Positions 1 to 64,000 of a stretch of 64,000 bases of DNA are shown in pieces (positions within the stretch are counted from its first letter, which is position 1; every line of letters starts with the position of its first letter). Source of the DNA: an uncultured Coriobacteriaceae bacterium (GTDB taxonomy: Bacteria > Actinomycetota > Coriobacteriia > Coriobacteriales > CADBOM01); the NCBI GenBank assembly GCA_964581165.1, contig CAZOMM010000001.1, forward strand, positions 14,560-78,559, read 5' to 3'. The translations under genes and the position numbers were made by a program. The notes under the pieces were generated by a model that worked only from the letters and a program-made list of their open reading frames with translations, was not told the DNA's origin and did no database searches.

Positions 1-1
1 T

Positions 2-484
2 GGCAGGGGTTCGGGGCTAAGCGACGAGGCTTTGCTCCGTAAAATTGAAGTTATCAAGCACGGTATTGAGGCCAATAAGCCAGACCCTAATGATGCATTG
101 GACGTGCTTGCTAAAGTTGGGGGCTTTGATATGGCTGGAATGGCCGGCCTTTTCATAGGCGGGGCAGTACATAGAGTTCCCATTGTCATAGATGGTCTGA
201 TCTCGTCTGCCGCTGCTCTTGTTGCAAAACGTATTTGCCCTGAATCTGAAATTGCAATGATAGCTAGTCATGTTTCTGCCGAATGCGCTTCTAGAATGGT
301 GCTCGATGAGCTTGGTTTAAAGCCTCTTATCGATGCAGGTCTAAGGCTAGGCGAGGGAACTGGTGCGGTTTGTGCGATAGCCCTTCTGGATTTGGGGTTA
401 AGGGTTTATCGCGAGATGGTCACCTTTGAAGATACCGGCATCGAAGCCTATGTTCCTCTGGGTGGAGAAGGCGGCCTTAAATGA
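2..484 (+). CDS. cobT: nicotinate-nucleotide--dimethylbenzimidazole phosphoribosyltransferase, C-terminal part (5' end outside window)
   Basis: The frame is open from the window edge. The C-terminus (...DAGLRLGEGTGAVCAIALL...) is CobT-like. It is followed by cobU and cobS. Confidence 0.85.
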   Translation, partial: GRGSGLSDEALLRKIEVIKHGIEANKPDPNDALDVLAKVGGFDMAGMAGLFIGGAVHRVPIVIDGLISSAAALVAKRICPESEIAMIASHVSAECASRMVLDELGLKPLIDAGLRLGEGTGAVCAIALLDLGLRVYREMVTFEDTGIEAYVPLGGEGGLK

Positions 485-1005
485 GGTTTTTGCTCACAGG
501 AGGTTCGGCCTGTGGTAAGAGCAGCTTTGCAGAAGAGCTGGCACTTAGATTGGGTGGAAACCTTGTTTATATAGCTACCATGCGCCCTTATGGTGAGGAA
601 GGCCTAGCTAAGATTAAGCGTCATCGAAAGATGAGAGCATCAAAGGGTTTTACAACAATCGAGTGTCAGATTGATCTAATCAATGTAGTGGTAGATCCCG
701 AGTCTACAGTTTTGCTCGAATGTCTATGCAATCTAATGTCCAATGAGATGTTTGATGAATTTGGGAATTTGAGAGATGTTCAAGCAAAAATAGTCTCTGA
801 TATCAACGAATTGGCTAAGCGCTGTCAAAATCTGATAGTTGTTACAAACGATGTAGCTTCGGAATATCTTGATGATTATGACGAGGGGACGCGCGAGTAC
901 GCACTTGCGATAGGCAGGGCCAATATAGACTTGGCTGCTCAATCGGATCACGTTTATGAGTTAGTTTGTGGGATCCCTCTGCTGTTAAAAGGCGAGCTTT
1001 TATGA
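481..1005 (+). CDS. cobU: adenosylcobinamide kinase / adenosylcobinamide-phosphate guanylyltransferase
   Basis: 174 aa with P-loop GGSACGKSS, a His-containing KRHRKMR segment and a CobU-like C-terminus. Its ATG overlaps the cobT stop (ATGA at 481). Confidence 0.85.
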   Translation: MRFLLTGGSACGKSSFAEELALRLGGNLVYIATMRPYGEEGLAKIKRHRKMRASKGFTTIECQIDLINVVVDPESTVLLECLCNLMSNEMFDEFGNLRDVQAKIVSDINELAKRCQNLIVVTNDVASEYLDDYDEGTREYALAIGRANIDLAAQSDHVYELVCGIPLLLKGELL

Positions 1006-1775
1006 CGTTGCTTAGATCGATAGCGATGGCATTTTCGATGTTTTCCATCGTTCCTATGCCAAGGATTGAGTGGAACCCTAAATCCATGCGCTACTCCTTG
1101 GCGGCCTTTCCCTTAATAGGCGTTACTGTTGGCCTTTTGCTTTGGGGATGGGTAAGTCTTTGTGCTTTGCTGGACCTTAAGGCTGCCATTCGGGCATTAG
1201 GCTTGGTTTTGATTCCTCTTGCTGTGAGTGGCGGAATTCACATGGACGGCTTTGCCGATACTGTAGATGCAATTGCTAGTAGGGCAGAACCTAATCGCCG
1301 CCGTCAGATCCTGAAGGATTCAAACATCGGTGCTTTTGCGGGCATGGGCATAGCTAGCTATCTGATTATTCAATTTGCCATAGCAATGGAGCTAGAAATT
1401 ACGGCTCCGTCTTTAGCTTGCATTTGTATTTCGCCTGCTTTAGGAAGAACAATTAGCGGTATGGCTTCGATTGCTTTTCCGGGAAGTTCTAAAACTGGCC
1501 TTTTGGGAACATTTAGGGAGTCAAGCGATAAAAGACCTGCATTTATAGCGCTTGCCATGATGTTTGTACTGCTAGTTGTGCTTCTAGGAATCTTTGCTGG
1601 TTGGCCTGCTGCCGTAGGGGCGCTTTGCATTGCTGTTCTTGTTAGCGCTTTTGTGTACCGAATGGCAACAAAGCGCTTTGGCGGCATGAGCGGTGATATT
1701 GCGGGCTATCTGCTGCAGCTAATAGAACTTGCATACCTTGTACTGGCTTTTGCTGTAGGAAGGATGTGGATATGA
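1002..1775 (+). CDS. cobS: adenosylcobinamide-GDP ribazoletransferase (cobalamin synthase)
   Basis: Polytopic membrane protein with the HMDGFADTVDA motif. The ATG at 1002 overlaps the cobU stop (ATGA). The ORF-track start at 966 is probably too far upstream. Confidence 0.85.
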   Translation: MTLLRSIAMAFSMFSIVPMPRIEWNPKSMRYSLAAFPLIGVTVGLLLWGWVSLCALLDLKAAIRALGLVLIPLAVSGGIHMDGFADTVDAIASRAEPNRRRQILKDSNIGAFAGMGIASYLIIQFAIAMELEITAPSLACICISPALGRTISGMASIAFPGSSKTGLLGTFRESSDKRPAFIALAMMFVLLVVLLGIFAGWPAAVGALCIAVLVSAFVYRMATKRFGGMSGDIAGYLLQLIELAYLVLAFAVGRMWI

Positions 1776-2113
1776 TCCTAGTTGTTGGCGCTGCTGCATC
1801 TGGCAAGCGCGATTATGTGAGATCTTTGGGCTACGATGATAGTTCTATAGCCGATGCTCTTATCGATGACAGACCTGTTTTGGTAAATCTTCAAGATTTG
1901 GTATTGCAAGATCCAGGCAAGGCCTCAGACTTGTTTGATGTGTTGCTTGGCAAAGAAGTTGTAGCTTGTAATGAGGTAGGGAGCGGAATTATACCCGCAA
2001 CTCCAGAATTAAGGCGAGCAAGAGAAGCAACAGGGCGCCTATGTAATCGTCTTGCTAAAGAAGCTACAAATGTAGTACGAATGGTTAGCGGAATTCCTGT
2101 GACAATTAAATAA
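1772..2113 (+). CDS. short CobU-like P-loop protein (mini-CobU, 113 aa)
   Basis: Has a P-loop (GAAASGKR) and a CobU-like C-terminal block (NEVGSGIIP...GRLCNRLA...VSGIP) but lacks the central region. Its ATG overlaps the cobS stop (ATGA). Confidence 0.6.
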   Translation: MILVVGAAASGKRDYVRSLGYDDSSIADALIDDRPVLVNLQDLVLQDPGKASDLFDVLLGKEVVACNEVGSGIIPATPELRRAREATGRLCNRLAKEATNVVRMVSGIPVTIK

Positions 2114-2134
2114 TTAAATCGATTGGAGTTTTTT

Positions 2135-2698
2135 ATGCGAAGAACATTTGAAGAAGATCTTCAAAGAGCTGTAGATTTTCATGGGCATCTGTGCGCTGGA
2201 CAGGTTATCGGAACTAGATTGGCGAGGCTCGGCCTTTCGCTTTTTGGCCTTGAAGGATCTGAAGATGCTCGTGACATCGTGGTTTTTGTAGAAAACGACA
2301 GGTGCTGTGCCGATGCTGTTTGCGTAGTTGCTGGAGCTCATCCTGGCAAACGTCGCTTGAAGATGTACGACTACGGCAAGCTAGCTGCGTCATTTTTGGA
2401 CATTTCTACCGGTAAAGCCTATAGAATCGCTCCCAAAGAAGTAGGCCATTGTGGGCATGATGACGATCCAATCGTCTTTTTTGAGCGCTTTACAGACGAA
2501 GAAATGTTTGATGTTCAAGCTGTAAAAATCGTATTAGATCCCAAAGATTCACCCGGCAGGCCTTCTAGGCGAATAGAATGCGAAAAGTGTGGCGAAAGAG
2601 TTCTTGATGGTCGTGATGTTGAAATAGATGGTCATTTCTACTGCTATGCCTGTGCAGGAAAACCAATCTACTACTCCGTGCTCGTTAACAATGAATAA
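2135..2698 (+). CDS. FmdE-family protein with C-terminal zinc ribbon
   Basis: Has the FHGHLCAGQVIGTRLA motif typical of the FmdE domain and a C-terminal CEKCGERV...YCYACAG ribbon. GGAG lies 6-7 nt upstream of the ATG at 2135. Confidence 0.75.
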   Translation: MRRTFEEDLQRAVDFHGHLCAGQVIGTRLARLGLSLFGLEGSEDARDIVVFVENDRCCADAVCVVAGAHPGKRRLKMYDYGKLAASFLDISTGKAYRIAPKEVGHCGHDDDPIVFFERFTDEEMFDVQAVKIVLDPKDSPGRPSRRIECEKCGERVLDGRDVEIDGHFYCYACAGKPIYYSVLVNNE

Positions 2699-2839
2699 TT
2701 TATATATCACCCTGTGAATTACAGTGCGTTCTAATATTTTTTTCTACTTTATTAGAATGCAGCCTTAAAAGTAAGCTTCTTTCAATTCCTCTTCAGTTTA
2801 CTTATTTAGAGTCGAAGTTTCGAAAGGGGGTTTGCATAT

Positions 2840-3523
2840 ATGAACATACTTGTCGTTGAGGATGAGGAGAGTTTGGCGGCCGCGCTCAAGCAAATACTTA
2901 TCGACTCTGGGTATGGTGTCGATGCGGTTTTTGATGGCCAGGCCGGACTTGACTATGCGATGAGTGGAATGTATGACGTTGTGGTCTTGGACGTTATGCT
3001 TCCCAAAATGGACGGCTTCGAAGTAGTCCAGCGGATGAGGCAGCTTGGAAATTCGACACCAGTTTTGCTTCTTACCGCTCGTACCACCCTTTCCGACAAA
3101 GTCACCGGTTTAGATAGCGGTGCAGATCAGTACATGACCAAGCCTTTTCAGCCCGAAGAGCTCCTAGCGAGAATTCGTGCAATGTCTCGTAGGAAGGGGG
3201 AAGTAGTGTACGAAAAGCTGGAATTTGGGGATCTAGAACTTAACCTAGATACCAGCGAACTCAAATGCGGAAACAGATTCGTTCATCTTAGCTACAGGGA
3301 GTATGAGGTAGCTAAACTGTTTATGTCCAACCCTAATCACACATTTTCTAAAGAGCAAATTCTTCTTAAGGTGTGGGGTGTGGGTTCAGAGGTAGCCGAT
3401 AACAGTGTAGAAGCTTATGTTTCGTTCTTGCGCAAAAAGCTGAAGTACCTTAGAACCAACGTAGAGATAGCCACATTGCGTATGCTGGGCTATCGCATGC
3501 AGGAGAAAAACGCAGATAGGTAA
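2840..3523 (+). CDS. OmpR-family response regulator
   Basis: REC domain (ILVVEDEE...DVVVLDVMLPKMDG...TKPF) plus a winged-helix Trans_reg_C end (VEAYVSFLRKKL...LGYRM). Confidence 0.9.
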   Translation: MNILVVEDEESLAAALKQILIDSGYGVDAVFDGQAGLDYAMSGMYDVVVLDVMLPKMDGFEVVQRMRQLGNSTPVLLLTARTTLSDKVTGLDSGADQYMTKPFQPEELLARIRAMSRRKGEVVYEKLEFGDLELNLDTSELKCGNRFVHLSYREYEVAKLFMSNPNHTFSKEQILLKVWGVGSEVADNSVEAYVSFLRKKLKYLRTNVEIATLRMLGYRMQEKNADR

Positions 3524-3545
3524 GAGAAAGTTCTTCAACTAGACT

Positions 3546-3592
3546 ACGAGACTCGTCTGTGGTAGAAACGCAGCGAGTCTCGTTTCGTGTTT
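3546..3592 (+). terminator. terminator-like hairpin between response regulator and kinase genes
   Basis: Perfect 10-bp arms ACGAGACTCG (3546-3555) and CGAGTCTCGT (3574-3583), followed by TTCGTGTTTT. Confidence 0.5.
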
Positions 3593-3604
3593 TAGGAGCA
3601 GCTT

Positions 3605-4978
3605 TTGTTTATAAAGCGGAGTACTTCCACAAAGCTTTTTAAAACTTTTAAGCGACGTATTACATTAGTAGCCACACTTGTGCTAACTGTAGTGCTTTTT
3701 CTTATCCTTCTCATTTTTAATGTTGACATGTATCGCCACCAGCTAAATGAAATCCGAGGCGCAATGAGATATGCCTTGGATATAGGGGGAAGCGATCTCT
3801 ATATTCCCGATATGGAGTTTTATGATGGCGAGGGCAATATAGAGTCTAACAACAGAGCCTTGTATCAGGGCACTGTGATTGTCTATACCGTAGAGGTTAG
3901 CAATACTGGGCTTATTGTTTCTAGGAGCGATAACGTTTATGTCAACGAGGCTGTCCTAGTAGATTCGGTGTTGCAAATCCTGACCTCCGACGAAGAAAGA
4001 GGAGAGATTAAAGAGTACAGTCTTCTGTACGAAACCCGCGAAATTACCGGTGGAATTAGAATCGCTTTTGCAGATTCCGAGGGATTAAATTCCTCCGTTT
4101 TATCTAGGGCAACATTTTCGGCTCTTATGCTTCTTGTTTCGGCTGTTGTCTTTTTGATTATTAGTTACTTTATTGCCAGAGTTTCTGTTAAACCGGTGGA
4201 AAATGCTTGGAAGTCACAACAGCGTTTTGTCGCAGATGCGTCTCATGAACTCAAAACTCCCCTCACCGTAATGCTTGCAGACAGTGACATTGTCAAAATG
4301 CACCCAGAGTCTACAGTCAAAGAGCAGATGCGGTGGATCGATGGAATTCATGATGAGGGAATCAAGATGCAAGGCCTTGTTCAGGATTTGCTTTTGCTAG
4401 CTCAAACAGAGCCTGGGAGCTATGGCGAAGAAGATACTGCCAATTTGGAGAAAATCGATCTTTCTGGTCTTGTCGAAAAGGATGTCCTGCAGTTTGAGGC
4501 ACTTGCTTTTGAACGGGGGATTGAGTTTGAAAGCGAGATTGAGGATGGTTTAAACATTAAGGGTGATCTTGAGAAGGTAGATCGAGTTGTGAGAATTCTG
4601 CTTGATAACGCCCTTAAGTATGCCAAAGGTGCAGCTGAGGACTCAGATATCAAAAACGCTGGCTTGTCTTTGAATTTAGACGAGATGTCTGCTGATGCTT
4701 TGCAAAATGTTGTAAAGGTAAGCTTGGCTAAAGGAAGATCTCAGGCTGTGCTTAAAGTTAACAATGGGGGAGAGCCGATCCCAGAAGAAGATTTGCCCCA
4801 TGTGTTTGAGAGGTTTTATAGGGGAGATAAGGCACGCACTGGGTCTGGCTCAAGTTCGGGATTTGGACTAGGGCTTGCAATTGCGCACAATATTGTTACT
4901 GGTTACGGCGGGAATATAGACGTAAGCAGCGATGCAGAAAATGGCACCACCTTTACTGTACGCCTGCCTTTGTTCTAA
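3605..4978 (+). CDS. sensor histidine kinase (HisKA/HATPase_c)
   Basis: Two TM segments, an H-box FVADASHELKTPLT and G-boxes ...GFGLGLAIA. The TTG start has TAGGAG 7 nt upstream. Confidence 0.85.
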   Translation: MFIKRSTSTKLFKTFKRRITLVATLVLTVVLFLILLIFNVDMYRHQLNEIRGAMRYALDIGGSDLYIPDMEFYDGEGNIESNNRALYQGTVIVYTVEVSNTGLIVSRSDNVYVNEAVLVDSVLQILTSDEERGEIKEYSLLYETREITGGIRIAFADSEGLNSSVLSRATFSALMLLVSAVVFLIISYFIARVSVKPVENAWKSQQRFVADASHELKTPLTVMLADSDIVKMHPESTVKEQMRWIDGIHDEGIKMQGLVQDLLLLAQTEPGSYGEEDTANLEKIDLSGLVEKDVLQFEALAFERGIEFESEIEDGLNIKGDLEKVDRVVRILLDNALKYAKGAAEDSDIKNAGLSLNLDEMSADALQNVVKVSLAKGRSQAVLKVNNGGEPIPEEDLPHVFERFYRGDKARTGSGSSSGFGLGLAIAHNIVTGYGGNIDVSSDAENGTTFTVRLPLF

Positions 4979-5219
4979 TTTGGCTGTAGCCCCGTTTTAG
5001 CGATTCTTCATGTTAAAAACCATCGCTATTGCTGGCTATTGCTGGCGAGGACTGTTTGAGTCCAGCGCGGCTTCTGCACACCCATCCGGCAATGCTGTCA
5101 ATTCTGCTTTAACATGGGGCGGTAGCGATTTGGCCTGGAGTAGCAATGTGGCCTGCTATTGCAGCAGGCCACAAACTAGAGTTCAAATCGCCTCTAACCC
5201 AAAAACTAAGGTTCAAAAA

Positions 5220-7136
5220 CTAGAGCACCGACTCTTCGATAATCTTGAGGAAGTCATCCAGTGGCCTATCTCCCAAGTTGCCCTGAGACCTCTCTCTTAC
5301 CGACACTGTGCGATCTTGCTGCTCACGATCTCCGACCACCAGCATGTAGGGGATCTTTTGTTGCTGAGCCTTAGCAATCTTGGCCTTCATAGGCTCATTT
5401 TGCTGATAAAGCTCAGCGCGTCCACCCAAGGCGCTAATTTTGGAGTGAATTTCGTTTGCGTAGTCGCAGTGTCTGTCTGCAATAGGGATAATGGCAACCT
5501 GAATAGGCGCAAGCCATAGCGGCAAAGCACCTGCGTAATGCTCTATCAAAATCCCCAAGAATCGCTCGATCGAACCAAAGATTGCCCTATGAAGCATCCA
5601 GGGTCTTTCGTCGGTATTATCTTCGGTGCGATAAATCAAGCCAAAGCGTTCGGGTAGGTTAAAGTCAACCTGCACAGTTGAGCACTGCCAAGTTCTTCCA
5701 ATTGCATCTTTTACCTTGATATCAATCTTGGGGCCGTAAAATGCTCCGTCGCCTTCGTTGATCTCGTAGTCGAGTTTGTGCTTTGCGCAGGCTTGACGTA
5801 GGGCTTCGGTTGCATGTTCCCACATGTCGTCGGTGCCAATAGACTTTTCGGGCCTAGTTGAGATCTCGGCCTCATACTTAAAGCCAAAGGTAGACATGAT
5901 GTGGTCAACCAAATCGAGTATTGCTACAACCTCGTCAACTACCTGGTCTCGTGCGCAATAGACATGGGCATCGTCTTGAGTAAAGCCGCGAGCTCTCAAA
6001 AGCCCATGCACAACTCCACTCATTTCGTGACGATAAACAGTTCCAAATTCAAAATATCTAAGTGGCAAATCACGATAGGAGTGCAGGTCGTTCTTGTACA
6101 GCATCACATGCCCAGGGCAATTCATGGGCTTTACGCCATACTCCGAATAACGAGGTTCTTCTTCGCTACCCTCGTTGATATTGAAGAAGTACATATTTTC
6201 GCGGTAGTAGTCGTAATGTCCCGAGGTCTTCCAAACATCTGCATTGTAGATATGTGGAGTAATTACCTCTTCGTATCCGCGCGCATACAGGTCTCGACGC
6301 AGCCATTCCTGCAAAATGCGAATAACTCGTGCTCCTTTGGGAAGATATAGAGGTAGACCTACACCAGCCATGGGATCCATCGTAAAGATGCCAAGCTCAC
6401 GCCCGAGTTTTCTATGATCTCTCTTTTCGGCCTCTTCGAGCCTAGTGAGATAATTTTTAAGATCCTTTTTCGAAAACCAAGCAGTTCCATAGATGCGCTG
6501 GAGCATCTGTCGCTGTGAATCTCCGCGCCAGTAAGCCCCTGCGTGCTTCATCAACTTAAAGGCTGTTAGCTTGCCGGTAGACGGGATGTGGGGGCCACGG
6601 CAAAGATCAGTAAAGTCTCCCTGGGTGTATAGGGTGATGGGGGCATTTTCGGGAAGCTCGTCTATCAACTCAAATTTGAGTTCTTGTTTAGGTAGAGCCT
6701 CTATGGCCTCGGCTTTAGAAACCACGCGTCGAGAGAAGGGCTGGTCTGCAGCAACAATTTGATGCATGCGCTCTTCGATCTCGTTTAGATCTTCAGGTGT
6801 TACTGGTCTGCCAATCTCAATATCGTAGTAAAACCCGTCTTCTATGGCCGGGCCAATTCCAAACTGTGCATTTGGATGAAGCTGCTTGATTGCTTCTGCC
6901 ATGATATGGGCCGCTGAGTGTCTAAGGATATCGAGAGCCTCAGGAGATTTAGATGTGATTATTTCGACTGTTTGGTCATCTGATATTTCGTGACTCAGGT
7001 CAACCAGCTCGCCATCTAACTTGCCTGCTAGGGCTGCTCGAGCAAGTCCGGAACCGATTTCTGCGGCTACGTCATAAACAGTCGCAGGCTGCTCAAATTC
7101 TTTTTGTGAACCATCGGGAAGCTTAATCTTTATCAC
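5220..7136 (-). CDS. thrS: threonine--tRNA ligase
   Basis: Has a TGS domain, the editing-domain HSAAHIM motif, class II core motifs and an anticodon-binding end. The likely start is the GTG at 7136, with GGAG upstream; the ORF track extends to the TTG at 7163. Confidence 0.9.
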   Translation of the reverse strand: MIKIKLPDGSQKEFEQPATVYDVAAEIGSGLARAALAGKLDGELVDLSHEISDDQTVEIITSKSPEALDILRHSAAHIMAEAIKQLHPNAQFGIGPAIEDGFYYDIEIGRPVTPEDLNEIEERMHQIVAADQPFSRRVVSKAEAIEALPKQELKFELIDELPENAPITLYTQGDFTDLCRGPHIPSTGKLTAFKLMKHAGAYWRGDSQRQMLQRIYGTAWFSKKDLKNYLTRLEEAEKRDHRKLGRELGIFTMDPMAGVGLPLYLPKGARVIRILQEWLRRDLYARGYEEVITPHIYNADVWKTSGHYDYYRENMYFFNINEGSEEEPRYSEYGVKPMNCPGHVMLYKNDLHSYRDLPLRYFEFGTVYRHEMSGVVHGLLRARGFTQDDAHVYCARDQVVDEVVAILDLVDHIMSTFGFKYEAEISTRPEKSIGTDDMWEHATEALRQACAKHKLDYEINEGDGAFYGPKIDIKVKDAIGRTWQCSTVQVDFNLPERFGLIYRTEDNTDERPWMLHRAIFGSIERFLGILIEHYAGALPLWLAPIQVAIIPIADRHCDYANEIHSKISALGGRAELYQQNEPMKAKIAKAQQQKIPYMLVVGDREQQDRTVSVRERSQGNLGDRPLDDFLKIIEESVL

Positions 7137-7166
7137 TTTTGTTTCTCCTCGATTCTCATACAAGTT

Positions 7167-7207
7167 GGAAATAAAGAGGGCCGCACTCGCTTTTGCAAGG
7201 ACGGCCC
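7167..7207 (-). terminator. putative intrinsic terminator after the zinc-ribbon membrane protein gene
   Basis: On the minus strand, a GGGCCG...CGGCCC stem (7207-7178) is followed by TCTTTATTTCC. Confidence 0.45.
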
Positions 7208-7247
7208 AGATAACTTAGGGCTAGACGCGATGGGGCCTCCTCGGATA

Positions 7248-7802
7248 TTAGTAGGTTCTATCCGATGTTCGACGGTTTCGATTGCCGTTTGCCGACTCAC
7301 GACGTTCGCGTGAATTTTGAGATGCTGTATCGCCGCGCCTTGCTGCTCTATCAGATTTACTTGGAGCAGGCGCTGCACACCAAGGACAGATCGACCATCT
7401 TGGGTCTAGTGGCTTTCCGCATTTGTAACAGGAGTTTTTGAGCTGAGAACCACAGTTTGGGCAGACCAGATAGTCATCGCAAACGGGATAGCTGCAACGT
7501 CCACATTCTCCGTAGCGCATCAACTCGCGCTGCCTGAGCAGGTAGTCCAGCTCTTGTTCTTCTTTATCGGCTAAAAGAATATTGGGCCGCATTGCCGAAT
7601 AAAGCAGCGCTCCCAAAAAGGGGATAAGCGAAATGATCCCCCATTTAACAGGCGAAACACCTCTTTTAGGTGCATCATGAATAACCCAGACTATTGTGAT
7701 GATGTAAAGCGCCACAATAATGCTGAGTCCAAAAATAGCCACAGTTTGAACTTGTGACAGCAGCTCGCTCAACTTTTCAAAACCTCCTTGCAATGCCATC
7801 AC
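7248..7802 (-). CDS. membrane protein with PLD-N-terminal-like TM hairpin and double zinc ribbon
   Basis: Two TM helices (VWVIHDAPKRG...ISLIPFLGALLY), then CGRCSYPV..CPNCG...CYKCGKPL...CPWC. Confidence 0.6.
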   Translation of the reverse strand: MMALQGGFEKLSELLSQVQTVAIFGLSIIVALYIITIVWVIHDAPKRGVSPVKWGIISLIPFLGALLYSAMRPNILLADKEEQELDYLLRQRELMRYGECGRCSYPVCDDYLVCPNCGSQLKNSCYKCGKPLDPRWSICPWCAAPAPSKSDRAARRGDTASQNSRERRESANGNRNRRTSDRTY

Positions 7803-8045
7803 CCGATAGCATGGGAGCCGTAAGCTCGGCTGTAGAGAAGGCCTATACGTCAGATTGCACTTCGCAGTCGAGCTGTTAAAGTTTAGCAGACATGTTTCTT
7901 GGTCGCATGATATGCCATTAATAGCTCCGCAAACGATTCTTTTGGTTTGGTGCTGGTTTTAGGCCTGGCTTAGGCCTAGCTTAGAGCTGGTCGTTTGATT
8001 GCAAGCGCAAGCTGGGGTAGACGCTCAGATTAAGTTTAGTGTTTG

Positions 8046-8477
8046 TTAGTGTTGGCAATTTGGAGCTTCTGGCACCTCAATGCCCAAGGCATCCGAGGCC
8101 ATCTGTCTAAGATCTTGGATAGTTAGGCAATAACAGGCTAGCGCATCAATCCATCTACGCAGACAATTTCTTCCCTTGTCTGTAAGCGTAAACATACGCT
8201 TGGCGGCACCGGTATCGGGAGTGTCCCAAGACGCGCTAATCAGCTCCTGCTCCTCCATACGTTTAAGAGTTCTATAGATGCCTGCTGCGTCGGGTTTGCT
8301 GCCGCCAAACATTGGAGATGCTGCAGCTAGTTTGACAATCCTATATCCGTGAAGGGGTTTTTTTGATTGTGCAAGAATGGCAAGGATTGTCGGCTGAGAC
8401 ATTCTAGACAGGCTTTTACCTAACTCTGCACATTCATTTAAGTCGTTGTCGCTTTTAGGATGACATCCGCTCCACAT
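8046..8477 (-). CDS. PadR-family transcriptional regulator
   Basis: ILAILAQSKKPLHGYRIVK...YRTLKRMEEQELISASWD is a PadR winged helix. AGGAG lies upstream of the ATG at 8477. Confidence 0.8.
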   Translation of the reverse strand: MWSGCHPKSDNDLNECAELGKSLSRMSQPTILAILAQSKKPLHGYRIVKLAAASPMFGGSKPDAAGIYRTLKRMEEQELISASWDTPDTGAAKRMFTLTDKGRNCLRRWIDALACYCLTIQDLRQMASDALGIEVPEAPNCQH

Positions 8478-8572
8478 TTGGTGATTCTCCTGTCAGGCAT
8501 CAGGCGGTGTCCCGCCGTTTAAATTATCTCCTCAACCTTAAGAAGCGCCGCAGCCTGATTATTCTATATCGC

Positions 8573-8608
8573 CCAAACCGTTCGCCGGATCCAAACCGTT
8601 CGCCGGAT
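8573..8608. repeat. perfect 18-bp tandem duplication CCAAACCGTTCGCCGGAT x2
   Basis: Read directly: copies at 8573-8590 and 8591-8608. Confidence 0.9.
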
Positions 8609-9102
8609 TAAACATTAGTCTTTGGGTACTCAGAGAGACCCTTGATATAATAGACCATGTCAAATATATGAGCGATGCAAAACATGGTGAGCCAACATGG
8701 TTTGTGTTGCGACAGCTCCTTATCGAACCGGCTCGAGAACATCCCATCCTGGCAAATATTGGATGTTTTCGAGTGCCGGTTCGAATATTTTCAACACCTA
8801 ATTTACTTTGAGTTTGTCTTTTAATCCCCCATTAATTCTGTTTTTGTGCTTAGCTGTCCATGGCCGGGCATCTATGCGCTTAAGTTGAATGCAACTCAAT
8901 CTAAATCTTTGTACTTTTTTGTACTTTTGCGAGATGAATAGCATGAGCAGAACGCTCCCTTTACGGAAGGTAAAAATCTTCAGTTTCCAGCAGGGCCCTA
9001 TCTTGGTTATTATTTCTGTGGTCTTTATTTCTATAGTCAAAACACGTGCGATTCGGCATGTGCGATTTAGCGATTTAGATTTTTTGAGGGTGGTTTTTGG
9101 GG

Positions 9103-10380
9103 ATGCCTCTTGTTGTAATGAAATTTGGCGGCACCTCTGTCGCAAACGAAGAGAGAATTAAACGAGCTGCAAGGCGCATTATTGAGCGGCGTGAGGCAGG
9201 TGATAAGGTCATTGCTGTGGTATCTGCCATGGGCAAGTCCACGGATGACTTTGTTAAGCTTGCGCATGCAGTAAACGAGAACCCGTCGAGCAGGGAGATG
9301 GATGTGCTTCTCTCGGCAGGGGAGCAAATTTCTATGGCTGTTATGGCCATGGCGGTAGAAGGCATGGGTCATCATGCAATTTCTTTAACAGGCGGCCAGG
9401 CTGGAATTGTGACAGACGTTGCCTTTTCTAAGGCCAAGATTCGCGAGATTAAATCAGATCGCATTCTGCATGAATTGGACAAGGGTGGCATTGTCATAGT
9501 TGCGGGCTTTCAGGGTGTTACAAAAGCGGGGGATATCACCACACTTGGACGTGGTGGATCGGATATAACTGCTGTAGCAATAGCCGCTGCCACAGGTGCT
9601 GATCTTTGTGAGATCTACACAGATGTTGAAGGTGTTTACACAACTGATCCTAGAGTTTGCCCCAGAGCTCGAAAGATTGATGTTATTGGGTACGAAGACA
9701 TGCTTGAGCTTGCCGATAGTGGCTCGGCAGTTTTGCTATCTCGAGCTGTTGAGTTTGCTAGAAATTTTGGAGTTAAAGTTCATTGCCGTTCGGCATTTAG
9801 TGATAAACCGGGCACTATAGTTAAGGAGGTGCCGGAGATGGAGTCGGCAGTTATTTCGGGAATTGCACACGATGATTCTGAAGCTAAGGTTACTTTGCGA
9901 GATGTGCCTGATCAGCCGGGAGTAGCCGCTAAAGTTTTCTCCTCTGTGGCCGAGATTGGGGCCAACGTGGATATGATCGTTCAGAATGTTTCCGAAAATG
10001 GCATGACAGACCTGTCATTTACAACTCCACTTAGAGATCTCTCTAAGGTTATGAGCCTGCTTGATGAGCTGGTGTCTGATCTAGGAGCGCGCAGTTACCT
10101 CATCGACAAGTCGATTTCTAAGATCTCGCTTGTGGGTGCTGGAATGAAGACCAACCCAGGTATTGCCGCCAAGATGTTTACTGTGCTTGCAGAAAATGGC
10201 ATCAATATTTCGCTTATATCAACATCACCTATTAGAGTTTCGGTGGTTATCGATGAATCCTTTGCACAAAAGGCTGTTCAATGTCTGCATACCGCCTTTG
10301 GTTTGGATTCGGATGCCATCTTTGAAGAGACACAGCTTTCGAGTGAGGAGCTTGCCGCTAAGGCAGAAAAGGGTAGGTAG
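9103..10380 (+). CDS. ask: aspartate kinase
   Basis: N-terminal KFGGTSVAN, an amino-acid kinase fold and two C-terminal ACT domains. ATG at 9103. Confidence 0.9.
   Translation: MPLVVMKFGGTSVANEERIKRAARRIIERREAGDKVIAVVSAMGKSTDDFVKLAHAVNENPSSREMDVLLSAGEQISMAVMAMAVEGMGHHAISLTGGQAGIVTDVAFSKAKIREIKSDRILHELDKGGIVIVAGFQGVTKAGDITTLGRGGSDITAVAIAAATGADLCEIYTDVEGVYTTDPRVCPRARKIDVIGYEDMLELADSGSAVLLSRAVEFARNFGVKVHCRSAFSDKPGTIVKEVPEMESAVISGIAHDDSEAKVTLRDVPDQPGVAAKVFSSVAEIGANVDMIVQNVSENGMTDLSFTTPLRDLSKVMSLLDELVSDLGARSYLIDKSISKISLVGAGMKTNPGIAAKMFTVLAENGINISLISTSPIRVSVVIDESFAQKAVQCLHTAFGLDSDAIFEETQLSSEELAAKAEKGR
9838..10380 (+). CDS. aspartate kinase beta subunit from an in-frame internal start (nested gene)
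   Basis: AAGGAGG at 9823-9829 lies 8 nt upstream of an in-frame ATG (9838) that begins MESAVISGIAHDD at the start of the ACT region. This is the arrangement known for lysC alpha/beta in Corynebacterium and Bacillus. Confidence 0.55.
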   Translation: MESAVISGIAHDDSEAKVTLRDVPDQPGVAAKVFSSVAEIGANVDMIVQNVSENGMTDLSFTTPLRDLSKVMSLLDELVSDLGARSYLIDKSISKISLVGAGMKTNPGIAAKMFTVLAENGINISLISTSPIRVSVVIDESFAQKAVQCLHTAFGLDSDAIFEETQLSSEELAAKAEKGR

Positions 10381-10530
10381 ACGTTGAAGTGCAGATACTG
10401 AAGCGCCAGAGGCAGATGCTGAGGTGCCTGAGGTGCAGATGTTGAGGTGCCAAGGGCGCAGATGCTGAAGCGCGTAAGCGTTGAGGTACAGATGTTGAGG
10501 TGCTAGAGGTACCAGAGGCGCTTAAGTTTT
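10381..10530. repeat. degenerate tandem repeats (YTGARGYGC / GCAGATG units) filling the ask-asd spacer
   Basis: At least 8 copies are visible, e.g. GCAGATGCTGAGGTGC, GCAGATGTTGAGGTGC, GCAGATGCTGAAGCGC and ACAGATGTTGAGGTGC. Confidence 0.8.
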
Positions 10531-10568
10531 GCCTTTACAAGATTCAAGAGAAAGTTAGAGGTGTAACA

Positions 10569-11594
10569 ATGGCTTGGAACAAGGAAATGCCGGCTAATCC
10601 GGTTGTAGCAGTATGCGGTGCCACAGGAGCAGTCGGACGCGAGATGCTCAAGGTGTTGGAGCAGAGAGATTTTCCCGCTAGCCGTTTTGTTGCACTTGCA
10701 AGTTCGCGAAGTGCTGGCAAAAAGCTGCCATTTAAGGGAACTGAGCTAGAGGTTCAAGAGATGACTCCAGACTCATTCCAGGGCATTGATATAGCTTTGT
10801 TCTCAGCTGGTTCGAGTATCTCGCAGCAGATGAGGCCTCATGTGGTAGGGGCAGGTGCTGTGATGATCGATAATTCTTCGGCCTTTCGTATGGAAGATGG
10901 GGTTCCACTGGTGGTTCCCGAAGTAAATCCCGAGGATGCCCTTAAGCATGAGGGACTTATTGCTAATCCCAATTGCTCAACTATTCAAATGGTTGTAGCT
11001 CTAAAGCCCCTGTATGACATCTCTAAGATTACTAGGGTGGTTGTGAGCACCTATCAAGCTGCATCGGGTGCTGGTGCCAAGGCGATGGATGAGTTGTTTA
11101 CGCAATCTCGTGAGTATTTAGATGGCGAAGAGCTGCATATCGAAGCTTTTGCTCATCAGATTGCATTTAATTGCATCCCTCATATCGATGTGTTTATGGA
11201 GGATGATTCCACTAGGGAAGAGTGGAAGATGGTTGCAGAGACCAAAAAAATTATGGGCGATCCCGACATCCAAGTTGCAGCAACCTGTGTAAGAATTCCC
11301 GTTTTGCGCTGCCATGCCGAGTCGATAAATGTTGAGTTTGAGGGAGAAGTTAGTGTTGAGGCTGCGCGAGAGGCTTTTGAGAAGGCGGCCGGGGTTACAC
11401 TCATAGACGATCCTGCTCAAAAGCTTTATCCAATGCCAGGTCTGCTTGCTGGAACCGACGATACCTACATAGGCAGACTGCGTAAGGATCCTACGGTTGA
11501 TCATGGAATTGCAATGTGGGTTGTTGCCGACCAGATTCGTAAGGGCGCTGCACTAAACGCAGTACAGATTGCCGAGATGTTGCTGCCTAGCTAG
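10569..11594 (+). CDS. asd: aspartate-semialdehyde dehydrogenase
   Basis: VAVCGATGAVG NAD(P) site and active-site NPNCSTIQM. The ATG at 10569 has AGAGGTG upstream; the ORF-track start at 10500 lies inside the repeat tract. Confidence 0.9.
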   Translation: MAWNKEMPANPVVAVCGATGAVGREMLKVLEQRDFPASRFVALASSRSAGKKLPFKGTELEVQEMTPDSFQGIDIALFSAGSSISQQMRPHVVGAGAVMIDNSSAFRMEDGVPLVVPEVNPEDALKHEGLIANPNCSTIQMVVALKPLYDISKITRVVVSTYQAASGAGAKAMDELFTQSREYLDGEELHIEAFAHQIAFNCIPHIDVFMEDDSTREEWKMVAETKKIMGDPDIQVAATCVRIPVLRCHAESINVEFEGEVSVEAAREAFEKAAGVTLIDDPAQKLYPMPGLLAGTDDTYIGRLRKDPTVDHGIAMWVVADQIRKGAALNAVQIAEMLLPS

Positions 11595-11764
11595 GTTTGG
11601 CAGCCTAGGTCTGTAAACAAGGCCGCAAGTGGATTTTGCTGAGGCGGGCCGTATATAGGTCTTACAAATTAGTAACTTGACCAGCTTCTAAGTTAACAAG
11701 CTTTGCAAGCAGATCTTTGATTGGATTTGTTTAAGCAAATGCTCAAGTAAGTGCAATAGATAAA

Positions 11765-11798
11765 GATGCCGGGGCATTACCACAATGACCCCGGCATC
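11765..11798. terminator. bidirectional-looking terminator between convergent asd and flavoprotein genes
   Basis: 10-bp arms GATGCCGGGG (11765-11774) and CCCCGGCATC (11789-11798). The flank is T-rich on the minus-strand side (TTTATCTATT). Confidence 0.6.
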
Positions 11799-11906
11799 GT
11801 TTCTGTGCGCCTTGTATTGTGCGCGCATTTATTCAGCAGTCACGCTAAAGCTGATTTAGCATAGATTCGGCATTTTTCTGAGAGCCACTTTTAGAGAACC
11901 CAACTT

Positions 11907-13040
11907 CTAGAACTTAGCTTTAAATCGGTCGTAACTTAGACCACTTATGTCTATTGTCGATGACGCACCTGTGTCTATTAGTTCTGCCATCGCGTAGCCT
12001 ATGCCAGGCGATATTCCAAAACCATGAGCATTAAAGCCGTAAGCACTAACAAGGCCAGGCACCTCGGGACAATCTCCTAGCACAGGAACCCCATCTGGTG
12101 TAATGTCGATCCATCCAGCCCAGGTTCGCACAACATTCATTTCTGCCATCATTGGGAAATATTTCATAATCCCTCGGCATACACAGGGTGCATTTGTTGA
12201 GTTTCCCTTGGTGCTTATGTCGTAAAAGTCGAAGCCCTCAAGGTCGTCGTCTCCGCCAAATACAAAGGAGCCATGATTGGTCTGCCCTCCGTAAAAGTCG
12301 GCTTCTGCTGTACCCAGCATCGTGTCAAACATATGTGGTTGACACTCTGTTACAAGGCAGTGATCAATTCGAGGCCTAACTGGAGCGTTTATTTCCACAG
12401 TTTCAAGTATTTCTTTGGATTGAGCACCAGCGCACACCATTACGGTATCTGCCTCGTATGTGTTGTTCTCGGCTATGACCTTGCGAATTCTGCCGCGAAT
12501 CTTTCGAAGACTCAAAACCTTTTCGCCAGTGATAAATCTCACTCCAGCTTCCATGGCTCGAAGATAAAAGCCTAGGCCAGTCTTGAGGGGATTGGCATGT
12601 CCATCGCTGGGACACCAACTAGCACCAACAACCTCTTCTGACAGATATGGGTTGATCTGCCTAGCTTCATCTCCCGAGATCATGCTTACATCAAGACCGC
12701 AGGCTGCAGCTCTGTCGGCTAATCCTGTGAGAATTTCCATGTGCTCTTCGGTCTTGCCTAGACGCAGGTTTCCACCTTGGTTGTACTCAACATCAATCCC
12801 CAGTTCCTCACCAAGTGTTGGCCAGATATTTTCTACAGCAAACATAGCTAGGGGGAGTTCGCGAGGGTCTCGTCCCGACTGTCTTACTCCTCCAGCATTT
12901 CTAGATGCAGCACCGTTGAGAATGACATCTTGTGCTTCGAGGACTATCACATTGGTGATTCCGCGTTTTGTTAAATAGTAGGCTGTGGAGCACCCTTCGA
13001 TGCCGCCGCCAACAATAATTACATCCGCAGTGTTATTCAT
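11907..13040 (-). CDS. FAD-dependent oxidoreductase (DAO family; beta-type subunit of heteromeric amino-acid/opine dehydrogenases)
   Basis: N-terminal DVIIVGGGIEGCSTAYYL dinucleotide fold, 377 aa, DAO-like throughout. Confidence 0.8.
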   Translation of the reverse strand: MNNTADVIIVGGGIEGCSTAYYLTKRGITNVIVLEAQDVILNGAASRNAGGVRQSGRDPRELPLAMFAVENIWPTLGEELGIDVEYNQGGNLRLGKTEEHMEILTGLADRAAACGLDVSMISGDEARQINPYLSEEVVGASWCPSDGHANPLKTGLGFYLRAMEAGVRFITGEKVLSLRKIRGRIRKVIAENNTYEADTVMVCAGAQSKEILETVEINAPVRPRIDHCLVTECQPHMFDTMLGTAEADFYGGQTNHGSFVFGGDDDLEGFDFYDISTKGNSTNAPCVCRGIMKYFPMMAEMNVVRTWAGWIDITPDGVPVLGDCPEVPGLVSAYGFNAHGFGISPGIGYAMAELIDTGASSTIDISGLSYDRFKAKF

Positions 13041-13048
13041 TGCTCCTC

Positions 13049-13369
13049 CTAGAAACTTTCGTTGCCAAGATCATGCATCTGAAGGGGCCGTTGCGGGGAG
13101 CGGGCTGCTGGCGTACATAGCTCAAGTCGTCCGCATTTAAGCTCTTTGGCGATGATTCCTTGTGCCAAACGTGTGCAGGTGCGCCCTTGACATAGACCCA
13201 TTGCACAACGAGTAAATCGCCGTATTTCGGGGAAGCGATACAACCCATCGTGTACTGCGCGTCTTATGTCGCCTTTGCTTACTTCTTCACAACGACACAC
13301 AATAAGGTCGTCGTCGGCTTCGGGTTTAAAGGGATTAGGATTGATAGATCTATATGTTGGAGAACTCAT
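13049..13369 (-). CDS. (2Fe-2S)-binding protein, BFD-like domain
   Basis: CRCEEVSKGDIRRAV...RCAMGLCQGRTC cysteine pattern, 106 aa. Confidence 0.75.
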   Translation of the reverse strand: MSSPTYRSINPNPFKPEADDDLIVCRCEEVSKGDIRRAVHDGLYRFPEIRRFTRCAMGLCQGRTCTRLAQGIIAKELKCGRLELCTPAARSPQRPLQMHDLGNESF

Positions 13370-13465
13370 CTAAGGCTCCTCAAATCTTAGTTTTAGGCTT
13401 TTGGGCATTTAAGTTGCAGAGGATGTTTAACTTACAGGGGACGTTTAGCTCGCAGGCTTAGCTAT

Positions 13466-15040
13466 TTAGCTTGCGAGCTTAAAGAAACGTGCTTGATGTG
13501 CGTATTGGCGTGGGATGCTCATTGTTAGCAGGGCTGTATGGTCAAAGGCCGATGGATTGGCAATCTTTACAACCTTTGCTCCACATACCTCGTTTCCGCT
13601 GCGATCAAGCGCCATTCCTTCAGTTCCCGTGGAGGGCAAGGGCAAAAACTCGTAAGGCAGAGTAACTTGAGCAGTTCCATCTCCAAGATCCTCATTAACT
13701 AAAAAGATGGCTTGGCCTGGGCAAAATGCTACGCACTTACCACAATTAGCGCACTTGGCCTTGGGATTGATCGTAGGCAACTTGGTCATGTTGTCCTTGC
13801 CTACATTTATGCAGTGCTGAGGACAGGCATCTCTGCAGGGATTACAAGGGATGTTTTGTGTGCATTCGATAACTGCATGCCAACCGTCTGTATGCACAAG
13901 TCCGCCAAACGAATCTATTTCTTCGTCGGTAACATAGCCTCGTTTAAGCAAACTTTGAGAAAGAGGGATTCCTTCGTCGGTTTGAGTGATTTCCTTGCCT
14001 CTATTTTGCGGAGCAAACATTCCCATTCGCAGGCTGTCCAGTGCTTCGAGATGTTCTTTTAAGGCTTTACCTGCAGTTTCTGCATCTATGTACCCTAAAA
14101 ACTCGGCCGCCGATACCGCAGCTATGCGTCCTTCGATCATGGCCGAACTGGCTTCTTCGATTCCAGAACAGTCTCCTGCAGCATAAATTCCTGGTACCGA
14201 GGTAGCGCACCGCTCATTAACAACTGGAACGCTGCCTCCCTTGTCTGTCATCTCACAACCGGCCATATCTAGAAGCTGCGATTGAGGCGAAAGGCCAGCT
14301 GCAAGACAGATTGTGTCTACATCAAAGTGTTTTTCGGTGCCCTCGATAAACTTAAAGTTGCTGTCTACTTCGGCTATCACAACTCCGCTTACATGGTCTG
14401 TTCCTTCGGCCTTTTTGATTGTGTGCGATGTGTAAAAGGGAACGCCGGTACGTGCAAGTTTGGATGCGTGTACTCCGTAGCCACCTATTTTGGGCGCTGC
14501 GTCAACAAGAGCCACGACTTCGCATCCAGCTTGCAAAAGCTGAAAACTCACCACAAGCCCAACGTTGCCGGTGCCAAGCATTAAGACTCTTTCTCCAGGT
14601 TTGACACCATTGAGGTTCATGAACATCTGAGCGGCTCCAGCGCCCATAACTCCGGGTAGAGTCCAGCCTTCGAACATGACTGCGTTTTCGGATGCGCCGG
14701 TTGCAACTATTATTGAGTCGGCTTTGCAATGCGAGACTTGTCTATCGTGATGGATCATTAGCTCTTTATTGGGAAAGATTCCCATAACTTCTGTGTTGAG
14801 TTCGACCTTGACTCCAGCTTCAGAGGCTTGTCTCAAGAGCTCTTGACCTATCGTGACTCCGCGTAGTTTAGCTCCGTGTTCTTTGGAGCCAAAAAACTTG
14901 TGAATCTGTTTGAATAGCTGACCGCCTGGACGGGAGTTTTCGTCAAAGACAACAACTTCTAGGCCATATTTTGCAGCTTCTATAGCAGCGCTAAGTCCAG
15001 ATGGTCCAGAACCTATAATTATCAAGTCGTAGCGTTTCAT
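13466..15040 (-). CDS. NAD(P)/FAD-dependent oxidoreductase with C-terminal ferredoxin-type Cys clusters (alpha-type subunit)
   Basis: YDLIIIGSGPSGLSAA and LMLGTGNVGLVVSF Rossmann motifs, with C-terminal CNPCRDACPQHC and CANCGKCVAFCP. Confidence 0.8.
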   Translation of the reverse strand: MKRYDLIIIGSGPSGLSAAIEAAKYGLEVVVFDENSRPGGQLFKQIHKFFGSKEHGAKLRGVTIGQELLRQASEAGVKVELNTEVMGIFPNKELMIHHDRQVSHCKADSIIVATGASENAVMFEGWTLPGVMGAGAAQMFMNLNGVKPGERVLMLGTGNVGLVVSFQLLQAGCEVVALVDAAPKIGGYGVHASKLARTGVPFYTSHTIKKAEGTDHVSGVVIAEVDSNFKFIEGTEKHFDVDTICLAAGLSPQSQLLDMAGCEMTDKGGSVPVVNERCATSVPGIYAAGDCSGIEEASSAMIEGRIAAVSAAEFLGYIDAETAGKALKEHLEALDSLRMGMFAPQNRGKEITQTDEGIPLSQSLLKRGYVTDEEIDSFGGLVHTDGWHAVIECTQNIPCNPCRDACPQHCINVGKDNMTKLPTINPKAKCANCGKCVAFCPGQAIFLVNEDLGDGTAQVTLPYEFLPLPSTGTEGMALDRSGNEVCGAKVVKIANPSAFDHTALLTMSIPRQYAHQARFFKLAS

Positions 15041-15058
15041 TCTTATACCCCCGTTTTG

Positions 15059-15556
15059 CTAGATTTTTGCTGTCATTGCAGTGGACATAGCAACAGGCTT
15101 TGACGTGTCAGAGGTATCCGTTGCTGCTTCGCCGAATGTTTCAGATACGGATGCTTCAGCTGTTCCGGATGTCTCAGATACGGGTGTTTCGAACGTCTCG
15201 GGTGCTTTGGATGCTTCGGGTGTTTCAGATGCTTCGAATGCCTTTGCGCTTACTCCGTACTGAGTTTGTACAGCCATGCCTTTTTCGACGGGGGTAACGC
15301 ATGTGCGAACATTGGGTTTGCCATCTACGATCATCACGCAGTCGGTGCATCGTCCTATTGCGCAAAAGACACCGCGTGGTTCATGCAAATTATTTGTATA
15401 TCGATGAATCATCACACCCGCAGCCTTAAGCGCCGCAGCAATTGGCTCTCCCTCGTAAGCTTGAATTGTTTTTCCGTTATAGGTAAACGAAATTAGTTTT
15501 CCTTTTTCGGGCTTACCTAGGATTGGGTGGTTCATTATCCGGTGAGACTTAGACAT
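15059..15556 (-). CDS. (2Fe-2S)-binding protein (Fer2_4-like) with repetitive acidic Ser/Thr-rich C-terminal tail
   Basis: FTYNGKTIQAYEGEPIAAAL...CAIGRCTDCVMIVDGKPNVRTC. The likely start is the ATG at 15556 (MSKSHRI), because the ORF-track start would overlap the upstream gene. Confidence 0.75.
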   Translation of the reverse strand: MSKSHRIMNHPILGKPEKGKLISFTYNGKTIQAYEGEPIAAALKAAGVMIHRYTNNLHEPRGVFCAIGRCTDCVMIVDGKPNVRTCVTPVEKGMAVQTQYGVSAKAFEASETPEASKAPETFETPVSETSGTAEASVSETFGEAATDTSDTSKPVAMSTAMTAKI

Positions 15557-15600
15557 TGGATTATCACTTTCTTTTTGGCGATTTGTATTTGGGGGATGAG

Positions 15601-16740
15601 CTAAGCAAACGTGGGAGCGTCCCATAGATGAAGTTTGGTGCCAATTCCCATCTTTACGGCGTTGTCATAGCAGTACTTGCCCCATGCAACGTCTTCTACC
15701 GGCATTCCACCAACACTCATCGTGATAACTTCGTCATCGCTTTCGCGTCCAGGTGCGCGGTCGAGGAGTATGTCGCCCATAGAGATGATTCGTTCGCGGG
15801 TGATCAAGCCGTCGTGAATCATGTCGGTAAACTTGCATCCAAAGATGTCCATTCCATATCCAAATGTGGGGTAGGGGTACTCATTGGCCCAAGAGTCGTA
15901 TAGGCCAATATCATCAACAACCAACTTGCACTTATCTATAAGATATTGATCCTCAACGTCAAAGGCAGAGGTACCGATGATAAAGGCACCAGGCTTGACC
16001 CAATCTCCCATAACTTTGGCATAGCTTGTGGGATCTGAGGTGGCTGTTGCTCCAAAGTAGACACAGTCGCTATCGCGGACTAGTTCTTCCAGTGTGTCTA
16101 CTACCTCGATAGTTGTAAATTGCGGGTGCTTTTCTTTAACGTAGGCAATATAGCCATCAATGCCTTGCTGGCTTCTACCCTTGATTTTTACAGTGTCTAG
16201 ATTTGGAATCTCTGCAGCAAAGGCATCGATTGCTGTACGGCTAACTCCTCCAGGTCCAAAGATCGCAAGCACCTTGGAATCTTTGCGAGCAAGATGACGA
16301 ATTCCAACTCCAGGAACACCGCCTGTGCGATATGCGGACAGCAAGTTTGCAGACTCTAGGGCAATTGGTGCTCCGGTGTCTTTGTCATTGAGCATGACCA
16401 TAAGGATCGAACGTGGCAGACCCTTTTCCTTGTTGGCAGTGTTGGAGCCGTACCATTTGCAACCTGCCATGTCAAAGGGGCCTCCTAGATAGGCCGGCAT
16501 TGCCATAAAGCGTCTATCTTCGCCTTGATCGGTTGGCATATTGGGGAATGGTGAGCTTTTGGGGAAGGTGACCATGCATCCATGGGAGGTGCCAGTTTTT
16601 CCACCCATCATAAAGTCACCTAATCTGAGGCATTTTAGGACCTCTTCCATGGTGTCGATACAATCCGAAATGTTCATTACACCAGCTTTGATCATGTCTT
16701 CTTCGTTGAGATAAAGGAAATCGATTGCCGGATAAGCCAT
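15601..16740 (-). CDS. ornithine cyclodeaminase / mu-crystallin family protein
   Basis: 379 aa with an OCD_Mu_crystall-like layout (LLSAYRTGGVPGVG..., Rossmann LAIFGPGGVSR). Confidence 0.75.
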   Translation of the reverse strand: MAYPAIDFLYLNEEDMIKAGVMNISDCIDTMEEVLKCLRLGDFMMGGKTGTSHGCMVTFPKSSPFPNMPTDQGEDRRFMAMPAYLGGPFDMAGCKWYGSNTANKEKGLPRSILMVMLNDKDTGAPIALESANLLSAYRTGGVPGVGIRHLARKDSKVLAIFGPGGVSRTAIDAFAAEIPNLDTVKIKGRSQQGIDGYIAYVKEKHPQFTTIEVVDTLEELVRDSDCVYFGATATSDPTSYAKVMGDWVKPGAFIIGTSAFDVEDQYLIDKCKLVVDDIGLYDSWANEYPYPTFGYGMDIFGCKFTDMIHDGLITRERIISMGDILLDRAPGRESDDEVITMSVGGMPVEDVAWGKYCYDNAVKMGIGTKLHLWDAPTFA

Positions 16741-16911
16741 GGGATCCTCCTTAGTGTCTGCCGCAGCTTCTTAGTGCTTAACATCTTTGCTAGCACCTAG
16801 GATTTAATTGACCTGCTGCGGTTTGGCTTTTGCTTTGCTTTACTGTGCTGTGCTCTGATCTGGCCCTTATAAAGGGAGTTTTACTTACTACTTATGAAAA
16901 CTTTTGAGCTT

Positions 16912-18240
16912 TTAATCCAATCCGGTAAAAGCGGGGTATCCAGATTCGCCATGCAGCGTGGTGTCCAGACCAGAGTTTTCGACGGTTTTGCTGACTCTGA
17001 GAGAGCCGCTAAAGATCTTTTTGACAGCAAATCCGATGATGGCCGTAATTGCAGCGACAAAAACAATCGTTACTAAAACTGCAAGTACTTGGCTTAAAAG
17101 TAGGGAGAAATCTCCGGTGTAGATAAGGCCTGCATTAGCAGATGGAGAAAGCTCTGGTGTTGCAAACACTCCAACAAGTATGGCTCCCACTAGTCCACCA
17201 AGTCCGTGTAGGCCAAAAGCATCGAGAGCGTCGTCCCATCCAAGTTTTCTCTTGAGCTTTGAGATAAAGAAGTAACAAACTGGGGAGACAATAATTCCCA
17301 TTACGATGGCTGCCCAAGGTTCGACATAGCCGCAGGCTGGGGTTATCACCACAAGACCAGCTATGACTCCAGACATCGCGCCAACTAGGGTGACTTTTTT
17401 GATTTTGATTTGTTCGACAAGCATCCATGAGATACCACCGGCACATGCTGCAAACAGGGTGTTCGCAATAGCCAAACCGGCGTTGCCATCGGCTACTAGT
17501 GCAGAACCGCCGTTAAATCCAAACCAACCCATAAACAGCATGCCGCCACCAAACATTACAAATGGAACATTGTGAGGACGCGCAGTGGAGACTTCAAAGT
17601 CTCTTCTCTTTCCAAGAATTAGGGCTAAGACTAAGCCAGATAAACCTGAGCAAATATGAACTGCAGTTCCGCCTGCAAAGTCGATGGCTCCAATACCATC
17701 TTGGATAAGGCCATTACCCCAAACCATATGAGCCATTGGGGCATAGACCAAAAGCGGCCATACAACTGCGATTACAGCTACTGCTCCAAACTTAGCCCTA
17801 CCTGCCAAAGAACCTGTAACGATGGCTGTGGTTACCATTGCAAAAGTTGCTTGGAATGCAACGCTAACGATTTCTGGATATGTGCCATAAGAGGCTTCGG
17901 CAAGAGTAGATGTATCCGTGGTTGATGTATTTGAGCTGATTACTTCTGATAGTGGCCAAGAGGAACCTATGCGCTCTAATCCCCCCACAAACAGAGCCGA
18001 GATACTCTGAATGCTGCCATCTTCTGCAAAGGCATCACTCGCGTTTCCATAAGCTATAGAGTCGCCTATTAGCGGCCAAGTGCAGCCTACGATACACATT
18101 GCAAGAATGCACATCAGCATTGTGTTGACTACATTTTTGCGCCGTGCAAGCCCTCCATAAAAAAGGGCCAATGCGGGACTCATCATGAGCACCAGAGCGC
18201 AGCTGACGATCATGAATGCAGTCGTGCCGGTGTCGTACAT
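16912..18240 (-). CDS. amt: ammonium transporter
   Basis: About 11 TM segments, with Amt signatures FGFNGGSAL and AVHICSGLSGLVLALILGKR. Confidence 0.9.
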   Translation of the reverse strand: MYDTGTTAFMIVSCALVLMMSPALALFYGGLARRKNVVNTMLMCILAMCIVGCTWPLIGDSIAYGNASDAFAEDGSIQSISALFVGGLERIGSSWPLSEVISSNTSTTDTSTLAEASYGTYPEIVSVAFQATFAMVTTAIVTGSLAGRAKFGAVAVIAVVWPLLVYAPMAHMVWGNGLIQDGIGAIDFAGGTAVHICSGLSGLVLALILGKRRDFEVSTARPHNVPFVMFGGGMLFMGWFGFNGGSALVADGNAGLAIANTLFAACAGGISWMLVEQIKIKKVTLVGAMSGVIAGLVVITPACGYVEPWAAIVMGIIVSPVCYFFISKLKRKLGWDDALDAFGLHGLGGLVGAILVGVFATPELSPSANAGLIYTGDFSLLLSQVLAVLVTIVFVAAITAIIGFAVKKIFSGSLRVSKTVENSGLDTTLHGESGYPAFTGLD

Positions 18241-18249
18241 GAACCCACC

Positions 18250-18295
18250 CTTTCTGTCGCGCGATCGGAGACGCTTTTGTTAACGCGACAGAAAG
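18250..18295 (-). promoter_or_regulatory. 12-bp perfect inverted repeat in the amt 5' leader, abutting the ribosome-binding site
   Basis: CTTTCTGTCGCG (18250-18261) and CGCGACAGAAAG (18284-18295). On the mRNA the 3' arm runs into GAAAGGGTGGGTTC-ATG. Confidence 0.5.
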
Positions 18296-18458
18296 AGCAT
18301 ATGTGCTGGTTTTTTCCTAAATGTTTCGATAACGCTTGCCCGAGCCTCGTAACATTTTTTTGAACAGGCGGTTATCTCAAAGAAACAATGGTTTAACCAT
18401 TGGGCAATAAGAGAGGCTCAAATCGCTGATTTTGAGTCGCTGATTGATTGTCAGCGAT

Positions 18459-20237
18459 TTATACCAGACCGTCTTTTTTATCGTTGGTGGCAGCTAGGTC
18501 GGCATTACGAATTGCGGCTCTCCTGATCTTGCCATTAACAGTCTTAGGCAAAGCATCAACATAAGAGATGATCCTAGGATATTTATAAGGTGCAGTTTCC
18601 TTTTTACACCAGGTTTGCAGTTCTTTTGTCAACTCGTCAGATGCCTCAAAACCAGGGCTTAGCACAATAGTTGCCTTAACACTCATGCCTCTAATCTCAT
18701 CAGGCACACCCGTAACTGCACACTCGGCAACTGCATCGTGCTCCAAAAGCACGCTTTCGATCTCAAAGGGACCAATCCTGTATCCGCTCGACTTGATCAC
18801 ATCATCATTGCGGCCCACATACCATAGATAACCGTCTTCGTCGCGCCAGGCTGTATCTCCTGTGTGATACCAGCCATCTCGAATTGCAGCTTTTGTGCGC
18901 TCCTCATCACGGTAATACTCGGTAAGAATGCCTGGAACCCAGTGCCAGTTGGTGTAATCGTGGACTTCGATGCAAATTTCGCCAGTTACACCAGCATTAC
19001 ATTCTTGGTTGTTTTCGTTCAAGATCGCCACATGATATAGGGGATTTGGCTTACCCATTGAACCCGGTTTGGGAACCATGTTGGTGAGATTGGCAACAGC
19101 AAGCGGGGTCTCGGTTTGCCCAAAGCCCTCAAAAATTGTAAGTCCGGTATGCTCCTTCCAAGCATTGAATAAATCGGGATTAAGAGCCTCACCTGCAGTA
19201 GTTGAGTAAACCAAGCTCGACAGATCGTAGGAATCGACATCTTCGAGCATGATCATGCGATACATCGTAGGTGGACAGCATAGAGTTGTGATCTTGTAGT
19301 CTTGAATTAGCCGCAAAATTTCCGCAGCATCAAAGCGGTCAAAGTCGTAGGTTAAAACGCATGCCTCCATGAGCCACTGCCCATAGAACTTGCCCCAAAC
19401 AGCTTTGCCCCATCCGGTATCAGCAATCGTAAAATGAACACCGCCGTCGCTAACAACATTGTGCCAATGCTTGGCTGTGACCAAGTGCCCCAAGGGATAG
19501 GCTCCATCGTGCATAACCATCTTAGGCTCGCCCGATGTTCCGGACGAAAAGTACATCAAGAAGGGATCTGCAGGACTTGTTTGAACCTTCTCAAAGACCT
19601 CAGATGTCTTGCGAACTTCGGTATTAAAGTCGATCCAACCCTCACGCTCTACAGGCAAAGCGCAGATGCCGTCGGGGCCGCTGAGCACAGATCCAATTGT
19701 GGGATCTTTCTTGGGATCACCCATGCCGCCGCCTCCGCCATTTACAAGGAAGACTTTTTCGACACTAGGACACTTAGGCAGGCATGCATCTACTACATCG
19801 GGGATAAAACCGCATGAAGTGCAGATAACATACTTAATTTCTGCACTATCAAGGCGGTATTTAAGATCGTGCTCCTTAAGCATAAAAGTAGCTGGCACCA
19901 TTACGGCACCAAGTTTATGTAATGCTACTGCAGTAAACCAAAACTGGTAATGACGCCTAAGAATCACCATCACCATATCGCCGCGCTTAACACCTTGCGA
20001 GGCAAGCATGTTGGCAGTTTTGTCCGACCAAAGCTTGATGTCTGCAAAGGTAAAGATGTGCTCCTCGCCCTCAGGGTTACACCATATCATTGCTGGTCTG
20101 TCTGGCTCTGCCGTTGCTATATCGTCTACGCAGTCATAAGCAAAATTGAAATCTTTGGGTATCTCCAAGTCAAAGTCTGATAAGACTCCGTTGGCATCAT
20201 AGGTCTCCCTGACGTATCTTTCATTGATCTTGAGCAT
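18459..20237 (-). CDS. AMP-forming acyl-CoA synthetase (medium-chain/acetyl-CoA-synthetase-like)
   Basis: AMP-binding motif YFSSGTSGEPK and C-terminal ...PKTVNGKIRR. The likely start is the ATG at 20237 (MLKINERY). Confidence 0.85.
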   Translation of the reverse strand: MLKINERYVRETYDANGVLSDFDLEIPKDFNFAYDCVDDIATAEPDRPAMIWCNPEGEEHIFTFADIKLWSDKTANMLASQGVKRGDMVMVILRRHYQFWFTAVALHKLGAVMVPATFMLKEHDLKYRLDSAEIKYVICTSCGFIPDVVDACLPKCPSVEKVFLVNGGGGGMGDPKKDPTIGSVLSGPDGICALPVEREGWIDFNTEVRKTSEVFEKVQTSPADPFLMYFSSGTSGEPKMVMHDGAYPLGHLVTAKHWHNVVSDGGVHFTIADTGWGKAVWGKFYGQWLMEACVLTYDFDRFDAAEILRLIQDYKITTLCCPPTMYRMIMLEDVDSYDLSSLVYSTTAGEALNPDLFNAWKEHTGLTIFEGFGQTETPLAVANLTNMVPKPGSMGKPNPLYHVAILNENNQECNAGVTGEICIEVHDYTNWHWVPGILTEYYRDEERTKAAIRDGWYHTGDTAWRDEDGYLWYVGRNDDVIKSSGYRIGPFEIESVLLEHDAVAECAVTGVPDEIRGMSVKATIVLSPGFEASDELTKELQTWCKKETAPYKYPRIISYVDALPKTVNGKIRRAAIRNADLAATNDKKDGLV

Positions 20238-20351
20238 AGTTAGCCTTCCCATTGCTTACAGTCGGCACGACGAGGCCATGCCGGTCAAATTAGTCTTTGT
20301 CCGCCAATGAATGGGGTTGTGGGGGAAATCTGTAGCGGTGTTCAGAAAGAA

Positions 20352-20948
20352 TCAGAAATCCCCTTCGGAAATTCCGTCTTCTGGGGATCGAATCACTATG
20401 GCCAAAAAGACGCAGGGTTCGCCACCAATGGCAATCATTCCATGTCCGCGTCCAGAGTCGTAAAGCAAGGCATCGCCTGCCGATAGCTCCTCGATATGAT
20501 CTTCGTATCTAAAGCGAAGCTTGCCGCTAAGAATAAAATCAAACTCTTGGCCATTGTGTTTTGAGAGATGAATAGGTGCTTCTTGCTCCTCTTCTAGATA
20601 GGGAGCTGTAACTACAAAAGGCTCACATAGCTTGCCTTCAAAGTTTGGAGCTACGTGTAGATATTCAAATCCGGCTCTTCTGCGAATATGCAGGCCATCG
20701 CCAGAGCGCACTACCGAATAACCACGAAGATGTGGATTTTCTCCGGTTAAAAGCTCGATAACATCTACTCCAAGCTTTTCTGCACATTTGTAAAGGAAGG
20801 TAAAACTCAGATCGCTCTCACCCGATTCTTGGGCAAGGTATTCTTCGACACTACGACCGGTGGCCTCAGCCATCTCTTCGTCGCTAAATCCTAGGTCGTC
20901 TCGCAGGGAGCGAATCCTGCTAGCGATCTCGTTGATATTTGGATCCAT
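20352..20948 (-). CDS. XRE-family HTH regulator with C-terminal cupin domain
   Basis: N-terminal HTH_3 (IASRIRSLRDDLGFSDEEMAEATG) and cupin_2 (GDALLYDSGRGHGM). GGGAGGA lies upstream of the ATG at 20948. Confidence 0.8.
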   Translation of the reverse strand: MDPNINEIASRIRSLRDDLGFSDEEMAEATGRSVEEYLAQESGESDLSFTFLYKCAEKLGVDVIELLTGENPHLRGYSVVRSGDGLHIRRRAGFEYLHVAPNFEGKLCEPFVVTAPYLEEEQEAPIHLSKHNGQEFDFILSGKLRFRYEDHIEELSAGDALLYDSGRGHGMIAIGGEPCVFLAIVIRSPEDGISEGDF

Positions 20949-21030
20949 ATCTGTCCTCCCTAACTTAGTCAACTCGGATCTGCTACAGCTAAATTAGCTA
21001 AACAATCGTCAGGTCGAGATTCTAGCTAGC

Positions 21031-21100
21031 TCGTTTGCTTGCGTTTACTTACGTTTGCTTTCGCTCATTTTCGCTTACTTTAGCTTACTTTCGCTTACTT
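21031..21100. repeat. seven tandem 10-bp units (TCGYTTRCTT-like), helically phased
   Basis: The seven units read tcgtttgctt, gcgtttactt, acgtttgctt, tcgctcattt, tcgcttactt, tagcttactt and tcgcttactt. Confidence 0.85.
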
Positions 21101-21262
21101 GGCAGAGCCTAAGCGCCTTGTAATAAATGCAAAAGCTATGTATAAAGGGCTTTATTTAATCTGAGCTAGAGACAGGGCGGTATTGTAGCACTGTCTCGTA
21201 CCTTAAAGACTTTTGGATGCCATACGGTATCCATACGGTACATATGAGGAGTAAGAAAACAC

Positions 21263-21883
21263 ATGAGAGACACAGAGGCATCGGAGACATCGGAGGCATC
21301 AGAGTCATCGGGCAGCAGATCCGAAAATGTTGCCAGAACTGGAATGATTGCTGCTCTGTATGCGGTTGCCACCCTAGTTACGATGTTTGTACTACAGGGA
21401 CTTTCTTGGGGACTTGTTCAAATTAGAATCTCAGAAGCTCTGATGGCCTTTGCTTTGTTTTCTCGATCGGCAATTCGAGGTCTTGGAATTGGCTGTGCAA
21501 TTGCCAACTTACTTGCAATTCCGCTTGCTGGTACTGGTGCTTTAGGTTTGCTGGATGTGTTTTTTGGAACCTTAGCCACAGTTTTAGGTGCAATGTGGTG
21601 CTGGAAAATGCGCGAACACAAGCTGTTGGGGCTTTTTGGGCCAGTAATCACGAATGCCTTGATTGTTCCAGCGTATCTACCTTTTCTCCTAACAGCTGCT
21701 GGAGCTTATACAATCCCCTTTACAGATATTGCGATTACCGGGGCCTATCCAATTTTGTATCTGGTTGGAGTCGCAGGAATTGGAATTGGGGAGCTTATAT
21801 CTGTAATTGCTCTTGGCTATCCCTTATCTAGATATCTTGCGAAGACGGGCCTGTTTACAGATAAACCAGATAAATCAGAATGA
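21263..21883 (+). CDS. queT: queuosine precursor transporter QueT
   Basis: GMIAALYAVATLV... QueT-like TM pattern, 206 aa, with an acidic Ser/Glu-rich N-terminal extension. Confidence 0.7.
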   Translation: MRDTEASETSEASESSGSRSENVARTGMIAALYAVATLVTMFVLQGLSWGLVQIRISEALMAFALFSRSAIRGLGIGCAIANLLAIPLAGTGALGLLDVFFGTLATVLGAMWCWKMREHKLLGLFGPVITNALIVPAYLPFLLTAAGAYTIPFTDIAITGAYPILYLVGVAGIGIGELISVIALGYPLSRYLAKTGLFTDKPDKSE

Positions 21884-22020
21884 GATAAAAAATGCTAGCT
21901 TTGTAAAAAATGCTAGCGTTTTACTGTATAGGGGTTTATCCTGTAGTCTGTTTTTGTAACTCCTTAGCGGCTGCAATATGTCCGTATTTGGATTGACCAT
22001 AAGTTTGGATTGTTCAGAAA

Positions 22021-22054
22021 TAAATGACGCATGAACGTAAATGATGCATGAACG
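22021..22054 (+). promoter_or_regulatory. 17-bp direct repeat pair TAAATGAYGCATGAACG x2 immediately upstream of the GT-A-like/LytS/LytTR operon
   Basis: Copies at 22021-22037 and 22038-22054 with one mismatch, ending 15 nt before the TTG start at 22070. Confidence 0.45.
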
Positions 22055-22069
22055 AAACCGGAGATACCA

Positions 22070-23311
22070 TTGAACCCTGTGATCATCATACCTACATATG
22101 TAAGTGCTTCAAAACAGCGTACCGAGGCAGGTGTGATTGATACCTACGATCACATGACACCACTTGATAGGCCAGGCGAATTGGGAAGATGTCTCTCTTC
22201 GCTTAAGGGCTTGGAGACTTTGGCACCAGTGGTAATTTTGGTTGTTAGTGAACAGTCTTGCGAAGAACAAGCGCTAGAGAAGATTCGTTCGGATGCTGCG
22301 TATTTTGCTGGAGATTTAGATATCTCGGTTATAGGACATAGCGAGGAAGCTTTCTTGCACACCAGGATGGTTCAGCTTGGTGCTGCTGATCACACTAAGG
22401 GAATTTCGCTTACTGGCTATGGTGCTATGCGCAATTTTGCTTTGATTTACGCCGCTACGATGGGTTATACCGAGGCTATTTTTATAGACGATGACGAGAT
22501 AGTCGAAGATCCCGAATTTGTTTCTAAGGCCTGTTATGGCCTGGGGATGCTTACACAAAGCGATGTTCCCATCCTTGTTAAGTCGGGTTATTACCTAGAC
22601 AGACGAGGAAGTTATCGAGCAAGAGAAAAGCGCGGTTGGTACAACAAGTTTTGGAAACAGCATGAAGGCTTTAACGCTTGGATCGACAAGGCAATGGCAG
22701 GACCTAGGATATCGCCGTCTAATACGGCATGTGGAGGGTGCTTGGCTTTGCATCGAGAGGCTTTTAGGCGTGTTTCTTTTGATCCGTGGATCCCAAGAGG
22801 GGAGGATCTAGATTTTCTCTTAAACGTGAGGATGTATGGATCAGAAATATGGTTCGATAACGCTTGGCATCTAAGACACCTACCCCCAAAAAGCTCCAAG
22901 ATGGAGTCGATCAGATTTAGACAGGACATTTATAGGTGGTTTTACGAGAATCGCAAGCTTGAGTTTTCGAGCGCCCAGATAGATCTTTTGCAAGTTCCCA
23001 CTAGTTCCTTAATGCCGTATCCGGGACCTTTTTTGGAGTCGTCCATCAATTTCAACATTTTTATGACAGCTCTTCTTAGGTCAATTGGCAGATCAGGTCA
23101 TAGAAGGGCTTATTTTAGGGCTGCGATGGACTCGAGGCGAGGTGCTGTGGAGTACGCAAAAGAAAACTGCTCTAATTACTTTTCGTTCCAGCGAGCTTGG
23201 CCAGAGGTCGTGGCTGTTCTAGAAGAGGATCTAGCACTTGCTGGTGCCTTCGAAAGAGCCAAGGTAAAACCCATAGCCCAATCGGGATCGGATAAGACAG
23301 ATGATGGATGA
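22070..23311 (+). CDS. GT-A-fold glycosyltransferase-like protein (family uncertain)
   Basis: N-terminal VIIIPTY and an acidic FIDDDEIVEDP (DxD-like) motif, 413 aa. GGAG lies upstream of the TTG start. Confidence 0.5.
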   Translation: MNPVIIIPTYVSASKQRTEAGVIDTYDHMTPLDRPGELGRCLSSLKGLETLAPVVILVVSEQSCEEQALEKIRSDAAYFAGDLDISVIGHSEEAFLHTRMVQLGAADHTKGISLTGYGAMRNFALIYAATMGYTEAIFIDDDEIVEDPEFVSKACYGLGMLTQSDVPILVKSGYYLDRRGSYRAREKRGWYNKFWKQHEGFNAWIDKAMAGPRISPSNTACGGCLALHREAFRRVSFDPWIPRGEDLDFLLNVRMYGSEIWFDNAWHLRHLPPKSSKMESIRFRQDIYRWFYENRKLEFSSAQIDLLQVPTSSLMPYPGPFLESSINFNIFMTALLRSIGRSGHRRAYFRAAMDSRRGAVEYAKENCSNYFSFQRAWPEVVAVLEEDLALAGAFERAKVKPIAQSGSDKTDDG

Positions 23312-24677
23312 GAGTACCGGCAGGCCAGCGAATGGTCGGCATACCCATCAGATGCTTACCTTTGTATCAGCGATCCTGCTGGTTTTGTTTGCCTGTGGGC
23401 TAATAGCCTCGTTTAGCTATGAACTTATTGTCTGGGAACTTGTTTGTGTAGTTGGATTGTCTATATGTTCAATCTTGCTAGGCAGGTTCTCTAAAAGCTC
23501 AGATAAGCTTCGTGCCGATCAAACCAACCGAATGCTTAGTCTTGCGGGTAACACCTTAGGTTTTATGCGCAAAGGTCTCGATGAATACTCGGCAACTAAG
23601 GCTTGCGAGGCGCTTCTTCCATTCACAGAGGCTGAGTCGGCTGCAATCTATGACAAGAGCGCAACGCTGCTAGGAACCTGTGGGTGCGAGACTTTGTGGG
23701 ATAGATATGGGGATCCTGTACCAACGCTTGCTGCTCAAACTCGTTTTGAGTATGGTGCCAAGTTTGTAATAGGCACTGATGCCACAGTAAAGGGCGGTCT
23801 TCCAACTAGACTTAAGGGATGCATTGTTGTTCCCTTAACTGTGCAAGACAATCTGGTGGGAATGCTTAAGCTTTACTATCCTAGCCATTCAGATATCGAT
23901 GAAACGCAGCAAGCTATGGCAATGGGTTTTGCGATTTTGCTGTCCAATCAGCTGGCCTTGGCAGAACTGGATGCCAAAACAGAGCTTGCTACAAAGATGG
24001 AATTGCGTGCTTTGCAAGCCCAGATTAACCCTCATTTCTTATTCAATACAATCAATACCATTGCGTCTTTGATCCGCACCGATCCAAGGCAGGCCAGAGT
24101 TTTGCTTAGAGAGTTTGCGGTCTTTTATCGCAGAACCCTAGAAAGCTCACAAGACCTAATTACCATCGAGCTAGAATTAACTCAGACTTTACGTTATCTT
24201 GGATTCGAGCGCGCCCGTTTTGGGACAGAAAGGATTCGGCTTTCTAATTATGTAGAGCCCGGCCTCGATAGTTTAGAAGTGCCCGCCTTTATCATCCAAC
24301 CCATAGTAGAAAATGCTGTGGGGCATGCAATGAGACCAGATGGTGAGGTACTTCATATTAAAATCGAGGTTAAAAGGCAAGGCGATGATGTTGTTATCTC
24401 AGTTGCCGACGATGGTGTTGGAATGGAATCGGCAAAGTCGGCGACAGCTGTTCAAAAGGGCAACTCCCCAGGTGCTGGGATAGCTCTTAAGAACGTTGAT
24501 GATAGACTCAAAAGTTGCTTTGGATCTGGATCGGGCATACACATAGACTCGGTCTTAAATGAGGGAACTATCGTGTATCTAACACTTGCTGGTGCTGCAT
24601 TGGGCTTGGACGAAGATTTGGATGAGGAGTCAGAGCAAGTAGAAGTAGCCGAGGCAAAAGATGCGATGTTGAATTAA
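23301..24677 (+). CDS. LytS-type sensor histidine kinase (2 TM + GAF-like + His_kinase + HATPase)
   Basis: LRALQAQINPHFLFNTINTI H-box region and HATPase N/G boxes. It overlaps the upstream gene by 11 nt. Confidence 0.8.
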   Translation: MMDESTGRPANGRHTHQMLTFVSAILLVLFACGLIASFSYELIVWELVCVVGLSICSILLGRFSKSSDKLRADQTNRMLSLAGNTLGFMRKGLDEYSATKACEALLPFTEAESAAIYDKSATLLGTCGCETLWDRYGDPVPTLAAQTRFEYGAKFVIGTDATVKGGLPTRLKGCIVVPLTVQDNLVGMLKLYYPSHSDIDETQQAMAMGFAILLSNQLALAELDAKTELATKMELRALQAQINPHFLFNTINTIASLIRTDPRQARVLLREFAVFYRRTLESSQDLITIELELTQTLRYLGFERARFGTERIRLSNYVEPGLDSLEVPAFIIQPIVENAVGHAMRPDGEVLHIKIEVKRQGDDVVISVADDGVGMESAKSATAVQKGNSPGAGIALKNVDDRLKSCFGSGSGIHIDSVLNEGTIVYLTLAGAALGLDEDLDEESEQVEVAEAKDAMLN

Positions 24678-24687
24678 GGAGGACACA

Positions 24688-25401
24688 TTGTTACGCGCGA
24701 TGATAGTAGATGATGAGGCACCGGCAAGATCGGAGCTAAGCTACATGCTTCAGGAGACCAATCAGGTTGAGGTTATTGCTGAAGCCAGTAGTGTTAGGGA
24801 GGCCATTGAGAGCCTAAAGGACAATGGCTGCGATGTGATGTTTTTGGACATCAACATGCCAGGCGCTACAGGTCTTCAGCTTGCGCAGGCCCTCACCAAG
24901 ATTTCCCGCCCACCAGCGGTGGTTTTTGTAACTGCATATAGTGAGTATGCCGTAGAGGCATTCAAGGTTAATGCTATCGACTATTTAGTAAAACCCATAG
25001 AGATTGATAGGCTTTATCAGGCCATTGAGAAGGTTAAAAAGCATGTCTCTATGATCAACAAGAACAATCCCGCAGAGAGAATTCCGGTTGAAAAGGGTGG
25101 AAAGAAGCTACTCGTTTCTACAGACAAAATTCTCTACATTATGGCAAAAGACGATTACTCCTATCTCTATACAGCGAGCGATAGATATCTGTCGACTGTG
25201 TCTTTGGCTAATCTAGAGAGCAAGCTTGAGATGCATGGCTTTTTTAGAGTACATCGTGGATATCTGGTAAATCTTGCTTGCGTTGAAGAAGTTACTCCTG
25301 TAAATGGTGGAACCCTGCTACTAACTCTTTCTGGAACTGATGTACAGATTCCGGTTTCGCGCAGGAGGGTCTCGGCGCTTAAGAAGGCTCTTGGTCTTTA
25401 G
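24688..25401 (+). CDS. LytTR-family response regulator
   Basis: REC domain (AMIVDDE...FLDINMPG) plus a LytTR C-terminus (FFRVHRGYLVNL). AAGGAGG lies 5 nt upstream of the TTG at 24688. Confidence 0.9.
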   Translation: MLRAMIVDDEAPARSELSYMLQETNQVEVIAEASSVREAIESLKDNGCDVMFLDINMPGATGLQLAQALTKISRPPAVVFVTAYSEYAVEAFKVNAIDYLVKPIEIDRLYQAIEKVKKHVSMINKNNPAERIPVEKGGKKLLVSTDKILYIMAKDDYSYLYTASDRYLSTVSLANLESKLEMHGFFRVHRGYLVNLACVEEVTPVNGGTLLLTLSGTDVQIPVSRRRVSALKKALGL

Positions 25402-25457
25402 CGCAATAGGCTACTGCAATAGAGACTACGATAGAGACTGGGGTAAAGGGGTTCGTT

Positions 25458-26492
25458 ATGAGGGCAGCATGCCTAACTAGGGAATTTGATCCTGTAGACA
25501 ATACTTCCGGTAAGGTGGAGTGCATCGATTGGCCTAAGCCTAAACTTGTTCATGACGACGATGTGCTCGTAAAAGTAGCCTACGCATCTATTTGTGGATC
25601 AGACAAGCATTACATCAAGGACAATCTCTTTTCTGGAACGCTTCCTTACGTTGTAGGACATGAGATGTCTGGGGTTATAGAAGATCTAGGTTCTGCAGCT
25701 AAAGAGATGGGCCTTGGTGTAGGCGATCGAGTAACCGGAAACTTTTTGCTTGAGTGTGGCCTTTGCTTTGATTGCCGTACCGGCCGTCAGCAATTCTGCA
25801 AGCATCCTAAGTTGATGCTAGGCACTCAAGCAGAGTACCTAGTTTGGAATGCTAATCAGATTTTTAAAATTCCAGATGATGTTTCGCTTGAGGTTGCCTC
25901 GTTAACCGAGCCCTTTGCAATTGCGGTCAATGCTGTTATGAGGGCAGGAATTTCTGTAGGCAAAAGCGTTTTTGTTATAGGTGCTGGATCAATTGGACAG
26001 ATGCTGATTCAGCTTGCTCGCATAAATGGCGCGAGCCTTGTTGCCACTTCGGCTAGGACTGCCTCTAAAAGAGACCTGGCCTTAAGTTTTGGCGCTGATG
26101 AGGCTATTGATCCCAATGAGGTAGATGTTGTTGAGGAGGCCTTGAGAATCACTGGAGGACGTGGTTTTGACATTGTAATTGAGGCCTCGGGCAATATCGA
26201 TTGTGTAAACCAAGGCATCGATATGGCTGCCGAAGGTGGCAAGGTGCTGATGGTGTCGTATTACGATCCCGAAAAAGAAGTGCCCATCAAGGTTTTTAAG
26301 AAGCTCGTTCAGCGTGAAGTAACTTTACAGGGTATGCAGCTGGGTCAAACAGGATGGCCCTATGCAATTAGCATGCTTTCGCGCGTGGATTTGGAGCCAC
26401 TCATCACAAAGGTTTACGATCTAGAGGACGTAGAAAAAGCCTATGAAGATTTGATGGAGGGCACTCAGCTAAAGATTCTCCTTAAGTGTTAG
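25458..26492 (+). CDS. zinc-dependent alcohol/polyol dehydrogenase (MDR family)
   Basis: Catalytic CGSD and GHEMSG, a structural-Zn CGLCFDCRTGRQQFC motif and GAGSIG Rossmann fold. Confidence 0.85.
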   Translation: MRAACLTREFDPVDNTSGKVECIDWPKPKLVHDDDVLVKVAYASICGSDKHYIKDNLFSGTLPYVVGHEMSGVIEDLGSAAKEMGLGVGDRVTGNFLLECGLCFDCRTGRQQFCKHPKLMLGTQAEYLVWNANQIFKIPDDVSLEVASLTEPFAIAVNAVMRAGISVGKSVFVIGAGSIGQMLIQLARINGASLVATSARTASKRDLALSFGADEAIDPNEVDVVEEALRITGGRGFDIVIEASGNIDCVNQGIDMAAEGGKVLMVSYYDPEKEVPIKVFKKLVQREVTLQGMQLGQTGWPYAISMLSRVDLEPLITKVYDLEDVEKAYEDLMEGTQLKILLKC

Positions 26493-26727
26493 GGCTAAGC
26501 AGAGATTTTGGCAAGCACCATATCTGGACGGCCAAATTAGGTAAACACCAAGCGACTATGATCCCCTTAGCCATATTTAACAAACTTGTAACACTTATCC
26601 CAAAAAGCCTCGGTACACTTTAGCGCTGGAAGTTCGGCTTTTTAAACAATTGCTTTGTGGACTTACTTCGTGGGCTTTTGTCTAAAAATCTGACAAGTAG
26701 TCTTTAAAGCGTGTGACTGAAGGCTGA

Positions 26728-28107
<1,380 letters not shown>

Positions 28108-28228
28108 AGAGATCCTTGTTTAGCCTTTAAAGAGAGTATCCAAGTTTTTGATGCTGTTTTTTGACAGATTTGACGGATTGATCTGATCGTTAGATTGGGT
28201 CTAGAAAAAGAATCAAAGAAATCAAAGG

Positions 28229-28280
28229 AGCGGGTCTTGTTTGTGCTGTTATGAGCACAGCAAGGCTCGTTCTTTTTTTG
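28229..28280 (+). terminator. intrinsic terminator after gdhA
   Basis: Imperfect long hairpin GAGC..CTTG..GTGCT / AGCAC..CAAG..GCTC, followed by GTTCTTTTTTTG. Confidence 0.65.
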
Positions 28281-28376
28281 CTGTTAACGAAATGAGGGGC
28301 GCGCTTGGTTTGTTAACGCCTCTATCAGGGTACTCCTGTCTAAGGGTGCTTGCTTTGAGAAATTATCGCGCGAAGC

Positions 28377-30533
28377 TTACTCGACCTTAAAGCCACCAAT
28401 CGGGGTTTCCACATTGTCGTTAGTTAGACCTAGATCTTTTTTGGCTGCACGTAGCTCCCATTTGTGAAGATCGCATATCAGCCAGGTAAGACCAGCTGCT
28501 GCATACAAAAGAACAATCGCAGGCAGCAGTATCCCAGAGTCTTCTATCAGCAACATGAGTACGGCAACGATCATCGCTGCGGTAAACGAGGCCTTAAAAG
28601 CTGTATTTCTCTCCCAAAACACAGCATATGGGCCAGGCTTTCTGATACGCAGCCATGCCAAGTAAATCCAAACAATAACTAGCACAACTGATAGAACTGG
28701 ATTAAGCAGTAGTGTTTCTACGCTAAGAGATAGCATGCTTCTAATAATTACAGGTACGTAGGCTATACCCTGATCGAGCAAATTAGTGGCAGTGGCACCA
28801 AGATGTGATTGTCCATCGCCTAGCGTTCCATCCACAATTATCAAAAGCAATGTAAGTAGGCCGCAGGCGATTACCGTTAATGTTACAGCTCGCCAATTCA
28901 ATCTGCGTCCAATAAACATCCACCAAGCACAGCCCACGCCTACTGTACCCCAAACCAACACGCCAAAATTAGCTCCCCACCAAGGTGCCACAATTACGGC
29001 AATAATCAAAAACGAGGCTATTGGAAATAAATACTTAGCAAAAGTCTTTGAAGCCTTTAGATCGGGAAACCTGTTTAAAATCAAGCCAGAAAATAGCAGC
29101 CACGATCCAAATAGAACTCCTGCTCCCTCGTTGCCTATACCCGAGAATCGCACAGCCTCTATTGGTCTATAGGAAAGATATCCCGCTTGGGCAAGTATTC
29201 CGCCTGCGAGCTGATCTACTAGCAGCACAATTATTGTTGCAGCCATTAAGAACAGCAGCGAATAGAGCCAGCGTGTAAATCTACCTACCAAGGTGGCAAC
29301 AAGGGCTATAACTACGGTGAGCACAAGACACAGACTCAAAGAGCCGTTTGGTGTGATTCCATCAGCTGCCAGTGGATACATTAGATATGTAGCCAGGGGA
29401 TAAGACATTGTGAGTATCCACAACAGTCTTGTTATGGATATCAAAACACTGAGCACTCGCACAGGTAAGCGTATTGCACGAGAAAGCATCACGATAGAAA
29501 AAGCAAAGGATACCGACAATACGGCGATAAAGGTATATGTTGCGGTTTCGAGCGAGAGGTCAATTGCGCGGGAGTAAGAGGACACTCTGTCTAATTCAGA
29601 TATCGTTGTAGCAACATCTTCGTCATTAGAATTTTTGGCCGGATATAAAGCTCCGCCATTGTCGGCAATCTCTGAGATGCCTGCTAAGCCACAGATTGTA
29701 TCAGTGAGGTCCAGGATGGTTACAGTTCCGGCACGGATAGTTACCGGCGAAAAAAGCAGGCCATCCATGTCCTTAGCAAGCACAATTAGCGGACCCATTG
29801 CATCGTCAGAATGGTCTGAATTGGTGGTTTCGGCCAAGGAGGAATAGATAATCAGAGCATCATCTCCATCCATAAGCGACAAGATTTCTCCAACCACCTC
29901 ATCAAAGGACGAGAGTGCCCAACTCCATTGCTCGTCTGCGTTGTCCACAATCCCATCTATCCTTGCTGCGCCTGCTCTGTAGAGATCTCCCGTATCTATT
30001 GCAAGGGCTTGGTTGCGCTGTGTGGAGTCAATGGCTTTTTGTATATGGTTGAGCAAAGCTTCGTAGTTTGTTTCGGCTTTACCTGCAGCTTCTTCGTTTT
30101 GACTCAGGATATCATCTGGGTTATAGGCTTCGTATTCAACATGCCCGCCCTCGTCTGCCACTGCTATAAATGCTGGTCTTACCTCTTGTTCTTCATAATC
30201 GCTATTGCCTATTGCGGCAGTTTGCCAACCCGCATCGCTAAGTGCCTGTCCTAGTCTTCCCTGCAAACTCCTTGTGTCTGTACTAGAAGGTTCCGGGCAC
30301 CACCAACCAGCAGCTAGGCTAGAAGCTGATTCTTCTGGGGTGACAATTTGCTTGTCTATTCTCGAGATTGATCTGGCTACTAGGTTTGCAACACCTGCAT
30401 ATTCCAAAATAGAGTTGATATTTGGTGTGGACACATCGCTAATGTCATCCCATGTTAAAAATGGCGCGTCTAGCAAAAAGATTTGCTGCTTGCCATCACC
30501 TTGTGAATCTAGGGGATTGGACAAGGTTTGCAA
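28377..30533 (-). CDS. large polytopic membrane protein with about 330-aa N-terminal soluble domain, unknown function (ORF stays open upstream to 30665)
   Basis: 718 aa from the TTG at 30533, with more than 10 predicted TM helices in the C-terminal half. See the finding on a probable non-canonical upstream start. Confidence 0.7.
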   Translation of the reverse strand: MQTLSNPLDSQGDGKQQIFLLDAPFLTWDDISDVSTPNINSILEYAGVANLVARSISRIDKQIVTPEESASSLAAGWWCPEPSSTDTRSLQGRLGQALSDAGWQTAAIGNSDYEEQEVRPAFIAVADEGGHVEYEAYNPDDILSQNEEAAGKAETNYEALLNHIQKAIDSTQRNQALAIDTGDLYRAGAARIDGIVDNADEQWSWALSSFDEVVGEILSLMDGDDALIIYSSLAETTNSDHSDDAMGPLIVLAKDMDGLLFSPVTIRAGTVTILDLTDTICGLAGISEIADNGGALYPAKNSNDEDVATTISELDRVSSYSRAIDLSLETATYTFIAVLSVSFAFSIVMLSRAIRLPVRVLSVLISITRLLWILTMSYPLATYLMYPLAADGITPNGSLSLCLVLTVVIALVATLVGRFTRWLYSLLFLMAATIIVLLVDQLAGGILAQAGYLSYRPIEAVRFSGIGNEGAGVLFGSWLLFSGLILNRFPDLKASKTFAKYLFPIASFLIIAVIVAPWWGANFGVLVWGTVGVGCAWWMFIGRRLNWRAVTLTVIACGLLTLLLIIVDGTLGDGQSHLGATATNLLDQGIAYVPVIIRSMLSLSVETLLLNPVLSVVLVIVWIYLAWLRIRKPGPYAVFWERNTAFKASFTAAMIVAVLMLLIEDSGILLPAIVLLYAAAGLTWLICDLHKWELRAAKKDLGLTNDNVETPIGGFKVE

Positions 30534-30985
30534 TGAAGCACCCTCGTCTGTGGTTCCAAGCGCAAGTGCGGCAGACGTGCAATTTAGCGTTATTGTTCCA
30601 GATAGGGCCAGGCTTGCAAGTAAAACAATCCACAGCCTTTTTAGAATGGCTATTGTTTCTCCTTTTTAAATCTCTTTGTTTCTAGACTTTTTAGTCTTTT
30701 TAGACCTAGTTTATGAATGTTATCACTGGCATGTATCAGCATGTCAGATCGACTCCGGGTTTGCGTTGTTCTTCATGAAAAACTTAATTTGAACCTGTCT
30801 AGCTTGCGATTTCAATCAAGTAGATCTGCGTTAGCAGAAACAATAAAGAACATTGCTTTGTACCCGTTCGGTAATTGTGTCAATTCTGGTTTAACATGGT
30901 AACGGCTACTAGGTAGCTCATACTTTGATCTGTAGAACGATTCATGGGACAGGGGATTCTCCAAAGAGACTTCGAAAGGAACCAA

Positions 30986-32089
30986 ATGAAAATACTTCTT
31001 GCCGCATCTGAGGCGAGTCGGGTTCGGCGCTTTTATATGCCGCTTTTAAATAAGCTGCGTGATATAGGGGGAGTTGTTCATTTGGCTTTGGGGGATCTAG
31101 ATGCAGACATTTCCGAATATCTGGCCGATGTTGTGCTGCGGTTTTTGTGTTTAAGTCCAGAGTCTAAGGGCAGTGGATCGAGTGAACTTGCAGCCCTTTT
31201 AACCAACGAAAGATACGATGTTCTTATTTGCTGTGGTCAATCTGCGGCAAATTGTTGTTTTAAAGTTCTATCTCGTTTGAGAACCAAGCCATCTGTGGTG
31301 ATAGTTCAAGACATGCCTCTGGTTTTTGATTGTTTCTGTAATCCCTTCGCTAAAGGATTGAATAAACGCAATTTCAAAAAACTGAGATCTTGCACCGATT
31401 TGTTTTTGGCATCCAATTCAGCTGATCTAATAACGGCACAAAGGCTGTTGCCTCAAACTAGATGTGAACTTGTGCCTGCTACTGGATTAAATCTTATGGC
31501 CTGTAAACCGGCTTCTTTGGATACAAGAAACAAAGCAAGAGAGGCTTTGGCTTGCACAAACGACACTTTTTGCATTGTGACCAACGGCAACGCAGGCAAA
31601 AAAGGCATAGGTTTTCTCATAGACGCAATGCTCTATTTGCCAAGAATCATCAGTTTGTTTGTATTGGAAGCAAGCGAGCTCAAAACTAAGCTACAGAGAA
31701 AAATTACAAATTTGGGCTTGGAAGATAAGGTCCGTTTATTGACTGATTCCAAAACAAATGACTGCCTTGCTGCGGCAGATTTGGTGATAGATGCGAGTGT
31801 CGGCCTCGGTTTTTCTAACATGCTTGCAACTGCTCAGGCTATGGGGATTCCAGTTTTGGCTAATGCTGCTAGAGGTAATCTGGATTTGGTTGTAAGTGGT
31901 CATACCGGGCTTACATTTTCTGTGGGAGATCTAATGAGCTTGGTGTATGGGATACGCTCGATGATGTACCAGCAAACTCTGCGTGAATATCATGCGGATA
32001 ATGCGCAAAAGCAGCTTGCAAAATACGATGGTGAGCAGATGGCAAACCGTACTATAGAACTAATAGATTCCATCTATAAGATCTGCTAG
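30986..32089 (+). CDS. glycosyltransferase, GT-B fold (group 1 / GT4-like)
   Basis: C-terminal GLGFSNMLATAQAMGIPVLA...VVSGHTGL motif. The likely start is the ATG at 30986 (MKILLAAS). Confidence 0.7.
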   Translation: MKILLAASEASRVRRFYMPLLNKLRDIGGVVHLALGDLDADISEYLADVVLRFLCLSPESKGSGSSELAALLTNERYDVLICCGQSAANCCFKVLSRLRTKPSVVIVQDMPLVFDCFCNPFAKGLNKRNFKKLRSCTDLFLASNSADLITAQRLLPQTRCELVPATGLNLMACKPASLDTRNKAREALACTNDTFCIVTNGNAGKKGIGFLIDAMLYLPRIISLFVLEASELKTKLQRKITNLGLEDKVRLLTDSKTNDCLAAADLVIDASVGLGFSNMLATAQAMGIPVLANAARGNLDLVVSGHTGLTFSVGDLMSLVYGIRSMMYQQTLREYHADNAQKQLAKYDGEQMANRTIELIDSIYKIC

Positions 32090-32222
32090 AGTGCAGTGCG
32101 GCAGTTATGTTTCTAGGGCTAATAAACAGGATAGTTTGTGCACTTTCCAAAGCCGGAAAACATAGCAAAACGGAAAAATCAGCAAAACAAATCCAGCCTG
32201 GCCATGTTAGGGGGATTTCTTT

Positions 32223-33293
32223 TTGAGTTCTAAGACCTTTGTTTATTTTTTGTCTCGCAAGACTAAGCGCGGAGTTGCTGCCGTAATTCTTAGCTTAGTC
32301 TTGATTGCTTCTATGCTTCCAATTCAAGCATTTGCTGTTACCTCAGATGAACTAGAGCAACAGGCTCAGGAAGTAATAAACAAACTCAACGATATTCAAA
32401 CTCAAATTAATGAGACACAGGAAGCCTATGATAATGCTGTTGCTGCCTACGATGCCGCGAATGAGGCTATGGAGGAGGCTCAAAAACGCATAGACGAAGC
32501 CCAAACTGAGATTGACGAAATTCAGGACAGATTATCAGATCGCGTTGTTGCAATGTATCGCAGTGGTGGCCTTTCGTTGTTGGATGTGATACTTGGTTCG
32601 AATTCTTTTTCTGACTTTGTAACTGCTACAAACATGATTCTAACAGTCAACGAATATGACACTGATTTGGTTGCAGAGCTTCGGGAGGCTCGCAACGAGG
32701 CCAAAGCTGCAAATGAGGAATACGCCTATCAAAGCCAAGAAGCCGAAGCTCAGATGCAAGCTTCGCAAGAGGCTCAAGAGCAACTAAGTGCACAGGCCGC
32801 AGAAATGCAAGCAGAGATTGCAAATATCACAGAAGAGATGGCAGAACTGCAAGCTGCCGAAGATGCAGCATTTTTGACAGGATATTCTGCAACAAACGAT
32901 GTGATAGTTGGCAGTGGTTTGTTTGCTAATCCCTGCCCGGGCGCAAGTTATATATCCAGTGAATTTGGATATCGTACCTACGACAACTCATTTCATAAGG
33001 GTCTCGATTTTGCAGCCTCTACAGGCACTCCAATCTATGCAGCAGAAGCGGGGACTGTGATTATTTCGGGATATAGCTCGTCTGCTGGTTATTGGGTCGT
33101 TATTAGTCACGGAAATGGACTTGTTACCAAGTACATGCATATGGCAACACAGCCTTATGTTTCTGCAGGTCAAACGGTTACTAAAGGCCAAAACATTGGG
33201 CCTGTTGGATCTACCGGGAATTCTTCTGGGCCGCATCTTCATTTTCAGGTGGAGCTTAATGGGCAGGCTGTAAACCCACGGTATTACCTGTAA
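32223..33293 (+). CDS. M23-family metallopeptidase with N-terminal signal/TM and coiled coil
   Basis: HKGLDFAASTGTPIYAAEAGTV and GPHLHFQVELNG motifs, with a long Q/E/A-rich coiled-coil region. Confidence 0.85.
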   Translation: MSSKTFVYFLSRKTKRGVAAVILSLVLIASMLPIQAFAVTSDELEQQAQEVINKLNDIQTQINETQEAYDNAVAAYDAANEAMEEAQKRIDEAQTEIDEIQDRLSDRVVAMYRSGGLSLLDVILGSNSFSDFVTATNMILTVNEYDTDLVAELREARNEAKAANEEYAYQSQEAEAQMQASQEAQEQLSAQAAEMQAEIANITEEMAELQAAEDAAFLTGYSATNDVIVGSGLFANPCPGASYISSEFGYRTYDNSFHKGLDFAASTGTPIYAAEAGTVIISGYSSSAGYWVVISHGNGLVTKYMHMATQPYVSAGQTVTKGQNIGPVGSTGNSSGPHLHFQVELNGQAVNPRYYL

Positions 33294-33379
33294 GAAGTCG
33301 AGGAACTCTAGCCAGCAAGCTCTGGCCAGCAAAGCGGATCAAAGCGGACACAGTTTTTGAAACATAACCCAAAAATTAA

Positions 33380-33413
33380 AGGAGCCATCACATGACGGCT
33401 CCTCTTGTCTTTT
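33380..33413. terminator. bidirectional terminator between the M23 gene and tRNA-Asp
   Basis: GGAGCC (33381-33386) pairs with GGCTCC (33397-33402). T-runs follow on both strands (TCTTGTCTTTT and TTTAATTTTT). Confidence 0.65.
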
Positions 33414-33416
33414 AGG

Positions 33417-33493
33417 TGGCGGGATGTACGAGACTTGAACTCGCGACCTCTGGCTTGACAGGCCAGCGCTCTAACCAACTGAGCTAACACCCC
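33417..33493 (-). tRNA. tRNA-Asp (anticodon GTC)
   Basis: Hand-folded 77-nt cloverleaf GGGGTGT..GCTC/GAGC..CTGGC-CTGTCAA-GCCAG..GCGAG-TTCAAGT-CTCGT..ACATCCC-G-CCA. Confidence 0.9.
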
Positions 33494-33698
33494 ACTTGCT
33501 TGTCTTTTCGTTCAGACAGCGACGGTTATCTTACACAGCGCCTATCGGCTTGTCCACGCGCTTTTTTAAAAAGATCAGACAAGGCTTCTCTTGAGCGGTG
33601 GGCGGTTCTAAAGCGTAACTTTTTGGCCTACAGTGCAACTTTTCTCACTCTGGGAGATTTTAAAGTGGTTTTAAAGCAACCCTAGAGCGTAACTTTAA

Positions 33699-33728
33699 AG
33701 ATGTGGCCCTAGAAGATGTGGCCCTAGT
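33699..33728. repeat. 15-bp tandem duplication AGATGTGGCCCTAG(A/T)
   Basis: Copies at 33699-33713 and 33714-33728. A second nearby duplicate, AATTGCATCATTT, lies at 33898-33910 and 33913-33925. Confidence 0.85.
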
Positions 33729-34116
33729 ACCCTCGGTGCCCCTAGTGTGATCTTAGCGCCTTGTTGTAAGAGACTTACGGCAGGTGTCAAAGAGGCGAAG
33801 CATCAAAGCGGCGTTATAATCTTGGGACTGCATAAGACATGACAAAGCTTTATTGCTTCAGAAACAGATATGAAAGTTATCAGAAAGGATCCAAGGCAAT
33901 TGCATCATTTGTAATTGCATCATTTAGATGTGCTGCTATTGTATGTTAGCTCTGTAGAGCTTAAACACCATGCTATAGGTTAATGATTTGGTGCACAAAA
34001 GTTCCGTTTATCCAAAACACGCTGTGCGCTGAGTGCAGAACTTTTATGCATGAGCATTTTATTTTTCAGTCTCGCGGATAGAATTTAAAGCAAACGATTT
34101 CTGGAGGAGATACACA

Positions 34117-35883
34117 ATGAGTTCTCTCTCTAATTTTTTTAGATCAGACACTGGCGATTCCGCCCAGCCTGATGCTGCGTTTTATTTAAATGCAGCCACC
34201 CAGGCGCGGGCTGATGATCGTATGAAATTGGCAATACATTTGTATTTAGCTGCTTTTGAGCTAGATCGCCTAGACCACGAAGTTCCAAGTGATACTGTGC
34301 TAGATGGCATGCAAGATGCTTGGAATATTGCATGTGAGATTTCGGATCGCTCCAGTGCTGAGACTCTGTTTACCGAGCTTGCTCCTTATAGTTCGCCAGA
34401 CCAGGTGCATTCAAGAGCTATGCAACTTCAGGATATGACGGTAAGTCAGCTAGAAGAAATGGGAATTCCAAGCGATCGTATTGAGAAAGCTCACCGTATC
34501 TATTCTCCAGAAGCCGTCAGTGCTCCAGAGACTGTTAATGCCCCAGAGGCCCTCAATGCAGGTGTTGATCCTGATTTTCTTAACAAGATGTTTGGGATGT
34601 TTAAACAAGGACCAGACAGTTCAAATCAGGATGCTAAGCCTGCCGATGGTAAAGATACTGGGACAAAACGCGAACCGGTTGTTCCTCAGTGGGGGAGAGG
34701 TCGCGACGATTCCGCCTTTCCTGATACAGATTATGGTGAACTCATTGGATATGAAAGTGCTCTAAAGTCTATGTGCGTGTTTGGATTTGAGACTGCAGCC
34801 GATGAGGAATATAGGCGTTTTGTAAAAGAAAACTCCATCTTTCATGGGGTAGAGGGCTTGTCGCTATACGATCCATTCCTCTTTTATGGGCCATCTCGCG
34901 AAGATGTCTATGAATTTGCCGAGGCTACAGCAGGCGAAATTGGCAATCCTGTAGTTACCCTTCATGTACGCACCGACGATGATGGCATGTGGACAATTAG
35001 GCTAAGCGGTCCATTTAAGAAGGGCTTTCTTGGAGTGTCGGATCCCACAGACATTCCAACGCCCTGCACTTTTGTGATCGAAAACATCGACATATTGCAG
35101 GATTTTATTCGCGCTGCCATCAAAGCCGATTCTCAATCGGATGAGATTATGCCTTCCCATGCCGCAAGAGCCTACGGTGAGATTCTTAGCTATATACATG
35201 CGATTTTGCAAAAGCCAGATGTGTTCCCAATAATTACTGCGCAATCGAATTTGGATCTTGCCCCTCAGTTTTTGGATATGTTTGATAGGTTGCAGCGCAT
35301 AGCAGTTGATCTTCCAAATTTTGAGGAGCGTAAAAAGATTTGGATTAATTTTGCAAAGGGCCATGCCTCGTTTTCGGACATTAATATCGACGAGTTGGCA
35401 GAGGTTTCAGAGGGTGTCTCTCGTCATGATTTGATTACAGCCGGACGTAATGCTGTAAGAGATGTTTTTCAGGAGTCTTTGGCTAACAATGTCTACAGGT
35501 ACGTAACAATCAACGACGTGCTCTTTGAGCTTGTTCCCTTTGTTTCTCAACAAGAGGGCAAAGCTTATACAGCAATGGAAGATGCTGCTGTGGAGGCCTT
35601 TGTTGATGAGTTAGATGGCATGTGTTTTGAGTCCTTTGAGTCTGAGGATGCAGCACTGAATAGTTCGGATGATGTTTTGTCGGCTGCAGATACTACATTG
35701 AGTGCCTTAGAGAAAGATTCGTTAGAGGCCACTTCGTCAAAGAAAGCTTTGGCGGAGGATGAATTATCGCAAACCAACAATTCAGGCAATGCCAATGCCG
35801 ATGCGAACTCCGATATCGATGCGAACTCTGGCACCGATGCAAGTTCTGATATCGACGTGAACTCCGAAGAGGATCTCTTGTAA
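34117..35883 (+). CDS. AAA+-like protein with degenerate Walker A/B (probable pseudo-ATPase), helical-repeat-like N-terminus and acidic repetitive tail
   Basis: LFYGPSREDV stands where the GPPGTGK P-loop would be, and TFVIENIDIL where the hhhhDE Walker B would be. The C-terminal tail reads NANADANSDIDANSGTDASSDIDVNSEEDLL. Confidence 0.55.
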   Translation: MSSLSNFFRSDTGDSAQPDAAFYLNAATQARADDRMKLAIHLYLAAFELDRLDHEVPSDTVLDGMQDAWNIACEISDRSSAETLFTELAPYSSPDQVHSRAMQLQDMTVSQLEEMGIPSDRIEKAHRIYSPEAVSAPETVNAPEALNAGVDPDFLNKMFGMFKQGPDSSNQDAKPADGKDTGTKREPVVPQWGRGRDDSAFPDTDYGELIGYESALKSMCVFGFETAADEEYRRFVKENSIFHGVEGLSLYDPFLFYGPSREDVYEFAEATAGEIGNPVVTLHVRTDDDGMWTIRLSGPFKKGFLGVSDPTDIPTPCTFVIENIDILQDFIRAAIKADSQSDEIMPSHAARAYGEILSYIHAILQKPDVFPIITAQSNLDLAPQFLDMFDRLQRIAVDLPNFEERKKIWINFAKGHASFSDINIDELAEVSEGVSRHDLITAGRNAVRDVFQESLANNVYRYVTINDVLFELVPFVSQQEGKAYTAMEDAAVEAFVDELDGMCFESFESEDAALNSSDDVLSAADTTLSALEKDSLEATSSKKALAEDELSQTNNSGNANADANSDIDANSGTDASSDIDVNSEEDLL

Positions 35884-35938
35884 AGAATTCCTTGTAATTG
35901 GCGCCAAGGAAGTAGCTGCCAAGGCAGTAGCTGACACA

Positions 35939-35982
35939 GGGCAGGTTACCTAAATGGAAGGAAACCTGCCCTTTATTCTTGC
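35939..35982 (+). terminator. intrinsic terminator after the AAA+-like gene
   Basis: GGGCAGGTT (35939-35947) pairs with AACCTGCCC (35963-35971), followed by TTTATTCTT. Confidence 0.7.
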
Positions 35983-36348
35983 AAAAAAATAAAGATACCA
36001 CCTCGTATCAATACTCATTACAGAAACCAAGGATTTTTTTCAGCTAAGAAACAGGAATCCATTACTAAAATCTGAAATGTGAATCGCTTGTGCATCGTCT
36101 CATCATGACAATGGTATATTAGCTCGCAATAAAATTACTCTTTTTGAGTTTTGTTTTATTGATATGCAGGTCCATGAGATGCCAGGTTGAGGATGAGGGT
36201 CCTTCCTGTGGTCGATGGGGGACGTAGGACGTACCTTTATAGCCTAGGAGGAAAAGGTTATTTGTACTGGCAGATCAGAAGCAAGGATACCGTGAGGTAT
36301 AGTACTGGGCGAGGGTATCCGTTTCGCTTCACTTTAGGGGGTGAGCCT

Positions 36349-37599
36349 ATGCCGGGCAAAAACACCGGGCTAGAACCCGGATTCTATGGTTATCTAGACT
36401 CACGAGGAATTTCACGTAGGAGCTTCGTAAAGTTTTGCGGCGGAATTGCTGCAGCTTTAGGTTGGTCTTACACAATGACTCCAAAGATTGCTAAGGCCAT
36501 AGAGGATGCCGCAGAAGAGTCACAGGGAAGTCTTGCTCCAGTTATATGGCTGGAGGCGGGTTCTTGTTCAGGATGCACCGAGTCTGCTGCTCAAGCTGCA
36601 AATCCTGATATAGCAACCATCGTTTTAGATCTGATTTCGCTCAATTATGCCGAAACCCTTTCTGCAGGAGCTGGCTATTCATTAGAAGAAGCCAAATCTG
36701 AGACTATCGAAGCCGGAGGGTACATTCTCGTTTACGAGGGTGCAGTCATGACTGGCTGGGATGGAAATGCCCTTAGAATTGCGGATCATAAGGGAACTGA
36801 CATCCTTCTTGAAGCTGCTGAAAATGCAGATGCAATCATTGCCTGTGGATCCTGTGCTGTAGATGGTGGCTGGGCTGCGGCCTATCCCAATCCAGGTGAT
36901 GCCACTGGTGTACAGAACTTCCTAGAAGAAAATGGAGTCTCTAAGCCAATCATTAACATTCCATGTTGTCCAGTTAATCCCGAGGCGCTTGTGGCTGTGC
37001 TAGTGGACTATCTCCTCATAGGACAACTTCCTGAGCTCAATTCCAAGAACATGCCTGAGTCTATGTTTGGGCAAGCAATACACGACAACTGTCCCAGACG
37101 AGGACATTTTGAAAATGGAGAGTTTGTTTATAAGTTTGGATCTGAGGAAGAAAAGAAGGGTTACTGTCTATATCCAGTAGGCTGTAGAGGTCCTCAAACG
37201 AGTTCTAACTGTCCTCGGATTAAGTGGAACAGAAACCTTAGCTGGTGTGTTCAATCGGGCGCCCCCTGCTGTGGATGTGCACAGGCCGATCCAAGCTCAA
37301 ACAGTGGAAACTGGGTTGAGGTAAACGCACCGTTTATATCGTCTAGACACCGCGATATCAGGATAGGTGATTTTGCCGTCCAGCCTCAAACGATAGCTCT
37401 TACAGTTGCTGGTGTTGTGGCTGCTGCAGTTGTGGTTCATGGTTTTGGAATGAAGGCATCCAAACGCACTGGTGGTGGTGCTCCTATCGAGACCGTGACA
37501 GATTATGAGCGCAAGCAGAGACTCAAGCGAGAGGCCACAATGAGTGCCTATGGCATCACAGATACAGAAGAAAATGATGGGAAAGGAGGTGGTCTGTGA
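36349..37599 (+). CDS. [NiFe] hydrogenase small subunit, Tat-exported, with C-terminal TM anchor
   Basis: Twin-arginine SRRSFVKFCGG, Fe-S Cys motifs (GSCSGCTES, CPRRGHF, CxxxGC..) and a C-terminal hydrophobic helix. AGGGGGTGAG lies upstream of the ATG at 36349. Confidence 0.9.
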   Translation: MPGKNTGLEPGFYGYLDSRGISRRSFVKFCGGIAAALGWSYTMTPKIAKAIEDAAEESQGSLAPVIWLEAGSCSGCTESAAQAANPDIATIVLDLISLNYAETLSAGAGYSLEEAKSETIEAGGYILVYEGAVMTGWDGNALRIADHKGTDILLEAAENADAIIACGSCAVDGGWAAAYPNPGDATGVQNFLEENGVSKPIINIPCCPVNPEALVAVLVDYLLIGQLPELNSKNMPESMFGQAIHDNCPRRGHFENGEFVYKFGSEEEKKGYCLYPVGCRGPQTSSNCPRIKWNRNLSWCVQSGAPCCGCAQADPSSNSGNWVEVNAPFISSRHRDIRIGDFAVQPQTIALTVAGVVAAAVVVHGFGMKASKRTGGGAPIETVTDYERKQRLKREATMSAYGITDTEENDGKGGGL

Positions 37600-39248
37600 T
37601 GAGTCCAAACATTAATTCGATAATCGATCCGGTAACTAGGATAGAGGGTCATCTTAGGATCGAGATGGAGGTTGAGAATGGTCAGGTCTCTAGGGCTTGG
37701 GGCGTAGGCGGGCTCTTCCGTGGCATGGAGCTTGTTCTAGAGGGACGAGAGCCAGAGGATGCCGCTTATATTTCACAGAGAATTTGCGGTGTTTGCCCTG
37801 TATCACATGCACACGCCTCCTGTTTTGCGGGCGAGCTTGCAATGGGAATTAATGAGCTTCCAAATGGAGCTCGAATTGTTAGAAACATTGTTGAAGCTGC
37901 TCAGCACCTGCACTCGGATATCCTGTGGTTCTACAATCTCACCGGTTTGGATTACGTAGATCCCACACATGCTTTAGAAGCCGATGTTGCCTCGGCTTAT
38001 GATCTTGCTTATGAAGCAGGTACGGGGATTTCGGATTTTGGTGCAGTTAAAGATCATCTTCAGGCCTTTGTCGACAATGGTCAGCTATCAATCTTTTCGG
38101 GGAATTGGTTCTCTCGCGATACTTATACCCTTCCGGCTGAGCTGGATCTTATTGGCACGGCGCATTATCTTGAGGCTTTGGAGTATCAAGCTATTGCGTC
38201 TGAGATCTCAGGAATTGTTGGCGGCAAAATGCCTCACATCATGTCTTCGCTGCCAGGTGGAACCACCTTTATACCCACAGATGATAATCTCGACGATATT
38301 CTTTTTAGAGCCAAAAAGGTTCGCGATTGGGTGTATTCAACTCTAATTCCTGATACCTATGCTATTGCGCCTTATTACGCTGATGCGCTTAGTTTTGGAA
38401 GGTCTCATGGCAACTATCTTGCCTGGGGAGTTTTTAACGACGAGACACAGTTGCCAGAGAATAGATATCTACCTGCGGGTATTTTGGATTCAGATGGCAA
38501 TTTGAGTTCTGTGGATGAGTCGCTTATAACTGAGTACACGGGACATTCGTTCTACTCGGATGCATCCACGCTCAATCCTAGAGAAGGCCAGACTCTTCCA
38601 GAGTATCCTTATTCGCCTAGCCTTGACGATAGATACACTTGGAATAAATGTCCGCATTACAATGGACTTCCTTATGAGGCAGGTCCGCTGTCTAGGATCT
38701 TGATTGCTTATCACAGTGGTGTAGAAGCTATTCAAACATCTGTAGATAGTGCTTTGCAGACTTTGGGCTTGGCCGGCAATCTCTCGGTTTTGGAGTCCAC
38801 TCTTGGTAGAGCTTTGGCTCGCAACCTTGAATGTGCATATATAGCCGATTTACTTGTTTCCTGGATTGAAGAGCTAATAGCTGCGCTTGCCGAGGGTGAG
38901 TCTAGCTTCTTTACAGAGGCTGCTACAACCTCTGGAGAGGGAGCTGGAATGTGGGAGGCTCCACGAGGGGCACTGTATCACTACATGAAGATCAATAATA
39001 GAAAGATCGAGAAGTATCAGATCATTATCCCCACTACTTGGAATCTGGCACCTAGGGATGCAGATGGCGAACCCGGTCCTATCGAGAAGGCTCTCGAAGG
39101 TGTTCCGGTAGACGATCTAGAGAAGCCAATTAATGCACTAAGAACTGTGCATAGCTTTGACCCTTGTGTTGCATGTGCGGTGCATATTAGTGAGCCAGCT
39201 ACAGGAAAGCATTTTGAAACTGTGTTAAACCCCTGGGGGGTGAGGTAA
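37599..39248 (+). CDS. [NiFe] hydrogenase large subunit
   Basis: N-terminal RIEGH and RICGVCPVSH, and C-terminal DPCVACAVH followed by a cleavable extension. The start overlaps the small-subunit stop (TGATGA). Confidence 0.92.
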   Translation: MSPNINSIIDPVTRIEGHLRIEMEVENGQVSRAWGVGGLFRGMELVLEGREPEDAAYISQRICGVCPVSHAHASCFAGELAMGINELPNGARIVRNIVEAAQHLHSDILWFYNLTGLDYVDPTHALEADVASAYDLAYEAGTGISDFGAVKDHLQAFVDNGQLSIFSGNWFSRDTYTLPAELDLIGTAHYLEALEYQAIASEISGIVGGKMPHIMSSLPGGTTFIPTDDNLDDILFRAKKVRDWVYSTLIPDTYAIAPYYADALSFGRSHGNYLAWGVFNDETQLPENRYLPAGILDSDGNLSSVDESLITEYTGHSFYSDASTLNPREGQTLPEYPYSPSLDDRYTWNKCPHYNGLPYEAGPLSRILIAYHSGVEAIQTSVDSALQTLGLAGNLSVLESTLGRALARNLECAYIADLLVSWIEELIAALAEGESSFFTEAATTSGEGAGMWEAPRGALYHYMKINNRKIEKYQIIIPTTWNLAPRDADGEPGPIEKALEGVPVDDLEKPINALRTVHSFDPCVACAVHISEPATGKHFETVLNPWGVR

Positions 39249-39250
39249 AA

Positions 39251-39985
39251 ATGGCGCATTTGGCACACTATAGAGAGGCCCATCCGCTCCCATTTGTGGT
39301 GTCGCATTGGATCAATCTTATCAGCATGATTTCGCTGATTATTACCGGCTTTTACATTCACTACCCCTTTATTCCAGGTTGGATGGGTGTAGCGCGGGGT
39401 GTTCATATCTTTTGTGGCGTTGTGCTTCTTCTCAATATGATCGTAAGAGTTATTCTTTCGTTTATTGTTAAGGATGCGCAGCGTGGTGGGACAAGAGAAG
39501 GTCTAGATCTTGATTACAAGAACTTCTTTCCCAGTAAGGCAAACAGGCATCAATTCTTCTCTTGGATAAAGTATTACCTGTTTATTAAAAAGGAGCATCC
39601 CAAGGGTTCAAAATATGGATCTCTGCAGAAGCTCTGCTACTTTTTGATTCCGTTTTTGATTCTAGCTTCTGCCTATTCGGGTTTTGCGTTGTGGGAGACC
39701 ACTTCCAGCTGGGCACTTTTTGCTTGGGGGACTAATCTTGTAGGCGGAGTGATGAACATGAGGATTATCCACTACTTTTTGATGTGGGTTTTCATCATCT
39801 TCATGATCATCCATATTTACCTGGCCAACATCGAGGGTACTGCCGCTACAAAGCTGATGTTTCTGCGTAAGGAGCACGGCGGTTTGGTTGTAGACCCAGA
39901 GACTGGCGATATTATTGGCGAAGATTTGAATCCCGAGACGTACACGCGCAGCAAAAATTCTCCTTATGACTGGCAAAAGTCTTAG
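39251..39985 (+). CDS. Ni/Fe-hydrogenase b-type cytochrome subunit
   Basis: Four TM helices with conserved His residues (HWINLISM..., HIFCG, HYFLMW..HIYL), directly after the large subunit. Confidence 0.85.
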   Translation: MAHLAHYREAHPLPFVVSHWINLISMISLIITGFYIHYPFIPGWMGVARGVHIFCGVVLLLNMIVRVILSFIVKDAQRGGTREGLDLDYKNFFPSKANRHQFFSWIKYYLFIKKEHPKGSKYGSLQKLCYFLIPFLILASAYSGFALWETTSSWALFAWGTNLVGGVMNMRIIHYFLMWVFIIFMIIHIYLANIEGTAATKLMFLRKEHGGLVVDPETGDIIGEDLNPETYTRSKNSPYDWQKS

Positions 39986-40168
39986 ATTTCTGTCTTGTCT
40001 GAGAGCTGTTGTTTGAGAGTTTTGTAGCAGCTGCAAAAGAAGGCCATAGTACAGGCCAATGTGTCTTTAGCTTGGAAATTTTGAAAGTGAAAGTGGAGTC
40101 CTGATTTGCAGTTAGGCTGTTAATGAGAGCTAAGATACTTTGTTGATGTGCTGACTCTTATAAAATTG

Positions 40169-40210
40169 AAATCAAAACCCGGTTGCAAGTTTGCTTCCGG
40201 GTTTTGATTT
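40169..40210. terminator. strong hairpin/terminator between cytochrome b and the maturation protease gene
   Basis: Perfect 14-bp arms AAATCAAAACCCGG (40169-40182) and CCGGGTTTTGATTT (40197-40210). The T-run is built into the 3' arm. Confidence 0.7.
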
Positions 40211-40329
40211 GAGTGGGGCAGTGTTAAGTGGAATAGTTTGTTTTGTGGAGCAAAGTACACCCAGCGGCTCCAAGCGTAGCCATTCAGTAATCGTGTCAAT
40301 TCTGATTTGGCATAGAGTTGTTCTAAGGA

Positions 40330-40869
40330 GTGGTCTTGCGAGATTCTCAGGACATAAAGAATGTTCACGTCATGTGTGTTGGCAACATTCTTTTAATGGA
40401 TGAGGGTGTAGGCCCACAGATTGCGCGAACTTTGCTCGATATGTATGAGTTTCCTAACAATGTCGAAGTTGCAGACTGCGCAACTTTGGGTCTTTCCTTG
40501 GTGGGAATTTTCAAAGATAGAGATCTTGTAATCTGTGTAGATGCAGTAGATGGTACAGGTTCAGCGCCAGGGACTGTTTTTACCTATCGTCCTGAGGATA
40601 TGGCTGCAAGAAGTGCTATGCCGTCGGCTCATGGTTTTACCTTGCTCGATGTAATAGATGCTGCCCGCATGCTTGGCTACGATGCCGAGGTTAGATGCGT
40701 TGGTATTCAGGTGGCTTGCATGAATCCTGCCGAGTATCACATAGGTTTAAGTCCTGAGGTTCAAGCTGCTGTAGAAAAGGCTGCTCAGACTGTGGTTTCG
40801 CTTTTGCTGGCGTATGGTGTTAGAGGGATTGTTGATCGAGCTGAGGGCAAAGAAGTAAAACTTCTATGA
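40330..40869 (+). CDS. hydrogenase maturation endopeptidase (HyaD/HybD family)
   Basis: VMCVGNILLMDEGVGPQIA motif. AAGGAG ends at 40330, so the TTG at 40336 is an equally plausible start. Confidence 0.85.
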   Translation: MVLRDSQDIKNVHVMCVGNILLMDEGVGPQIARTLLDMYEFPNNVEVADCATLGLSLVGIFKDRDLVICVDAVDGTGSAPGTVFTYRPEDMAARSAMPSAHGFTLLDVIDAARMLGYDAEVRCVGIQVACMNPAEYHIGLSPEVQAAVEKAAQTVVSLLLAYGVRGIVDRAEGKEVKLL

Positions 40870-40896
40870 GTAATTACTTTGGCAAAGTGGAGCAGC

Positions 40897-42333
40897 TTAA
40901 TAAGCTGGTGTTTCAAGAACAATCTCTGGTCTTGTTGGAGGGGATATAGGCTGAGTTTCGTTGCTGTTATTAGTGCTAGGGCGCAAAAGCGTAAAAGCTA
41001 GCACCACAGCTACTAATGCGACTGCCCCCAAGCCGACTGCGAGCAGGATTGTTTTACGATTTTGTGTTCTTGCGTGTTTTGTATCCGATTTATCTGAGAC
41101 TTTTTGTGCGAGCGAGTATCTGTTAAGCGAGTACCTGTTTGCGTCTTTATTCTTTAAGCGATGTTTTTCTTGTTTTTCTTGTTTTGAGTGTTTTGTTGAG
41201 CGCTTTGGGTGCTTCGAGTGCTCAGCCTGTTGATGTTTAGAGTCTGCTTGGTTGTTTGACTTATGAATAGCCTCGCTTATTTTTGTATTCGACTCTCTTA
41301 TTTCTAGCCTTAACCCGCGTAGTTGTTCTGCAAGTTTTGCGGCAGATTGGTATCTGTTGTGGGGTTCGAAGGCGCACATCTTACTAAGAATCTGGTTGAT
41401 TGTTTGCATTTGCTTTTTTGACAATCTGTGTTGCCTTGCATCTGTATGATCGAGCTGCGGCACCTCTCCGATTAAACGTTTGGCCATTTCAAAGCGAGGA
41501 TCTGCTCTTCTATTTATTCCAAGCATCTCAGAAAAAACGATGCCTAGTGCGTAGATGTCGGATCTAATATCAACTCTAGAACTATCAGTTAATTGCTCTG
41601 GTGGCATATACCTTGTTGTTCCAGCTAATTTTGTTGCCAACTCTGCATTTATAACGAGTCTGGTTTTAGCAATTCCCAGATCAATTAGTTTGGCTGTTCC
41701 ATCTTTAGTAATCATGATATTTGCAGGCTTGATATCTCTATGAGCTGTCACAGTGCCATCGCGATGCAAATAATCTAGAGCCGAGGCAATGCCGGCAGTG
41801 ATCTTTAAAGCTTCGTCAAGCTTAAGTCTAGGATTTGTCGCAGAATTTGGGGCATTGTGTAGCAAGGCATCAAGTGAGGGTCCATTTATAAATTCCATAA
41901 CTAGCAAGGGCAAATCTAAAAGGTTGCTCTTGTTTGTCTTGATAGAGCTGTTTGTTTTAAGCGTTCCGGTAGCTATTCCATAAACAATATTTGGATGGGA
42001 TATTCGACACAGCAAATGTGATTCACGTAAAAATCTCTCCATACTCGATGTGCCAAGTAACTCGGGGCGCAAAATTTTGACAGCTACCTTAGAGCCTTCA
42101 TAAATGCCTTGTCTAACCGAGCAGCTGGAACCGCAACCTATCTCCTCTTGAAGCAATAGTGGGCGGATCAGTCCTGTTTTGGGGTTGTAGATGCTGATAC
42201 CTCCACCGATGCTGCCGTCGCTGCCGTTGCTGCTGCTGATACCTCCACCGATCCTGTTATCGCCGCCGCCGCCGCTGCACCCTTCTTTTTCAAAATCTAA
42301 ATTGCTGTTGCAAATCGAGTTTTGTAAGTCCAT
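40897..42333 (-). CDS. Ser/Thr protein kinase with Gly-rich N-terminus, basic linker, single TM and short exoplasmic tail
   Basis: VAVKIL, HRDIKPANIMI, DLGIAK and RYMPPEQ motifs, with TM helix TILLAVGLGAVALVAVVLAFTLL. The likely start is the ATG at 42333 (GGGAGGA upstream); the ORF track extends to 42456. Confidence 0.85.
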   Translation of the reverse strand: MDLQNSICNSNLDFEKEGCSGGGGDNRIGGGISSSNGSDGSIGGGISIYNPKTGLIRPLLLQEEIGCGSSCSVRQGIYEGSKVAVKILRPELLGTSSMERFLRESHLLCRISHPNIVYGIATGTLKTNSSIKTNKSNLLDLPLLVMEFINGPSLDALLHNAPNSATNPRLKLDEALKITAGIASALDYLHRDGTVTAHRDIKPANIMITKDGTAKLIDLGIAKTRLVINAELATKLAGTTRYMPPEQLTDSSRVDIRSDIYALGIVFSEMLGINRRADPRFEMAKRLIGEVPQLDHTDARQHRLSKKQMQTINQILSKMCAFEPHNRYQSAAKLAEQLRGLRLEIRESNTKISEAIHKSNNQADSKHQQAEHSKHPKRSTKHSKQEKQEKHRLKNKDANRYSLNRYSLAQKVSDKSDTKHARTQNRKTILLAVGLGAVALVAVVLAFTLLRPSTNNSNETQPISPPTRPEIVLETPAY

Positions 42334-42377
42334 ACTTTTCCTCCCGAGGACCAGTCTGCCCGTAAGGGGAGCGGCCC

Positions 42378-43790
42378 ATGAAATACAGTAGAGCGCTTGC
42401 GATCCCGGTGGGGATTGCCCTGCTTGTATGTCTATCACTAAGTTCTTCCTGTTCATCCGAAGACGACCAAAACAAAATCCAAACCGAATCCAAACAGAGC
42501 CAAAATTCGAGTTCTCCTTCTAAATCTTCTTCGTCCTCTTCTATCGAGGCTTTGGTGGCAGAAGCAGTCAATGACTTTGCCATATGGTCTAGGGGAAGAT
42601 TGGCTGTAAGCACCGGGGACGAAGATGACGATCTGATGTTTGAGGTAGATCCAGAAACAGGCAAAACCAGGGCATGGGGATCATTGGAGGTTGACGGATC
42701 TGCATTATTTACCGGAAACGTGCGTAGTGGATCTTTGTCTACTTTGGGTAGAGTTTCGGCAGGTTCCTTACTGGCCGATGACATATCGGTTGCAGAGGCT
42801 GAGTTTTTGGCACTATCTACGGATTGGCTTGAATCGAGTTATGTAATTACGAATATCGTAAATTCTTCAAGTCTTAAAGCGGATGAGCTAAGTGCTAGCG
42901 ATGTGCAAACAGATAGGATTCAAGCAGGCAGTATTGCGGCAAACGGAGCCAAGATAGAAAGTCTTGGTGTATCAAATATTGTTACCACTGCTATAGAGTC
43001 TACAGATGCCAGTTTAGGATTGCTAAAAGCAGAGCTCGCGGCTCTAGATTCTCTGAATGCAAGCAATGCTTCTATAGCAGATATCTATGCCAGTTCATTG
43101 GCTGTATTTGATATCGGTAGCAAAAATGCCAGTATCAACATTCTTAACGTTTTAGATGCAGATATATCAAGCCTTGCGAGTTCGATTATCCAAAGTTCTC
43201 AGTTACTTACTGATACTCTAGCCACTATCAGTCTTAGCGCAAAAAACATCAGTGGCCAAAACCTAGAGATAACAGACAGCATTAGCGCCGAAAGCATTAG
43301 CGCCGACACCATTAACACCGATACTATTAGCGCTGATGCCATTAGTGTCGATGTTGTCGAAGCAGCCATAGCCACCATCGCAGGAACCCTAAAGACATAC
43401 TCACTCGAGGCGCAATCTATAACAGGTACTCTCTCAACTGTTGCGGTAGACAGCTCTTCGGCTGGAATTGTAGAAATACCCTCAGTTTATATTGAGATTA
43501 ACAATGAGCCAGTAGATCCAAATAATCCAACAGTGGGTAATGTCTTGATAGAGCCGGTAATTTCTTCAGTTGCCATCGAGGTTCCACAGTCAACAGACTT
43601 TGTCATTGCTTCTCTTCTCGGGACACCAAGCTCGTATGCTCCAAGCGTTTGGTCTTGTCCTGTCCAAGGAAATACATGGGAGATTTATGTCTCATATTCT
43701 GCCTATGATGTTGAAAGGATGTACGAGAATGGAGTGTTAGAAACGCCAAATAATACGATTGCTTGGCTTGCTGTCAATACTTCCTACTAA
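42378..43790 (+). CDS. secreted (possibly lipid-anchored) Ser-rich protein built from short degenerate repeats, unknown function
   Basis: N-terminal signal-like KYSRALAIPVGIALLVCLSLSSSC, a poly-Ser linker, then about 300 aa of S/A/I/L/D-rich periodic sequence (e.g. SISAESISADTINTDTISADAISVD). Confidence 0.6.
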   Translation: MKYSRALAIPVGIALLVCLSLSSSCSSEDDQNKIQTESKQSQNSSSPSKSSSSSSIEALVAEAVNDFAIWSRGRLAVSTGDEDDDLMFEVDPETGKTRAWGSLEVDGSALFTGNVRSGSLSTLGRVSAGSLLADDISVAEAEFLALSTDWLESSYVITNIVNSSSLKADELSASDVQTDRIQAGSIAANGAKIESLGVSNIVTTAIESTDASLGLLKAELAALDSLNASNASIADIYASSLAVFDIGSKNASINILNVLDADISSLASSIIQSSQLLTDTLATISLSAKNISGQNLEITDSISAESISADTINTDTISADAISVDVVEAAIATIAGTLKTYSLEAQSITGTLSTVAVDSSSAGIVEIPSVYIEINNEPVDPNNPTVGNVLIEPVISSVAIEVPQSTDFVIASLLGTPSSYAPSVWSCPVQGNTWEIYVSYSAYDVERMYENGVLETPNNTIAWLAVNTSY

Positions 43791-43901
43791 TTATTTTACC
43801 TCTCACTACGCATCCGTTCGCTTATTTGTGTGCATTTAATGAAGTAATAATGTCTATCATTCTGCACTTGTGAATTGGCGATAGAGATTCAAGGAGTGTG
43901 C

Positions 43902-44777
43902 ATGAACAACTTTAACTCCCCGGCTGAGATTTCACAGGTATCTATAGGCAATGCAATCGTAAAGACCTCGTATCCGCTTCCCAAGATGATTCTTCTGTCT
44001 ATTCTTGCTGGAATTTTCATTGCTATTGGCGCAGAGGCATCCAATCTTGCGATGCATCAGATTAGTAACGTTGGTCTTGCCAGATTAGTTGCCGGTTGCA
44101 TCTTCCCAGTAGGTCTGATTATGGTGGTTATGCTTGGAGCCGAGCTGTTTACTGGCAATTGTTTCATGACGCAAGCCCTGCTTGCTCGCAAGATTCGCTG
44201 TAGATTATGGATTAAGAGTTTGGTTGTTCTTTGGTTTGGTAATTTTGCAGGCTCTCTTTTGGTTGTTGGCTTGATTGCCTGTACAACTCAGTGGGGGTAT
44301 AGCTCTGATGGTCTAGGTGCTTTTACCATTAATGTTGCCCTAGGTAAGGTAAATCTCAGCTTCTCCCAAGCCTTTATCTCAGGAATTGGTTGTAACCTGC
44401 TTGTTTGCATCGCAGTTTTGCTTGCAACGGCAGCAAAGGATGTAATAGGAAAAATAGCAGGAATTTTTGTTGCAATTTCTGCATTTGTAATTTCTGGTTT
44501 TGAGCACTGTGTGGCAAATATGTACTACATTCCAGCGGGAATTATTGCCGCTGCTAATCCTGATTATGCCTTAGCTGCCCAGGAGATTTATGGGATTACC
44601 GTAGAGCAATTGGCCAACTTGTCAGCAGCTGGTTTGTTTGGAAATCTCTTGCCAGTAACCTTGGGTAATATTATTGGTGGGGCGTTGCTTGGGGTTATTT
44701 TCTTCTTCTGCTATGGGAGCAAGTCTAGGTTCTTTAATCCACAAAAACCTGCGGAGGCAAAGCCTGTAGAGGATTAG
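43902..44777 (+). CDS. formate/nitrite transporter (FNT) family channel
   Basis: Six-TM FNT pattern (LFTGNCF..., GFEHCVANMYYIP). AAGGAG lies upstream of the ATG at 43902. Confidence 0.85.
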   Translation: MNNFNSPAEISQVSIGNAIVKTSYPLPKMILLSILAGIFIAIGAEASNLAMHQISNVGLARLVAGCIFPVGLIMVVMLGAELFTGNCFMTQALLARKIRCRLWIKSLVVLWFGNFAGSLLVVGLIACTTQWGYSSDGLGAFTINVALGKVNLSFSQAFISGIGCNLLVCIAVLLATAAKDVIGKIAGIFVAISAFVISGFEHCVANMYYIPAGIIAAANPDYALAAQEIYGITVEQLANLSAAGLFGNLLPVTLGNIIGGALLGVIFFFCYGSKSRFFNPQKPAEAKPVED

Positions 44778-44832
44778 ATGACGCATTGTAGTTAAAGTTA
44801 GGTCATGTCGGCTCTTGGCAGTTTTGCTGGGG

Positions 44833-44940
44833 GCCGATTTTTTATAGGCGAACTTTTATAAGACCGAACTTTTATAAGACCGAACTTTTATAAGACCGAA
44901 CTTTTGGCCTATAGCATGAACTTCTATAAGACCAAATTTT
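44833..44940. repeat. 16-bp tandem array CGAACTTTTATAAGAC (3 perfect copies plus degenerate flanking copies)
   Basis: Perfect units at 44849-44864, 44865-44880 and 44881-44896, with degenerate copies on both sides. Confidence 0.9.
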
Positions 44941-45100
44941 TATGCCTTTTTATGGGACTTTTTGGCTTTTTGGGCTTTATGAGGCTTGAATTTTTGGCCC
45001 ATAGACCGAAATTGTTTTCGAGTAAAACCCTGGCAGTATAATTGCTTGTTTGAAAGCTAGGGAATTTTAGAGGAATTTTAGAGAGAAGGGTGATTTGATA

Positions 45101-45913
45101 ATGGCCGAAGAGAGCCAACAACATAAATACAACATTCCCAATCTCAAGGAGATGGATCGATATGCTCAGTTAAATTCTGAGAGTAAGGTCGGCAAGGTTA
45201 TTGGCGTTGTTAGTGGTAAAGGCGGTGTTGGAAAATCCTTGGTAACCTCCTTGCTTGCAAGCATGGCAGCCAAGAAAGGCATGAACACGGCCATTCTCGA
45301 CTCCGATATTACCGGCCCTTCCATTCCAAGAGTGTTTGGAATCAATGGGCATGTGAGTAGTGCAGGCGAGGGACACATACTTCCAGCAACAACAGAGGGC
45401 GGCATCAAAGTGATGTCTCTTAACCTGCTAGTTCGTAACGAGACCGATCCGGTTATTTGGCGTGGTCCTATCATTTCTGGAATTGTTACTCAGTTTTGGT
45501 CGGAGGTTGATTGGGGCGACATCCAAGTTATGTTTGTGGACATGCCTCCAGGAACAGGCGATGTAGCGCTAACGCTTTTCCAATCGCTGCCAATAGACGG
45601 ACTAGTTATTGTTTCGTCCCCACAGGAGCTTGTTGGCATGATTGTCGAAAAAGCAGTGAACATGGCTCGGCAGATGAATGTTCCTGTACTGGGCTTGGTG
45701 GAAAACATGAGTTACCTTACCTGTCCAGACTGTGGTAAGAAAATCAATCTTTTTGGCGAGAGTCATCTAAACGATATTGCAAGCAATCACGGTATTGTGA
45801 ATACCGCATCAATTCCGATGGATTCTAGACTTGCCGCTGCCTGCGATGCCGGCAAGATCGAGGATTTTGAGCAGGATTGGCTAAATGAGCTTTTCAATGC
45901 AATTGTGAAGTGA
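45101..45913 (+). CDS. Mrp/NBP35/ApbC-family Fe-S cluster carrier ATPase
   Basis: Deviant Walker A GKGGVGKS and the CPDCGKKINLFG motif. Confidence 0.85.
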   Translation: MAEESQQHKYNIPNLKEMDRYAQLNSESKVGKVIGVVSGKGGVGKSLVTSLLASMAAKKGMNTAILDSDITGPSIPRVFGINGHVSSAGEGHILPATTEGGIKVMSLNLLVRNETDPVIWRGPIISGIVTQFWSEVDWGDIQVMFVDMPPGTGDVALTLFQSLPIDGLVIVSSPQELVGMIVEKAVNMARQMNVPVLGLVENMSYLTCPDCGKKINLFGESHLNDIASNHGIVNTASIPMDSRLAAACDAGKIEDFEQDWLNELFNAIVK

Positions 45914-46045
45914 GTTTTGAACTCTATTTATGGGATGAATTACCAAAGAATGCTCGGTAAGTTTGGCAAGCGAAGGCTTGCACATAAAAGGGGAGTTGGT
46001 CGCTAGAGCTTGGGAAACTCTAGCGAAAGTGTGGAAGGAAGCAAC

Positions 46046-46666
46046 ATGAAGGTAATGCTAGTTAATGGTAGCCCTAATCCATCGGGATGTACCTTTACTG
46101 CCTTAAGCGAGGTAGCTAAGGCTCTTGAAAAAGAAGGAGTAGAGACTCAGATTTTTCAGGTTGGAAAACAGCCAATTGCTGGTTGTATAGCGTGCATGTC
46201 TTGCAGAAAGACCAACACATGCGTATTTGAAGACTCAGTTAATGATTTTGCCAAAGAAGCCCAGGGCGCTGACGGTTTTGTTTTTGGCTCTCCTGTTCAC
46301 TATGCTGCAGCTTCAGGTCACATTACTTCATTTATGGATAGAGCTTTCTATAGTGGAGGAATTGATTTTGCAGGCAAACCAGCAGCTGCTGTAGTGAGCT
46401 GCAGAAGGGGTGGAGCTAGTGCCGCTTACGATCAGCTCAACAAATACTTTGGTATAGCAGGAATGCTTGTGGTTGGTAGTCAGTACTGGAACTCAGTTCA
46501 CGGAAACACTCCAGATGAGGTCAGGCAAGATCTTGAGGGATTGCAGACCATGAGAACTCTGGGGAGAAACATGGCTTGGGCGCTTAAGTGTATTGGGGCT
46601 GGTCGCAATGCGGGTATTGAATATCCCGAGCGTGAACCTATGGAAAGAACAAATTTTATTCGCTAG
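46046..46666 (+). CDS. iron-sulfur flavoprotein (Isf-like, NADPH-dependent FMN reductase fold)
   Basis: MKVMLVNGSPNPSGCT flavodoxin-like start, with a compact CIACMSCRKTNTC motif (CX2CX2CX5C). Confidence 0.7.
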   Translation: MKVMLVNGSPNPSGCTFTALSEVAKALEKEGVETQIFQVGKQPIAGCIACMSCRKTNTCVFEDSVNDFAKEAQGADGFVFGSPVHYAAASGHITSFMDRAFYSGGIDFAGKPAAAVVSCRRGGASAAYDQLNKYFGIAGMLVVGSQYWNSVHGNTPDEVRQDLEGLQTMRTLGRNMAWALKCIGAGRNAGIEYPEREPMERTNFIR

Positions 46667-46675
46667 GGTTTGCTG

Positions 46676-46745
46676 GGCTTAGTTCGCTAAGGTTCGTCAG
46701 ATTTAGTTCGCCAGGCTTAGTTCGCCAGGCTTCGCTGAACTTAGA
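46676..46745. repeat. degenerate 13-14-bp tandem repeats (CTTAGTTCGCCAGG-like) between convergent genes
   Basis: The tract reads gcttagttcgctaagg, ttagttcgccagg, cttagttcgccagg, then cttcgctgaac. Confidence 0.8.
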
Positions 46746-47667
46746 TACTTACCAGTACAATCCCTAGACCTAAGCCTATAAGAACTGCTACTGCGGGTTG
46801 TTTGGAGTAAAAGAGCATAAAAGACTCCGGCAAAATTTCTCCAAACAACACGTAGAGCATTGCGCCGCTGGCAAAGGCGAGACACATCGACATCCAAAAT
46901 ATGCCGACTTCGCCAATCCAAAAGCCAAGCAGGGCACCAATTACCATAAAAGTACCTACTGCTGCACCAGCTAGAACAGCCTTTGTTTTGGAGGTTCCGG
47001 AGTGCAGCAGGGGTATAGCCATCGACATAGACTCGGGGATGCTATGCAGGCCTAACAGCACTGAAATGATCACCCCCGACATCACCATTGTTCCATTTGG
47101 GCTGACAAAAGAACCGCCTATGCTCATGCCGGCTGGAAGGTTATGCATGGCAATTGCAATAGCCATTACCATGCCAGCAACTTTCATCTGCTCTTTTGGC
47201 TTGGGTTGCAGGCTATCATCCACGTTGCTGTGGACTTGCTCAATAGGGGAGCGATCAAAGAAATCGCCAAGCTCATCTTCTGTGTGCAGGGGGTGAGAAT
47301 TACCCGAATCCAAGTTTTCGAACTCTTCAGAATCTACTGAGCTGTCTGGACTGCAGATCTCACAAGAACGAGTATGCTTTTGGGCACGAAGAGTTACAAC
47401 TTTTCCTAAAACACCAACTATTGCAGCACCTGCGGCGACAAACAGTAGCACTAAAAACACATGTCCAATGCTGTCGTTTAGTTCTAGTGCCTCGGGTATA
47501 AAGTCAAAGCAAATAATGGCCAGCATTAAGCCTGCTGCAAAGCTCAAAAGCATACTGACAAGTTTGTTAGAGCTCAGATCAAAAAAACTTGCAATTCCCG
47601 CTCCCAAGGCACTACTGCCAATGCCTGTAATGCAAACGGTAAGCAGCATCCAGCCAAGCATTTCCAT
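46741..47667 (-). CDS. ZIP-family divalent metal transporter
   Basis: TM pattern with HNLPAGMSIG and GLHSIPESMSMAIPL motifs, and an acidic/His-containing cytoplasmic loop. Confidence 0.8.
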   Translation of the reverse strand: MEMLGWMLLTVCITGIGSSALGAGIASFFDLSSNKLVSMLLSFAAGLMLAIICFDFIPEALELNDSIGHVFLVLLFVAAGAAIVGVLGKVVTLRAQKHTRSCEICSPDSSVDSEEFENLDSGNSHPLHTEDELGDFFDRSPIEQVHSNVDDSLQPKPKEQMKVAGMVMAIAIAMHNLPAGMSIGGSFVSPNGTMVMSGVIISVLLGLHSIPESMSMAIPLLHSGTSKTKAVLAGAAVGTFMVIGALLGFWIGEVGIFWMSMCLAFASGAMLYVLFGEILPESFMLFYSKQPAVAVLIGLGLGIVLVSI

Positions 47668-47670
47668 GCT

Positions 47671-49026
47671 TTAGAAGAGTCCCGCCATTGGCATATCGTC
47701 GGGTATCGGTGCCTCAACATCTTGGTAATTAATCTTTGCAGTTTCCAAAAGCCATTTGTGGGCCTTAAGCCTTCGTGCAACTTCTATTACTGCATACATA
47801 CGTCCACTTTCGGCAAACTGTTGTTTGGCCTCTTCTTCTTGTCCAGGAGCAAATGCATGGTAGGCTTCTTCGATATCCTCATCGTCAAGACCATCAAACT
47901 TTTCTTCAAAGAGTTTATCCAAAGAGAGGCCTTGTCTAATTACATTGCGGGCCTGCATCATGATCTGTAGATTCATTTGCTGCTGATCAAGGCTGTTTTC
48001 TTGCATGAATTCTTCCATGGTTTTGCCCTGCTGGCGTAAATTTGCCTGGAAGTTTTGGTAGATGCTAGCCGCTGCTGTTTCGTAGATTTCGTCTGCGATT
48101 TTGCCCTCAAATCTAAGAGAGAGCTCATAATCTACAAGCTGTCCAAGCTCCTGATCTGTTTGCTGCTGAAGGTTTTGTGAGAGTTCCTCGCGAATAGTAT
48201 TGCGAAGCCCCTCAAGGTTGACTGCATCTGGCATATTTTCTTCGATCCAGGCATCGCTAATCTCGGGGACTACTCTGCGTCTTAGTTCGGTGATTGTAAC
48301 GCTTGTGGTGTATATCTCAGTATTGTCCTCATCCATGGTTCCTTCGCGAGGACCTTCGAAGTTAAAAGTCTTTGTTTCGCCAACTCGCATGCCCTCAATA
48401 TTGTCAATAAAGTCTTTTGGCATAAAGCCATAAGAAAGCTCCAACAGCCTGCCATCTCCACAAAGGCCATTTACTTCTGTGCCGCCTTTTACCGTGTGCA
48501 TATTAATGATCATAAATTGACCCTTTTGCACAGGCTCGCCGTTATCTTCTATTTTTTCGTATGCAGTATTTATTTCAGCAATTTGCTCAATTTTTTTGTC
48601 GATGGCTTCTTCTGGAGCTACATAACGGTTAACTGTAACTTCAACCGGATCAAAAGAAGACAGAGTATATTTGGGCTTGAGTAGGACATGGATGGTAAAG
48701 GTAAAATCTTCGTCTCGCTGAGGCATCTCGTCTGAGCTGCACTGAGGTTCGAAGGCCATGTTTAGGTCTTCTTCGTCGTTGATGATAAACGGAGATATTC
48801 TTCCCATTACATGATTTTGCAAAAGCATATTGAACTGCTGCTCGTCCATCTGATCCCTCAAAACTTCTTCGGGATCCTTTCCTTCGGGAACATGAACTCG
48901 CAAAGTTCTGACCATGGTATCTAAGGCTGCGTCGATTGCCTCAGATGTAGTTTGACCATCAACAGTAACGTAAAATTCTATTTTGCTGCGCCCTATAGGC
49001 TTTTTGATTAGCTTTGTGACTTCCAT
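47671..49026 (-). CDS. tig: trigger factor
   Basis: N-terminal ribosome-binding-type domain, a central FKBP-like segment (GQFMIINMHTVKGG...GFMPKDFIDNIEGMRVGETKTF) and a helical C-terminus. The start may be the ATG at 49026 or the TTG at 49050. Confidence 0.8.
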   Translation of the reverse strand: MEVTKLIKKPIGRSKIEFYVTVDGQTTSEAIDAALDTMVRTLRVHVPEGKDPEEVLRDQMDEQQFNMLLQNHVMGRISPFIINDEEDLNMAFEPQCSSDEMPQRDEDFTFTIHVLLKPKYTLSSFDPVEVTVNRYVAPEEAIDKKIEQIAEINTAYEKIEDNGEPVQKGQFMIINMHTVKGGTEVNGLCGDGRLLELSYGFMPKDFIDNIEGMRVGETKTFNFEGPREGTMDEDNTEIYTTSVTITELRRRVVPEISDAWIEENMPDAVNLEGLRNTIREELSQNLQQQTDQELGQLVDYELSLRFEGKIADEIYETAAASIYQNFQANLRQQGKTMEEFMQENSLDQQQMNLQIMMQARNVIRQGLSLDKLFEEKFDGLDDEDIEEAYHAFAPGQEEEAKQQFAESGRMYAVIEVARRLKAHKWLLETAKINYQDVEAPIPDDMPMAGLF

Positions 49027-49288
49027 AAGCCTCTCAATCCTTCCTGCCAAATACCAGACCTACGTTTTAGTCCCACGTATCAAATAATGGTTCAGCGGCA
49101 TGTTTATCATTTTGCAAACAGCCCTCAATTTTAGTTCTAAAGCTGTGTTACGTCAGTGCTAAATCGGGCTGTCTCGGCTTTACGTGCGGGCTTTAAGGTA
49201 GGAAGACTTGAGGCAGGCTTATGCACAGCCGTTCAATGATCAAGTCGATTCTGCTTTGGCATAGATTTGAGTTTTGAATAAGTTCAAG

Positions 49289-49436
49289 TGGCGCTGTGGC
49301 TGTGGTGTTGTAGCTGGGGGACGTGGCCGTAATGCTGCGACTGGGGGGCGTGGCTGGGGGCGTGGCTGGGAGGGTGTGACTGTACTGTTGTGGCTGGGGG
49401 TATGCTTGTAGTGCCACGACTGGGGGGCGTGGCTGT
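49289..49436. repeat. G-run-rich degenerate repeats (CTGGGGGGCGTGGCTG-like)
   Basis: Repeated units lie at about 49341, 49354, 49366 and 49420. A canonical G3+N1-7 x4 motif sits at 49343-49374. Confidence 0.85.
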
Positions 49437-49560
49437 AAAAATATTCGATCTACTGGAAAATAGATTATGCGCACTATCGTCTTAAGACAGTTAAAGAGTT
49501 ATGATCTGTTAACTGCTAGGCCAACAAACCTAGGCCAACAAACAGATGATAGGAGTTCAA

Positions 49561-49836
49561 ATGGCCGATCAACAAAACAAGCCAGCAAACCTCAATATCA
49601 CCGCTAAGCCTGAGGATCTTAAGGGTGTATATGCAAATATGTCGATCATCGCGTCGACTCCTTCGGAATCTAGAATAGATTTTGTTTACAACGATCATTC
49701 TCCAAACCCCGAGAGCAAGGCACCTTCTTATTTGGTGGCAAGGGTTATTCTGTCGCACAACCAGCTGGTGGCATTACATAACGCACTCACAGAGCATTTG
49801 GAGAAAAATCCGGGATTGAGAGGAAGCGCCAATTAG
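49561..49836 (+). CDS. DUF3467-family small protein
   Basis: The LNITAKPEDLKGVYANMSIIASTPSESRIDFVY...ARVILSHNQLVALHNAL pattern. AGGAG lies upstream of the ATG at 49561. Confidence 0.65.
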   Translation: MADQQNKPANLNITAKPEDLKGVYANMSIIASTPSESRIDFVYNDHSPNPESKAPSYLVARVILSHNQLVALHNALTEHLEKNPGLRGSAN

Positions 49837-50033
49837 TAGTAGTGGGCTTTTGTAGTGGACTTTCCATGCCTTTCCACGTCCCCGCCCCCTGGTGTCCAGG
49901 TTAAGGTTGCAGTGTCCAGGCTGCGATTTCAATCAAGCTTGCGTGTCCTTGTGTACCTTGTGTGCCCACTTGCCTTAGGGTACGTTGTATGCCCTTAGTT
50001 TTATAGCTATACTTCCAATTTGTTTTGATCCAT

Positions 50034-50110
50034 GGTGGGTGTAGCTCAGCTGGAAGAGCGACGGATTGTGGCTCCGTAGGTCGAGGGTTCGAGCCCCTTC
50101 ACTCACCCCA
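50034..50110 (+). tRNA. tRNA-His (anticodon GTG) with encoded G-1
   Basis: Hand-folded as G-1 + GTGGGTG acceptor, anticodon arm ACGGA-TTGTGGC-TCCGT, T-arm GAGGG-TTCGAGC-CCCTT, then CACTCAC-C-CCA. Confidence 0.9.
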
Positions 50111-50123
50111 GAAAATAGTTCTA

Positions 50124-50148
50124 GGCCGAGTGTTTTCTCGGCCTTTTT
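50124..50148 (+). terminator. intrinsic terminator after tRNA-His
   Basis: GGCCGAG (50124-50130) pairs with CTCGGCC (50137-50143), followed by TTTTT. Confidence 0.75.
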
Positions 50149-50275
50149 AATGCCCAGCTTGCTTGCGCTTGCGTGTGTACTTACTTGTTCGGATTGTGTG
50201 CTTGCTAGGCTTACGCTTGCGTACGTGCTTGTTCGCTTGCCTGTGCGTTTGCTTGTGTGGTTGATTAAAAAGGCC
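50149..50275. repeat. low-complexity GCTTGC/GTTTGCTT-type degenerate repeats
   Basis: gcttgcttgcgcttgcgtgtg...cgcttgcgtacgtgcttgttcgcttgcctgtgcgtttgcttgtg. The word family is the same as the repeat at 21031-21100. Confidence 0.75.
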
Positions 50276-50412
50276 GCTCACATGGCTTGCGAATAGTTCA
50301 GGATAAAAGAATTCTATACTCCTATAGTTATCTGTTTTACCTTAAGCCGTGTTTTCTGATAGACCACCAACGGATTACGCAGCTTAGGGTGGATTTGCGA
50401 AAGGTGGTACAG

Positions 50413-50688
50413 ATGGTTCTCTCTAAGGAGGATAAGGCCGAGCTTGTCAAAAAGTTTGGCAAGGGCGACGCTGATAGTGGCTCTCCCGAGGTTCAGGTTG
50501 CAATTCTTACTGCTCGTATCAAGATTCTTACCGAGCATCTTAAGGTGCACAAGAAAGATCACCATACAAGGCGCGGTCTTTTGATGTTGGTAGGCAAGAG
50601 GCGCAGGCTTTTAACCTACATAAAAAATCGTGACATCGAGGGATACAGAGCGCTGATTGCAGAACTTGGGATCCGCGACAACGTTTAA
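50413..50688 (+). CDS. rpsO: 30S ribosomal protein S15
   Basis: [35 protein letters not shown]... AAGGTGG lies upstream of the ATG at 50413. Confidence 0.92.
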
Positions 50689-50704
50689 ACAAGGCTTGTT
50701 AAGT

Positions 50705-50874
50705 GAGGGGAGCTTAAAGGCTCCCCTCGTGTCTACTAGGGCCATAACTACCAAAGAGCAATCACAGTATTTAAACCACAGGTAATAGGGGCGGGTATCG
50801 TAGGGGCGATCCTCGTCCTGGGGACAATCAATTATTTGGAACCCCAAAGTAGGCAGTGACACAAAGGGTGTCAC
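50705..50874 (+). promoter_or_regulatory. structured rpsO-pnp intergenic leader (two stable hairpins)
   Basis: GAGGGGAGC/GCTCCCCTC form a 9-bp stem at 50705-50728, and GTGACAC/GTGTCAC pair at 50856-50874. No T-run follows either stem. Confidence 0.5.
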
Positions 50875-50897
50875 CGAAGAGAATGGATTGAATGTAA

Positions 50898-53099
50898 ATG
50901 GCAAAGATTACAGAGTCTTTTGATCTGTACGGTAAGACTTATACCTTCAGCACTGGAGAACTTGCCAAGCAGGCTACTGGATCGGTCGTAGTTACCCAAG
51001 GGGATACTACAGTGCTTGTAACTGCGGTTGTCTCCAAGGAGCAAAAGAACTATGACTTTTTCCCACTAACTGTGGACTTTATTGAGCGAATGTATGCTGT
51101 GGGAAAGATACCCGGAGGATATCTTAAGCGCGAGGGGCGTCCGTCTGAAAACGGGACGCTTACTGCTAGGATGATCGATCGTCCAATCCGCCCTGGCTTT
51201 GACGAGGGTTTTCGTAATGAGGTGCATATAGTTGCAACCCCATTGATTGCCGATCAGATTAATTCTCCTGATGTGATTTCGATTATGGGTGCATCGGCTG
51301 CCCTGATGGTTGGGGGCGTTCCTTTTGATGGACCTGTAGCTGGCGTTCGAATTGGTCGCAATCGCAATACTGGCGAGTTTATTGTTAACCCCACTTTTGA
51401 GGAGGAGAAATACTCCGACCTTGACCTTGTTCTTGCTGGAACCGAGACTTTTATTTCGATGGTCGAAGCTGGGGCTGAGGAGATCTCTGAAGAAGAGATG
51501 CTAGCTGCTATGGAATTTGGCCAGAAGGTTATTGGCGAGTTTTGTGCAAAGCAGCAGGAGTTCATCGATAAGCTTGCTCCAGAGAAGCTTGATTTTCCGC
51601 TTAGCCTTCCGGTGCCAGAGGTTCACGATCGTGTTTTTAAGTTTTATGACCAGATGGATGCAGCCCTTAAGGATGCCGACAAAGTGGCTCGCACCGATAA
51701 GGTTGAGGCTTTAAAAGAGGAAATACTTGCTACTTTTAGTGAGGACGAGAGAGCCGATTGGGAATCGGATATCGCTGCAGAGTTTAAGGCCCTCGAAAAG
51801 AAGGCCATGCGTACGATGATTCTCAGCACAGGTGAGCGAGTTGATGGGCGTGGAGTCAAAGAAATTCGCCCGCTTATGATCAAGCCTGGATACCTTTCAA
51901 GAGCACATGGCTCTGGTCTGTTTCAGCGTGGACAAACTCAGGTACTCTCGATTCTTACCTTAGGTATGCTTAACGAGTGGCAGCGTCTTGATACCATTGA
52001 TCCTAGCGATGGTAAGCGCTATATCCACCATTACAACTTCCCGCCATATTGCACCGGTGAGGTCGGCCGCATGGGCAGCCCCAAGCGTCGCGAGATTGGA
52101 CATGGCGCTCTTGCCGAGAGGGCTTTGAGTCCGGTAATTCCTAGCGAAGAAGAGTTTCCTTATACAATTCGCGTTGTTTCTGAGGTTTTAGAGTCCAACG
52201 GATCTTCTTCTATGGCTTCTACATGCGGATCTACTCTTGCTTTGATGGATGCAGGGGTACCCATTAAAAGGCCGGTGTCGGGCGTGGCAATGGGCCTCAT
52301 TAAAGAGGGCGACGATGTTGCAATTCTCACCGACATTCAAGGGCTTGAGGACTTTTTGGGAGACATGGATTTTAAGGTCTGTGGAACCGAGAAGGGCATC
52401 ACTGCTCTTCAGATGGACAATAAGGCCAAGGGTCTAAGTGTTGAAATTCTTGCGGATGCGCTGGCTCAGGCCAAAGAAGGTCGCAAGTTTATTCTCGATG
52501 CAATGCTGGCTCAGATCCCCGAACCTCGTGAGGAGCTTTCGGAATATGCACCTCGCATCATGACCATTCATATTCCGGTGGATAAGATTCGCGAGGTTAT
52601 CGGCAGCGGTGGCAAGGTAATTCGTAGCATCCAAGAAGAAACAGGGGCTACGGTAGAAATTCAAGAGGATGGAACAGTCTTTATTGCTTCTGGTGATACC
52701 AGTGGCGAAAAAGCTCGCAAGATGATCGAAGACATCGTGCGCGAGCCTGAGTTGGGCGAGGAGTTTCGCGGCAAGGTTGTTTCGATCCAGCCATTTGGAG
52801 CCTTTATTGAGCTTACTCCTTCAAAAGACGGCTTGCTACATATCTCCAAGGTAGCTAGAGGGCGTGTTGGTAAGGTTGAGGATGTTCTCAATATTGGAGA
52901 CAGCGTACATGTTGTTGTCACTGAGATCGATGACAAAGGCAAGATCTCGCTAGATAGACTCGATAAGCCCGAGGTTCCTAGGGGATCTACAGGCGATGGC
53001 TATGATAGCAAGCGCAGAGATGGCAGTAGCCGAAATCGCAATTACAGCAATTACGATACCGGCAGCACCCCCAAACGTGAGCCTAGGCGTCGTCACTAA
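50898..53099 (+). CDS. pnp: polyribonucleotide nucleotidyltransferase (PNPase)
   Basis: Two RNase PH domains, a KH domain and an S1 domain (GKVVSIQPFGAFIEL), with a basic C-terminal tail. Confidence 0.92.
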   Translation: MAKITESFDLYGKTYTFSTGELAKQATGSVVVTQGDTTVLVTAVVSKEQKNYDFFPLTVDFIERMYAVGKIPGGYLKREGRPSENGTLTARMIDRPIRPGFDEGFRNEVHIVATPLIADQINSPDVISIMGASAALMVGGVPFDGPVAGVRIGRNRNTGEFIVNPTFEEEKYSDLDLVLAGTETFISMVEAGAEEISEEEMLAAMEFGQKVIGEFCAKQQEFIDKLAPEKLDFPLSLPVPEVHDRVFKFYDQMDAALKDADKVARTDKVEALKEEILATFSEDERADWESDIAAEFKALEKKAMRTMILSTGERVDGRGVKEIRPLMIKPGYLSRAHGSGLFQRGQTQVLSILTLGMLNEWQRLDTIDPSDGKRYIHHYNFPPYCTGEVGRMGSPKRREIGHGALAERALSPVIPSEEEFPYTIRVVSEVLESNGSSSMASTCGSTLALMDAGVPIKRPVSGVAMGLIKEGDDVAILTDIQGLEDFLGDMDFKVCGTEKGITALQMDNKAKGLSVEILADALAQAKEGRKFILDAMLAQIPEPREELSEYAPRIMTIHIPVDKIREVIGSGGKVIRSIQEETGATVEIQEDGTVFIASGDTSGEKARKMIEDIVREPELGEEFRGKVVSIQPFGAFIELTPSKDGLLHISKVARGRVGKVEDVLNIGDSVHVVVTEIDDKGKISLDRLDKPEVPRGSTGDGYDSKRRDGSSRNRNYSNYDTGSTPKREPRRRH

Positions 53100-53121
53100 T
53101 CAATCGCTAAACAGCTATTTA

Positions 53122-53182
53122 GTTGCAGCCGCAAACGTTGCAGCCGCAAACGTTGCAGCCGCAAACTGTCTGCGGCTGCAAC
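53122..53182 (+). repeat. 15-bp unit GTTGCAGCCGCAAAC x3, followed by its inverted complement TGCGGCTGCAAC
   Basis: Units at 53122-53136, 53137-53151 and 53152-53166, with the complementary arm at 53171-53182 (12-bp stem possible with any of the three units). Confidence 0.85.
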
Positions 53183-53357
53183 GCGTTGACTGTAGCCAAA
53201 AGTTTGTGCGCGGCCCCAAAAGCCCACGCGTGGCCGCCTGTGTGTGGCCGAAGGTGTAAAGCTATTACAAGCAAGCCATTGCAGTCATTTAAGAGCTAAA
53301 GTTATCTTTATCCATTTCAGACTTGATTGCATTTTGTGACAGGACGGTTTTTAGCAG

Positions 53358-54629
53358 ATGTCTCAGATGTTTTATTCTACAAGCACTCTAGCCAATGGCT
53401 TGACGGTGCTGTCCGAGAATATGTCTGGCGTGCGTTCGATCACACTCGGCATATGGTTTAAGGTAGGCTCTCGAGATGAGCTTGATAGCGAGGCAGGCAT
53501 AAGTCACTTTATGGAGCATATGCTTTTTAAGGGAACGCCTACTCGTACAGCTGCTGATATTTCGATGGAATTTGACTCTATGGGAGCTGAGCTAAACGCC
53601 TTTACCTCTAGAGAATACACCTGCTTTTATGCAAGGTTTGTCGATGAGTATCTGGAGCGTGCCATCGAGATTCTTGCCGACATGCTGCTTAATTCTTCTT
53701 TTGCGCCCGACGATGTAGCAAGTGAGCGCAAGGTTGTCATAGAAGAAATTGCTAGGTGCGAGGACATGCCCGATGAGCATGTTTTTGATCTTTTGGGAGG
53801 CGAGATGTTTCCCAACTGCTCGCTTGGTCGCCCAGTTTTAGGTTACAGAGAAAGTGTCGGTGGCTTTACTCATGACGATCTGCTGAGCTATCACCAAAAG
53901 CATTATCACGCAGCTAATTGCACTGTTGCAGCTAGTGGCAATGTGGATCACGCCAAGCTAAGTGAGCTTGTAGAAAAATATCTGGGTCAAATGCCAGCTG
54001 GACAGCGAAATGTTAGACCCGAAATTTCGGTACTACCTGCAAGCTATCTGCGTACTGCTAAAAAAGATACTGAACAGGCAAATATCTTATTTGGCATCTA
54101 TGGTCTGCCGCTTGGACATGAGGACAGATTTGCTCAGGCGCTTTTAGATAGCACGCTTGGTGGCGGAATGTCATCTAGGCTTTTTCAAGAAGTTCGCGAA
54201 AAGCGAGGCTTGGCTTACTCGGTTTACTCGCTTACTTCTTCTTTTCAAGGTATTGGGATGTTTAACATCTATGCTGGGACTCAGCTTCAAAATCTTCCCG
54301 AGCTTATTCAGATAGTAAATACCGAGCTGGCTAAGATGCTTGATGGTGGTGTTGCAGCTGAGGAGCTCGAGAGAGTTAGGGCCTATGCGATTGGTCAGTC
54401 GATTTTGTCGATGGAATCTACGCGTACGCGCATGCTGCGTTTGGGCAGAGCATCGGTAGGTGATCTGGAGATTCTCTCTTTAGATGACAACATTGACAGA
54501 TATAAGCGAGTTACAGTGCAAGATATCGAGCGAATAACCAGTAGAATCTTGGATACAAAGCCGGTTATCGCAATTGTGAGTTCGGCTTCTGATGAGGAGA
54601 TTCGCAAACTTATCGAGGATGTGGTCTAG
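53358..54629 (+). CDS. M16-family zinc peptidase (pitrilysin-like)
   Basis: The inverted zinc motif HFMEHMLFKGT near the N-terminus, 423 aa. Confidence 0.85.
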   Translation: MSQMFYSTSTLANGLTVLSENMSGVRSITLGIWFKVGSRDELDSEAGISHFMEHMLFKGTPTRTAADISMEFDSMGAELNAFTSREYTCFYARFVDEYLERAIEILADMLLNSSFAPDDVASERKVVIEEIARCEDMPDEHVFDLLGGEMFPNCSLGRPVLGYRESVGGFTHDDLLSYHQKHYHAANCTVAASGNVDHAKLSELVEKYLGQMPAGQRNVRPEISVLPASYLRTAKKDTEQANILFGIYGLPLGHEDRFAQALLDSTLGGGMSSRLFQEVREKRGLAYSVYSLTSSFQGIGMFNIYAGTQLQNLPELIQIVNTELAKMLDGGVAAEELERVRAYAIGQSILSMESTRTRMLRLGRASVGDLEILSLDDNIDRYKRVTVQDIERITSRILDTKPVIAIVSSASDEEIRKLIEDVV

Positions 54630-55427
54630 ATGATCAAAGTGCTTGTAAGCGGCTTTAAAGGAAGCATGGGAGCCAAGGTAGTAGCTGCAGTAGATGCCGC
54701 AGAAGATATGCAGCTTTGTGGTGGATCTGATATTGCGGCTGTTCAGGGGGAGTTTGTTTGCACTGTTGATGGCAGACAACTTGCTCCAGGTTATGCAGAT
54801 TTGGATCTTGCAATTCGCGAGACTGCGCCTGATGTGATGGTTGACTTTACGCATCCTAGTGCTGTAGCCAAAAACATCGTGACTGCTCTTTCTCATGGTG
54901 TTGACTGTGTAATTGGCACTACGGGACTTAGTGATGAGGATCTCGAGAGGCTCTCAGCACTGATTCCTGAGGGTACAACACTTTTTGTTGCACCAAACTT
55001 CACTACTGGTGCTGTTCTGATGATGAAGTTTGCTCAAATGGCTGCAAAGTACTTCCCAGACTGCGAGATTATCGAGTTGCATCATAACCATAAGGCCGAT
55101 TCGCCAAGCGGAACGGCTGTTCGTACCGCTAACCTTGTTGCTTCTGCCCGTGATTTTGAGACCACGTCGCCTGGTAGAGAAACAGAGATTGAAGGTTGCG
55201 AGGGAGCCAGAGGCGCTTTAGTTAGCGGAGTCCCTGTTCACTCTGTACGTTCGGATGGTTATGTGGCCCATCAAGAGGTTATACTCGGATCTATGGGTCA
55301 AACATTAACTATTAGGCATGATTCCTATGATCGACTGTCTTATATGCCAGGTGTTTTGCTGGCAGTTAGAAATGTTGGCAGCAGGTCTGGTTTAATCGTA
55401 GGCCTCGAGAACTTTATGGAGGATTAA
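54630..55427 (+). CDS. dapB: 4-hydroxy-tetrahydrodipicolinate reductase
   Basis: ELHHNHKADSPSGTA signature. The ATG directly follows the M16 stop. Confidence 0.9.
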   Translation: MIKVLVSGFKGSMGAKVVAAVDAAEDMQLCGGSDIAAVQGEFVCTVDGRQLAPGYADLDLAIRETAPDVMVDFTHPSAVAKNIVTALSHGVDCVIGTTGLSDEDLERLSALIPEGTTLFVAPNFTTGAVLMMKFAQMAAKYFPDCEIIELHHNHKADSPSGTAVRTANLVASARDFETTSPGRETEIEGCEGARGALVSGVPVHSVRSDGYVAHQEVILGSMGQTLTIRHDSYDRLSYMPGVLLAVRNVGSRSGLIVGLENFMED

Positions 55428-55428
55428 T

Positions 55429-56331
55429 ATGAGCGCCACATCGCCTTTTGGGCGACTCATCCCAGCGATGGTTACGCCCTTCGACGCTAATCTCGATCTC
55501 GATTTGCCCCGTGCACAAGAGCTGGCTATCAGGCTTTTGGACGGAGGCTGCGATTCGGTGCTGGTAAATGGCACTACAGGTGAGTCGCCAACTGTTTTTT
55601 ATCCTCAAAAGATTGAGCTTTTTAGGGCGGTTATCGAGGCTGTTGATGGCCGCGCTCCAGTTATTGCAAATGTAGGCGATAACTGCACAGCAGATTCCGT
55701 TAGCTTTGCCAAAGATGTTGTAAAGCTTGGAGTTGATGGAATCATGCTTGTGGTTCCCTACTACAACAAGCCCCCGCAAGAGGGTTTATACAGACACTTC
55801 AGAGCAATTGCTCAGGCCGTTGACGTGCCGGCGATTCTTTACAACATTCCAGGACGCACGTCTATCAACATGACTGCTCAGACCACCCTTCGTCTTGCCG
55901 AAGATGTCGAGAATATAATTGCCGTAAAGGAGGCATCGGGTGATCTGGACCAAATAAAGGAGATCGTAGATGGGTCTCCGGATGGCTTTTTTGTCTACTC
56001 GGGAGACGATTCTTTAACTCTCCCCATCATGGAGCTGGGTGGATATGGAGTCATTTCGACCATTGCAAACGTGGCACCGCAGCGCATGAAGGAGATTGTA
56101 GAAGCCCAGGCCTCGGGTGATCATACTCGTGCGATCTCGTGCGATCTCAAACTTCAGCCTCTTATGAAAGAACTGTTCGTTACAACCAATCCAATACTTG
56201 TCAAAGAAGCTCTTAAGCTTTTGGGATTTCCTGTCGGTGGGCTTAGGCTCCCGCTCATCGATGCTACTCCGGAACAGTCGGAACATCTTGCTGAGGTCAT
56301 GCGCGAGGTAGGTGTTTTGACCGAGGAGTAA
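55429..56331 (+). CDS. dapA: 4-hydroxy-tetrahydrodipicolinate synthase
   Basis: NGTTGESPT and YNIPGRT motifs, 300 aa. Confidence 0.9.
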   Translation: MSATSPFGRLIPAMVTPFDANLDLDLPRAQELAIRLLDGGCDSVLVNGTTGESPTVFYPQKIELFRAVIEAVDGRAPVIANVGDNCTADSVSFAKDVVKLGVDGIMLVVPYYNKPPQEGLYRHFRAIAQAVDVPAILYNIPGRTSINMTAQTTLRLAEDVENIIAVKEASGDLDQIKEIVDGSPDGFFVYSGDDSLTLPIMELGGYGVISTIANVAPQRMKEIVEAQASGDHTRAISCDLKLQPLMKELFVTTNPILVKEALKLLGFPVGGLRLPLIDATPEQSEHLAEVMREVGVLTEE

Positions 56332-56334
56332 AAT

Positions 56335-58194
56335 TTGAAGGGAGATAAAAGTATTCCCGCCAACGGCAATGCTGGGGCTAGCTCTAATAAAACCCAGCTG
56401 CGTCAAAACAAATCTAATCGCAGAAGTTCTACAAGTTCTACAGTGAATCGAAACGATAGGGGTTCGCAGGACAGGGGATACCTTAAATCTAAAGGTGATA
56501 ATTCAAAGCAAGGTTCTAACAAGAAAGACAAGAGGTCTTTTCCAAAGTTGCGAATAATTCCTCTTGGTGGTCTTGATGGCATTGGCAAGAATATGACCGT
56601 TTTTGAATGCGGAAACGACATGGTTCTTGTTGATGCGGGGATGATGTTTCCCGACGATGATTATCCGGGGATCGATTTGCTGATCCCCGATTACACCTAT
56701 GTGCTTGAGAACTCTCACAAATTACGGGGAATCATAGTTACTCATGGGCACGAAGATCACACCGGTGCTATTCCCTATGTTTTAAAGGATCTTGATAGAC
56801 GTACAGACATATACGGATCGCGCCTGACTCTTGGCTTCATAGAAGGCAAACTCGACGAACATAATTTTAGAGATGTCGGAATGCAAGAGGTTGTAGCCGG
56901 GCAAAAGATAAAGCTTGGGATTTTTGATGTCGAGTTTTTTAATGTCAATCATTCGATACCAGGTGCTTTTGGAGTTTTTATAAAAACCCCTGCTGGTAAT
57001 GTTTTACACACTGGTGACTTTAAACTCGACCAAACTCCAATTGATGGGATCATAACCGACTTTGGAGCTATGGCTCGCTTTGCCAATGTGGGAATTGATC
57101 TCTTGATGGCCGATTCAACCAATGCCAATGTGCCTGAATTTACTAAGTCTGAGGCTGAGGTTGGCAAAGTTCTCACTGAAATTATCGGAAATGCTAAGAG
57201 ACGTGTTGTAGTTGCCTCTTTTGCAAGTCATATTCACAGGATTCAGCAGATTTGTGATGCTACGGTTAAAGCAGGCAGAAAAGTTGCAGTTACTGGTCGC
57301 TCAATGCTCACCAATACTCGCATTGCACGTGAGCTTGGTTATCTCGAAATTGATGACACCAGCATTGTAGATGCCTATCAGGTAAACGACATGCCCCGTG
57401 AAAAGATGGTTGTGCTTTGTACGGGCAGCCAGGGTGAGCCCCTATCTGCGCTTACACGTATGGCAAACGGGGAACATCGTACTATTGACATTGAGTCGGG
57501 GGATACAGTAATTATTTCTGCCTCTCCTGTTCCAGGAAACGAAAAGGCTGTTAATAGAGTTAAGAATGCTCTAGCTAAGATCGGCGTAGATTTTTACGAC
57601 AAATCCAGAGCAACGGTTCATGCGTCTGGGCATGCAAGCATGGAAGAGTTAAAGCTTGTTATGTGCATCTGTCGTCCGCGCAACTTTATGCCCATTCATG
57701 GCGAGGAACAGCATCTAAGAGCCCACGCTAGCTTGGCTGAGTCGGTAGGGATCCCTCGTGATCATATTTTTGTGCTCGAAAACGGCAACAGTCTTGAAAT
57801 ACAAGAAGGCAAGGTCTCTGTTGGCGAGCCGGTCGAAAGTGGCGTTGTCTTTGTTGAAGGCTTGTCTGTTGGAGATGTGTCGATGCTGGTTCTCAAAGAT
57901 AGAAAAACTTTGGGAGACGAGGGCGTTGCAACAGTTGTGATCATGATTAGCAAGCGCGACGGGCATCCCCTGAAAGACATCGAGGTAATCATGAGGGGAG
58001 TGAGCGGGGGAGACGACAGTGCCCTTCTTGATGAGGCCACTGTTACGATTCAGGAGACGCTCTCTCAGCTCTCGCACGACTACAGGCTTGATCCGCGTAC
58101 GCTAAAGCGCGAGGTTCGCAACAGTCTCTCCAATTTCTTATGGAAGAGATGTCGCAGGCGTCCAATGATCATCCCGATTGTTATGGAGGTTTAG
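56335..58194 (+). CDS. rnj: ribonuclease J with about 75-aa basic Ser/Lys/Asn-rich N-terminal extension
   Basis: LRIIPLGGLDGIGKNM, HGHEDHTGA, and beta-CASP plus C-terminal domains. GAGGAG lies 7 nt upstream of the TTG at 56335. Confidence 0.88.
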   Translation: MKGDKSIPANGNAGASSNKTQLRQNKSNRRSSTSSTVNRNDRGSQDRGYLKSKGDNSKQGSNKKDKRSFPKLRIIPLGGLDGIGKNMTVFECGNDMVLVDAGMMFPDDDYPGIDLLIPDYTYVLENSHKLRGIIVTHGHEDHTGAIPYVLKDLDRRTDIYGSRLTLGFIEGKLDEHNFRDVGMQEVVAGQKIKLGIFDVEFFNVNHSIPGAFGVFIKTPAGNVLHTGDFKLDQTPIDGIITDFGAMARFANVGIDLLMADSTNANVPEFTKSEAEVGKVLTEIIGNAKRRVVVASFASHIHRIQQICDATVKAGRKVAVTGRSMLTNTRIARELGYLEIDDTSIVDAYQVNDMPREKMVVLCTGSQGEPLSALTRMANGEHRTIDIESGDTVIISASPVPGNEKAVNRVKNALAKIGVDFYDKSRATVHASGHASMEELKLVMCICRPRNFMPIHGEEQHLRAHASLAESVGIPRDHIFVLENGNSLEIQEGKVSVGEPVESGVVFVEGLSVGDVSMLVLKDRKTLGDEGVATVVIMISKRDGHPLKDIEVIMRGVSGGDDSALLDEATVTIQETLSQLSHDYRLDPRTLKREVRNSLSNFLWKRCRRRPMIIPIVMEV

Positions 58195-58272
58195 CGGCGT
58201 TTGGCAGTGTTTAGAGGTGTTGCAGTGTTGTGGCGTTCAGCAGCGGGTGCGGCGTTTTAGCGGCATTTTAGT

Positions 58273-59190
58273 CTAAAAAACTTCCAGTTCGTTTAGCGTT
58301 AAGCTTATAGCCACGGCTACAAGTAAAATTCCAAATGTAATTTTGAGTGCCTTTTCGGGCACTCTTTTTATTAGTGCAGAACCTAGCAATGAGCCGGGAA
58401 TGCTGCCTATTGCAAGCATTGCACCTTGGAGGTAGTCGATATGTCCGTAGACGCCGTGGGTAATAATTCCTGGAATCGATAGAAAACAAAGTGCAAGCAA
58501 AGAGACTCCTGTGGCCTCTTTAAACGAGATTCCAAAAAGCCATGTGGTCATAGGAACTATTACAAAACCTCCACCTACTCCAATGAATCCCGAAAGAAAA
58601 CCAGCAATTATTCCTATGACGATTGCTGTAAACATGTTGCGGGGTTTTAAGTCAAAACCTGCAGAGGATTTACTCGCCTGGGGGGTGCTGTTTGCATATT
58701 GTGTGTGGTCTGTCGATTGTGTACTGTCTATCGGTTGTGTGCTGTCTGTCAAAAGTGTGTAGCCTGTCTTTTTTTCGGATAAATCTCGATGAGCGTTTTG
58801 TGAGAAGTCCTCTTTTTTAAGGGCCTTTCTCATCATATTTGCACCGGTGTAAGCAATAACAATTGCGGTTGCAAACATTGAGGCTGGCCCTCCAGCTAGC
58901 TCTGCTAGCCACGATCCAACAGGCGAGAATAGAATTCCTCCTGCTCCTATAATCAGACTTAGCTTTATATTCAGGCTTTTTAGGCTTTTTGAGCGCATAC
59001 GTCCAAAAACTCCAGCAATAGAGGTTGGAAGTATCACAAATAGTGAGGTGCCTGTAGCCATGAGAGCATCTGCTCCAAATATCAGGCGTAGTAGCGGGAT
59101 TATTATGATGCCGCCGCCAACTCCAAGCAGCCCGGAGAGAACACCTACACATATGCCGCCTATTGCAGCTGCTATTAAAGAAAACACCAT
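58273..59190 (-). CDS. TauE/SafE-family sulfite/anion exporter-like membrane protein
   Basis: Duplicated 4-TM halves with GLLGVGGG and GFIGVGGG motifs, separated by a hydrophilic STQ-rich loop. The start may be the ATG at 59190 or the TTG at 59247. Confidence 0.75.
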   Translation of the reverse strand: MVFSLIAAAIGGICVGVLSGLLGVGGGIIIIPLLRLIFGADALMATGTSLFVILPTSIAGVFGRMRSKSLKSLNIKLSLIIGAGGILFSPVGSWLAELAGGPASMFATAIVIAYTGANMMRKALKKEDFSQNAHRDLSEKKTGYTLLTDSTQPIDSTQSTDHTQYANSTPQASKSSAGFDLKPRNMFTAIVIGIIAGFLSGFIGVGGGFVIVPMTTWLFGISFKEATGVSLLALCFLSIPGIITHGVYGHIDYLQGAMLAIGSIPGSLLGSALIKRVPEKALKITFGILLVAVAISLTLNELEVF

Positions 59191-59666
59191 TGCTTCTTTG
59201 CCACTGCTCCTTTGTCGCTGCTTTTCAAAAAGGGGTCGCACCCCCAAGTTGATGGCTTTTTATCCTTGCTCTTTTGTTTGCTTCAGTTTATGCAATGAAT
59301 ACTCTCAACGAAGATAGCCGAAGACAGTGTTGCTTTTGCAGTGATTATATTTGCGTTCTGCGGGCGTTCTGCAGATGGATAGCAATGGAAATAATCCTAA
59401 CTTTCTATACTCACTCTCGGGTATTACGGTGAGCTTGAGAAGTTTCCCAATGGAAATAATGTGAATATAAAGACAACAGAGCAAATTTCAGATCTAGTTC
59501 AGTTGAAAGGAATACTTTATAAAGCGAGATGGGACATCGATGGAGACATTGATCTTATTGGCGACCGAGCAGCGACCCCCCACCCCATTTCATCTGAGCG
59601 GTCAGCCCTGCAACCATCTCCTGCTACGTGCAGCGCTACTGGTTTAGGCAATGGCGCTGCACGTTT

Positions 59667-59858
59667 TTATGCATACAGCGGAATGCCCCTAAGCTCAATC
59701 CCAGTGTTGCTTGCCGTGCGGCCAAACTCCTTTTCAGATAGACGAACAGCATAGGGCGAACTGCCTTCTGCCATGAGTTTTCGAAGACTTTTGGCACTCA
59801 CATTGCGCGATGACTTTACTTCAATAGGAACAACTTGAGCATCTCGTGCCTGAAGCAA
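59667..59858 (-). pseudogene. 3' remnant of a DUF4143-type AAA ATPase gene
   Basis: Only the C-terminal about 60 aa remain (...VVPIEVKSSRNVSAKSLRKLM...GIPLYA). A stop codon lies immediately upstream and there is no N-terminal ATPase body. Confidence 0.6.
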
Positions 59859-59880
59859 ACTAACCGCAATTAATCAGTTC

Positions 59881-60282
59881 CTAAATAGCCCAGTTTTCTA
59901 CCTTTAAGTCCGGAACTCTTTCAAACTCACGGGTGTTGTTCGTTATCAGTGTTGCATACTCTGCCTTTGCGTGTCCGGCAATCAGGGTGTCAAGCGATCC
60001 GATTAGCGTTCCTTGTTTTTGCAGGTAATCCCGTATTTTTCCATATTCAATCGCTGCGGATTCGCCAAAGGGCACAACGGTTAAAGGGAGCAGGAATCTC
60101 AGGAGCGATTGTTCGTTTTGCCTTGGATTTGAGCTATGTGCCACGCCGTATTCCAATTCTGCTAAGGTGATAGCCGAAATGCATAGCCCGTGATCAACTT
60201 CAGCTTGAAACCTTTGCAAGACCTTGAAAGGTTTTTGCTTCATGACGTATATGCAGATGTTGGTGTCAAGCATGTATGTCAT
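59881..60282 (-). CDS. vapC: type II toxin VapC (PIN-domain ribonuclease)
   Basis: YMLDTNICIY N-terminus, conserved acidic residues and 133 aa. It overlaps vapB by 4 nt. Confidence 0.9.
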   Translation of the reverse strand: MTYMLDTNICIYVMKQKPFKVLQRFQAEVDHGLCISAITLAELEYGVAHSSNPRQNEQSLLRFLLPLTVVPFGESAAIEYGKIRDYLQKQGTLIGSLDTLIAGHAKAEYATLITNNTREFERVPDLKVENWAI

Positions 60283-60509
60283 AATTCGTCTCTTTCTTGA
60301 TTCGCTCCCTGATCCCGTCCGTTCTGAAAGATATCATCTGTGAAACCGTCAAGCCCCTCTTGAAAGGTTTCCCACAGGGCATCTTTAGGTACGAGAATCA
60401 CTGCTTTTCCTAGTTTTTGTACAACAACCTCGTCTACGTCAAAACGAAACTGCTTAGGGATACGAACGGCCTGGCTTCTTCCGTTTTCAAAAATTTTAGC
60501 TATTACCAT
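60279..60509 (-). CDS. vapB: type II antitoxin VapB (AbrB/SpoVT-type)
   Basis: AKIFENGRSQAVRIPKQFRF swapped-hairpin motif, 76 aa. Confidence 0.88.
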   Translation of the reverse strand: MVIAKIFENGRSQAVRIPKQFRFDVDEVVVQKLGKAVILVPKDALWETFQEGLDGFTDDIFQNGRDQGANQERDEL

Positions 60510-60542
60510 AGCGTCACCTTTGTTTCCTTGATTCTCTCAGTG

Positions 60543-60558
60543 ATATATCATGATATAT
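60543..60558. promoter_or_regulatory. perfect 16-bp palindrome ATATATCATGATATAT in the vapBC promoter region (candidate VapB operator)
   Basis: Read directly. It lies 34-49 nt upstream of the vapB start and also contains the direct repeat TGATATAT x2. Confidence 0.55.
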
Positions 60559-60671
60559 ATCGTATACCAAGATTTTGAATGTTCCTGTAGATGAATTAAT
60601 GCAGGGAAAGACGGGAAAGAGTTCTCCCACTCTCGCACTCCGGTACCACTCGCTTCAACTTCTTCGGCGAG

Positions 60672-61812
60672 CTAGCCTGTATGTTTCCTAGGCCTCCAAT
60701 AAACCGTGGATCTTCCTCGTTTGGCTGTCTCCAACAATCCTTCTTCTACCATGGCCGCTAGATAGCGTCTTACTGTGCGCTCGCCAACCTCTTCAACTTT
60801 TTCAGAAACTTCGGAAGCAGAAATCTTTTCGCGTTCGTTGAGTAGGCGATCAACAATTCCGTGCACTTGCTCGTATGTTCGACCTGACCGGCTCCGGCTC
60901 CCTTCAGCCGACACCGCTGCGGTTCCATTACTAGGCATGACAGCGGGAGCGGATACAAAGGCAGTAAAGACATCGCCGTCTTCCATTTAAAACAAAAGCA
61001 TCGGGCAGCCATTTCTCACAAAAGCCGACAAGCTCTTCATAGGCTCTTATCAGGTTCTTCTTACATGTCAATCTGTCGTCATAGCGATCTTTGTCTTGTC
61101 TCTGCAAGATTGCATCAGTTCGGTAGAGCGGAAGAATGTCGAAAATTGTTTCCTCTCGTCCGAGCAATACTACAGAAGCAAGATTGAATCCTTTTTCTCC
61201 TGATATCGGATCGCGGCCGTAAAGCCTAGCACTTCGAAGAAGTTCGTCGTCGTTTAAACTCAGCCAAGGATGTCTTGGGTTTGCGTAATGAATTTCACGC
61301 CTGACCTCATCTAACAATTCCATTTCAAGATCGTCTTCGCTCACCCATGGGTATACAGTGCGTTCCGTGAAAAACCCCTGCTTGCGAATTATCAGCACCG
61401 CTTTATGGGCCTCGGTTTTCACCCTTACATCGGCATCTGCGACTCGGTCGTAGACGGTGCCCTTAAACTCGTAAAGAACCGGCCCCATCGGAACCCAAAC
61501 TCTTATGACAACTTTGTCGTCTCCTACCGGGATCCTCTCGATCTCAGTCATAGGTGGACTGTTGAAGAGTTCGGGATTGTTGGTGACGTTTACAATGTTT
61601 CGTTCGATCGACTTTGCTGCTGCCTCAGAAACACCTTCTACTGATCCATCATCCAAAACGCCCAGAAAAATATTGCCACCTTGACGGTTTGCAAACGAGC
61701 AAATGGTCTCGTAAACATCCTTTTCAACTCTGCCGCCACAACGTTTAAATTCCACACTAACGCCTTCGCCTATTGCGAGATATCTTTCGAGCCTTTTGTC
61801 CACTGTAGCCAC
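60672..61812 (-). pseudogene. AlbA_2 (Schlafen-like) / wHTH putative regulator gene disrupted by internal deletion plus frameshift
   Basis: ORF A (61812-60931) carries AlbA_2 (EGVSVEFKRCGG...SFANRQGGNIFLGV). ORF B (60986-60672), in another frame, carries ..EDGDVFTAFV.. plus a wHTH. The ATPase-like core expected between them is absent. Confidence 0.6.
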
Positions 61813-61829
61813 CTTAGCCGCCCACGCTT

Positions 61830-61885
61830 ATTCTGGACATCAAACTGGACAGATTCTAACAATGTCCAGAATAAGTGTCCAGAAT
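61830..61885. promoter_or_regulatory. inverted/direct repeat set ATTCTGGACA ... TGTCCAGAAT x2 upstream of the AlbA_2 gene
   Basis: ATTCTGGACA at 61830-61839, ACTGGACA at 61844-61851, and TGTCCAGAAT at 61863-61872 and 61876-61885. Confidence 0.5.
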
Positions 61886-62311
61886 ATGACTTGATGGCTC
61901 GCTATAAACATTATTTCGAAAGGGTGGAGTAAACCCTACTTCTGGTCTGCCTCTGCGAGTTTTGTGGGGATGAAAGTTCTGCACGATCCTATCCGACATC
62001 TAGTCTTGCGATATACACGTTTAGGTTACTGTTTGTGCTCGGAAGCATTGCTATCGCACATGGACAAGTAGATCGAGTTCATCTTTGCGGCGAACTTGTG
62101 CTCGGTGGGCACAGGTGTGGTTACAGCAAATAGGAGCTCGCAGCGTGCTACGAACTGGCATGCAAACACCTTGAACGCCATGAGGGGGTGAGGTCCAGCG
62201 CAAGCGTGGATTTATCGCTTATTTCGTTCAATATCATAATTTTGTTCTGCTATTGGGTATAATTTCAAAATATTCAACGCACAAATCGTCTTAATAAAAA
62301 AGGTGACCATC

Positions 62312-63694
62312 ATGTTAATCCGTTTCTCCTGCAAAAACTTTAGATCAATCGGAACCGAACCCATAAAATTCGAAATGGTCTCCTCTTCTAAAATTCAGGC
62401 GCTACCAGAACACATATGCGACTCAAAAGACGGGGCAAAAATTTTGCGTTACGGCGTGATCTACGGTGGAAACGCAAGCGGAAAGAGCTCTCTTGTCAAA
62501 GCGTTTCTTTTTCTCAATACTGCAGTGTCTGGCGGAGGAATTCCAGCTGATACCTCAAGGGAGTTTTGTCGCGTTGGCGCTGGTTACGTCAATGAGGAAT
62601 CTACCTTTGACATCCAGTTTTCTGTGGATGGAAAAGTCTTCGATTACGGCTTCAGCTGCGTTTTAAGTCAATTCACCGTCACATCGGAATGGCTCATCGA
62701 TCTTAATGGATCACCCAAAACTCTTTTCTCTAGAGAAAGAGATGCGATCGAAATTGGCAAGCGGCTCGAGAGTAAGCTTTCAGACGACGAGCGGGCGCGC
62801 ATGCGAATCTATAGCGAAGATTTCCTTGGATCGGACTTTGGGAAACACAGCCTCTTTTTGCCTTTCATTGGTCGGGGAAAAGTGATAGCGCCAGACTCGC
62901 CGCTACAGGACTTAGTGAAAGCTTTTGCGTGGTTTACTGATGGAATCGATATTATGCTTCCCGGGCGAGGTCCATCAAAGGTGGAGTTTTACACCGATGG
63001 GAGCACGCTCGATTCGGTCGCAGAACTCCTTGCATCGTTAGATACAGGCATCTTGTCTCTAAAGAAAACTCCCGTTCCATTCAATGATCTCGAAAAGAAA
63101 ATTCCTGCAGCACTAGTCGTTGCAGTTAAGGACATCCTTCGTTCCAATCCTCCAAAAGACGACAGCTCCAAGCTCGTTATGACGCTTCGCAACGAAAACG
63201 TATTTGTCGGCTTCGAGCGAGACGGATTCAACGATCCAACTGCAACCACGCTGGAAATTGGTCATACCGGATCCTCTCTGACCTTTGACTTTGGCGATGA
63301 GTCAGATGGCACCAAGAGGCTGTTTGATTTCATGGATATCCTGTTCACGAAAAGACGTGACACCGTTTTTATCATCGATGAACTCGATCGCAGTCTTCAT
63401 CCTATGTTGACGGCACAGATTGTGAAACTTTTTACTGATGCCCATGCCGACGACTGCTGTCAGCTCGTCTTTACTACTCACGAAAACAGCATCATGACCG
63501 ATGAGCTGTTTCGCCGAGACGAAATCTGGTTCGTCGACAGGAACGAAGACGGAACATCCACGCTCTACCCACTCGACAGCTTCAACCTGAGAAGCGATGC
63601 GCGCATAGGCAAGCAGTACCTCGAGGGGCGCTACGGCGGAATTCCAATCCTTGCGACAACAAAGGCGCTCTCGGCAATTGAGGGGAACAGATAG
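62312..63694 (+). CDS. ABC-type AAA ATPase of the defence-island class (COG1106 / AAA_21-like)
   Basis: N-terminal MLIRFSCKNFRSIG, Walker A GGNASGKSS, signature-like ESDGTKRLF, Walker B VFIIDELDRSLHP, H-loop FTTHE and C-terminal YLEGRYGGIP. The ATG at 62312 has AAAGGTGA upstream. Confidence 0.75.
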   Translation: MLIRFSCKNFRSIGTEPIKFEMVSSSKIQALPEHICDSKDGAKILRYGVIYGGNASGKSSLVKAFLFLNTAVSGGGIPADTSREFCRVGAGYVNEESTFDIQFSVDGKVFDYGFSCVLSQFTVTSEWLIDLNGSPKTLFSRERDAIEIGKRLESKLSDDERARMRIYSEDFLGSDFGKHSLFLPFIGRGKVIAPDSPLQDLVKAFAWFTDGIDIMLPGRGPSKVEFYTDGSTLDSVAELLASLDTGILSLKKTPVPFNDLEKKIPAALVVAVKDILRSNPPKDDSSKLVMTLRNENVFVGFERDGFNDPTATTLEIGHTGSSLTFDFGDESDGTKRLFDFMDILFTKRRDTVFIIDELDRSLHPMLTAQIVKLFTDAHADDCCQLVFTTHENSIMTDELFRRDEIWFVDRNEDGTSTLYPLDSFNLRSDARIGKQYLEGRYGGIPILATTKALSAIEGNR

Positions 63695-63695
63695 C

Positions 63696-63965
63696 ATGCC
63701 ACCGCTAAATGCATTAGAAACCTGGTCGCGCAGAAGCGAATCGAACCAGCGGCGGCCGCTCAGGCCAAAAGGCCATCGCGCCCACCGGGGGCTTTCAGCC
63801 CCTCCTGCTTTAAGACTAAACTTACGTTTAGGTCACATTACTGCAAAAGAAAAGTTTATTTCCCTACGTAATGAATTTCTTATAGACAATTCACCCCACC
63901 TTCTTATGCTCGAATCAAACAGCACTGGCGACTTGCTTGCTATCGTCTGCGGCTTCTGTATTTAA
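63696..63965 (+). CDS. 89-aa ORF starting 1 nt after the ATPase stop; no recognisable domain, possibly a chimeric remnant of the ATPase partner gene
   Basis: TAG-C-ATG spacing. The first 35 codons are GC- and Arg-rich and the rest is AT-rich, with an abrupt composition break near 63800. Confidence 0.2.
   Translation: MPPLNALETWSRRSESNQRRPLRPKGHRAHRGLSAPPALRLNLRLGHITAKEKFISLRNEFLIDNSPHLLMLESNSTGDLLAIVCGFCI
63787..63812 (+). terminator. weak terminator-like hairpin
   Basis: GGGGGCT-ttc-AGCCCCT followed by CCTGCTTTAAG. Confidence 0.3.
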
Positions 63966-64000
63966 TATTCGCATGTCGTTCTGAGACATTACGTCGCTTA

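Follow-up and report, generated by a model that had tools for sequence, protein, structure and literature searches.

Six co-oriented genes in a 64,000-nucleotide stretch of DNA from an uncultured Coriobacteriaceae bacterium (hereafter the window) form a functional unit, inserted next to an acyl-CoA synthetase (ACS) gene and its XRE-cupin neighbor. In order, they encode an Amt-family ammonium transporter, a protein of the ornithine cyclodeaminase (OCD) family and the predicted gamma, alpha, delta and beta subunits of an iron-sulfur flavoprotein dehydrogenase. Comparison with related loci identifies this block as the Eggerthellaceae form of a module widespread in gut and rumen anaerobes. The module probably serves to remove nitrogen from an amino compound of the imino or opine type.

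A six-gene block beside the synthetase pair

Eight co-oriented minus-strand ORFs were confirmed within the window, and Pfam and NCBIfam profile searches reproduced all the domain calls of the original prediction (Table 1). The intergenic gaps, from the beta gene to the regulator, are 8, 96, 18, 44, 171, 218, and 99 nt. For the Fer2_4 gene the start common to homologues was taken, giving 165 aa (the mechanical ORF extends to 15625), and the ACS start was placed at 20237 to match an NCBI protein of 592 aa that is identical across the aligned 99% of the query.

Table 1. Features of the gene cluster and its inserted block (window coordinates).
Feature	Position	Strand	Size or remark
DAO-family FAD dehydrogenase, beta subunit	11907..13040	-	377 aa
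BFD-like [2Fe-2S] protein, delta subunit	13049..13369	-	106 aa
Pyr_redox_2 flavoprotein, Cys-rich C-terminus, alpha subunit	13466..15040	-	524 aa
Fer2_4 [2Fe-2S] protein, gamma subunit	15059..15556	-	165 aa
OCD/mu-crystallin-family NAD(P) enzyme, PRK06199 subfamily	15601..16740	-	379 aa
Amt-family ammonium transporter, first gene of inserted block	16912..18240	-	442 aa
AMP-forming acyl-CoA synthetase (ACS)	18459..20252	-	AMP-ligase ORF
XRE-HTH/cupin regulator	20352..20948	-	ATG with GGGAGG before it
Stem-loop in amt leader	18247..18298	-	fold prediction, 16 predicted pairs
Terminator-like hairpin between ACS and amt	18386..18402	-	seven-pair stem then TTTCTTT
6.86-kb block missing from collinear relative	11596..18458	.	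blastn vs L086

Shared orientation and short gaps would fit a single eight-gene operon, in which ACS would activate the carbon skeleton that the dehydrogenases set free and the XRE-cupin protein would sense the substrate. The architecture of this protein (Cupin_2 with HTH_19/HTH_3 in Pfam) resembles that of PuuR, the XRE-cupin regulator of putrescine catabolism. However, a related Eggerthellaceae contig, L086, is collinear with the window but lacks the block carrying the Amt, OCD-like, Fer2_4, Pyr_redox_2/Fer4, BFD, and DAO genes. In blastn, L086 3510-5977 corresponds to window 20948-18493 and L086 6085-7133 to window 11595-10548; the stop codons of ACS and asd are 65 bp apart in L086, and the indel boundary falls exactly between these two genes. 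Flanking direct repeats or an integrase were looked for at the block and none were found. The terminator-like hairpin lies downstream of ACS, and of 80 related loci none has ACS or the regulator beside the module. Other Eggerthellaceae (L083-L086) keep the XRE-cupin/ACS pair without the module, with a regulator of the same architecture directly upstream of the ACS orthologue, and ACS homologues 67-84% identical occur throughout the family. The indel boundary, hairpin and neighborhoods argue against the eight-gene unit of the original prediction and leave a common operon a most improbable reading. XRE-cupin/ACS is a separate conserved pair, adjacent to the module and outside it, and the ACS link that had seemed unexplained is mere adjacency, because the six genes were inserted beside this pair.

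The dehydrogenase and its OCD-family companion

The motifs of the heteromeric dehydrogenase family (two GxGxxG, C-x4-C-x2-C-x12-C, C-x-C...C-x4-C, and R-x-W; PMC4575208) are all present and are kept in at least 95% of homologues. Profiles and motifs alike bear out the proposed four-subunit dehydrogenase of the archaeal L-proline dehydrogenase (ProDH), D-HypDH, opine DH, and HCN synthase type, and identify the subunits as true members of this heteromeric DAO/Pyr_redox/2Fe-2S family, with an extra 2x[4Fe-4S]-like domain. Beta (Pfam DAO, 228.6 bits) has as its best solved relative the ProDH beta chain of P. horikoshii (1y56_B, E 2.6e-32), with SoxB chains next. Its N-terminal GxGxxG and R305-x-W307 are kept in at least 95% of 56 homologues, R-x-W being the FMN-site motif (PMC4575208), and beta is predicted to be the catalytic subunit, oxidizing a C-N bond. 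It scores 115 bits with ProDH-beta, 97 bits with SoxB and 107 bits with the DAO protein of a proteobacterial cassette (25% identity); these distances are roughly equal, and therefore homology does not fix the substrate. The earlier caveat that the substrate is not assignable from sequence holds.

Alpha (Pyr_redox_2, 147 bits) keeps G10xG12xxG15, G156xG158xxG161 with D180, and nine invariant cysteines (393, 399, 402, 406, 410, 430, 433, 436, and 440) in at least 95% of 57 homologues, while its Fer4_7 and Fer4_9 matches lie under their Pfam gathering scores. The subunit is predicted to bind a second dinucleotide and to carry a 2x[4Fe-4S]-like domain at its C-terminus. Delta (Fer2_BFD, 45 bits; SO_alpha_A3, 36 bits), with C25, C27, C60, and C65 invariant among 40 homologues, corresponds to domain A3 of SoxA. 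Alpha matches positions 170-498 of the NCBIfam soxA profile and gamma (Fer2_4, 103.8 bits) positions 13-103; the genes for gamma, alpha, and delta together run colinearly with SoxA over its N-terminal half, and beta is similar to SoxB/ProDH-beta. The C-x4-C-x2-C-x12-C motif of gamma is invariant among its homologues, which are ~108-112 aa long and lack its window-specific C-terminal tail (~55 aa, rich in Glu, Thr, Ser, and Ala, coded by 18-nt tandem repeats at 15181-15236).

The companion enzyme matches Pfam OCD_Mu_crystall (207 bits) and NCBIfam NF004848 (517 bits, cut-off 362). Its closest solved relative is SbnB (120 bits), an enzyme that uses NAD+ to cleave a secondary amine, followed by archaeal AlaDH (92 bits), the Pyr2C reductase of T. 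litoralis (87 bits) and P. putida OCD (36 bits). The Arg/Lys/Arg carboxylate triad is kept as R77, K95, and R138, and S258 occupies the position of AfAlaDH Asp219 and OCD Asp228, a residue important in all catalytic steps of OCD (PMC4141209). By scores and residues, the protein is SbnB/AlaDH-like and not a canonical ornithine cyclodeaminase.

These data bear on two routes through proline. In the first, an OCD-family enzyme would convert ornithine to proline and ammonia, and a four-subunit L-proline dehydrogenase would yield P5C and then glutamate. Archaeal ProDH is of the alpha-beta-gamma-delta type, with an inventory and presumed gene order as in the module; it supplies the best solved relative of beta, and the release of ammonia is consistent with a link to nitrogen metabolism. 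The Ti-plasmid occ operons, which carry ooxAB together with ocd (PMC4575208), offer a precedent for pairing OCD with such a complex. However, against the ornithine-to-proline step stand the preference for SbnB and AlaDH over OCD, scores of at most 50 bits against the NCBIfam OCD equivalogs (cut-offs at least 350), and Ser258 in place of Asp228. Beta is not clearly nearer to ProDH than to SoxB, and P5C dehydrogenase and ornithine/arginine genes were not found in the block or in conserved neighborhoods, all of which makes the route improbable. In the second, Thermococcus-type route, the OCD-like protein would act as a Pyr2C (or Pip2C) reductase, and the ProDH-like complex would oxidize the resulting L-proline or L-pipecolate. 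Its model is LhpI of T. litoralis (6t3e), the solved relative at 87 bits; in Thermococcus the gene for the OCD-like LhpI lies in a cluster with those for heteromeric ProDH (PMC4141209), a further precedent for the pairing. This route seems just as doubtful as the first: SbnB is nearer to the OCD-like protein than LhpI is, scores against the NCBIfam models for LhpI and Pyr2C reductase fall far short of their cut-offs, and no gene for a proline-racemase-family dehydratase/epimerase was found in the block or among recurrent neighbors.

Related loci and the nitrogen link

Across the 80 loci compared, all four dehydrogenase genes lie beside the OCD-like gene in 59, and OCD directly precedes Fer2_4 in 55; the proposed link between them is strongly conserved. 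Coupling of the two enzymes is not obligatory, since the complex is missing beside the OCD-like gene in at least seven loci whose flanks extend 4.7 kb or more in each direction. A matching cassette is found on proteobacterial plasmids; it encodes AraC, an APC permease, an OCD-like protein (~53% identical), RidA, and an oxidoreductase of the DAO family, so the OCD(PRK06199) and DAO-type pair is cross-phylum. Our literature search found no paper characterizing the module.

The partners of the module vary. In Eggerthellaceae the uptake partner is Amt, with or without P-II; Lachnospiraceae loci have P-II with a PotABCD-like polyamine-type ABC system, a second OCD paralog and Fe-ADH, and a further version has P-II with an APC permease, with or without RidA. 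Fe-ADH directly follows DAO in 40 of the 80 loci, and RidA adjoins the module in seven, as well as in all six proteobacterial cassettes inspected. No dedicated organic-substrate importer, RidA, Fe-ADH, or P-II gene was found in the window, so the compound used physiologically here may not be the one used by the Lachnospiraceae version.

The transporter itself (Ammonium_transp, 365 bits; TIGR00836, 397 bits, cut-off 343) was originally explained by ammonium release. Amt proteins 68-69% identical are encoded upstream of OCD in seven close Eggerthellaceae loci, with a P-II gene between in five. P-II is present in 48/80 loci (P-II then PotA in 35, amt then P-II in five, P-II then APC in five), and GltB, NadE, and C26 amidohydrolase genes lie close to module loci. 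As relatives put P-II with amt, or with a PotABCD-like or APC importer, at the same place, the arrangement points to uptake under nitrogen-status control rather than to ammonium disposal, and the earlier explanation is not supported. The amt leader (18241-18345) is predicted to fold with -28.9 kcal/mol overall (z = -1.8), and its stem ends at the ribosome-binding site. This stem-loop has no Rfam match; in the relatives L003-L006 a hairpin stands at the same place with other stem letters (CUGUUACGAG / CUCGUAACAG versus CUGUCGCG / CGCGACAG).

Proposed function

What, then, might the module do? We tentatively propose, at somewhat less than an even chance, that it uses two coupled C-N dehydrogenases to draw nitrogen from an amino compound of the secondary-amine type (imino-, opine-, or N-substituted). 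The characterized substrates of the enzyme family named in PMC4575208, L-proline, D-hydroxyproline, nopaline, and octopine, are all of this class, as is sarcosine. HCN synthase, which acts on glycine, is the exception. Beta would oxidize the substrate C-N bond to an imine, and the interface flavin and the [2Fe-2S] centers of gamma and delta would relay electrons to alpha, where either NAD(P)+ would be reduced at the second Rossmann site or ferredoxin via the 2x[4Fe-4S]-like domain. Amine oxidation with NAD+ as acceptor is thermodynamically uphill, which counts against the proposal. A companion C-N or C=N bond in the same pathway would be handled by the OCD-like enzyme with NAD(P)(H), through oxidative secondary-amine cleavage, as in SbnB or strombine dehydrogenase, or through interconversion of an imino/2-oxo acid and an amino acid. 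Imine hydrolysis (with RidA encoded in relatives) would give a carbonyl product and ammonia or a primary amine, and an aldehyde product would be reduced by Fe-ADH in Lachnospiraceae. In the Lachnospiraceae binding protein, 10 of the 13 residues by which PotD contacts polyamines are conserved. This suggests a carboxylate-free polyamine, a poor match for the carboxylate triad of the OCD-like protein and a point against the proposal.

Alternatively, the two enzymes could be DauAB-like coupled dehydrogenases: the flavoprotein complex could oxidize a D-amino (or imino) acid to the imino/2-oxo acid, and the OCD-family enzyme could reduce or reductively aminate this product to the L-amino acid. NAD(P)H made by alpha would feed the second step, a redox-closed scheme by which anaerobes would salvage D-amino acids as a nitrogen source, and the conserved NAD(P) site of alpha would close the loop without an external acceptor. 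In an arginine-racemising pair reportedly described by Li and Lu in 2009, the OCD-family member, which we take to be DauB, is said to be L-arginine dehydrogenase. The proteobacterial cassette of DAO, RidA, and OCD-like protein fits the DguA/DguB plus DauB logic of P. aeruginosa, and AlaDH-type enzymes are the second-closest solved relatives of the OCD-like protein. L-arginine dehydrogenase is listed in the OCD/CRYM superfamily (PMC4141209). This conversion is nevertheless unlikely: it has no role for Fe-ADH, the second OCD paralog or the polyamine-type importer, RidA favors hydrolysis and ammonia release over direct imine reduction, and most D-amino acids need no racemase-type logic.

With both the enzyme family and the OCD linkage conserved, the catabolic role on a nitrogen-linked imino- or opine-type amino compound first suggested for this cluster is still the best reading, and amt and P-II would tie expression or uptake to nitrogen status.

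A six-gene block within a co-oriented run

The eight open reading frames of the cluster were all recovered on the minus strand, and HMM searches against Pfam and NCBIfam reproduced every gene and family named in the original prediction, which confirms the cluster as an observation (see table). Amt scores 397 bits with TIGR00836 (cut-off 343). Two start positions were refined, that of the regulator to an ATG preceded by GGGAGG and that of the Fer2_4 gene by alignment with its homologues. The nearest named relatives are metagenome-assembled genomes of Eggerthellaceae.

Features of the cluster and its surroundings (window coordinates)
Feature	Coordinates	Strand	Remarks
Eight co-oriented ORFs	11907-20972	minus	XRE-HTH + cupin; AMP-forming ligase; Amt; OCD/mu-crystallin; Fer2_4; Pyr_redox_2 with Cys-rich C-terminus; BFD-like; DAO (Pfam/NCBIfam)
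Six-gene block	11596-18458	minus	amt, OCD-like, Fer2_4 (gamma), Pyr_redox_2 (alpha), BFD (delta), DAO (beta)
alpha/delta spacer repeat	13408-13456		18-nt unit, 2.7 copies, in a 96-nt spacer
gamma C-terminal tail	15059-15236	minus	imperfect 18-nt tandem repeats
Fer2_4 gene, refined start	15556	minus	
OCD-like gene	15601-16740	minus	PRK06199 type
Stem-loop upstream of amt	18247-18298	minus	16 predicted pairs; ends at amt ribosome-binding site
Terminator-like hairpin	18402-18386		after ACS
Acyl-CoA synthetase (ACS)	18459-20252	minus	AMP-forming
XRE-cupin regulator	20352-20948	minus	ATG at 20948
10-nt tandem repeat	21045-21100	plus	5.6 copies of TTACTTTCGC; divergent XRE-cupin/QueT-like intergenic region
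9- and 18-nt tandem repeats	21262-21311		5' end of QueT-like ORF
QueT-like gene	21263-21883		

The treatment of these genes as a single eight-gene unit did not survive comparison, as two of the eight, ACS and the XRE-cupin gene, are bystanders. ACS homologues 67-84% identical are found all through Eggerthellaceae. At one locus that has the XRE-cupin and ACS genes without the block (L086; ACS 84% identical), both flanks are collinear with the window, with QueT-like, XRE-cupin and ACS genes on one side and asd and aspartokinase on the other, and 65 bp separate the ACS stop from the asd stop. In the window this junction is occupied exactly by the 6.86 kb that carry the six-gene block. A terminator-like hairpin follows ACS, and the closest genomes with the module have the block in another neighbourhood (M28 peptidase-like, YdjC and lactate/malate dehydrogenase genes). 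The link of ACS to the other genes, previously left unexplained, is therefore one of adjacency at an insertion site. That all eight genes form one true operon is very improbable, their shared orientation and tight spacing notwithstanding, and the case is a warning for annotation that such genes need not be an operon. Block and flanks have the same GC content (0.48), and neither long direct repeats nor an integrase or recombinase was found at its borders.

The XRE-cupin and AMP-ligase genes themselves are a conserved pair across Eggerthellaceae (window 18459-20948; L083-L086). In Paraeggerthella neither amt nor OCD comes after the pair, which stands at the head of a cluster that also contains ParA-like and ferredoxin genes, genes for three 2-oxoacid:ferredoxin oxidoreductase subunits, and a second gene each for a cupin and an AMP-ligase. 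This cluster hints at 2-oxoacid/acyl-CoA metabolism.

An OCD-family protein and a four-subunit flavoenzyme

The OCD-like protein matches NF004848/PRK06199 ("tyramine oxidase subunit B") at 517 bits (cut-off 362) and PF02423 at 207 bits, and lies far below the cut-off of every ornithine cyclodeaminase (OCD), LhpI, SbnB and alanine dehydrogenase (AlaDH) equivalog. It scores 50 bits against the OCD equivalog NF005762 (cut-off 350) and 153 bits against the SbnB model TIGR03944 (cut-off 327). Ranking of solved structures places SbnB first (120 bits), followed by archaeal AlaDH (92), the Thermococcus litoralis Pyr2C reductase (87), Pseudomonas putida OCD (1u7h; 36) and lysine cyclodeaminase (29). 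Residues R77, K95 and R138 align with their SbnB and AlaDH equivalents and are invariant in the alignment of OCD-like homologues. The Arg/Lys/Arg triad of the OCD/mu-crystallin superfamily binds carboxylate, so its retention implies that the substrate should carry an alpha-carboxylate.

In P. putida OCD, Asp228 is important in all catalytic steps and has been equated with Asp219 of the archaeal AlaDH, AfAlaDH (PMC4141209). In pairwise HMMER alignments Ser258 of the OCD-like protein falls at this position, as does a Ser of SbnB. The low OCD scores and Ser258 make a true ornithine cyclodeaminase unlikely, and the route of the original prediction from ornithine through proline to P5C is improbable. 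A likelier assignment is a dehydrogenase that uses NAD(P) and works on C-N or C=N bonds, of the SbnB, strombine/tauropine dehydrogenase, AlaDH or L-arginine dehydrogenase type. L-arginine dehydrogenase is itself listed in the OCD/CRYM family (PMC4141209).

SbnB, the L-Dap synthase of staphyloferrin B biosynthesis (PDB 4m54), is the closest solved relative (E 1e-33). It shares both the triad and the Ser at the OCD-Asp228 position, is NAD+-dependent and oxidatively cleaves a secondary amine. However, PRK06199 proteins are extended by ~60 aa at the N-terminus and carry an insertion near residues 280-300, and the OCD-like protein has no siderophore context; no PLP enzyme that could serve as an SbnA-like partner is present in the block. 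In the library searched, full-text queries gave no source paper for "tyramine oxidase subunit B", the sole label under which the protein is publicly annotated, and a broader search returned only unrelated papers.

The four dehydrogenase subunits together resemble parts of heterotetrameric sarcosine oxidase (SoxABDG), to which N-methylglutamate dehydrogenase is related. Gamma matches positions 13-103 of the SoxA profile, alpha matches 170-498, delta corresponds to the SoxA A3 domain and beta matches SoxB, such that gamma, alpha and delta taken together follow the N-terminal half of SoxA in their domain order. An identity as sarcosine oxidase, which the original prediction had named as counting against it, is not borne out: soxA and soxB models score 130 bits (cut-off 1164) and 149 bits (cut-off 529), the folate-binding GCV_T domain has no match in any of the four subunits, no SoxD or SoxG was found among the cluster's proteins and ORFs, and the module has Fe-S cysteines where SoxA has none.

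Among solved structures, beta is closest to Pyrococcus horikoshii proline dehydrogenase (ProDH) beta (1y56_B, 2.6e-32) and then to SoxB chains, being about equidistant from the two (115 and 97 bits); alpha is closest to SoxA and 1y56_A. The family motifs, with a longer spacer in that of delta, are kept in at least 95% of 40-57 homologues. Beta (Pfam DAO, 228.6 bits) keeps G11, G13, G16, R305 and W307 in at least 95% of 56 homologues. In alpha (Pyr_redox_2, 147 bits) the motif G10xG12xxG15 and a second Rossmann motif, G156xG158xxG161 ending at Asp180, are conserved, as are nine invariant Cys arranged like a 2x[4Fe-4S] ferredoxin domain. Gamma has an exact C-x4-C-x2-C-x12-C motif with C88, C93, C96 and C109 invariant (numbered on the mechanical 188-aa ORF), and the separate delta protein carries C25-x-C27-x32-C60-x4-C65.

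Which known enzymes does this set most resemble? Members of the heteromeric family have a dye- or NAD-linked activity on L-Pro, D-Hyp, an opine or glycine. Its ProDH, D-HypDH, OpnDH and HCN-synthase members share two ADP-binding motifs, C-x4-C-x2-C-x11-12-C, C-x-C-x15-20-C-x4-C and, at the FMN site in beta, R-x-W (PMC4575208). The motif set of the opine dehydrogenases OdhABC/OoxAB/NoxAB, the D-hydroxyproline dehydrogenase LhpBEF and the HCN synthase HcnABC, bacterial alpha4-beta4-gamma4 flavoenzymes whose substrates are secondary-amine amino acids, is present and conserved in the module, its second [2Fe-2S] motif in the looser form C-x-C...C-x4-C, and in occ operons the opine-enzyme genes adjoin ocd (PMC4575208). 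The module differs in placing its BFD-type cluster on a separate delta with a 32-residue spacer, beyond the published 15-20, and in the 2x[4Fe-4S]-like domain of alpha, which lies outside the motifs listed for those enzymes.

The same subunit families (Pyr_redox_2 alpha, DAO beta and small Fe-S proteins) also make up the archaeal dye-linked L-ProDH of alpha-beta-gamma-delta type, and in T. litoralis and T. sibiricus the OCD-like LhpI is clustered with heteromeric L-ProDH genes (PMC4141209). A Thermococcus-type pathway of Pyr2C reductase plus ProDH nevertheless seems a poor prospect here. The OCD-like protein of the window is of PRK06199 type and nearer SbnB than LhpI, beta is as distant from archaeal ProDH as from SoxB, a proline-racemase-like gene is absent, and the hosts are bacterial anaerobes in which the cluster is tied to amt, P-II or polyamine-type importers.

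The arginine-racemising pair DauA and DauB of Pseudomonas aeruginosa, a DAO-family FAD dehydrogenase and an OCD-family NAD(P)H dehydrogenase, act on one substrate, and the window and module loci likewise encode DAO-family and OCD-family enzymes together, a likeness at the level of families. DauA, however, is a single subunit, whereas the module has Fe-S and NAD-site subunits and nitrogen-regulation partners; a DauAB-like conversion of D- to L-amino acids is an unlikely though not far-fetched reading.

Tandem repeats occur at several points. The gamma of this genome alone ends in a Glu-, Thr-, Ser- and Ala-rich tail of ~55 aa that is coded by such repeats, while its homologues at all other loci end ~10 residues past the domain (108-112 aa); the alpha/delta spacer contains a further repeat. 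A second repeat-encoded low-complexity extension in the genome is the Ser/Glu/Thr-rich N-terminus (ETSEASESSGS) of the QueT-like ORF, and another tandem repeat lies in the intergenic region between that gene and the XRE-cupin gene.

Neighbourhoods of the module

Species-representative genomes were scanned with the alignment of OCD-like homologues, and gene content at the resulting 80 loci was determined by tblastn. By OCD-like identity these comprise Eggerthellaceae (91%), mostly Lachnospiraceae (55-70%) and some Eubacterium; the OCD-like gene with its four-subunit core (55-91% protein identity) occurs in Eggerthellaceae and many Lachnospiraceae from human, rumen and other animal guts. At 59 of the 80 loci the set of four dehydrogenase genes is complete, and it invariably runs Fer2_4, Pyr, BFD, DAO; each pairwise adjacency (Fer2_4 to Pyr, Pyr to BFD, BFD to DAO) is found at 59-60 loci, and OCD immediately precedes Fer2_4 at 55. 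The expectation of conserved synteny thus holds for the OCD/dehydrogenase core and fails for ACS and the regulator, which accompany it at none of the 80.

The OCD-like gene stands without the complex at no fewer than seven loci whose flanks are ample. The closest homologues outside Eggerthellaceae (L010-L015 and L042; 60-70% identity, L042 60%) are found apart from the complex, from which it follows that the OCD-like enzyme can act alone. An APC permease is present at four of them (L012-L015), joined by RidA at L012, L014 and L015.

Three architectures recur. Type A (Lachnospiraceae) consists of a LuxR-type regulator, P-II, a PotA/B/C/D-like ABC importer, a second OCD paralog (~42% identical; NF004848, 442 bits), OCD, gamma, alpha, delta, beta and a YqhD-like Fe-ADH, with DAO followed by Fe-ADH at 40 loci and the cluster at times flanked by GltB or NadE. 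Type B (Eubacterium and others) has gamma, alpha, delta, beta, AraC, P-II, an APC permease, sometimes RidA, and OCD. Type C (Eggerthellaceae) has amt, P-II (directly after amt at five of seven close relatives), OCD, gamma, alpha, delta, beta and a C26 (PuuD-like) amidohydrolase. The window conforms to type C except that it lacks P-II (GlnK) and C26; homologues of these and of RidA, Fe-ADH, PotD and APC are absent from the whole 64 kb.

P-II occurs at 48 of the 80 loci, each time beside a transporter. Its gene encodes an unusually long T-loop region and immediately precedes that of a PotA-like ABC ATPase at 35 loci and that of an APC permease at five (L016-L080; e.g., L080 4049-4408), which suggests P-II gating of non-Amt importers in Firmicutes. 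In Lachnospiraceae the binding protein resembles PotD (E 1e-64 to Escherichia coli PotD) and keeps 10 of the 13 residues that we take, from the PotD structure literature, to contact polyamine; the changes are E171A, W255F and Q327V by our own residue count. RidA, which acts in imine hydrolysis, and neighbouring genes for Fe-ADH or aldehyde dehydrogenase suggest that imines and aldehydes are intermediates.

Upstream of amt, the window has a stem-loop, and the related Eggerthellaceae loci L003-L006 have a hairpin at the same position whose stem letters differ and remain complementary; a TTCAAAA...TGTTACG element further upstream is shared. The structure could be a nitrogen-responsive leader or operator. 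No riboswitch or leader family emerged when 11000-22000 was scanned against Rfam with E values of up to 1.

A comparable arrangement is found on proteobacterial plasmids. In a tblastn search against plasmids, OCD-like genes ~53% identical, all labelled "tyramine oxidase subunit B," were found in Klebsiella, Pantoea, Acinetobacter, Sphingobium, Thioclava, Aminobacter and others. In all six records inspected (L087-L092) RidA comes after this gene, as does a ThiO/SoxB-like FAD oxidoreductase of ~430 aa; an AraC/HTH regulator is near in five (not Sphingobium) and an APC permease in five (not the Aminobacter stretch). The cassette likewise couples an OCD-like protein with a DAO-family flavoprotein, a transporter and a regulator, although its flavoprotein is a single protein, RidA is constant and Fe-S subunits are absent. 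Cassette and anaerobe module together indicate that the pairing of a PRK06199-type OCD with a DAO-family flavoprotein is conserved at family level, the anaerobes using a four-subunit version of the partner with Fe-S and NAD-site subunits. Orthology of beta and the plasmid flavoprotein was considered and set aside, as their 25% identity points to family-level replacement; beta homologues on plasmids reach at most ~34% identity among the best 30 records. The Sphingobium cassette adjoins a Tn3 transposase inside nicotine (ndp) genes, and that of Aminobacter lies near bhcA and bhcB (glyoxylate assimilation).

A candidate role in nitrogen scavenging

The evidence from P-II, the PotD-like protein, RidA and Fe-ADH together favours a nitrogen-status-controlled module for uptake and deamination. 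We tentatively read the enzymes as two coupled C-N dehydrogenases that scavenge nitrogen from a secondary-amine amino compound (imino- or opine-type, or N-substituted), a reading that falls a little short of an even prospect. Beta would hand its electrons on, via flavin and Fe-S centers, to NAD(P)+ or ferredoxin on alpha. The substrate may differ between the PotABCD, APC and Amt versions.

Quite unlikely is a PLP-independent harvest of nitrogen from polyamines or other amines in strict anaerobes. The OCD-family enzyme would join an amine and a 2-oxo acid by reductive condensation, with an opine-like N-alkyl amino acid as product (as for saccharopine or N-methylglutamate), and the Fe-S flavoenzyme would oxidize the other C-N bond to release an amino acid and an aldehyde that Fe-ADH would reduce. 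Alpha would return electrons to NAD(P)+ or ferredoxin, possibly by bifurcation or confurcation via its 2x[4Fe-4S] domain, and P-II would gate the PotABCD-like, APC or Amt importer by nitrogen status.

Two more specific assignments were considered. Polyamine catabolism was suggested by the PotABCD-like importer, by the PuuD-like C26 gene and by a regulator of PuuR-like architecture; it was rejected as a firm assignment because the regulator is a bystander, C26 occurs at 10 of the 80 loci and the carboxylate-binding triad is kept. Methylamine use via Amt, by analogy with SoxB and N-methylglutamate dehydrogenase, is unsupported since the folate domain and a formaldehyde-handling gene are absent.

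Full-text literature searches, nicotine clusters included, found no paper on the function of the module, and the literature of use was confined to the papers on Thermococcus LhpI and flavin opine dehydrogenases. Although the enzyme families are known, neither their conserved combination nor the extra Fe-S domain has been previously characterized, and the same holds for the importers linked to P-II and for the occurrence in gut anaerobes. Should the module be a nitrogen-scavenging pathway for polyamines or opine-like, D- or imino acids, it would supply a missing piece in the account of how gut anaerobes that do not respire oxidize amines without oxygen or quinones, and the gating of ABC and APC importers by P-II in Firmicutes could be tested on it.

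Follow-up and report, generated by a model that had tools for sequence, protein, structure and literature searches.

Positions 22070-25401 of the window, the 64-kb stretch of DNA analyzed here, form what we judge, on balance, to be a conserved, Coriobacteriia-wide operon in which a GT-A-fold enzyme is joined to a two-component system that probably controls that enzyme. Overall, this is probably a conserved and uncharacterized two-component operon, and the tandem repeats that precede it are probably incidental.

Organization of the locus

The three open reading frames (ORFs) all lie on the + strand, at 22070-23311, 23301-24677 and 24688-25401 in the ORF list. The first codes for a 413-aa GT-A-fold glycosyltransferase-like (GT) protein, with a TTG start set by the conserved N-terminus MNPVIIIPTY in an alignment of homologues, and with GGAG at 22060-22063. 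The second codes for a 458-aa sensor histidine kinase, and the third for a 237-aa REC-LytTR response regulator, again with a TTG start and with AAGGAGG ahead of it. The GT and kinase ORFs share 11 nt (ATGATGGATGA), and the gene overlap described in a sequence-only reading of this DNA is borne out by both the ORF coordinates and the sequence.

A 186-bp spacer separates the GT gene from queT (21263-21883, + strand), which codes for a QueT-family membrane protein (Pfam QueT, 109.6 bits). The GT gene is preceded by queT in many Coriobacteriia: queT lies at most 1.5 kb upstream in 11 of 28 non-redundant loci, and in one of the loci (L007) it ends 10 nt ahead of the GT start. On the other side, a zinc-type alcohol dehydrogenase gene (25458-26492, + strand; Pfam ADH_N and ADH_zinc_N) follows the regulator gene after a gap of 56 nt that contains no terminator-like site; the first weak one is only at 26625, and the two genes are possibly co-transcribed. 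The alcohol dehydrogenase protein gave no tblastn match in the related loci, where it never adjoins the regulator.

The first gene codes for a predicted GT-A-fold glycosyltransferase-like protein

The sequence-only reading took the 413-aa protein to be glycosyltransferase-like from its IIIPTY and DDDE motifs, both of which are present in the translation (residues 5-10 and 140-143, respectively), and suggested profile searches and structure prediction as a check. These point to a GT-A fold that is GT2-like, with MtdL as the nearest structure. The AlphaFold2 model built from an 88-sequence alignment has a pLDDT of 95.3 and a pTM of 0.94; it supersedes an earlier model from 32 close homologues, which had a pLDDT of 66.9 and weak fold matches only. 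GT-A enzymes make up all of its top PDB matches, which have a Foldseek probability of 1.00, and the best 50 of the 110 matches with E <= 0.001 are likewise GT-A enzymes without exception. The best of them is MtdL of family GT75 (E = 7e-10, TM 0.43-0.52), followed by PcManGT, GlfT2, BcsA and hyaluronan synthase (E = 2e-8 to 1e-6).

A GT-family profile search of the PDB matched MtdL around the DxD motif, across RN...DDD (E = 0.004); a search with the single protein returned only spurious ketol-acid reductoisomerase matches (E = 0.14) and was set aside. Two GT2 Pfam models match 28 and 25 of the 88 family members (~30%, E <= 0.01), and at the same threshold no Pfam family outside the GT2 group is matched by any of the 88. 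The window protein itself falls under the Pfam gathering score (Glyco_trans_2_3, 16.7 bits against a cut-off of 27), and an NCBIfam search with it matched no family. The D140-D141-D142 triplet is at least 90% conserved across the 88 sequences, at identities down to 22%, and D140-D142, R243, G244, E245, D246 and D248 vary little or not at all. Long C-terminal helices occupy residues 279-395 of the AlphaFold2 model, and no transmembrane segment was found in the protein. The predicted fold, Foldseek matches, GT2 Pfam matches and DxD motif together bear out the glycosyltransferase-like identity, and the protein is predicted to be a soluble, cytoplasmic, DxD-type GT-A-fold glycosyltransferase-like protein that resembles GT2 enzymes. 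The family comprises more than 1,000 proteins, mainly from Coriobacteriia, and is uncharacterized, having no characterized member.

MtdL and the plant RGP/UAM proteins belong to CAZy GT75, whose enzymes are NDP-pyranose mutases that depend on Mn and become glycosylated, by their own activity, on an arginine. The DDD triplet is common to MtdL and the window protein, and R257-x-x-D260 of MtdL resembles R243-G-E-D246, although this is a pattern match only (PMC9937993). However, identity is only 11-12%, the sequence match of MtdL to the family spans only 36 residues, no conserved arginine is evident in alignment residues 171-200, the family position corresponding to MtdL Arg159, and the family scores with GT2 models instead. 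The GT2 enzymes (PcManGT/DPMS-like enzymes, GlfT2, and the catalytic domains of BcsA and hyaluronan synthase) share with it the GT-A fold, the DxD and an ED-type motif. Where a long helix begins, a Q-D-x-x-R-W/F segment recalls their QxxRW motif, although the spacing is Q-x-x-x-R-W where GT2 has Q-x-x-R-W; a further difference is that the window protein has no membrane domain.

A two-helix kinase and its LytTR regulator

The kinase carries GAF (22.7 bits, cut-off 22.4), His_kinase (PF06580, 78.4 bits) and HATPase_c (37.9 bits) domains, in the same order as in LytS/LytR, BtsS/BtsR and YpdA/YpdB, and has an NPHFLFN histidine box. LytS-type kinases (HPK8, LytS-YhcK) are defined by a 5TM-5TMR_LYT input domain with at least five membrane helices (PMC5552118), whereas in the window kinase this domain is missing (PF07694, no Pfam match at E <= 0.01) and there are two hydrophobic segments, at approximately residues 17-38 and 41-62. 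Because the loop joining these two membrane helices is only ~3 residues long, the kinase has no external sensing domain. Pfam and hydrophobicity thus agree with the earlier description of a kinase with two membrane helices and a GAF-like domain in place of the 5TM-Lyt module, and the two-helix N-terminus is kept in four orthologues (L002, L003, L089 and L092). It is an HPK8/His_kinase enzyme and retains the GAF-like, His_kinase and HATPase domains that form the cytoplasmic core of a LytS-type kinase.

The third gene was read from sequence as a LytTR response regulator, and both expected domains are found, Response_reg at 90.1 bits and LytTR at 88.4 bits, each over its cut-off; this REC plus LytTR architecture is shared with the BtsR/LytR systems. 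Among NCBIfam models it scores highest with BtsR (180.5 bits, cut-off 246) and next with LytR (168.7 bits, cut-off 375), and with both scores below the equivalog cut-offs it is by score not an equivalog of either. A Senegalimassilia orthologue is 86% identical. No target genes of the CstA/BtsT, YhjX or LrgAB type were seen among the genes examined around the loci; unlike in LytS/BtsS/YpdA-type systems, the operon partners in the Coriobacteriia clusters are a GT-A enzyme and a TauE-family exporter.

Conservation of the cluster and its probable logic

The cluster occurs across the Coriobacteriia, including the gut genera Raoultibacter and Senegalimassilia, and its order (GT, then usually a TauE exporter, kinase and LytTR regulator) is kept down to 29-39% identity; GT-kinase-regulator is retained in L089 at 29%, and GT-TauE-GNAT-kinase-regulator in L091 and L092 at 39%. 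A check in relatives suggested by the sequence-only reading came out differently for its two parts: the gene unit is conserved, with a kinase downstream of the GT gene on the same strand in 14 of the 16 non-redundant loci that have enough downstream DNA, but the repeats are not, as described below. The same reading's view that a sensor operon led by an enzyme gene is unusual is overstated, the enzyme-first order being a conserved trait of this lineage.

In the mechanism we propose, the cue would be cytoplasmic or membrane-borne; the kinase would read it with its GAF-like domain and phosphorylate the regulator, which would adjust transcription of the GT gene or, possibly, of distant targets instead. 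In most relatives this control would extend to the adjacent TauE-family exporter gene. Enzyme and exporter would then be the output, and the two-component system a regulatory add-on.

The GT-A protein could instead be the input module of the kinase, binding a nucleotide-sugar or envelope precursor and passing its state to the kinase in place of the 5TM-Lyt module. A kinase without an extracytoplasmic domain would suit this arrangement, as would the GT-kinase adjacency, which persists to 29% identity. In lineages where TauE is missing, the two genes overlap or are spaced by 3-17 nt (the overlap is also present in L001, at 17 nt); the predicted C-terminal helices, residues 279-395, could offer an interaction surface. 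However, GT and kinase genes are separated in most Coriobacteriia by a TauE gene, sometimes together with a GNAT gene. TauE follows GT in 23 of 26 loci, some of them without a kinase (for example, L012), and GT-TauE pairs with no kinase nearby are found in L010, L012, L024 and L036. More distant GT homologues, from other Actinomycetota and from Bathyarchaeota, occur as lone genes, which argues for an independent function of the enzyme. Full conservation of the catalytic-type residues is what an active enzyme would show, and a GAF-like sensor domain is already part of the kinase. We therefore consider a role of the GT-A protein as kinase input unlikely. Slightly more doubtful still is the fuller proposal of a kinase, derived from LytS in Coriobacteriia and related Actinomycetota, that has lost 5TM-Lyt and works in a complex with a soluble GT-A protein, the latter signaling how much of a nucleotide-sugar or envelope precursor is present.

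Tandem repeats in the queT-GT spacer

Three tandem pairs, all read on the + strand, lie in the spacer upstream of the GT gene, which is dense even for the window genome. A direct pair of AAAAAATGCTAGC (21887-21899 and 21905-21917) has a period of 18; the sequence-only reading had found this pair and placed it one base off, at 21888-21920. The 17-bp pair that it reported at 22021-22054 is present, with copies TAAATGACGCATGAACG (22021-22037) and TAAATGATGCATGAACG (22038-22054) identical at 16 of 17 positions (TRF score 61), and ends 15 nt ahead of the GT start and 5 nt ahead of the ribosome-binding site. A further 17-bp tandem pair, TTTGGATTGACCATAA (21987-22002) and TTTGGATTGTTCAGAA (22004-22019), with 13 of 16 positions identical, had been missed; the two 17-bp pairs together make a run of four 17-bp units at 21987-22054.

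Such pairs are common here. The window holds 12 tandem pairs of 12-25 bp in 64 kb, against ~0.05 expected from shuffled sequence, and 11 of the 12 fall in the intergenic 15% of the window; the 17-bp pair is thus far beyond chance relative to shuffles and not unusual relative to its own intergenic DNA. Within the window there are no copies beyond chance of the Eggerthellaceae TTTCGGTGG motif, nor extra copies of either 17-bp repeat unit. The window repeats are absent from all 42 non-redundant orthologous upstream regions. Direct repeats spaced 15-24 bp apart remain close to shuffled levels in nearly all of these regions; in the three where they rise above their shuffles the excess is 1-2 matches, and their sequences are unlike the window's. 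Absence from the nearest distinct relative (L001, 76% protein identity) is weak evidence, since its non-coding DNA would have diverged anyway, and two same-species metagenome contigs (L098 and L099) in which the 22021-22054 pair is identical to the window's are uninformative on copy-number variation. The three 17-18 bp pairs are probably lineage-specific short duplications of a kind typical of intergenic DNA in this genome.

The AAAAAATGCTAGC pair, in which GCTAGC is its own reverse complement, forms a terminator-like hairpin at 21889-21922 (+ strand), with an 11-bp stem, 6 nt past the queT stop. Its RNA fold has an energy of -14.5 kcal/mol (z = -3.08), matched by 2 of 200 shuffles. A terminator scan passed over it because its 12-nt loop is longer than 8 nt, and a sigma-70 promoter scan of the + strand of the queT-GT interval found no promoter. 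This pair is better explained as a hairpin ending queT than as LytTR boxes.

Among orthologous upstream regions the most enriched hexamer is TACAAT(A), present in 16 of 39 against 1.35 expected, and located 38-166 nt ahead of the start codon. By analogy, TGCAAT at 21972-21977 (+ strand), where TGCAATA lies 98 nt ahead of the GT start, is a candidate -10 box. Both 17-bp pairs would then probably lie in the 5' leader, between this candidate -10 box and the ribosome-binding site, an assignment for which the TACAAT-bearing relatives are only 50-60% identical. A possible CGCAT or GTAAAYGA element common to the repeat unit and the orthologous leaders was also considered and dropped, as neither was prominent in k-mer enrichment.

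The repeats are probably not the regulator's operator

Known LytTR boxes lie upstream of the -35 region. The sequence-only reading proposed that the repeats are autoregulatory LytTR boxes, and the window does resemble the AgrA, ComE, PlnC, YpdB and BtsR operators in having a near-identical direct-repeat pair before a LytTR-regulator operon. Those boxes, however, are upstream of -35, whereas the window repeats adjoin the ribosome-binding site. LytTR regulators bind paired direct repeats, with an operator of two 9-11-nt repeats, an 11-13-nt spacer and a period of 20-24 bp (PMC4847170); the 17-bp period of the window repeats is outside this range and leaves a spacer of 6-8 nt. Moreover, the motifs of BtsR and YpdB reportedly show stronger conservation than the two proteins do (PMC5552118), whereas here none of the 42 upstream regions has the repeats, though the regulator is 58-87% identical across them; absence from orthologous promoters had been named beforehand as the finding that would speak against such boxes. 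Together with the abundance of similar duplications in this genome, these observations argue against the proposal, and the repeats are probably not the regulator's operator.

LytTR recognition sequences vary between regulators, so a non-canonical site is possible, and because the repeats lie between the candidate promoter and the ribosome-binding site they would, if bound, form an operator or roadblock instead of activator boxes. That the LytTR regulator binds the 17-bp repeats, perhaps the whole run of four units at 21987-22054, in negative autoregulation seems to us improbable. A near-perfect pair directly before the regulator's own operon invites the idea, and four in-phase units would permit cooperative binding of multimers; sequences containing CGCAT are also present in the leaders of a few orthologues (L002, L003 and L008), although the k-mer test did not rank CGCAT with its most enriched words. 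It is very unlikely that the repeats act in the mRNA leader, as a binding site for a protein or small RNA or as a structure controlling GT translation: with TGCAAT at 21972 as the -10 box they would be transcribed, leaders are long in the orthologues too (38-166 nt), and several orthologues have GAAC-type sequences immediately ahead of the ribosome-binding site, but the repeats are not conserved, the leader (21984-22085) folds no better than shuffles (-13.6 kcal/mol, z = +0.83), and an Rfam search of 15000-32000 at E <= 1 gave no match, neither to a preQ1 riboswitch ahead of queT nor to any known leader element.

Implications

In practice, a short tandem duplication between genes of this genome should be taken for an operator only when comparisons support it, given how common such duplications are here. 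Our literature search for a GT-(TauE)-kinase-LytTR module found no paper. If the GT protein does feed the kinase, it would be a new type of input for LytS/LytTR signaling, and a GT-kinase complex with a TauE exporter would constitute a previously undescribed enzyme-as-sensor two-component circuit. The cluster is a reasonable target for studies of envelope or metabolite regulation in the Eggerthellaceae.

Organization of the operon

ORF calling found three genes on the forward strand, as the sequence-only reading had proposed: one for a 413-aa glycosyltransferase-like protein (GT; 22070-23311), followed by genes for a kinase (23301-24677) and a regulator (24688-25401). GT begins with a TTG codon six bases 3′ of a GGAG, and this start is firmly set because the N-terminal MNPVIIIPTY is kept in every homologue. 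Automatic calls on two same-strain contigs (L098 and L099) begin the protein at Met29 (392 aa); we prefer the TTG at 22070, since the Met29 start loses this conserved N-terminal beta-strand. The kinase ATG at 23301 lies within the final codons of GT, and the proposed 11-nt overlap is present with the sequence ATGATGGATGA; the regulator gene, downstream of the kinase, is preceded by a strong AAGGAGG. There is no terminator in 25402-25457, between the regulator gene and a zinc-type alcohol dehydrogenase gene (25458-26492), which may thus be read through from the operon; such a dehydrogenase gene was not found beside the regulator in any of the related loci.

Pfam assigns the kinase a marginal GAF domain, a His_kinase domain (PF06580), and HATPase_c, and the regulator Response_reg and LytTR domains. 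Hydropathy places two adjacent helices within kinase residues 17-62, an N-terminus kept in the orthologues inspected, and no 5TM-5TMR_LYT domain was detected by Pfam; these data confirm the suggestion of a reduced LytS-type kinase (two transmembrane helices, GAF-like domain, no 5TM-Lyt module) and a LytTR response regulator. In transmitter and output domains the system resembles a LytS/LytTR pair, but the kinase lacks the 5TM-Lyt domain by which LytS is defined (PMC5552118), and the regulator scores under the NCBIfam equivalog cut-offs for both BtsR and LytR. The best description of the pair is a LytTR regulator plus an HPK8-type kinase whose membrane anchor is reduced. PF06580 kinases with different N-termini are already known, such as the YesM-type kinases.

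A predicted GT-A family

The window GT alone scores 16.7 bits on Pfam Glyco_trans_2_3, with no NCBIfam match and nothing meaningful in a PDB sequence search. Over 1,100 relatives are present in a 90%-clustered protein database (539 representatives at 50% clustering, 212 of them with E <= 1e-30); those with names are Coriobacteriia nearly throughout, and they are labeled hypothetical or "GT2 family." In an alignment of 88 sequences with identities down to 22%, the positions kept at 90% or more include P8, D27, R121-N122, D140-D142, G222-G223, F237-D238-P239, R243-G-E-D246, D248, R289, Y292, K296, Y317-P318, and W377. An AlphaFold2 model from this alignment (pLDDT 95.3, pTM 0.94) was compared with the PDB using Foldseek, and the best matches listed are GT-A enzymes only: MtdL, a GT75 NDP-pyranose mutase (E = 7e-10, TM 0.43-0.52), and PcManGT (E = 2e-8), with weaker matches to GlfT2, BcsA, hyaluronan synthase, and chondroitin polymerase. 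MtdL also ranks first in a profile search of PDB sequences, for the RN...DDD segment only. Of the 88 family members, 25-28 have matches to Pfam models of the GT2 clan, and no Pfam family outside the GT2 group was found among them, bar two stray single-member matches. The original "GT-A-like" label is therefore right. As modeled, GT is a predicted transferase or mutase in an undescribed GT-A family, which comes closest to GT2 in sequence and to GT75 and GT2 in fold. The protein has no membrane segment, and its C-terminal tail is short, while those of its relatives are long, acidic, and variable.

Conservation of the gene unit

We gathered 87 loci from genome and metagenome collections via the GT protein, 40 of which were left after near-duplicate removal. 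Conservation of the three-gene unit in related genomes, a point raised by the sequence-only reading, is borne out, usually with a gene for a TauE/SafE-family membrane protein (TauE), a putative exporter, inserted. In 14 of the 16 loci having enough downstream DNA, a kinase gene is found no more than 3 kb after GT and in the same orientation. TauE separates GT from the kinase in 23 of 26 loci, and the regulator comes directly after the kinase or after inserted genes, for example a peptidase or a restriction-modification system. The window's own clade (loci L001, L002, L006, and L007) has no TauE at this position and GT is joined straight to the kinase, with a 17-nt overlap in L001. A QueT-family gene is upstream of GT in 11 of 28 loci, and in L007 it ends 10 nt ahead of the GT start. 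TauE is found right after GT in loci L003 (6321-7259), L012 (7285-8184), L019 (7477-8343), and L041 (7276-8121), and the window has a TauE/SafE homologue on the reverse strand at 58273-59247, 35 kb from GT. In most Coriobacteriia, TauE is directly 3′ of GT, whether or not a kinase is nearby.

The gene order holds at 29% GT identity in a Coriobacteriales MAG (L089; GT-kinase-regulator, with a 3-nt gap) and at 39% in two "Actinomycetota bacterium" loci (L091 and L092; GT-TauE-GNAT-kinase-regulator), and the linkage of GT to the two-component system is therefore old. Some termite-gut loci (L010, L012, L024, and L036) retain GT-TauE with no kinase nearby, and no two-component system was found beside the more distant GT homologues (Bathyarchaeota and other Actinomycetota). 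The latter include full-length proteins of about 25-30% identity (L088, a Bathyarchaeota-type contig, and L094-L097), with neighbors including genes for a GT4 protein, a PPDK, and a Ser/Thr kinase; the GT4 gene adjoins the Bathyarchaeota proteins. We read GT as an enzyme with a function of its own, usually paired with an exporter, to which a dedicated two-component regulator would have been added in one large clade. That GT is instead an input module of the kinase seems unlikely, a reading weakened by the stand-alone homologues and by the loci where GT-TauE occurs with no kinase nearby.

Repeats and other elements upstream of GT

The tandem 17-bp pair that had been proposed as autoregulatory LytTR boxes is present at 22021-22054 (16/17 identical), and an additional 17-bp pair, overlooked in that proposal, precedes it at 21987-22019, so that 21987-22054 consists of four consecutive 17-bp units. 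Published LytTR sites have two 9-11-nt repeats and an 11-13-nt spacer (PMC4847170), and thus a period of 20-24 bp, whereas that of the window repeats is 17 bp. With its second copy extending to 22054, the 22021-22054 pair stops 5 nt short of the GGAG and 15 nt short of the firmly fixed GT start codon, which leaves no room for a promoter downstream. In orthologues, the dominant upstream signal, present in 16 of 39 regions versus 1.35 expected, is a TACAAT(A) −10 box at 38-166 nt ahead of the start, and leaders are thus generally long. A TGCAATA is found in the window 98 nt ahead of the GT start; if it is the −10 box, all four units would be in the leader. Leader RNA folding is nothing unusual, and no Rfam match was found there.

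The repeat is missing from all 42 non-redundant orthologous upstream regions, among which only three have direct repeats at 15-24 bp spacing above the shuffled level, by 1-2 matches and unrelated in sequence. Regulator identity across the orthologous loci is 58-87%; for BtsR and YpdB, conservation of the binding motifs reportedly exceeds that of the proteins (PMC5552118). The repeat is otherwise carried only by contigs of a strain identical to that of the window, within which there are no other copies of either 17-bp unit above chance. Tandem duplications are common in this DNA: TRF reports 65 short arrays in the window, and a stricter count (period 12-25, two adjacent copies, at most one mismatch) gives 12 pairs in 64 kb versus 0.05 in shuffles, 11 of them in intergenic DNA, which makes up 15% of the window. 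With about one pair per kilobase of intergenic DNA, the 186-bp queT-GT spacer has a roughly one-in-five chance of holding one. Given their period, position, non-conservation, genome background, and lack of recurrence in the window, the repeats are not supported as a LytTR operator. Examples of two- to four-copy exact or near-exact 12-25 bp duplications are at 8573-8608, about 25421-25441, 33698-33727, 44849-44905, 49516-49543, and 53122-53166; their abundance, almost entirely intergenic, possibly reflects either slippage that is tolerated in non-genic DNA alone or a large number of operators of the repeat type.

The TTTCGGTGG motif is a stronger candidate than the window repeats for a conserved operator of this unit. 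In Eggerthellaceae-type loci it is found about 28-33 nt 5′ of the TACAAT −10 box, often with CCTGTT ahead of it. Of 39 upstream regions, 7 have the motif versus about 0.5 expected (including L003, L004, L009, L013, L027, and L041); none was found 5′ of GT in the window.

The AAAAAATGCTAGC pair (21887-21899 and 21905-21917) is more simply read as a terminator-like structure after queT (21263-21883, forward strand): GCTAGC is its own reverse complement, and 6 nt past the queT stop codon the copies begin to form an 11-bp hairpin, with a folding energy of −14.5 kcal/mol (z = −3.1). A 10-bp tandem array of about 5.6 copies of TTACTTTCGC (21029-21100) sits in the divergent spacer between queT and an HTH-cupin regulator gene (20352-20972, reverse strand), and given its helical period may represent an array of operators or a stretch of bent DNA. 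Just 5′ of queT are two copies of CCATACGGTA, with a period of 11 bp (21220-21240). A 9-bp repeat at 21262-21311 encodes SETSEASESS within the annotated QueT N-terminus, and the true start may therefore be further downstream. Neither a preQ1 riboswitch nor any other Rfam family was detected near queT.

A conventional operon with an unstudied enzyme

The features described in the sequence-only reading are confirmed; of its interpretation, the protein assignments hold and the proposed operator is unsupported. Accessory or target genes commonly lie ahead of kinase-regulator pairs, as in liaF-liaSR and vraU-T-SR, and an operon headed by an enzyme gene, which the sequence-only reading considered unusual, is for this reason unremarkable in itself. 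What stands out is how consistently the pairing of GT with a LytTR system is kept. The locus is an uncharacterized yet conventional conserved operon, and what novelty remains comes from the unstudied GT-A family and from the fixed association of that family with a LytTR system in Coriobacteriia.

Follow-up and report, generated by a model that had tools for sequence, protein, structure and literature searches.

What is the DNA that follows the TauE-like gene at the right end of the 64-kb stretch analyzed here (the window), which comes from an uncultured Coriobacteriia MAG, and does any of it still work in defense? We consider it about 80% probable that it is an islet of horizontally acquired defense and addiction genes next to TauE that has been eroded by deletions. 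The observations behind this reading are the domain identities of the proteins, their truncation compared with full-length homologs, their absence from relatives, and the atypical oligonucleotide composition of the region.

The gene order dapA-rnj-TauE is kept in the three closest relatives (L007, L009, and L008), and the genes beyond it differ, with a molybdopterin oxidoreductase following TauE in L007 and MFS transporters in L009. These relatives are fairly distant (RNase J identity of 74 to 80%), and the comparison applies above the level of strain-to-strain presence and absence. The original prediction that housekeeping synteny stops at the TauE-like gene agrees with the unrelated genes found after it in all three. 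The islet proteins gave 0 tblastn matches in 80 Coriobacteriia loci around rnj, which argues against the alternative that related genomes carry the same genes intact as part of a core genome. Judged from this gene content, the DNA past TauE is accessory. The tetranucleotide distance of the islet is 0.0178, compared with 0.0110 +/- 0.0011 in core windows (maximum, 0.0136; n=109), a larger deviation than in every one of the 109. Its GC content is 0.469 versus a genome background of 0.463. The composition is thus unusual in part: the overall GC is normal, while the tetranucleotide usage is atypical and the GC drops locally at 63800. As the islet GC equals that of the genome, either the acquisition was not recent or the donor had a similar GC. 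No integrase, transposase, tRNA, Rfam family, att site, or flanking direct repeat was found in 59100-64000, just as had been noted from the letters alone for integrases, transposases, and tRNA-flanked att sites, and the right end of the islet lies beyond the window. From left to right, the region contains the following features.

59353-59361 and 59364-59372 (59353..59372), plus strand: GCGTTCTGC-GG-GCGTTCTGC, short direct repeat upstream of TauE
59383-59395 and 59448-59460 (59383..59460), plus strand: CAATGGAAATAAT twice, exact direct repeat with a start-to-start spacing of 65 nt
59522..59674, plus strand: candidate structured small RNA of ~150 nt with terminator (fold, terminator, homologous copy in L007)
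59667..59870, minus strand: 3' stump of an AAA_14/DUF4143-type ATPase gene (PADLOC PDC-S01 class), ~65 codons
59881..60282, minus strand: vapC, PIN toxin of the tRNA(fMet)-specific VapC class, 133 aa, full length (Pfam PIN, E=7e-20)
60279..60509, minus strand: vapB, AbrB/MazE-fold antitoxin, 76 aa (Pfam MazE_antitoxin)
60543..60558, no strand: perfect 16-nt palindrome ATATATCATGATATAT, upstream of vapB (34 nt from its start)
60672..60986, minus strand: AlbA_2 family gene, C-terminal linker and winged helix, a separate 104-codon ORF in another frame (weak wHTH Pfam matches)
60931..61812, minus strand: AlbA_2 family gene, N-terminal 277 codons plus 16 out-of-frame codons (Pfam SLFN_AlbA_2, E=2e-15)
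61829..61886, no strand: TGTCCAGAATA three times, exact (two direct, one inverted), shortly before the AlbA_2 start
62312..63694, plus strand: abiLi-type ABC/AAA_21 ATPase, 460 aa, full length (PADLOC AbiLi, E=3.3e-77)
63696..63791, plus strand: 5' stump of an abiLii/RloB Toprim-nuclease gene, ~30 codons (identity to an intact 232-aa homolog)
63792..64000, no strand: unrelated DNA, richer in AT, that adjoins the RloB stump (GC, end of homology)

As read from the sequence, the vapBC pair (59881-60509) is the sole complete module of the islet. VapC scores 178.7 bits against the NCBIfam equivalog NF047863 (cutoff, 140) and VapB 112.5 bits against NF047862 (cutoff, 100), the two genes overlap by 4 nt (60279-60282), and VapC has full-length matches to PDB entries 3zvk and 3tnd (E of ~1e-30). 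Its acidic residues D6, E42, D98, and E119 can all be read from the translation. The palindrome ATATATCATGATATAT occurs a single time, with an expectation of 0.02, is overlapped by a promoter-like site on the minus strand (60579-60550), and is probably the VapB/VapBC operator; an intact pair with a palindromic operator had been predicted, and the two equivalog scores and the position of the palindrome bear this out. The pair shares with type II VapBC systems such as Shigella MvpT/VapC, Leptospira VapC, and Rickettsia VapC2 the PIN toxin with four acidic residues, the upstream overlapping AbrB/MazE antitoxin, and the palindromic operator (59881-60558), and has no notable difference from them; family membership points to tRNA(fMet) as the target. 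VapB would bind the upstream palindrome and neutralize VapC, whose class of PIN nucleases cleaves initiator tRNA. Among plasmids, the nearest copy found is on a Flavonifractor plautii plasmid and has a DNA identity of just 66%. The persistence of vapBC may be explained by counterselection against the loss of an addiction module.

The other modules are in a different state. The open frame to the left of vapC starts behind a stop codon that closely follows that of vapC. It has 67 codons, compared with ~440 aa for the full-length family, so that the N-terminal ~370 codons are gone. It matches positions 374 to 428 of the 439-position PADLOC PDC-S01 model (E=4e-11), consistent with its original description as the last 60 or so codons of a DUF4143-type ATPase. 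Pfam gave no match of the stump to PF13173 (AAA_14) or PF13635 (DUF4143); the DUF4143 profile does not reach this tail. We can equate the PDC-S01 models with AAA_14/DUF4143 ATPases because the AAA_14 and DUF4143 fragments encoded at L087 both match them. The ATPases of this PADLOC candidate system have an AAA_14 P-loop and a central DUF4143 domain; the C-terminal 55 to 60 residues of the stump align to the model end, and both domains are missing, with the tail alone kept.

The AlbA_2 gene is split into ORFs of 293 and 104 aa in different frames, with the deletion joint and frame change at 60983-60986. The N-terminal ORF is colinear with residues 5 to 277 of the 478-aa homolog P0392, and the 104-codon ORF aligns to residues 375 to 467 of P0392 and about 374 to 469 of P0121. 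The missing ~97 internal codons (residues ~278 to 374) correspond to the HATPase_c_4-like part, and the break by deletion and frameshift that had been proposed from the ORFs is evident in this alignment. A single internal deletion of ~0.29 kb, which also shifts the frame, would have inactivated this AlbA_2-HATPase_c_4-wHTH gene. Relatives of this Schlafen-like type, annotated as "putative DNA binding domain-containing protein," are single polypeptides of ~475 aa; the window gene resembles them in its N-terminal 277 residues (58 to 69% identical to, and colinear with, members of 475 to 493 aa) and its C-terminal wHTH, and differs in lacking the ~97 internal residues and having its halves out of frame. 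The TGTCCAGAATA cluster upstream is a probable operator. The family matched no PADLOC model, and its putative role in defense is one of association only.

The ATPase at 62312-63694 is by its profile match a clear AbiLi, a known type. The PADLOC AbiLi match spans residues 2 to 457, Pfam AAA_21 is matched with 104.8 bits (E=1e-29; cutoff, 27), the Walker A (GNASGKSS), Walker B (FIIDELD), and H-loop (THE) motifs are readable, and the protein is 86% identical to the 460-aa P0002 over 100% of its length. It had no sequence match to any solved structure. It belongs to the wider group of AAA_21 ATPases paired with RloB/Toprim proteins (RloAB and, by architecture, PARIS AriA/AriB), and is only distantly related to PARIS AriA, whose PADLOC model matches the C-terminal part only (E=5e-28). 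AbiL has been described as a two-component system of an ABC ATPase together with a TOPRIM/OLD protein, grouped with PARIS (PMC13064643), and AAA ATPases as the antitoxins of TOPRIM_OLD/RloB-type toxins, with AbiLii as the toxic effector (PMC10440598). The window ATPase resembles the Lactococcus AbiLi/AbiLii pair in matching the AbiLi model and having the start of a RloB/AbiLii gene directly after it; it departs from this two-gene architecture in that the effector is cut to ~30 codons.

The original prediction singled out the ATPase and a domainless coupled ORF as the part of the islet most likely to be still active or novel. What speaks for an active, possibly novel two-gene module is that the ATPase is full length with readable motifs and that, 2 nt past its stop codon, a downstream ATG (63696) opens a frame of 89 codons. 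The content of that frame argues otherwise, as its residues 1 to 16 are identical to the N terminus of an intact 232-aa RloB, after which there are indels and the homology ends. At the DNA level, homology to the RloB gene of L003 extends no farther than 63791, the site of the GC break, from 0.63 (63700-63799) to 0.36 (63800-63899) in 100-nt windows, so the abrupt change in composition noted near 63800 is real. The remainder of the ORF, which coincides with this sharp drop, has no family match, and the 89-codon frame overlaps the last part of a minus-strand frame in convergent orientation, of which 27 codons are visible between the window end and its stop at 63915-63917. The ORF as a whole gave no Pfam or PADLOC match, RloB and AbiLii included, in contrast to the intact partner in L003 (Pfam RloB, 65.8 bits; PADLOC AbiLii, E=1.5e-15). 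A RloB gene of 232 to 258 aa follows the homologous ATPase in every relative examined (homologs at 86%, 53%, and 46% identity). The ORF, although correctly seen as lacking domain matches and adjoining the ATPase, is by homology not a gene of its own; it is what remains of the obligatory nuclease partner RloB/AbiLii, a 5' stump that runs into unrelated DNA. With a known ATPase and a lost nuclease partner, the earlier ranking of this module does not hold, and the notion of an active or novel pair, to which we assign next to no credence, is already largely refuted. With its effector gene reduced to a stump, the known two-gene AbiL system is incomplete.

Two other explanations concern the breaks themselves. 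The source is a MAG contig, the proteins P0001 and P0271 stemming from an NCBI contig of 79 kb, and some of the breaks might be assembly artifacts, with 63791 as a chimeric join and an intact AbiL pair in the real genome, and the independent contig L001 ends at 62644, short of 62645-64000. Against this, two Logan contigs, assembled separately from two runs, match 59703-62644 at 100% identity, so that both the junction of the ATPase stump with vapC and the AlbA_2 deletion recur, and 56067-59686 is found on a third contig, on which the called RNase J and TauE genes are arranged as they are here. Compared with L003, the RloB frame is also already upset by indels of 3 and 1 nt just upstream of 63791, which suggests decay more than a clean join, weakly so at 78% DNA identity. 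We regard artifacts as improbable. Less probable still is that the split AlbA_2 gene is functional in two pieces, with an AlbA_2 protein of 293 aa and a wHTH regulator of 104 aa as its products. Both frames are open, an ATG for the second was created at the joint (60986), and the operator-like TGTCCAGAATA cluster is intact; yet the ~97 residues present in the intact homologs P0121 and P0392 are absent, 118 of the 119 other listed homologs have about 470 to 493 aa (the exception has 374), and the only listed member of ~290 aa is that of this genome.

Erosion of acquired defense and addiction genes remains our preferred reading. Compared with full-length members of their families, three of the four protein modules are cut short, and these remnants cannot be taken for members of short-protein families. 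By PADLOC component models, no complete known defense system was found in the islet, the matches being AbiLi and the PDC-S01 tail only; vapBC matched no PADLOC model. As neither the AlbA_2 family nor vapBC is a PADLOC system, the label "defense" is established for no more than two remnants, those of AbiL and of the candidate system PDC-S01. The proposal of a fossil defense locus with mostly inactivated modules was right in outline and wrong in taking the ATPase for its live or novel part. Elsewhere, homologous ATPase-RloB pairs adjoin CBASS and a DUF4143 ATPase, which fits a defense island origin; at L087, AAA_14/DUF4143 ATPases are next to AbiL pairs and CBASS. The same genes are decayed at other loci too, with RloB split into 100 plus 132 aa in L090 and AAA_14 and DUF4143 split in L087.

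In the proposed scenario, an AbiL-type abortive-infection system would have kept its sensor and neutralizer, the ATPase AbiLi, intact, while its Toprim/OLD-type effector AbiLii/RloB was cut after ~30 codons. Having lost its effector, the remnant has presumably ceased to act in defense, and a toxin-antitoxin-like pair would decay harmlessly in this order, with the toxic partner lost and the ATPase retained. That the orphan ATPase was retained as a stand-alone neutralizer of incoming RloB-type toxins seems to us less likely than the reading of the small RNA given below. Automated annotation would show the remains of an AbiL pair, of a PDC-S01-type ATPase, and of an AlbA_2 regulator as several hypothetical proteins and an orphan ATPase of the AAA family, and vapBC is predicted to be the only functional part. 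The islet is an ordinary gene cluster that opens no long-standing question, and a clean example of defense island decay in which a Toprim effector is lost, its ATPase partner survives, and an addiction module outlasts its neighbors.

To the left of the ATPase stump, whose stop codon sits within the T-run of the RNA terminator, lies a candidate small RNA (59522-59674) that was absent from the original account. GAGAUGG and CCAUCUC pair as its closing stem, the C-rich loop CGACCCCCCACCCCAUUUCAU caps an inner stem, and in its 3' part a GC hairpin (59626-59664) is followed by five T, an intrinsic terminator. A homologous copy lies at 14512-14668 in the closest relative, L007, in another neighborhood. 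The fold has z scores of -3.95 (window) and -2.24 (L007), RNAalifold predicted 30 pairs, 4 of them changed on both sides (n=2 sequences), and Rfam gave no match. These two copies are the only ones known. Tentatively, and with doubt prevailing, this may be a new trans-acting sRNA family of Coriobacteriia, its exposed C-rich loop CCCCCCACCCC pairing with Shine-Dalgarno-like G-rich sites in the mode of 6C and RsaE-type sRNAs, and a core gene marking the true left edge of the acquired DNA. If it is core, that DNA begins near 59670 and not at 59191. As a lead for this poorly studied class of bacteria, the candidate is a modest one.

Upstream of TauE, the tandem GCGTTCTGC described earlier does consist of two adjacent exact copies, although the GG between them gives an 11-nt period that is not strictly head to tail. 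One more copy lies elsewhere in the window, and at least 3 copies occurred in 3 of 100 shuffles, so that GCGTTCTGC alone is not a rare 9-mer. The 13-mer CAATGGAAATAAT is present as a direct repeat where it had been reported. It is not conserved in L007, and the TauE leader with the repeats had no RNA structure signal (z=0.17). The window has exactly 2 copies against a chance expectation of 0.14 (at least 2 in 0 of 100 shuffles), and the pair possibly represents protein-binding sites upstream of TauE.

The last 4.8 kb of the window (59191-64000), behind the TauE-like gene, had been read in the original prediction as a decayed defence islet. All five items that it named were found where it had placed them, and the observation is confirmed while its interpretation is partly supported. 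The stretch is an ordinary decayed accessory/defence islet of known gene families. Of its modules the vapBC pair alone is intact, and the ATPase is not new but an AbiLi (the ATPase of the AbiL pair) that has been orphaned. The features on which this reading draws are as follows.

59522-59674 (+): candidate structured RNA of ~150 nt, from alignment and fold; second copy at 14512-14668 (+) of L007, the closest relative's locus
59870-59667 (-): ATPase stump, 67 open codons
60983-60986 (-): deletion joint in the AlbA_2 gene, within AATGGAAGAC
61829-61886: three exact copies of TGTCCAGAATA (one inverted, two direct), directly upstream of the broken AlbA_2 gene
62312-63694 (+): AbiLi-type ATPase
63915-63917 (-): stop codon of a convergent reading frame, which runs in across the right-hand window edge (63915-64000) and whose product ends in ...SDVMSQNDMRILNTEAADDSKQVASAV

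The best named matches of the RNase J gene (56335-58194) are Coriobacteriales/Coriobacteriia MAGs, an identical copy is present on a 79-kb NCBI contig, and an RNase J alignment scan with one genome per species gave 80 Coriobacteriia loci; a genome scan with TauE as single protein gave no matches. The three closest loci, L007, L009, and L008 (RNase J identity of 80%, 77%, and 74%), which belong to different species or genera rather than strains, share the dapA-rnj block of the window, and a TauE homologue follows it in all three, directly adjoining the block except in L008, where it stands 5 kb further along. Past TauE, L007 codes for an Fe-S protein, a molybdopterin oxidoreductase, and others, and L009 for two MFS transporters and an SDR, all unrelated to the islet. 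When all eight islet products were searched by tblastn against the 80 loci, TauE alone matched. In GC content the islet matches the background (0.469 versus 0.463 +/- 0.013). By strand-symmetrised tetranucleotides it lies at a distance of 0.0178 from the core profile versus a core mean of 0.0110 (sd 0.0011, maximum 0.0136), further than all 109 equally sized core windows. The different genes past TauE in the relatives, the lack of tblastn matches, and the deviant tetranucleotides therefore mark the DNA after TauE as accessory, as had been proposed. In plasmid collections nothing matched but vapBC, at 66% identity on a plasmid of Flavonifractor, and 79 nt of the ATPase; phage collections gave no match. 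The window genome has a GC content of 46% versus 56 to 64% in the syntenic region of the three relatives closest by RNase J (74 to 80% amino acid identity), a large compositional shift inside one lineage.

Two Logan assemblies (runs SRR7039257 and SRR7039263) contain the segment 59703-62644 at 100% identity, and 56067-59686 lies on a third contig, together with the window's RNase J and TauE genes. This recurrence in separate assemblies means that neither the junction between stump and vapC nor the lesion in AlbA_2 is peculiar to one of them; the separately assembled coverage consists of these two segments and ends at 62644, short of the 63791 junction.

The first module is, as predicted, the remnant of a DUF4143-type ATPase. 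The stump matches just the last ~55 positions of the ~440-position PADLOC PDC-S01 candidate-system models (E=4e-11). Two ORFs with AAA_14 and DUF4143 Pfam domains in L087, a contig with a homologous AbiLi-type ATPase, match the same models at E=3e-49 and 4e-29; PDC-S01 corresponds to AAA_14 plus DUF4143 ATPases. Family assignment was made through the models because direct comparison of the stump with the DUF4143 fragment of L087 gave no alignment. The gene lacks ~85% at its 5' side, and the break lies ~10 to 20 nt from the vapC stop codon. The adjoining vapBC pair is intact, with vapB and vapC both full length, overlapping by 4 nt, and scoring above the NCBIfam equivalog cut-offs. VapC aligns end-to-end with solved structures of tRNA(fMet)-specific VapC and, as read from the translation, retains D6, E42, D98, and E119. 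A perfect 16-nt palindrome upstream of vapB overlaps a promoter-like site, in agreement with the palindromic operator described before, and the pair is predicted to be the sole complete functional unit of the islet.

The AlbA_2/wHTH gene is indeed broken by deletion and frameshift, with ~97 residues absent and the two halves in different frames. Members of this family are typically 470 to 493 aa long, as seen both by HMMER among 1.8 billion cluster representatives and by a word-indexed search; the sole 290-aa member is that of the window genome itself. In tblastn of two intact homologues (P0121, 58% identical, and P0392, 69%) against the window, residues 5-277 of the homologues align with 61791-60973 in one frame and residues ~375-467 with 60986-60699 in another; the missing part takes in the weak HATPase_c_4 match of P0121. 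An ATGG at the joint could derive from either flank, which suggests that the lesion may be a microhomology-mediated deletion. The TGTCCAGAATA copies are overlapped by a promoter-like site and are likely to form an autoregulatory operator of the wHTH protein.

The fourth module had been put forward as possibly novel, but its 460-aa ATPase matches AbiLi strongly (PADLOC E=3.3e-77), has homologues in the thousands, and stands beside a truncated partner. We read the neighbourhoods of homologues with 86% (L003 to L005), 53% (L087 and L088), and 46% (L089 to L092) identity, and in every one a 232- to 258-aa RloB gene (the Toprim effector of the pair) begins at most a few nucleotides from the stop codon of the ATPase gene; in L003 this partner scores 65.8 bits against Pfam RloB and E=1.5e-15 against PADLOC AbiLii. 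Homology of the window DNA to L003 covers 62271-63791, just ~95 nt into RloB. The first 16 residues of the product predicted from the window, MPPLNALETWSRRSES, are common to intact RloB, and indels of 3 nt and 1 nt then part it from the L003 protein ahead of the conserved TEG...TE region (...FVLTEGRNTE...). GC content in 100 nt drops from 0.63 to 0.36 where the homology ends. Thus the "domain-less coupled ORF" and the "composition break" of the original prediction are both present and are two views of one truncation breakpoint, the ORF being in reality the 5' stump of RloB. The stop of the convergent frame lies just 124 nt beyond this point, and the frame is too short to identify. AbiL has been grouped with PARIS among two-component systems that pair an ABC-ATPase with a TOPRIM/OLD protein (2026 review, PMC13064643). 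TOPRIM_OLD toxins are neutralised by AAA ATPases, RloB-type partners are tied to such ATPases in a network, and AbiLii has been termed a toxic effector (Ernits et al., PMC10440598). The window would then keep the neutraliser/sensor ATPase and have lost the effector, because of which we would not expect abortive-infection activity from this remnant. By eye, TGGTCGCGCAGAAGCGAATCGAACC at 63720-63790 resembled a tRNA 3' end in reverse complement; a tRNA fragment or att site was rejected, as ARAGORN and Rfam were empty even at E<=5 and the stretch is conserved RloB 5' coding sequence.

Related loci show the pair in other settings. In L087 (1214-8244) and L088, an AbiLi-RloB pair (ATPase 53% identical) has a type II CBASS operon (E2, SMODS cyclase, SAVED-HNH) on one side and, on the other, an AAA_14/DUF4143 ATPase, which in L087 is broken into two ORFs. 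This combination of genes matches that of the islet in a clearer defence island, and the neighbourhood supports a defence-island origin for the window's combination. In L090 (5376-6073; JGI 3300029043), RloB is split into 100 and 132 aa beside an intact AbiLi-type ATPase and is intact in three sister contigs, which makes a second example of decay that begins with the effector. In L005 (3746-9090), a resolvase/HTH_7 gene and two Mu-transposase-C-like genes lie upstream of the 86%-identical pair, and in L003 and L004 a sugar-nucleotide/NeuB cluster takes the same place. This suggests that the pair borders a mobile-element insertion site there.

The 13-mer pair upstream of TauE is non-random (two copies in 0 of 100 window shuffles) and is not conserved in L007; that its copies are operator sites is one guess. 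The 9-mer described as tandem is present twice with a 2-nt spacer between the copies, and so is not strictly tandem. We rejected the TauE leader as a riboswitch or sRNA, as it gave no RNA-structure signal, and an Rfam Bacteroidales-1 match at 59388-59466 is insignificant (22 bits versus a gathering score of 60).

The non-coding gaps of the islet held no remnant genes by tblastx against all fetched loci, and blastn against the same loci gave one match, between 59525-59592 and 14515-14585 of L007. Extended, the alignment comprises ~150 nt of conserved blocks with a GC-rich hairpin and T-run at the end, on the plus strand. The structure predicted by RNAalifold consists of a closing stem, an inner stem whose apical loop is C-rich, and a terminator, with both sides changed in 4 of 30 pairs, and single-sequence folds are stabler than shuffles (z=-3.95 in the window, z=-2.24 in L007). 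The L007 copy is far from TauE, in an intergenic gap of 0.8 kb with an MFS gene on one side and a methyltransferase gene on the other. Since no plus-strand gene follows the element in either genome, it is more likely to be a small RNA in its own right than a leader. Rfam had no match, a covariance model search of 1.5 Mb of fetched loci gave no further copies, and two pattern scans of JGI metagenomes returned zero hits and four chance hits; with only two copies known, the element remains a candidate RNA. The stop codon of the ATPase stump falls in the T-run of its terminator (~59670), and, if the RNA is core, the acquired DNA begins at about this position.
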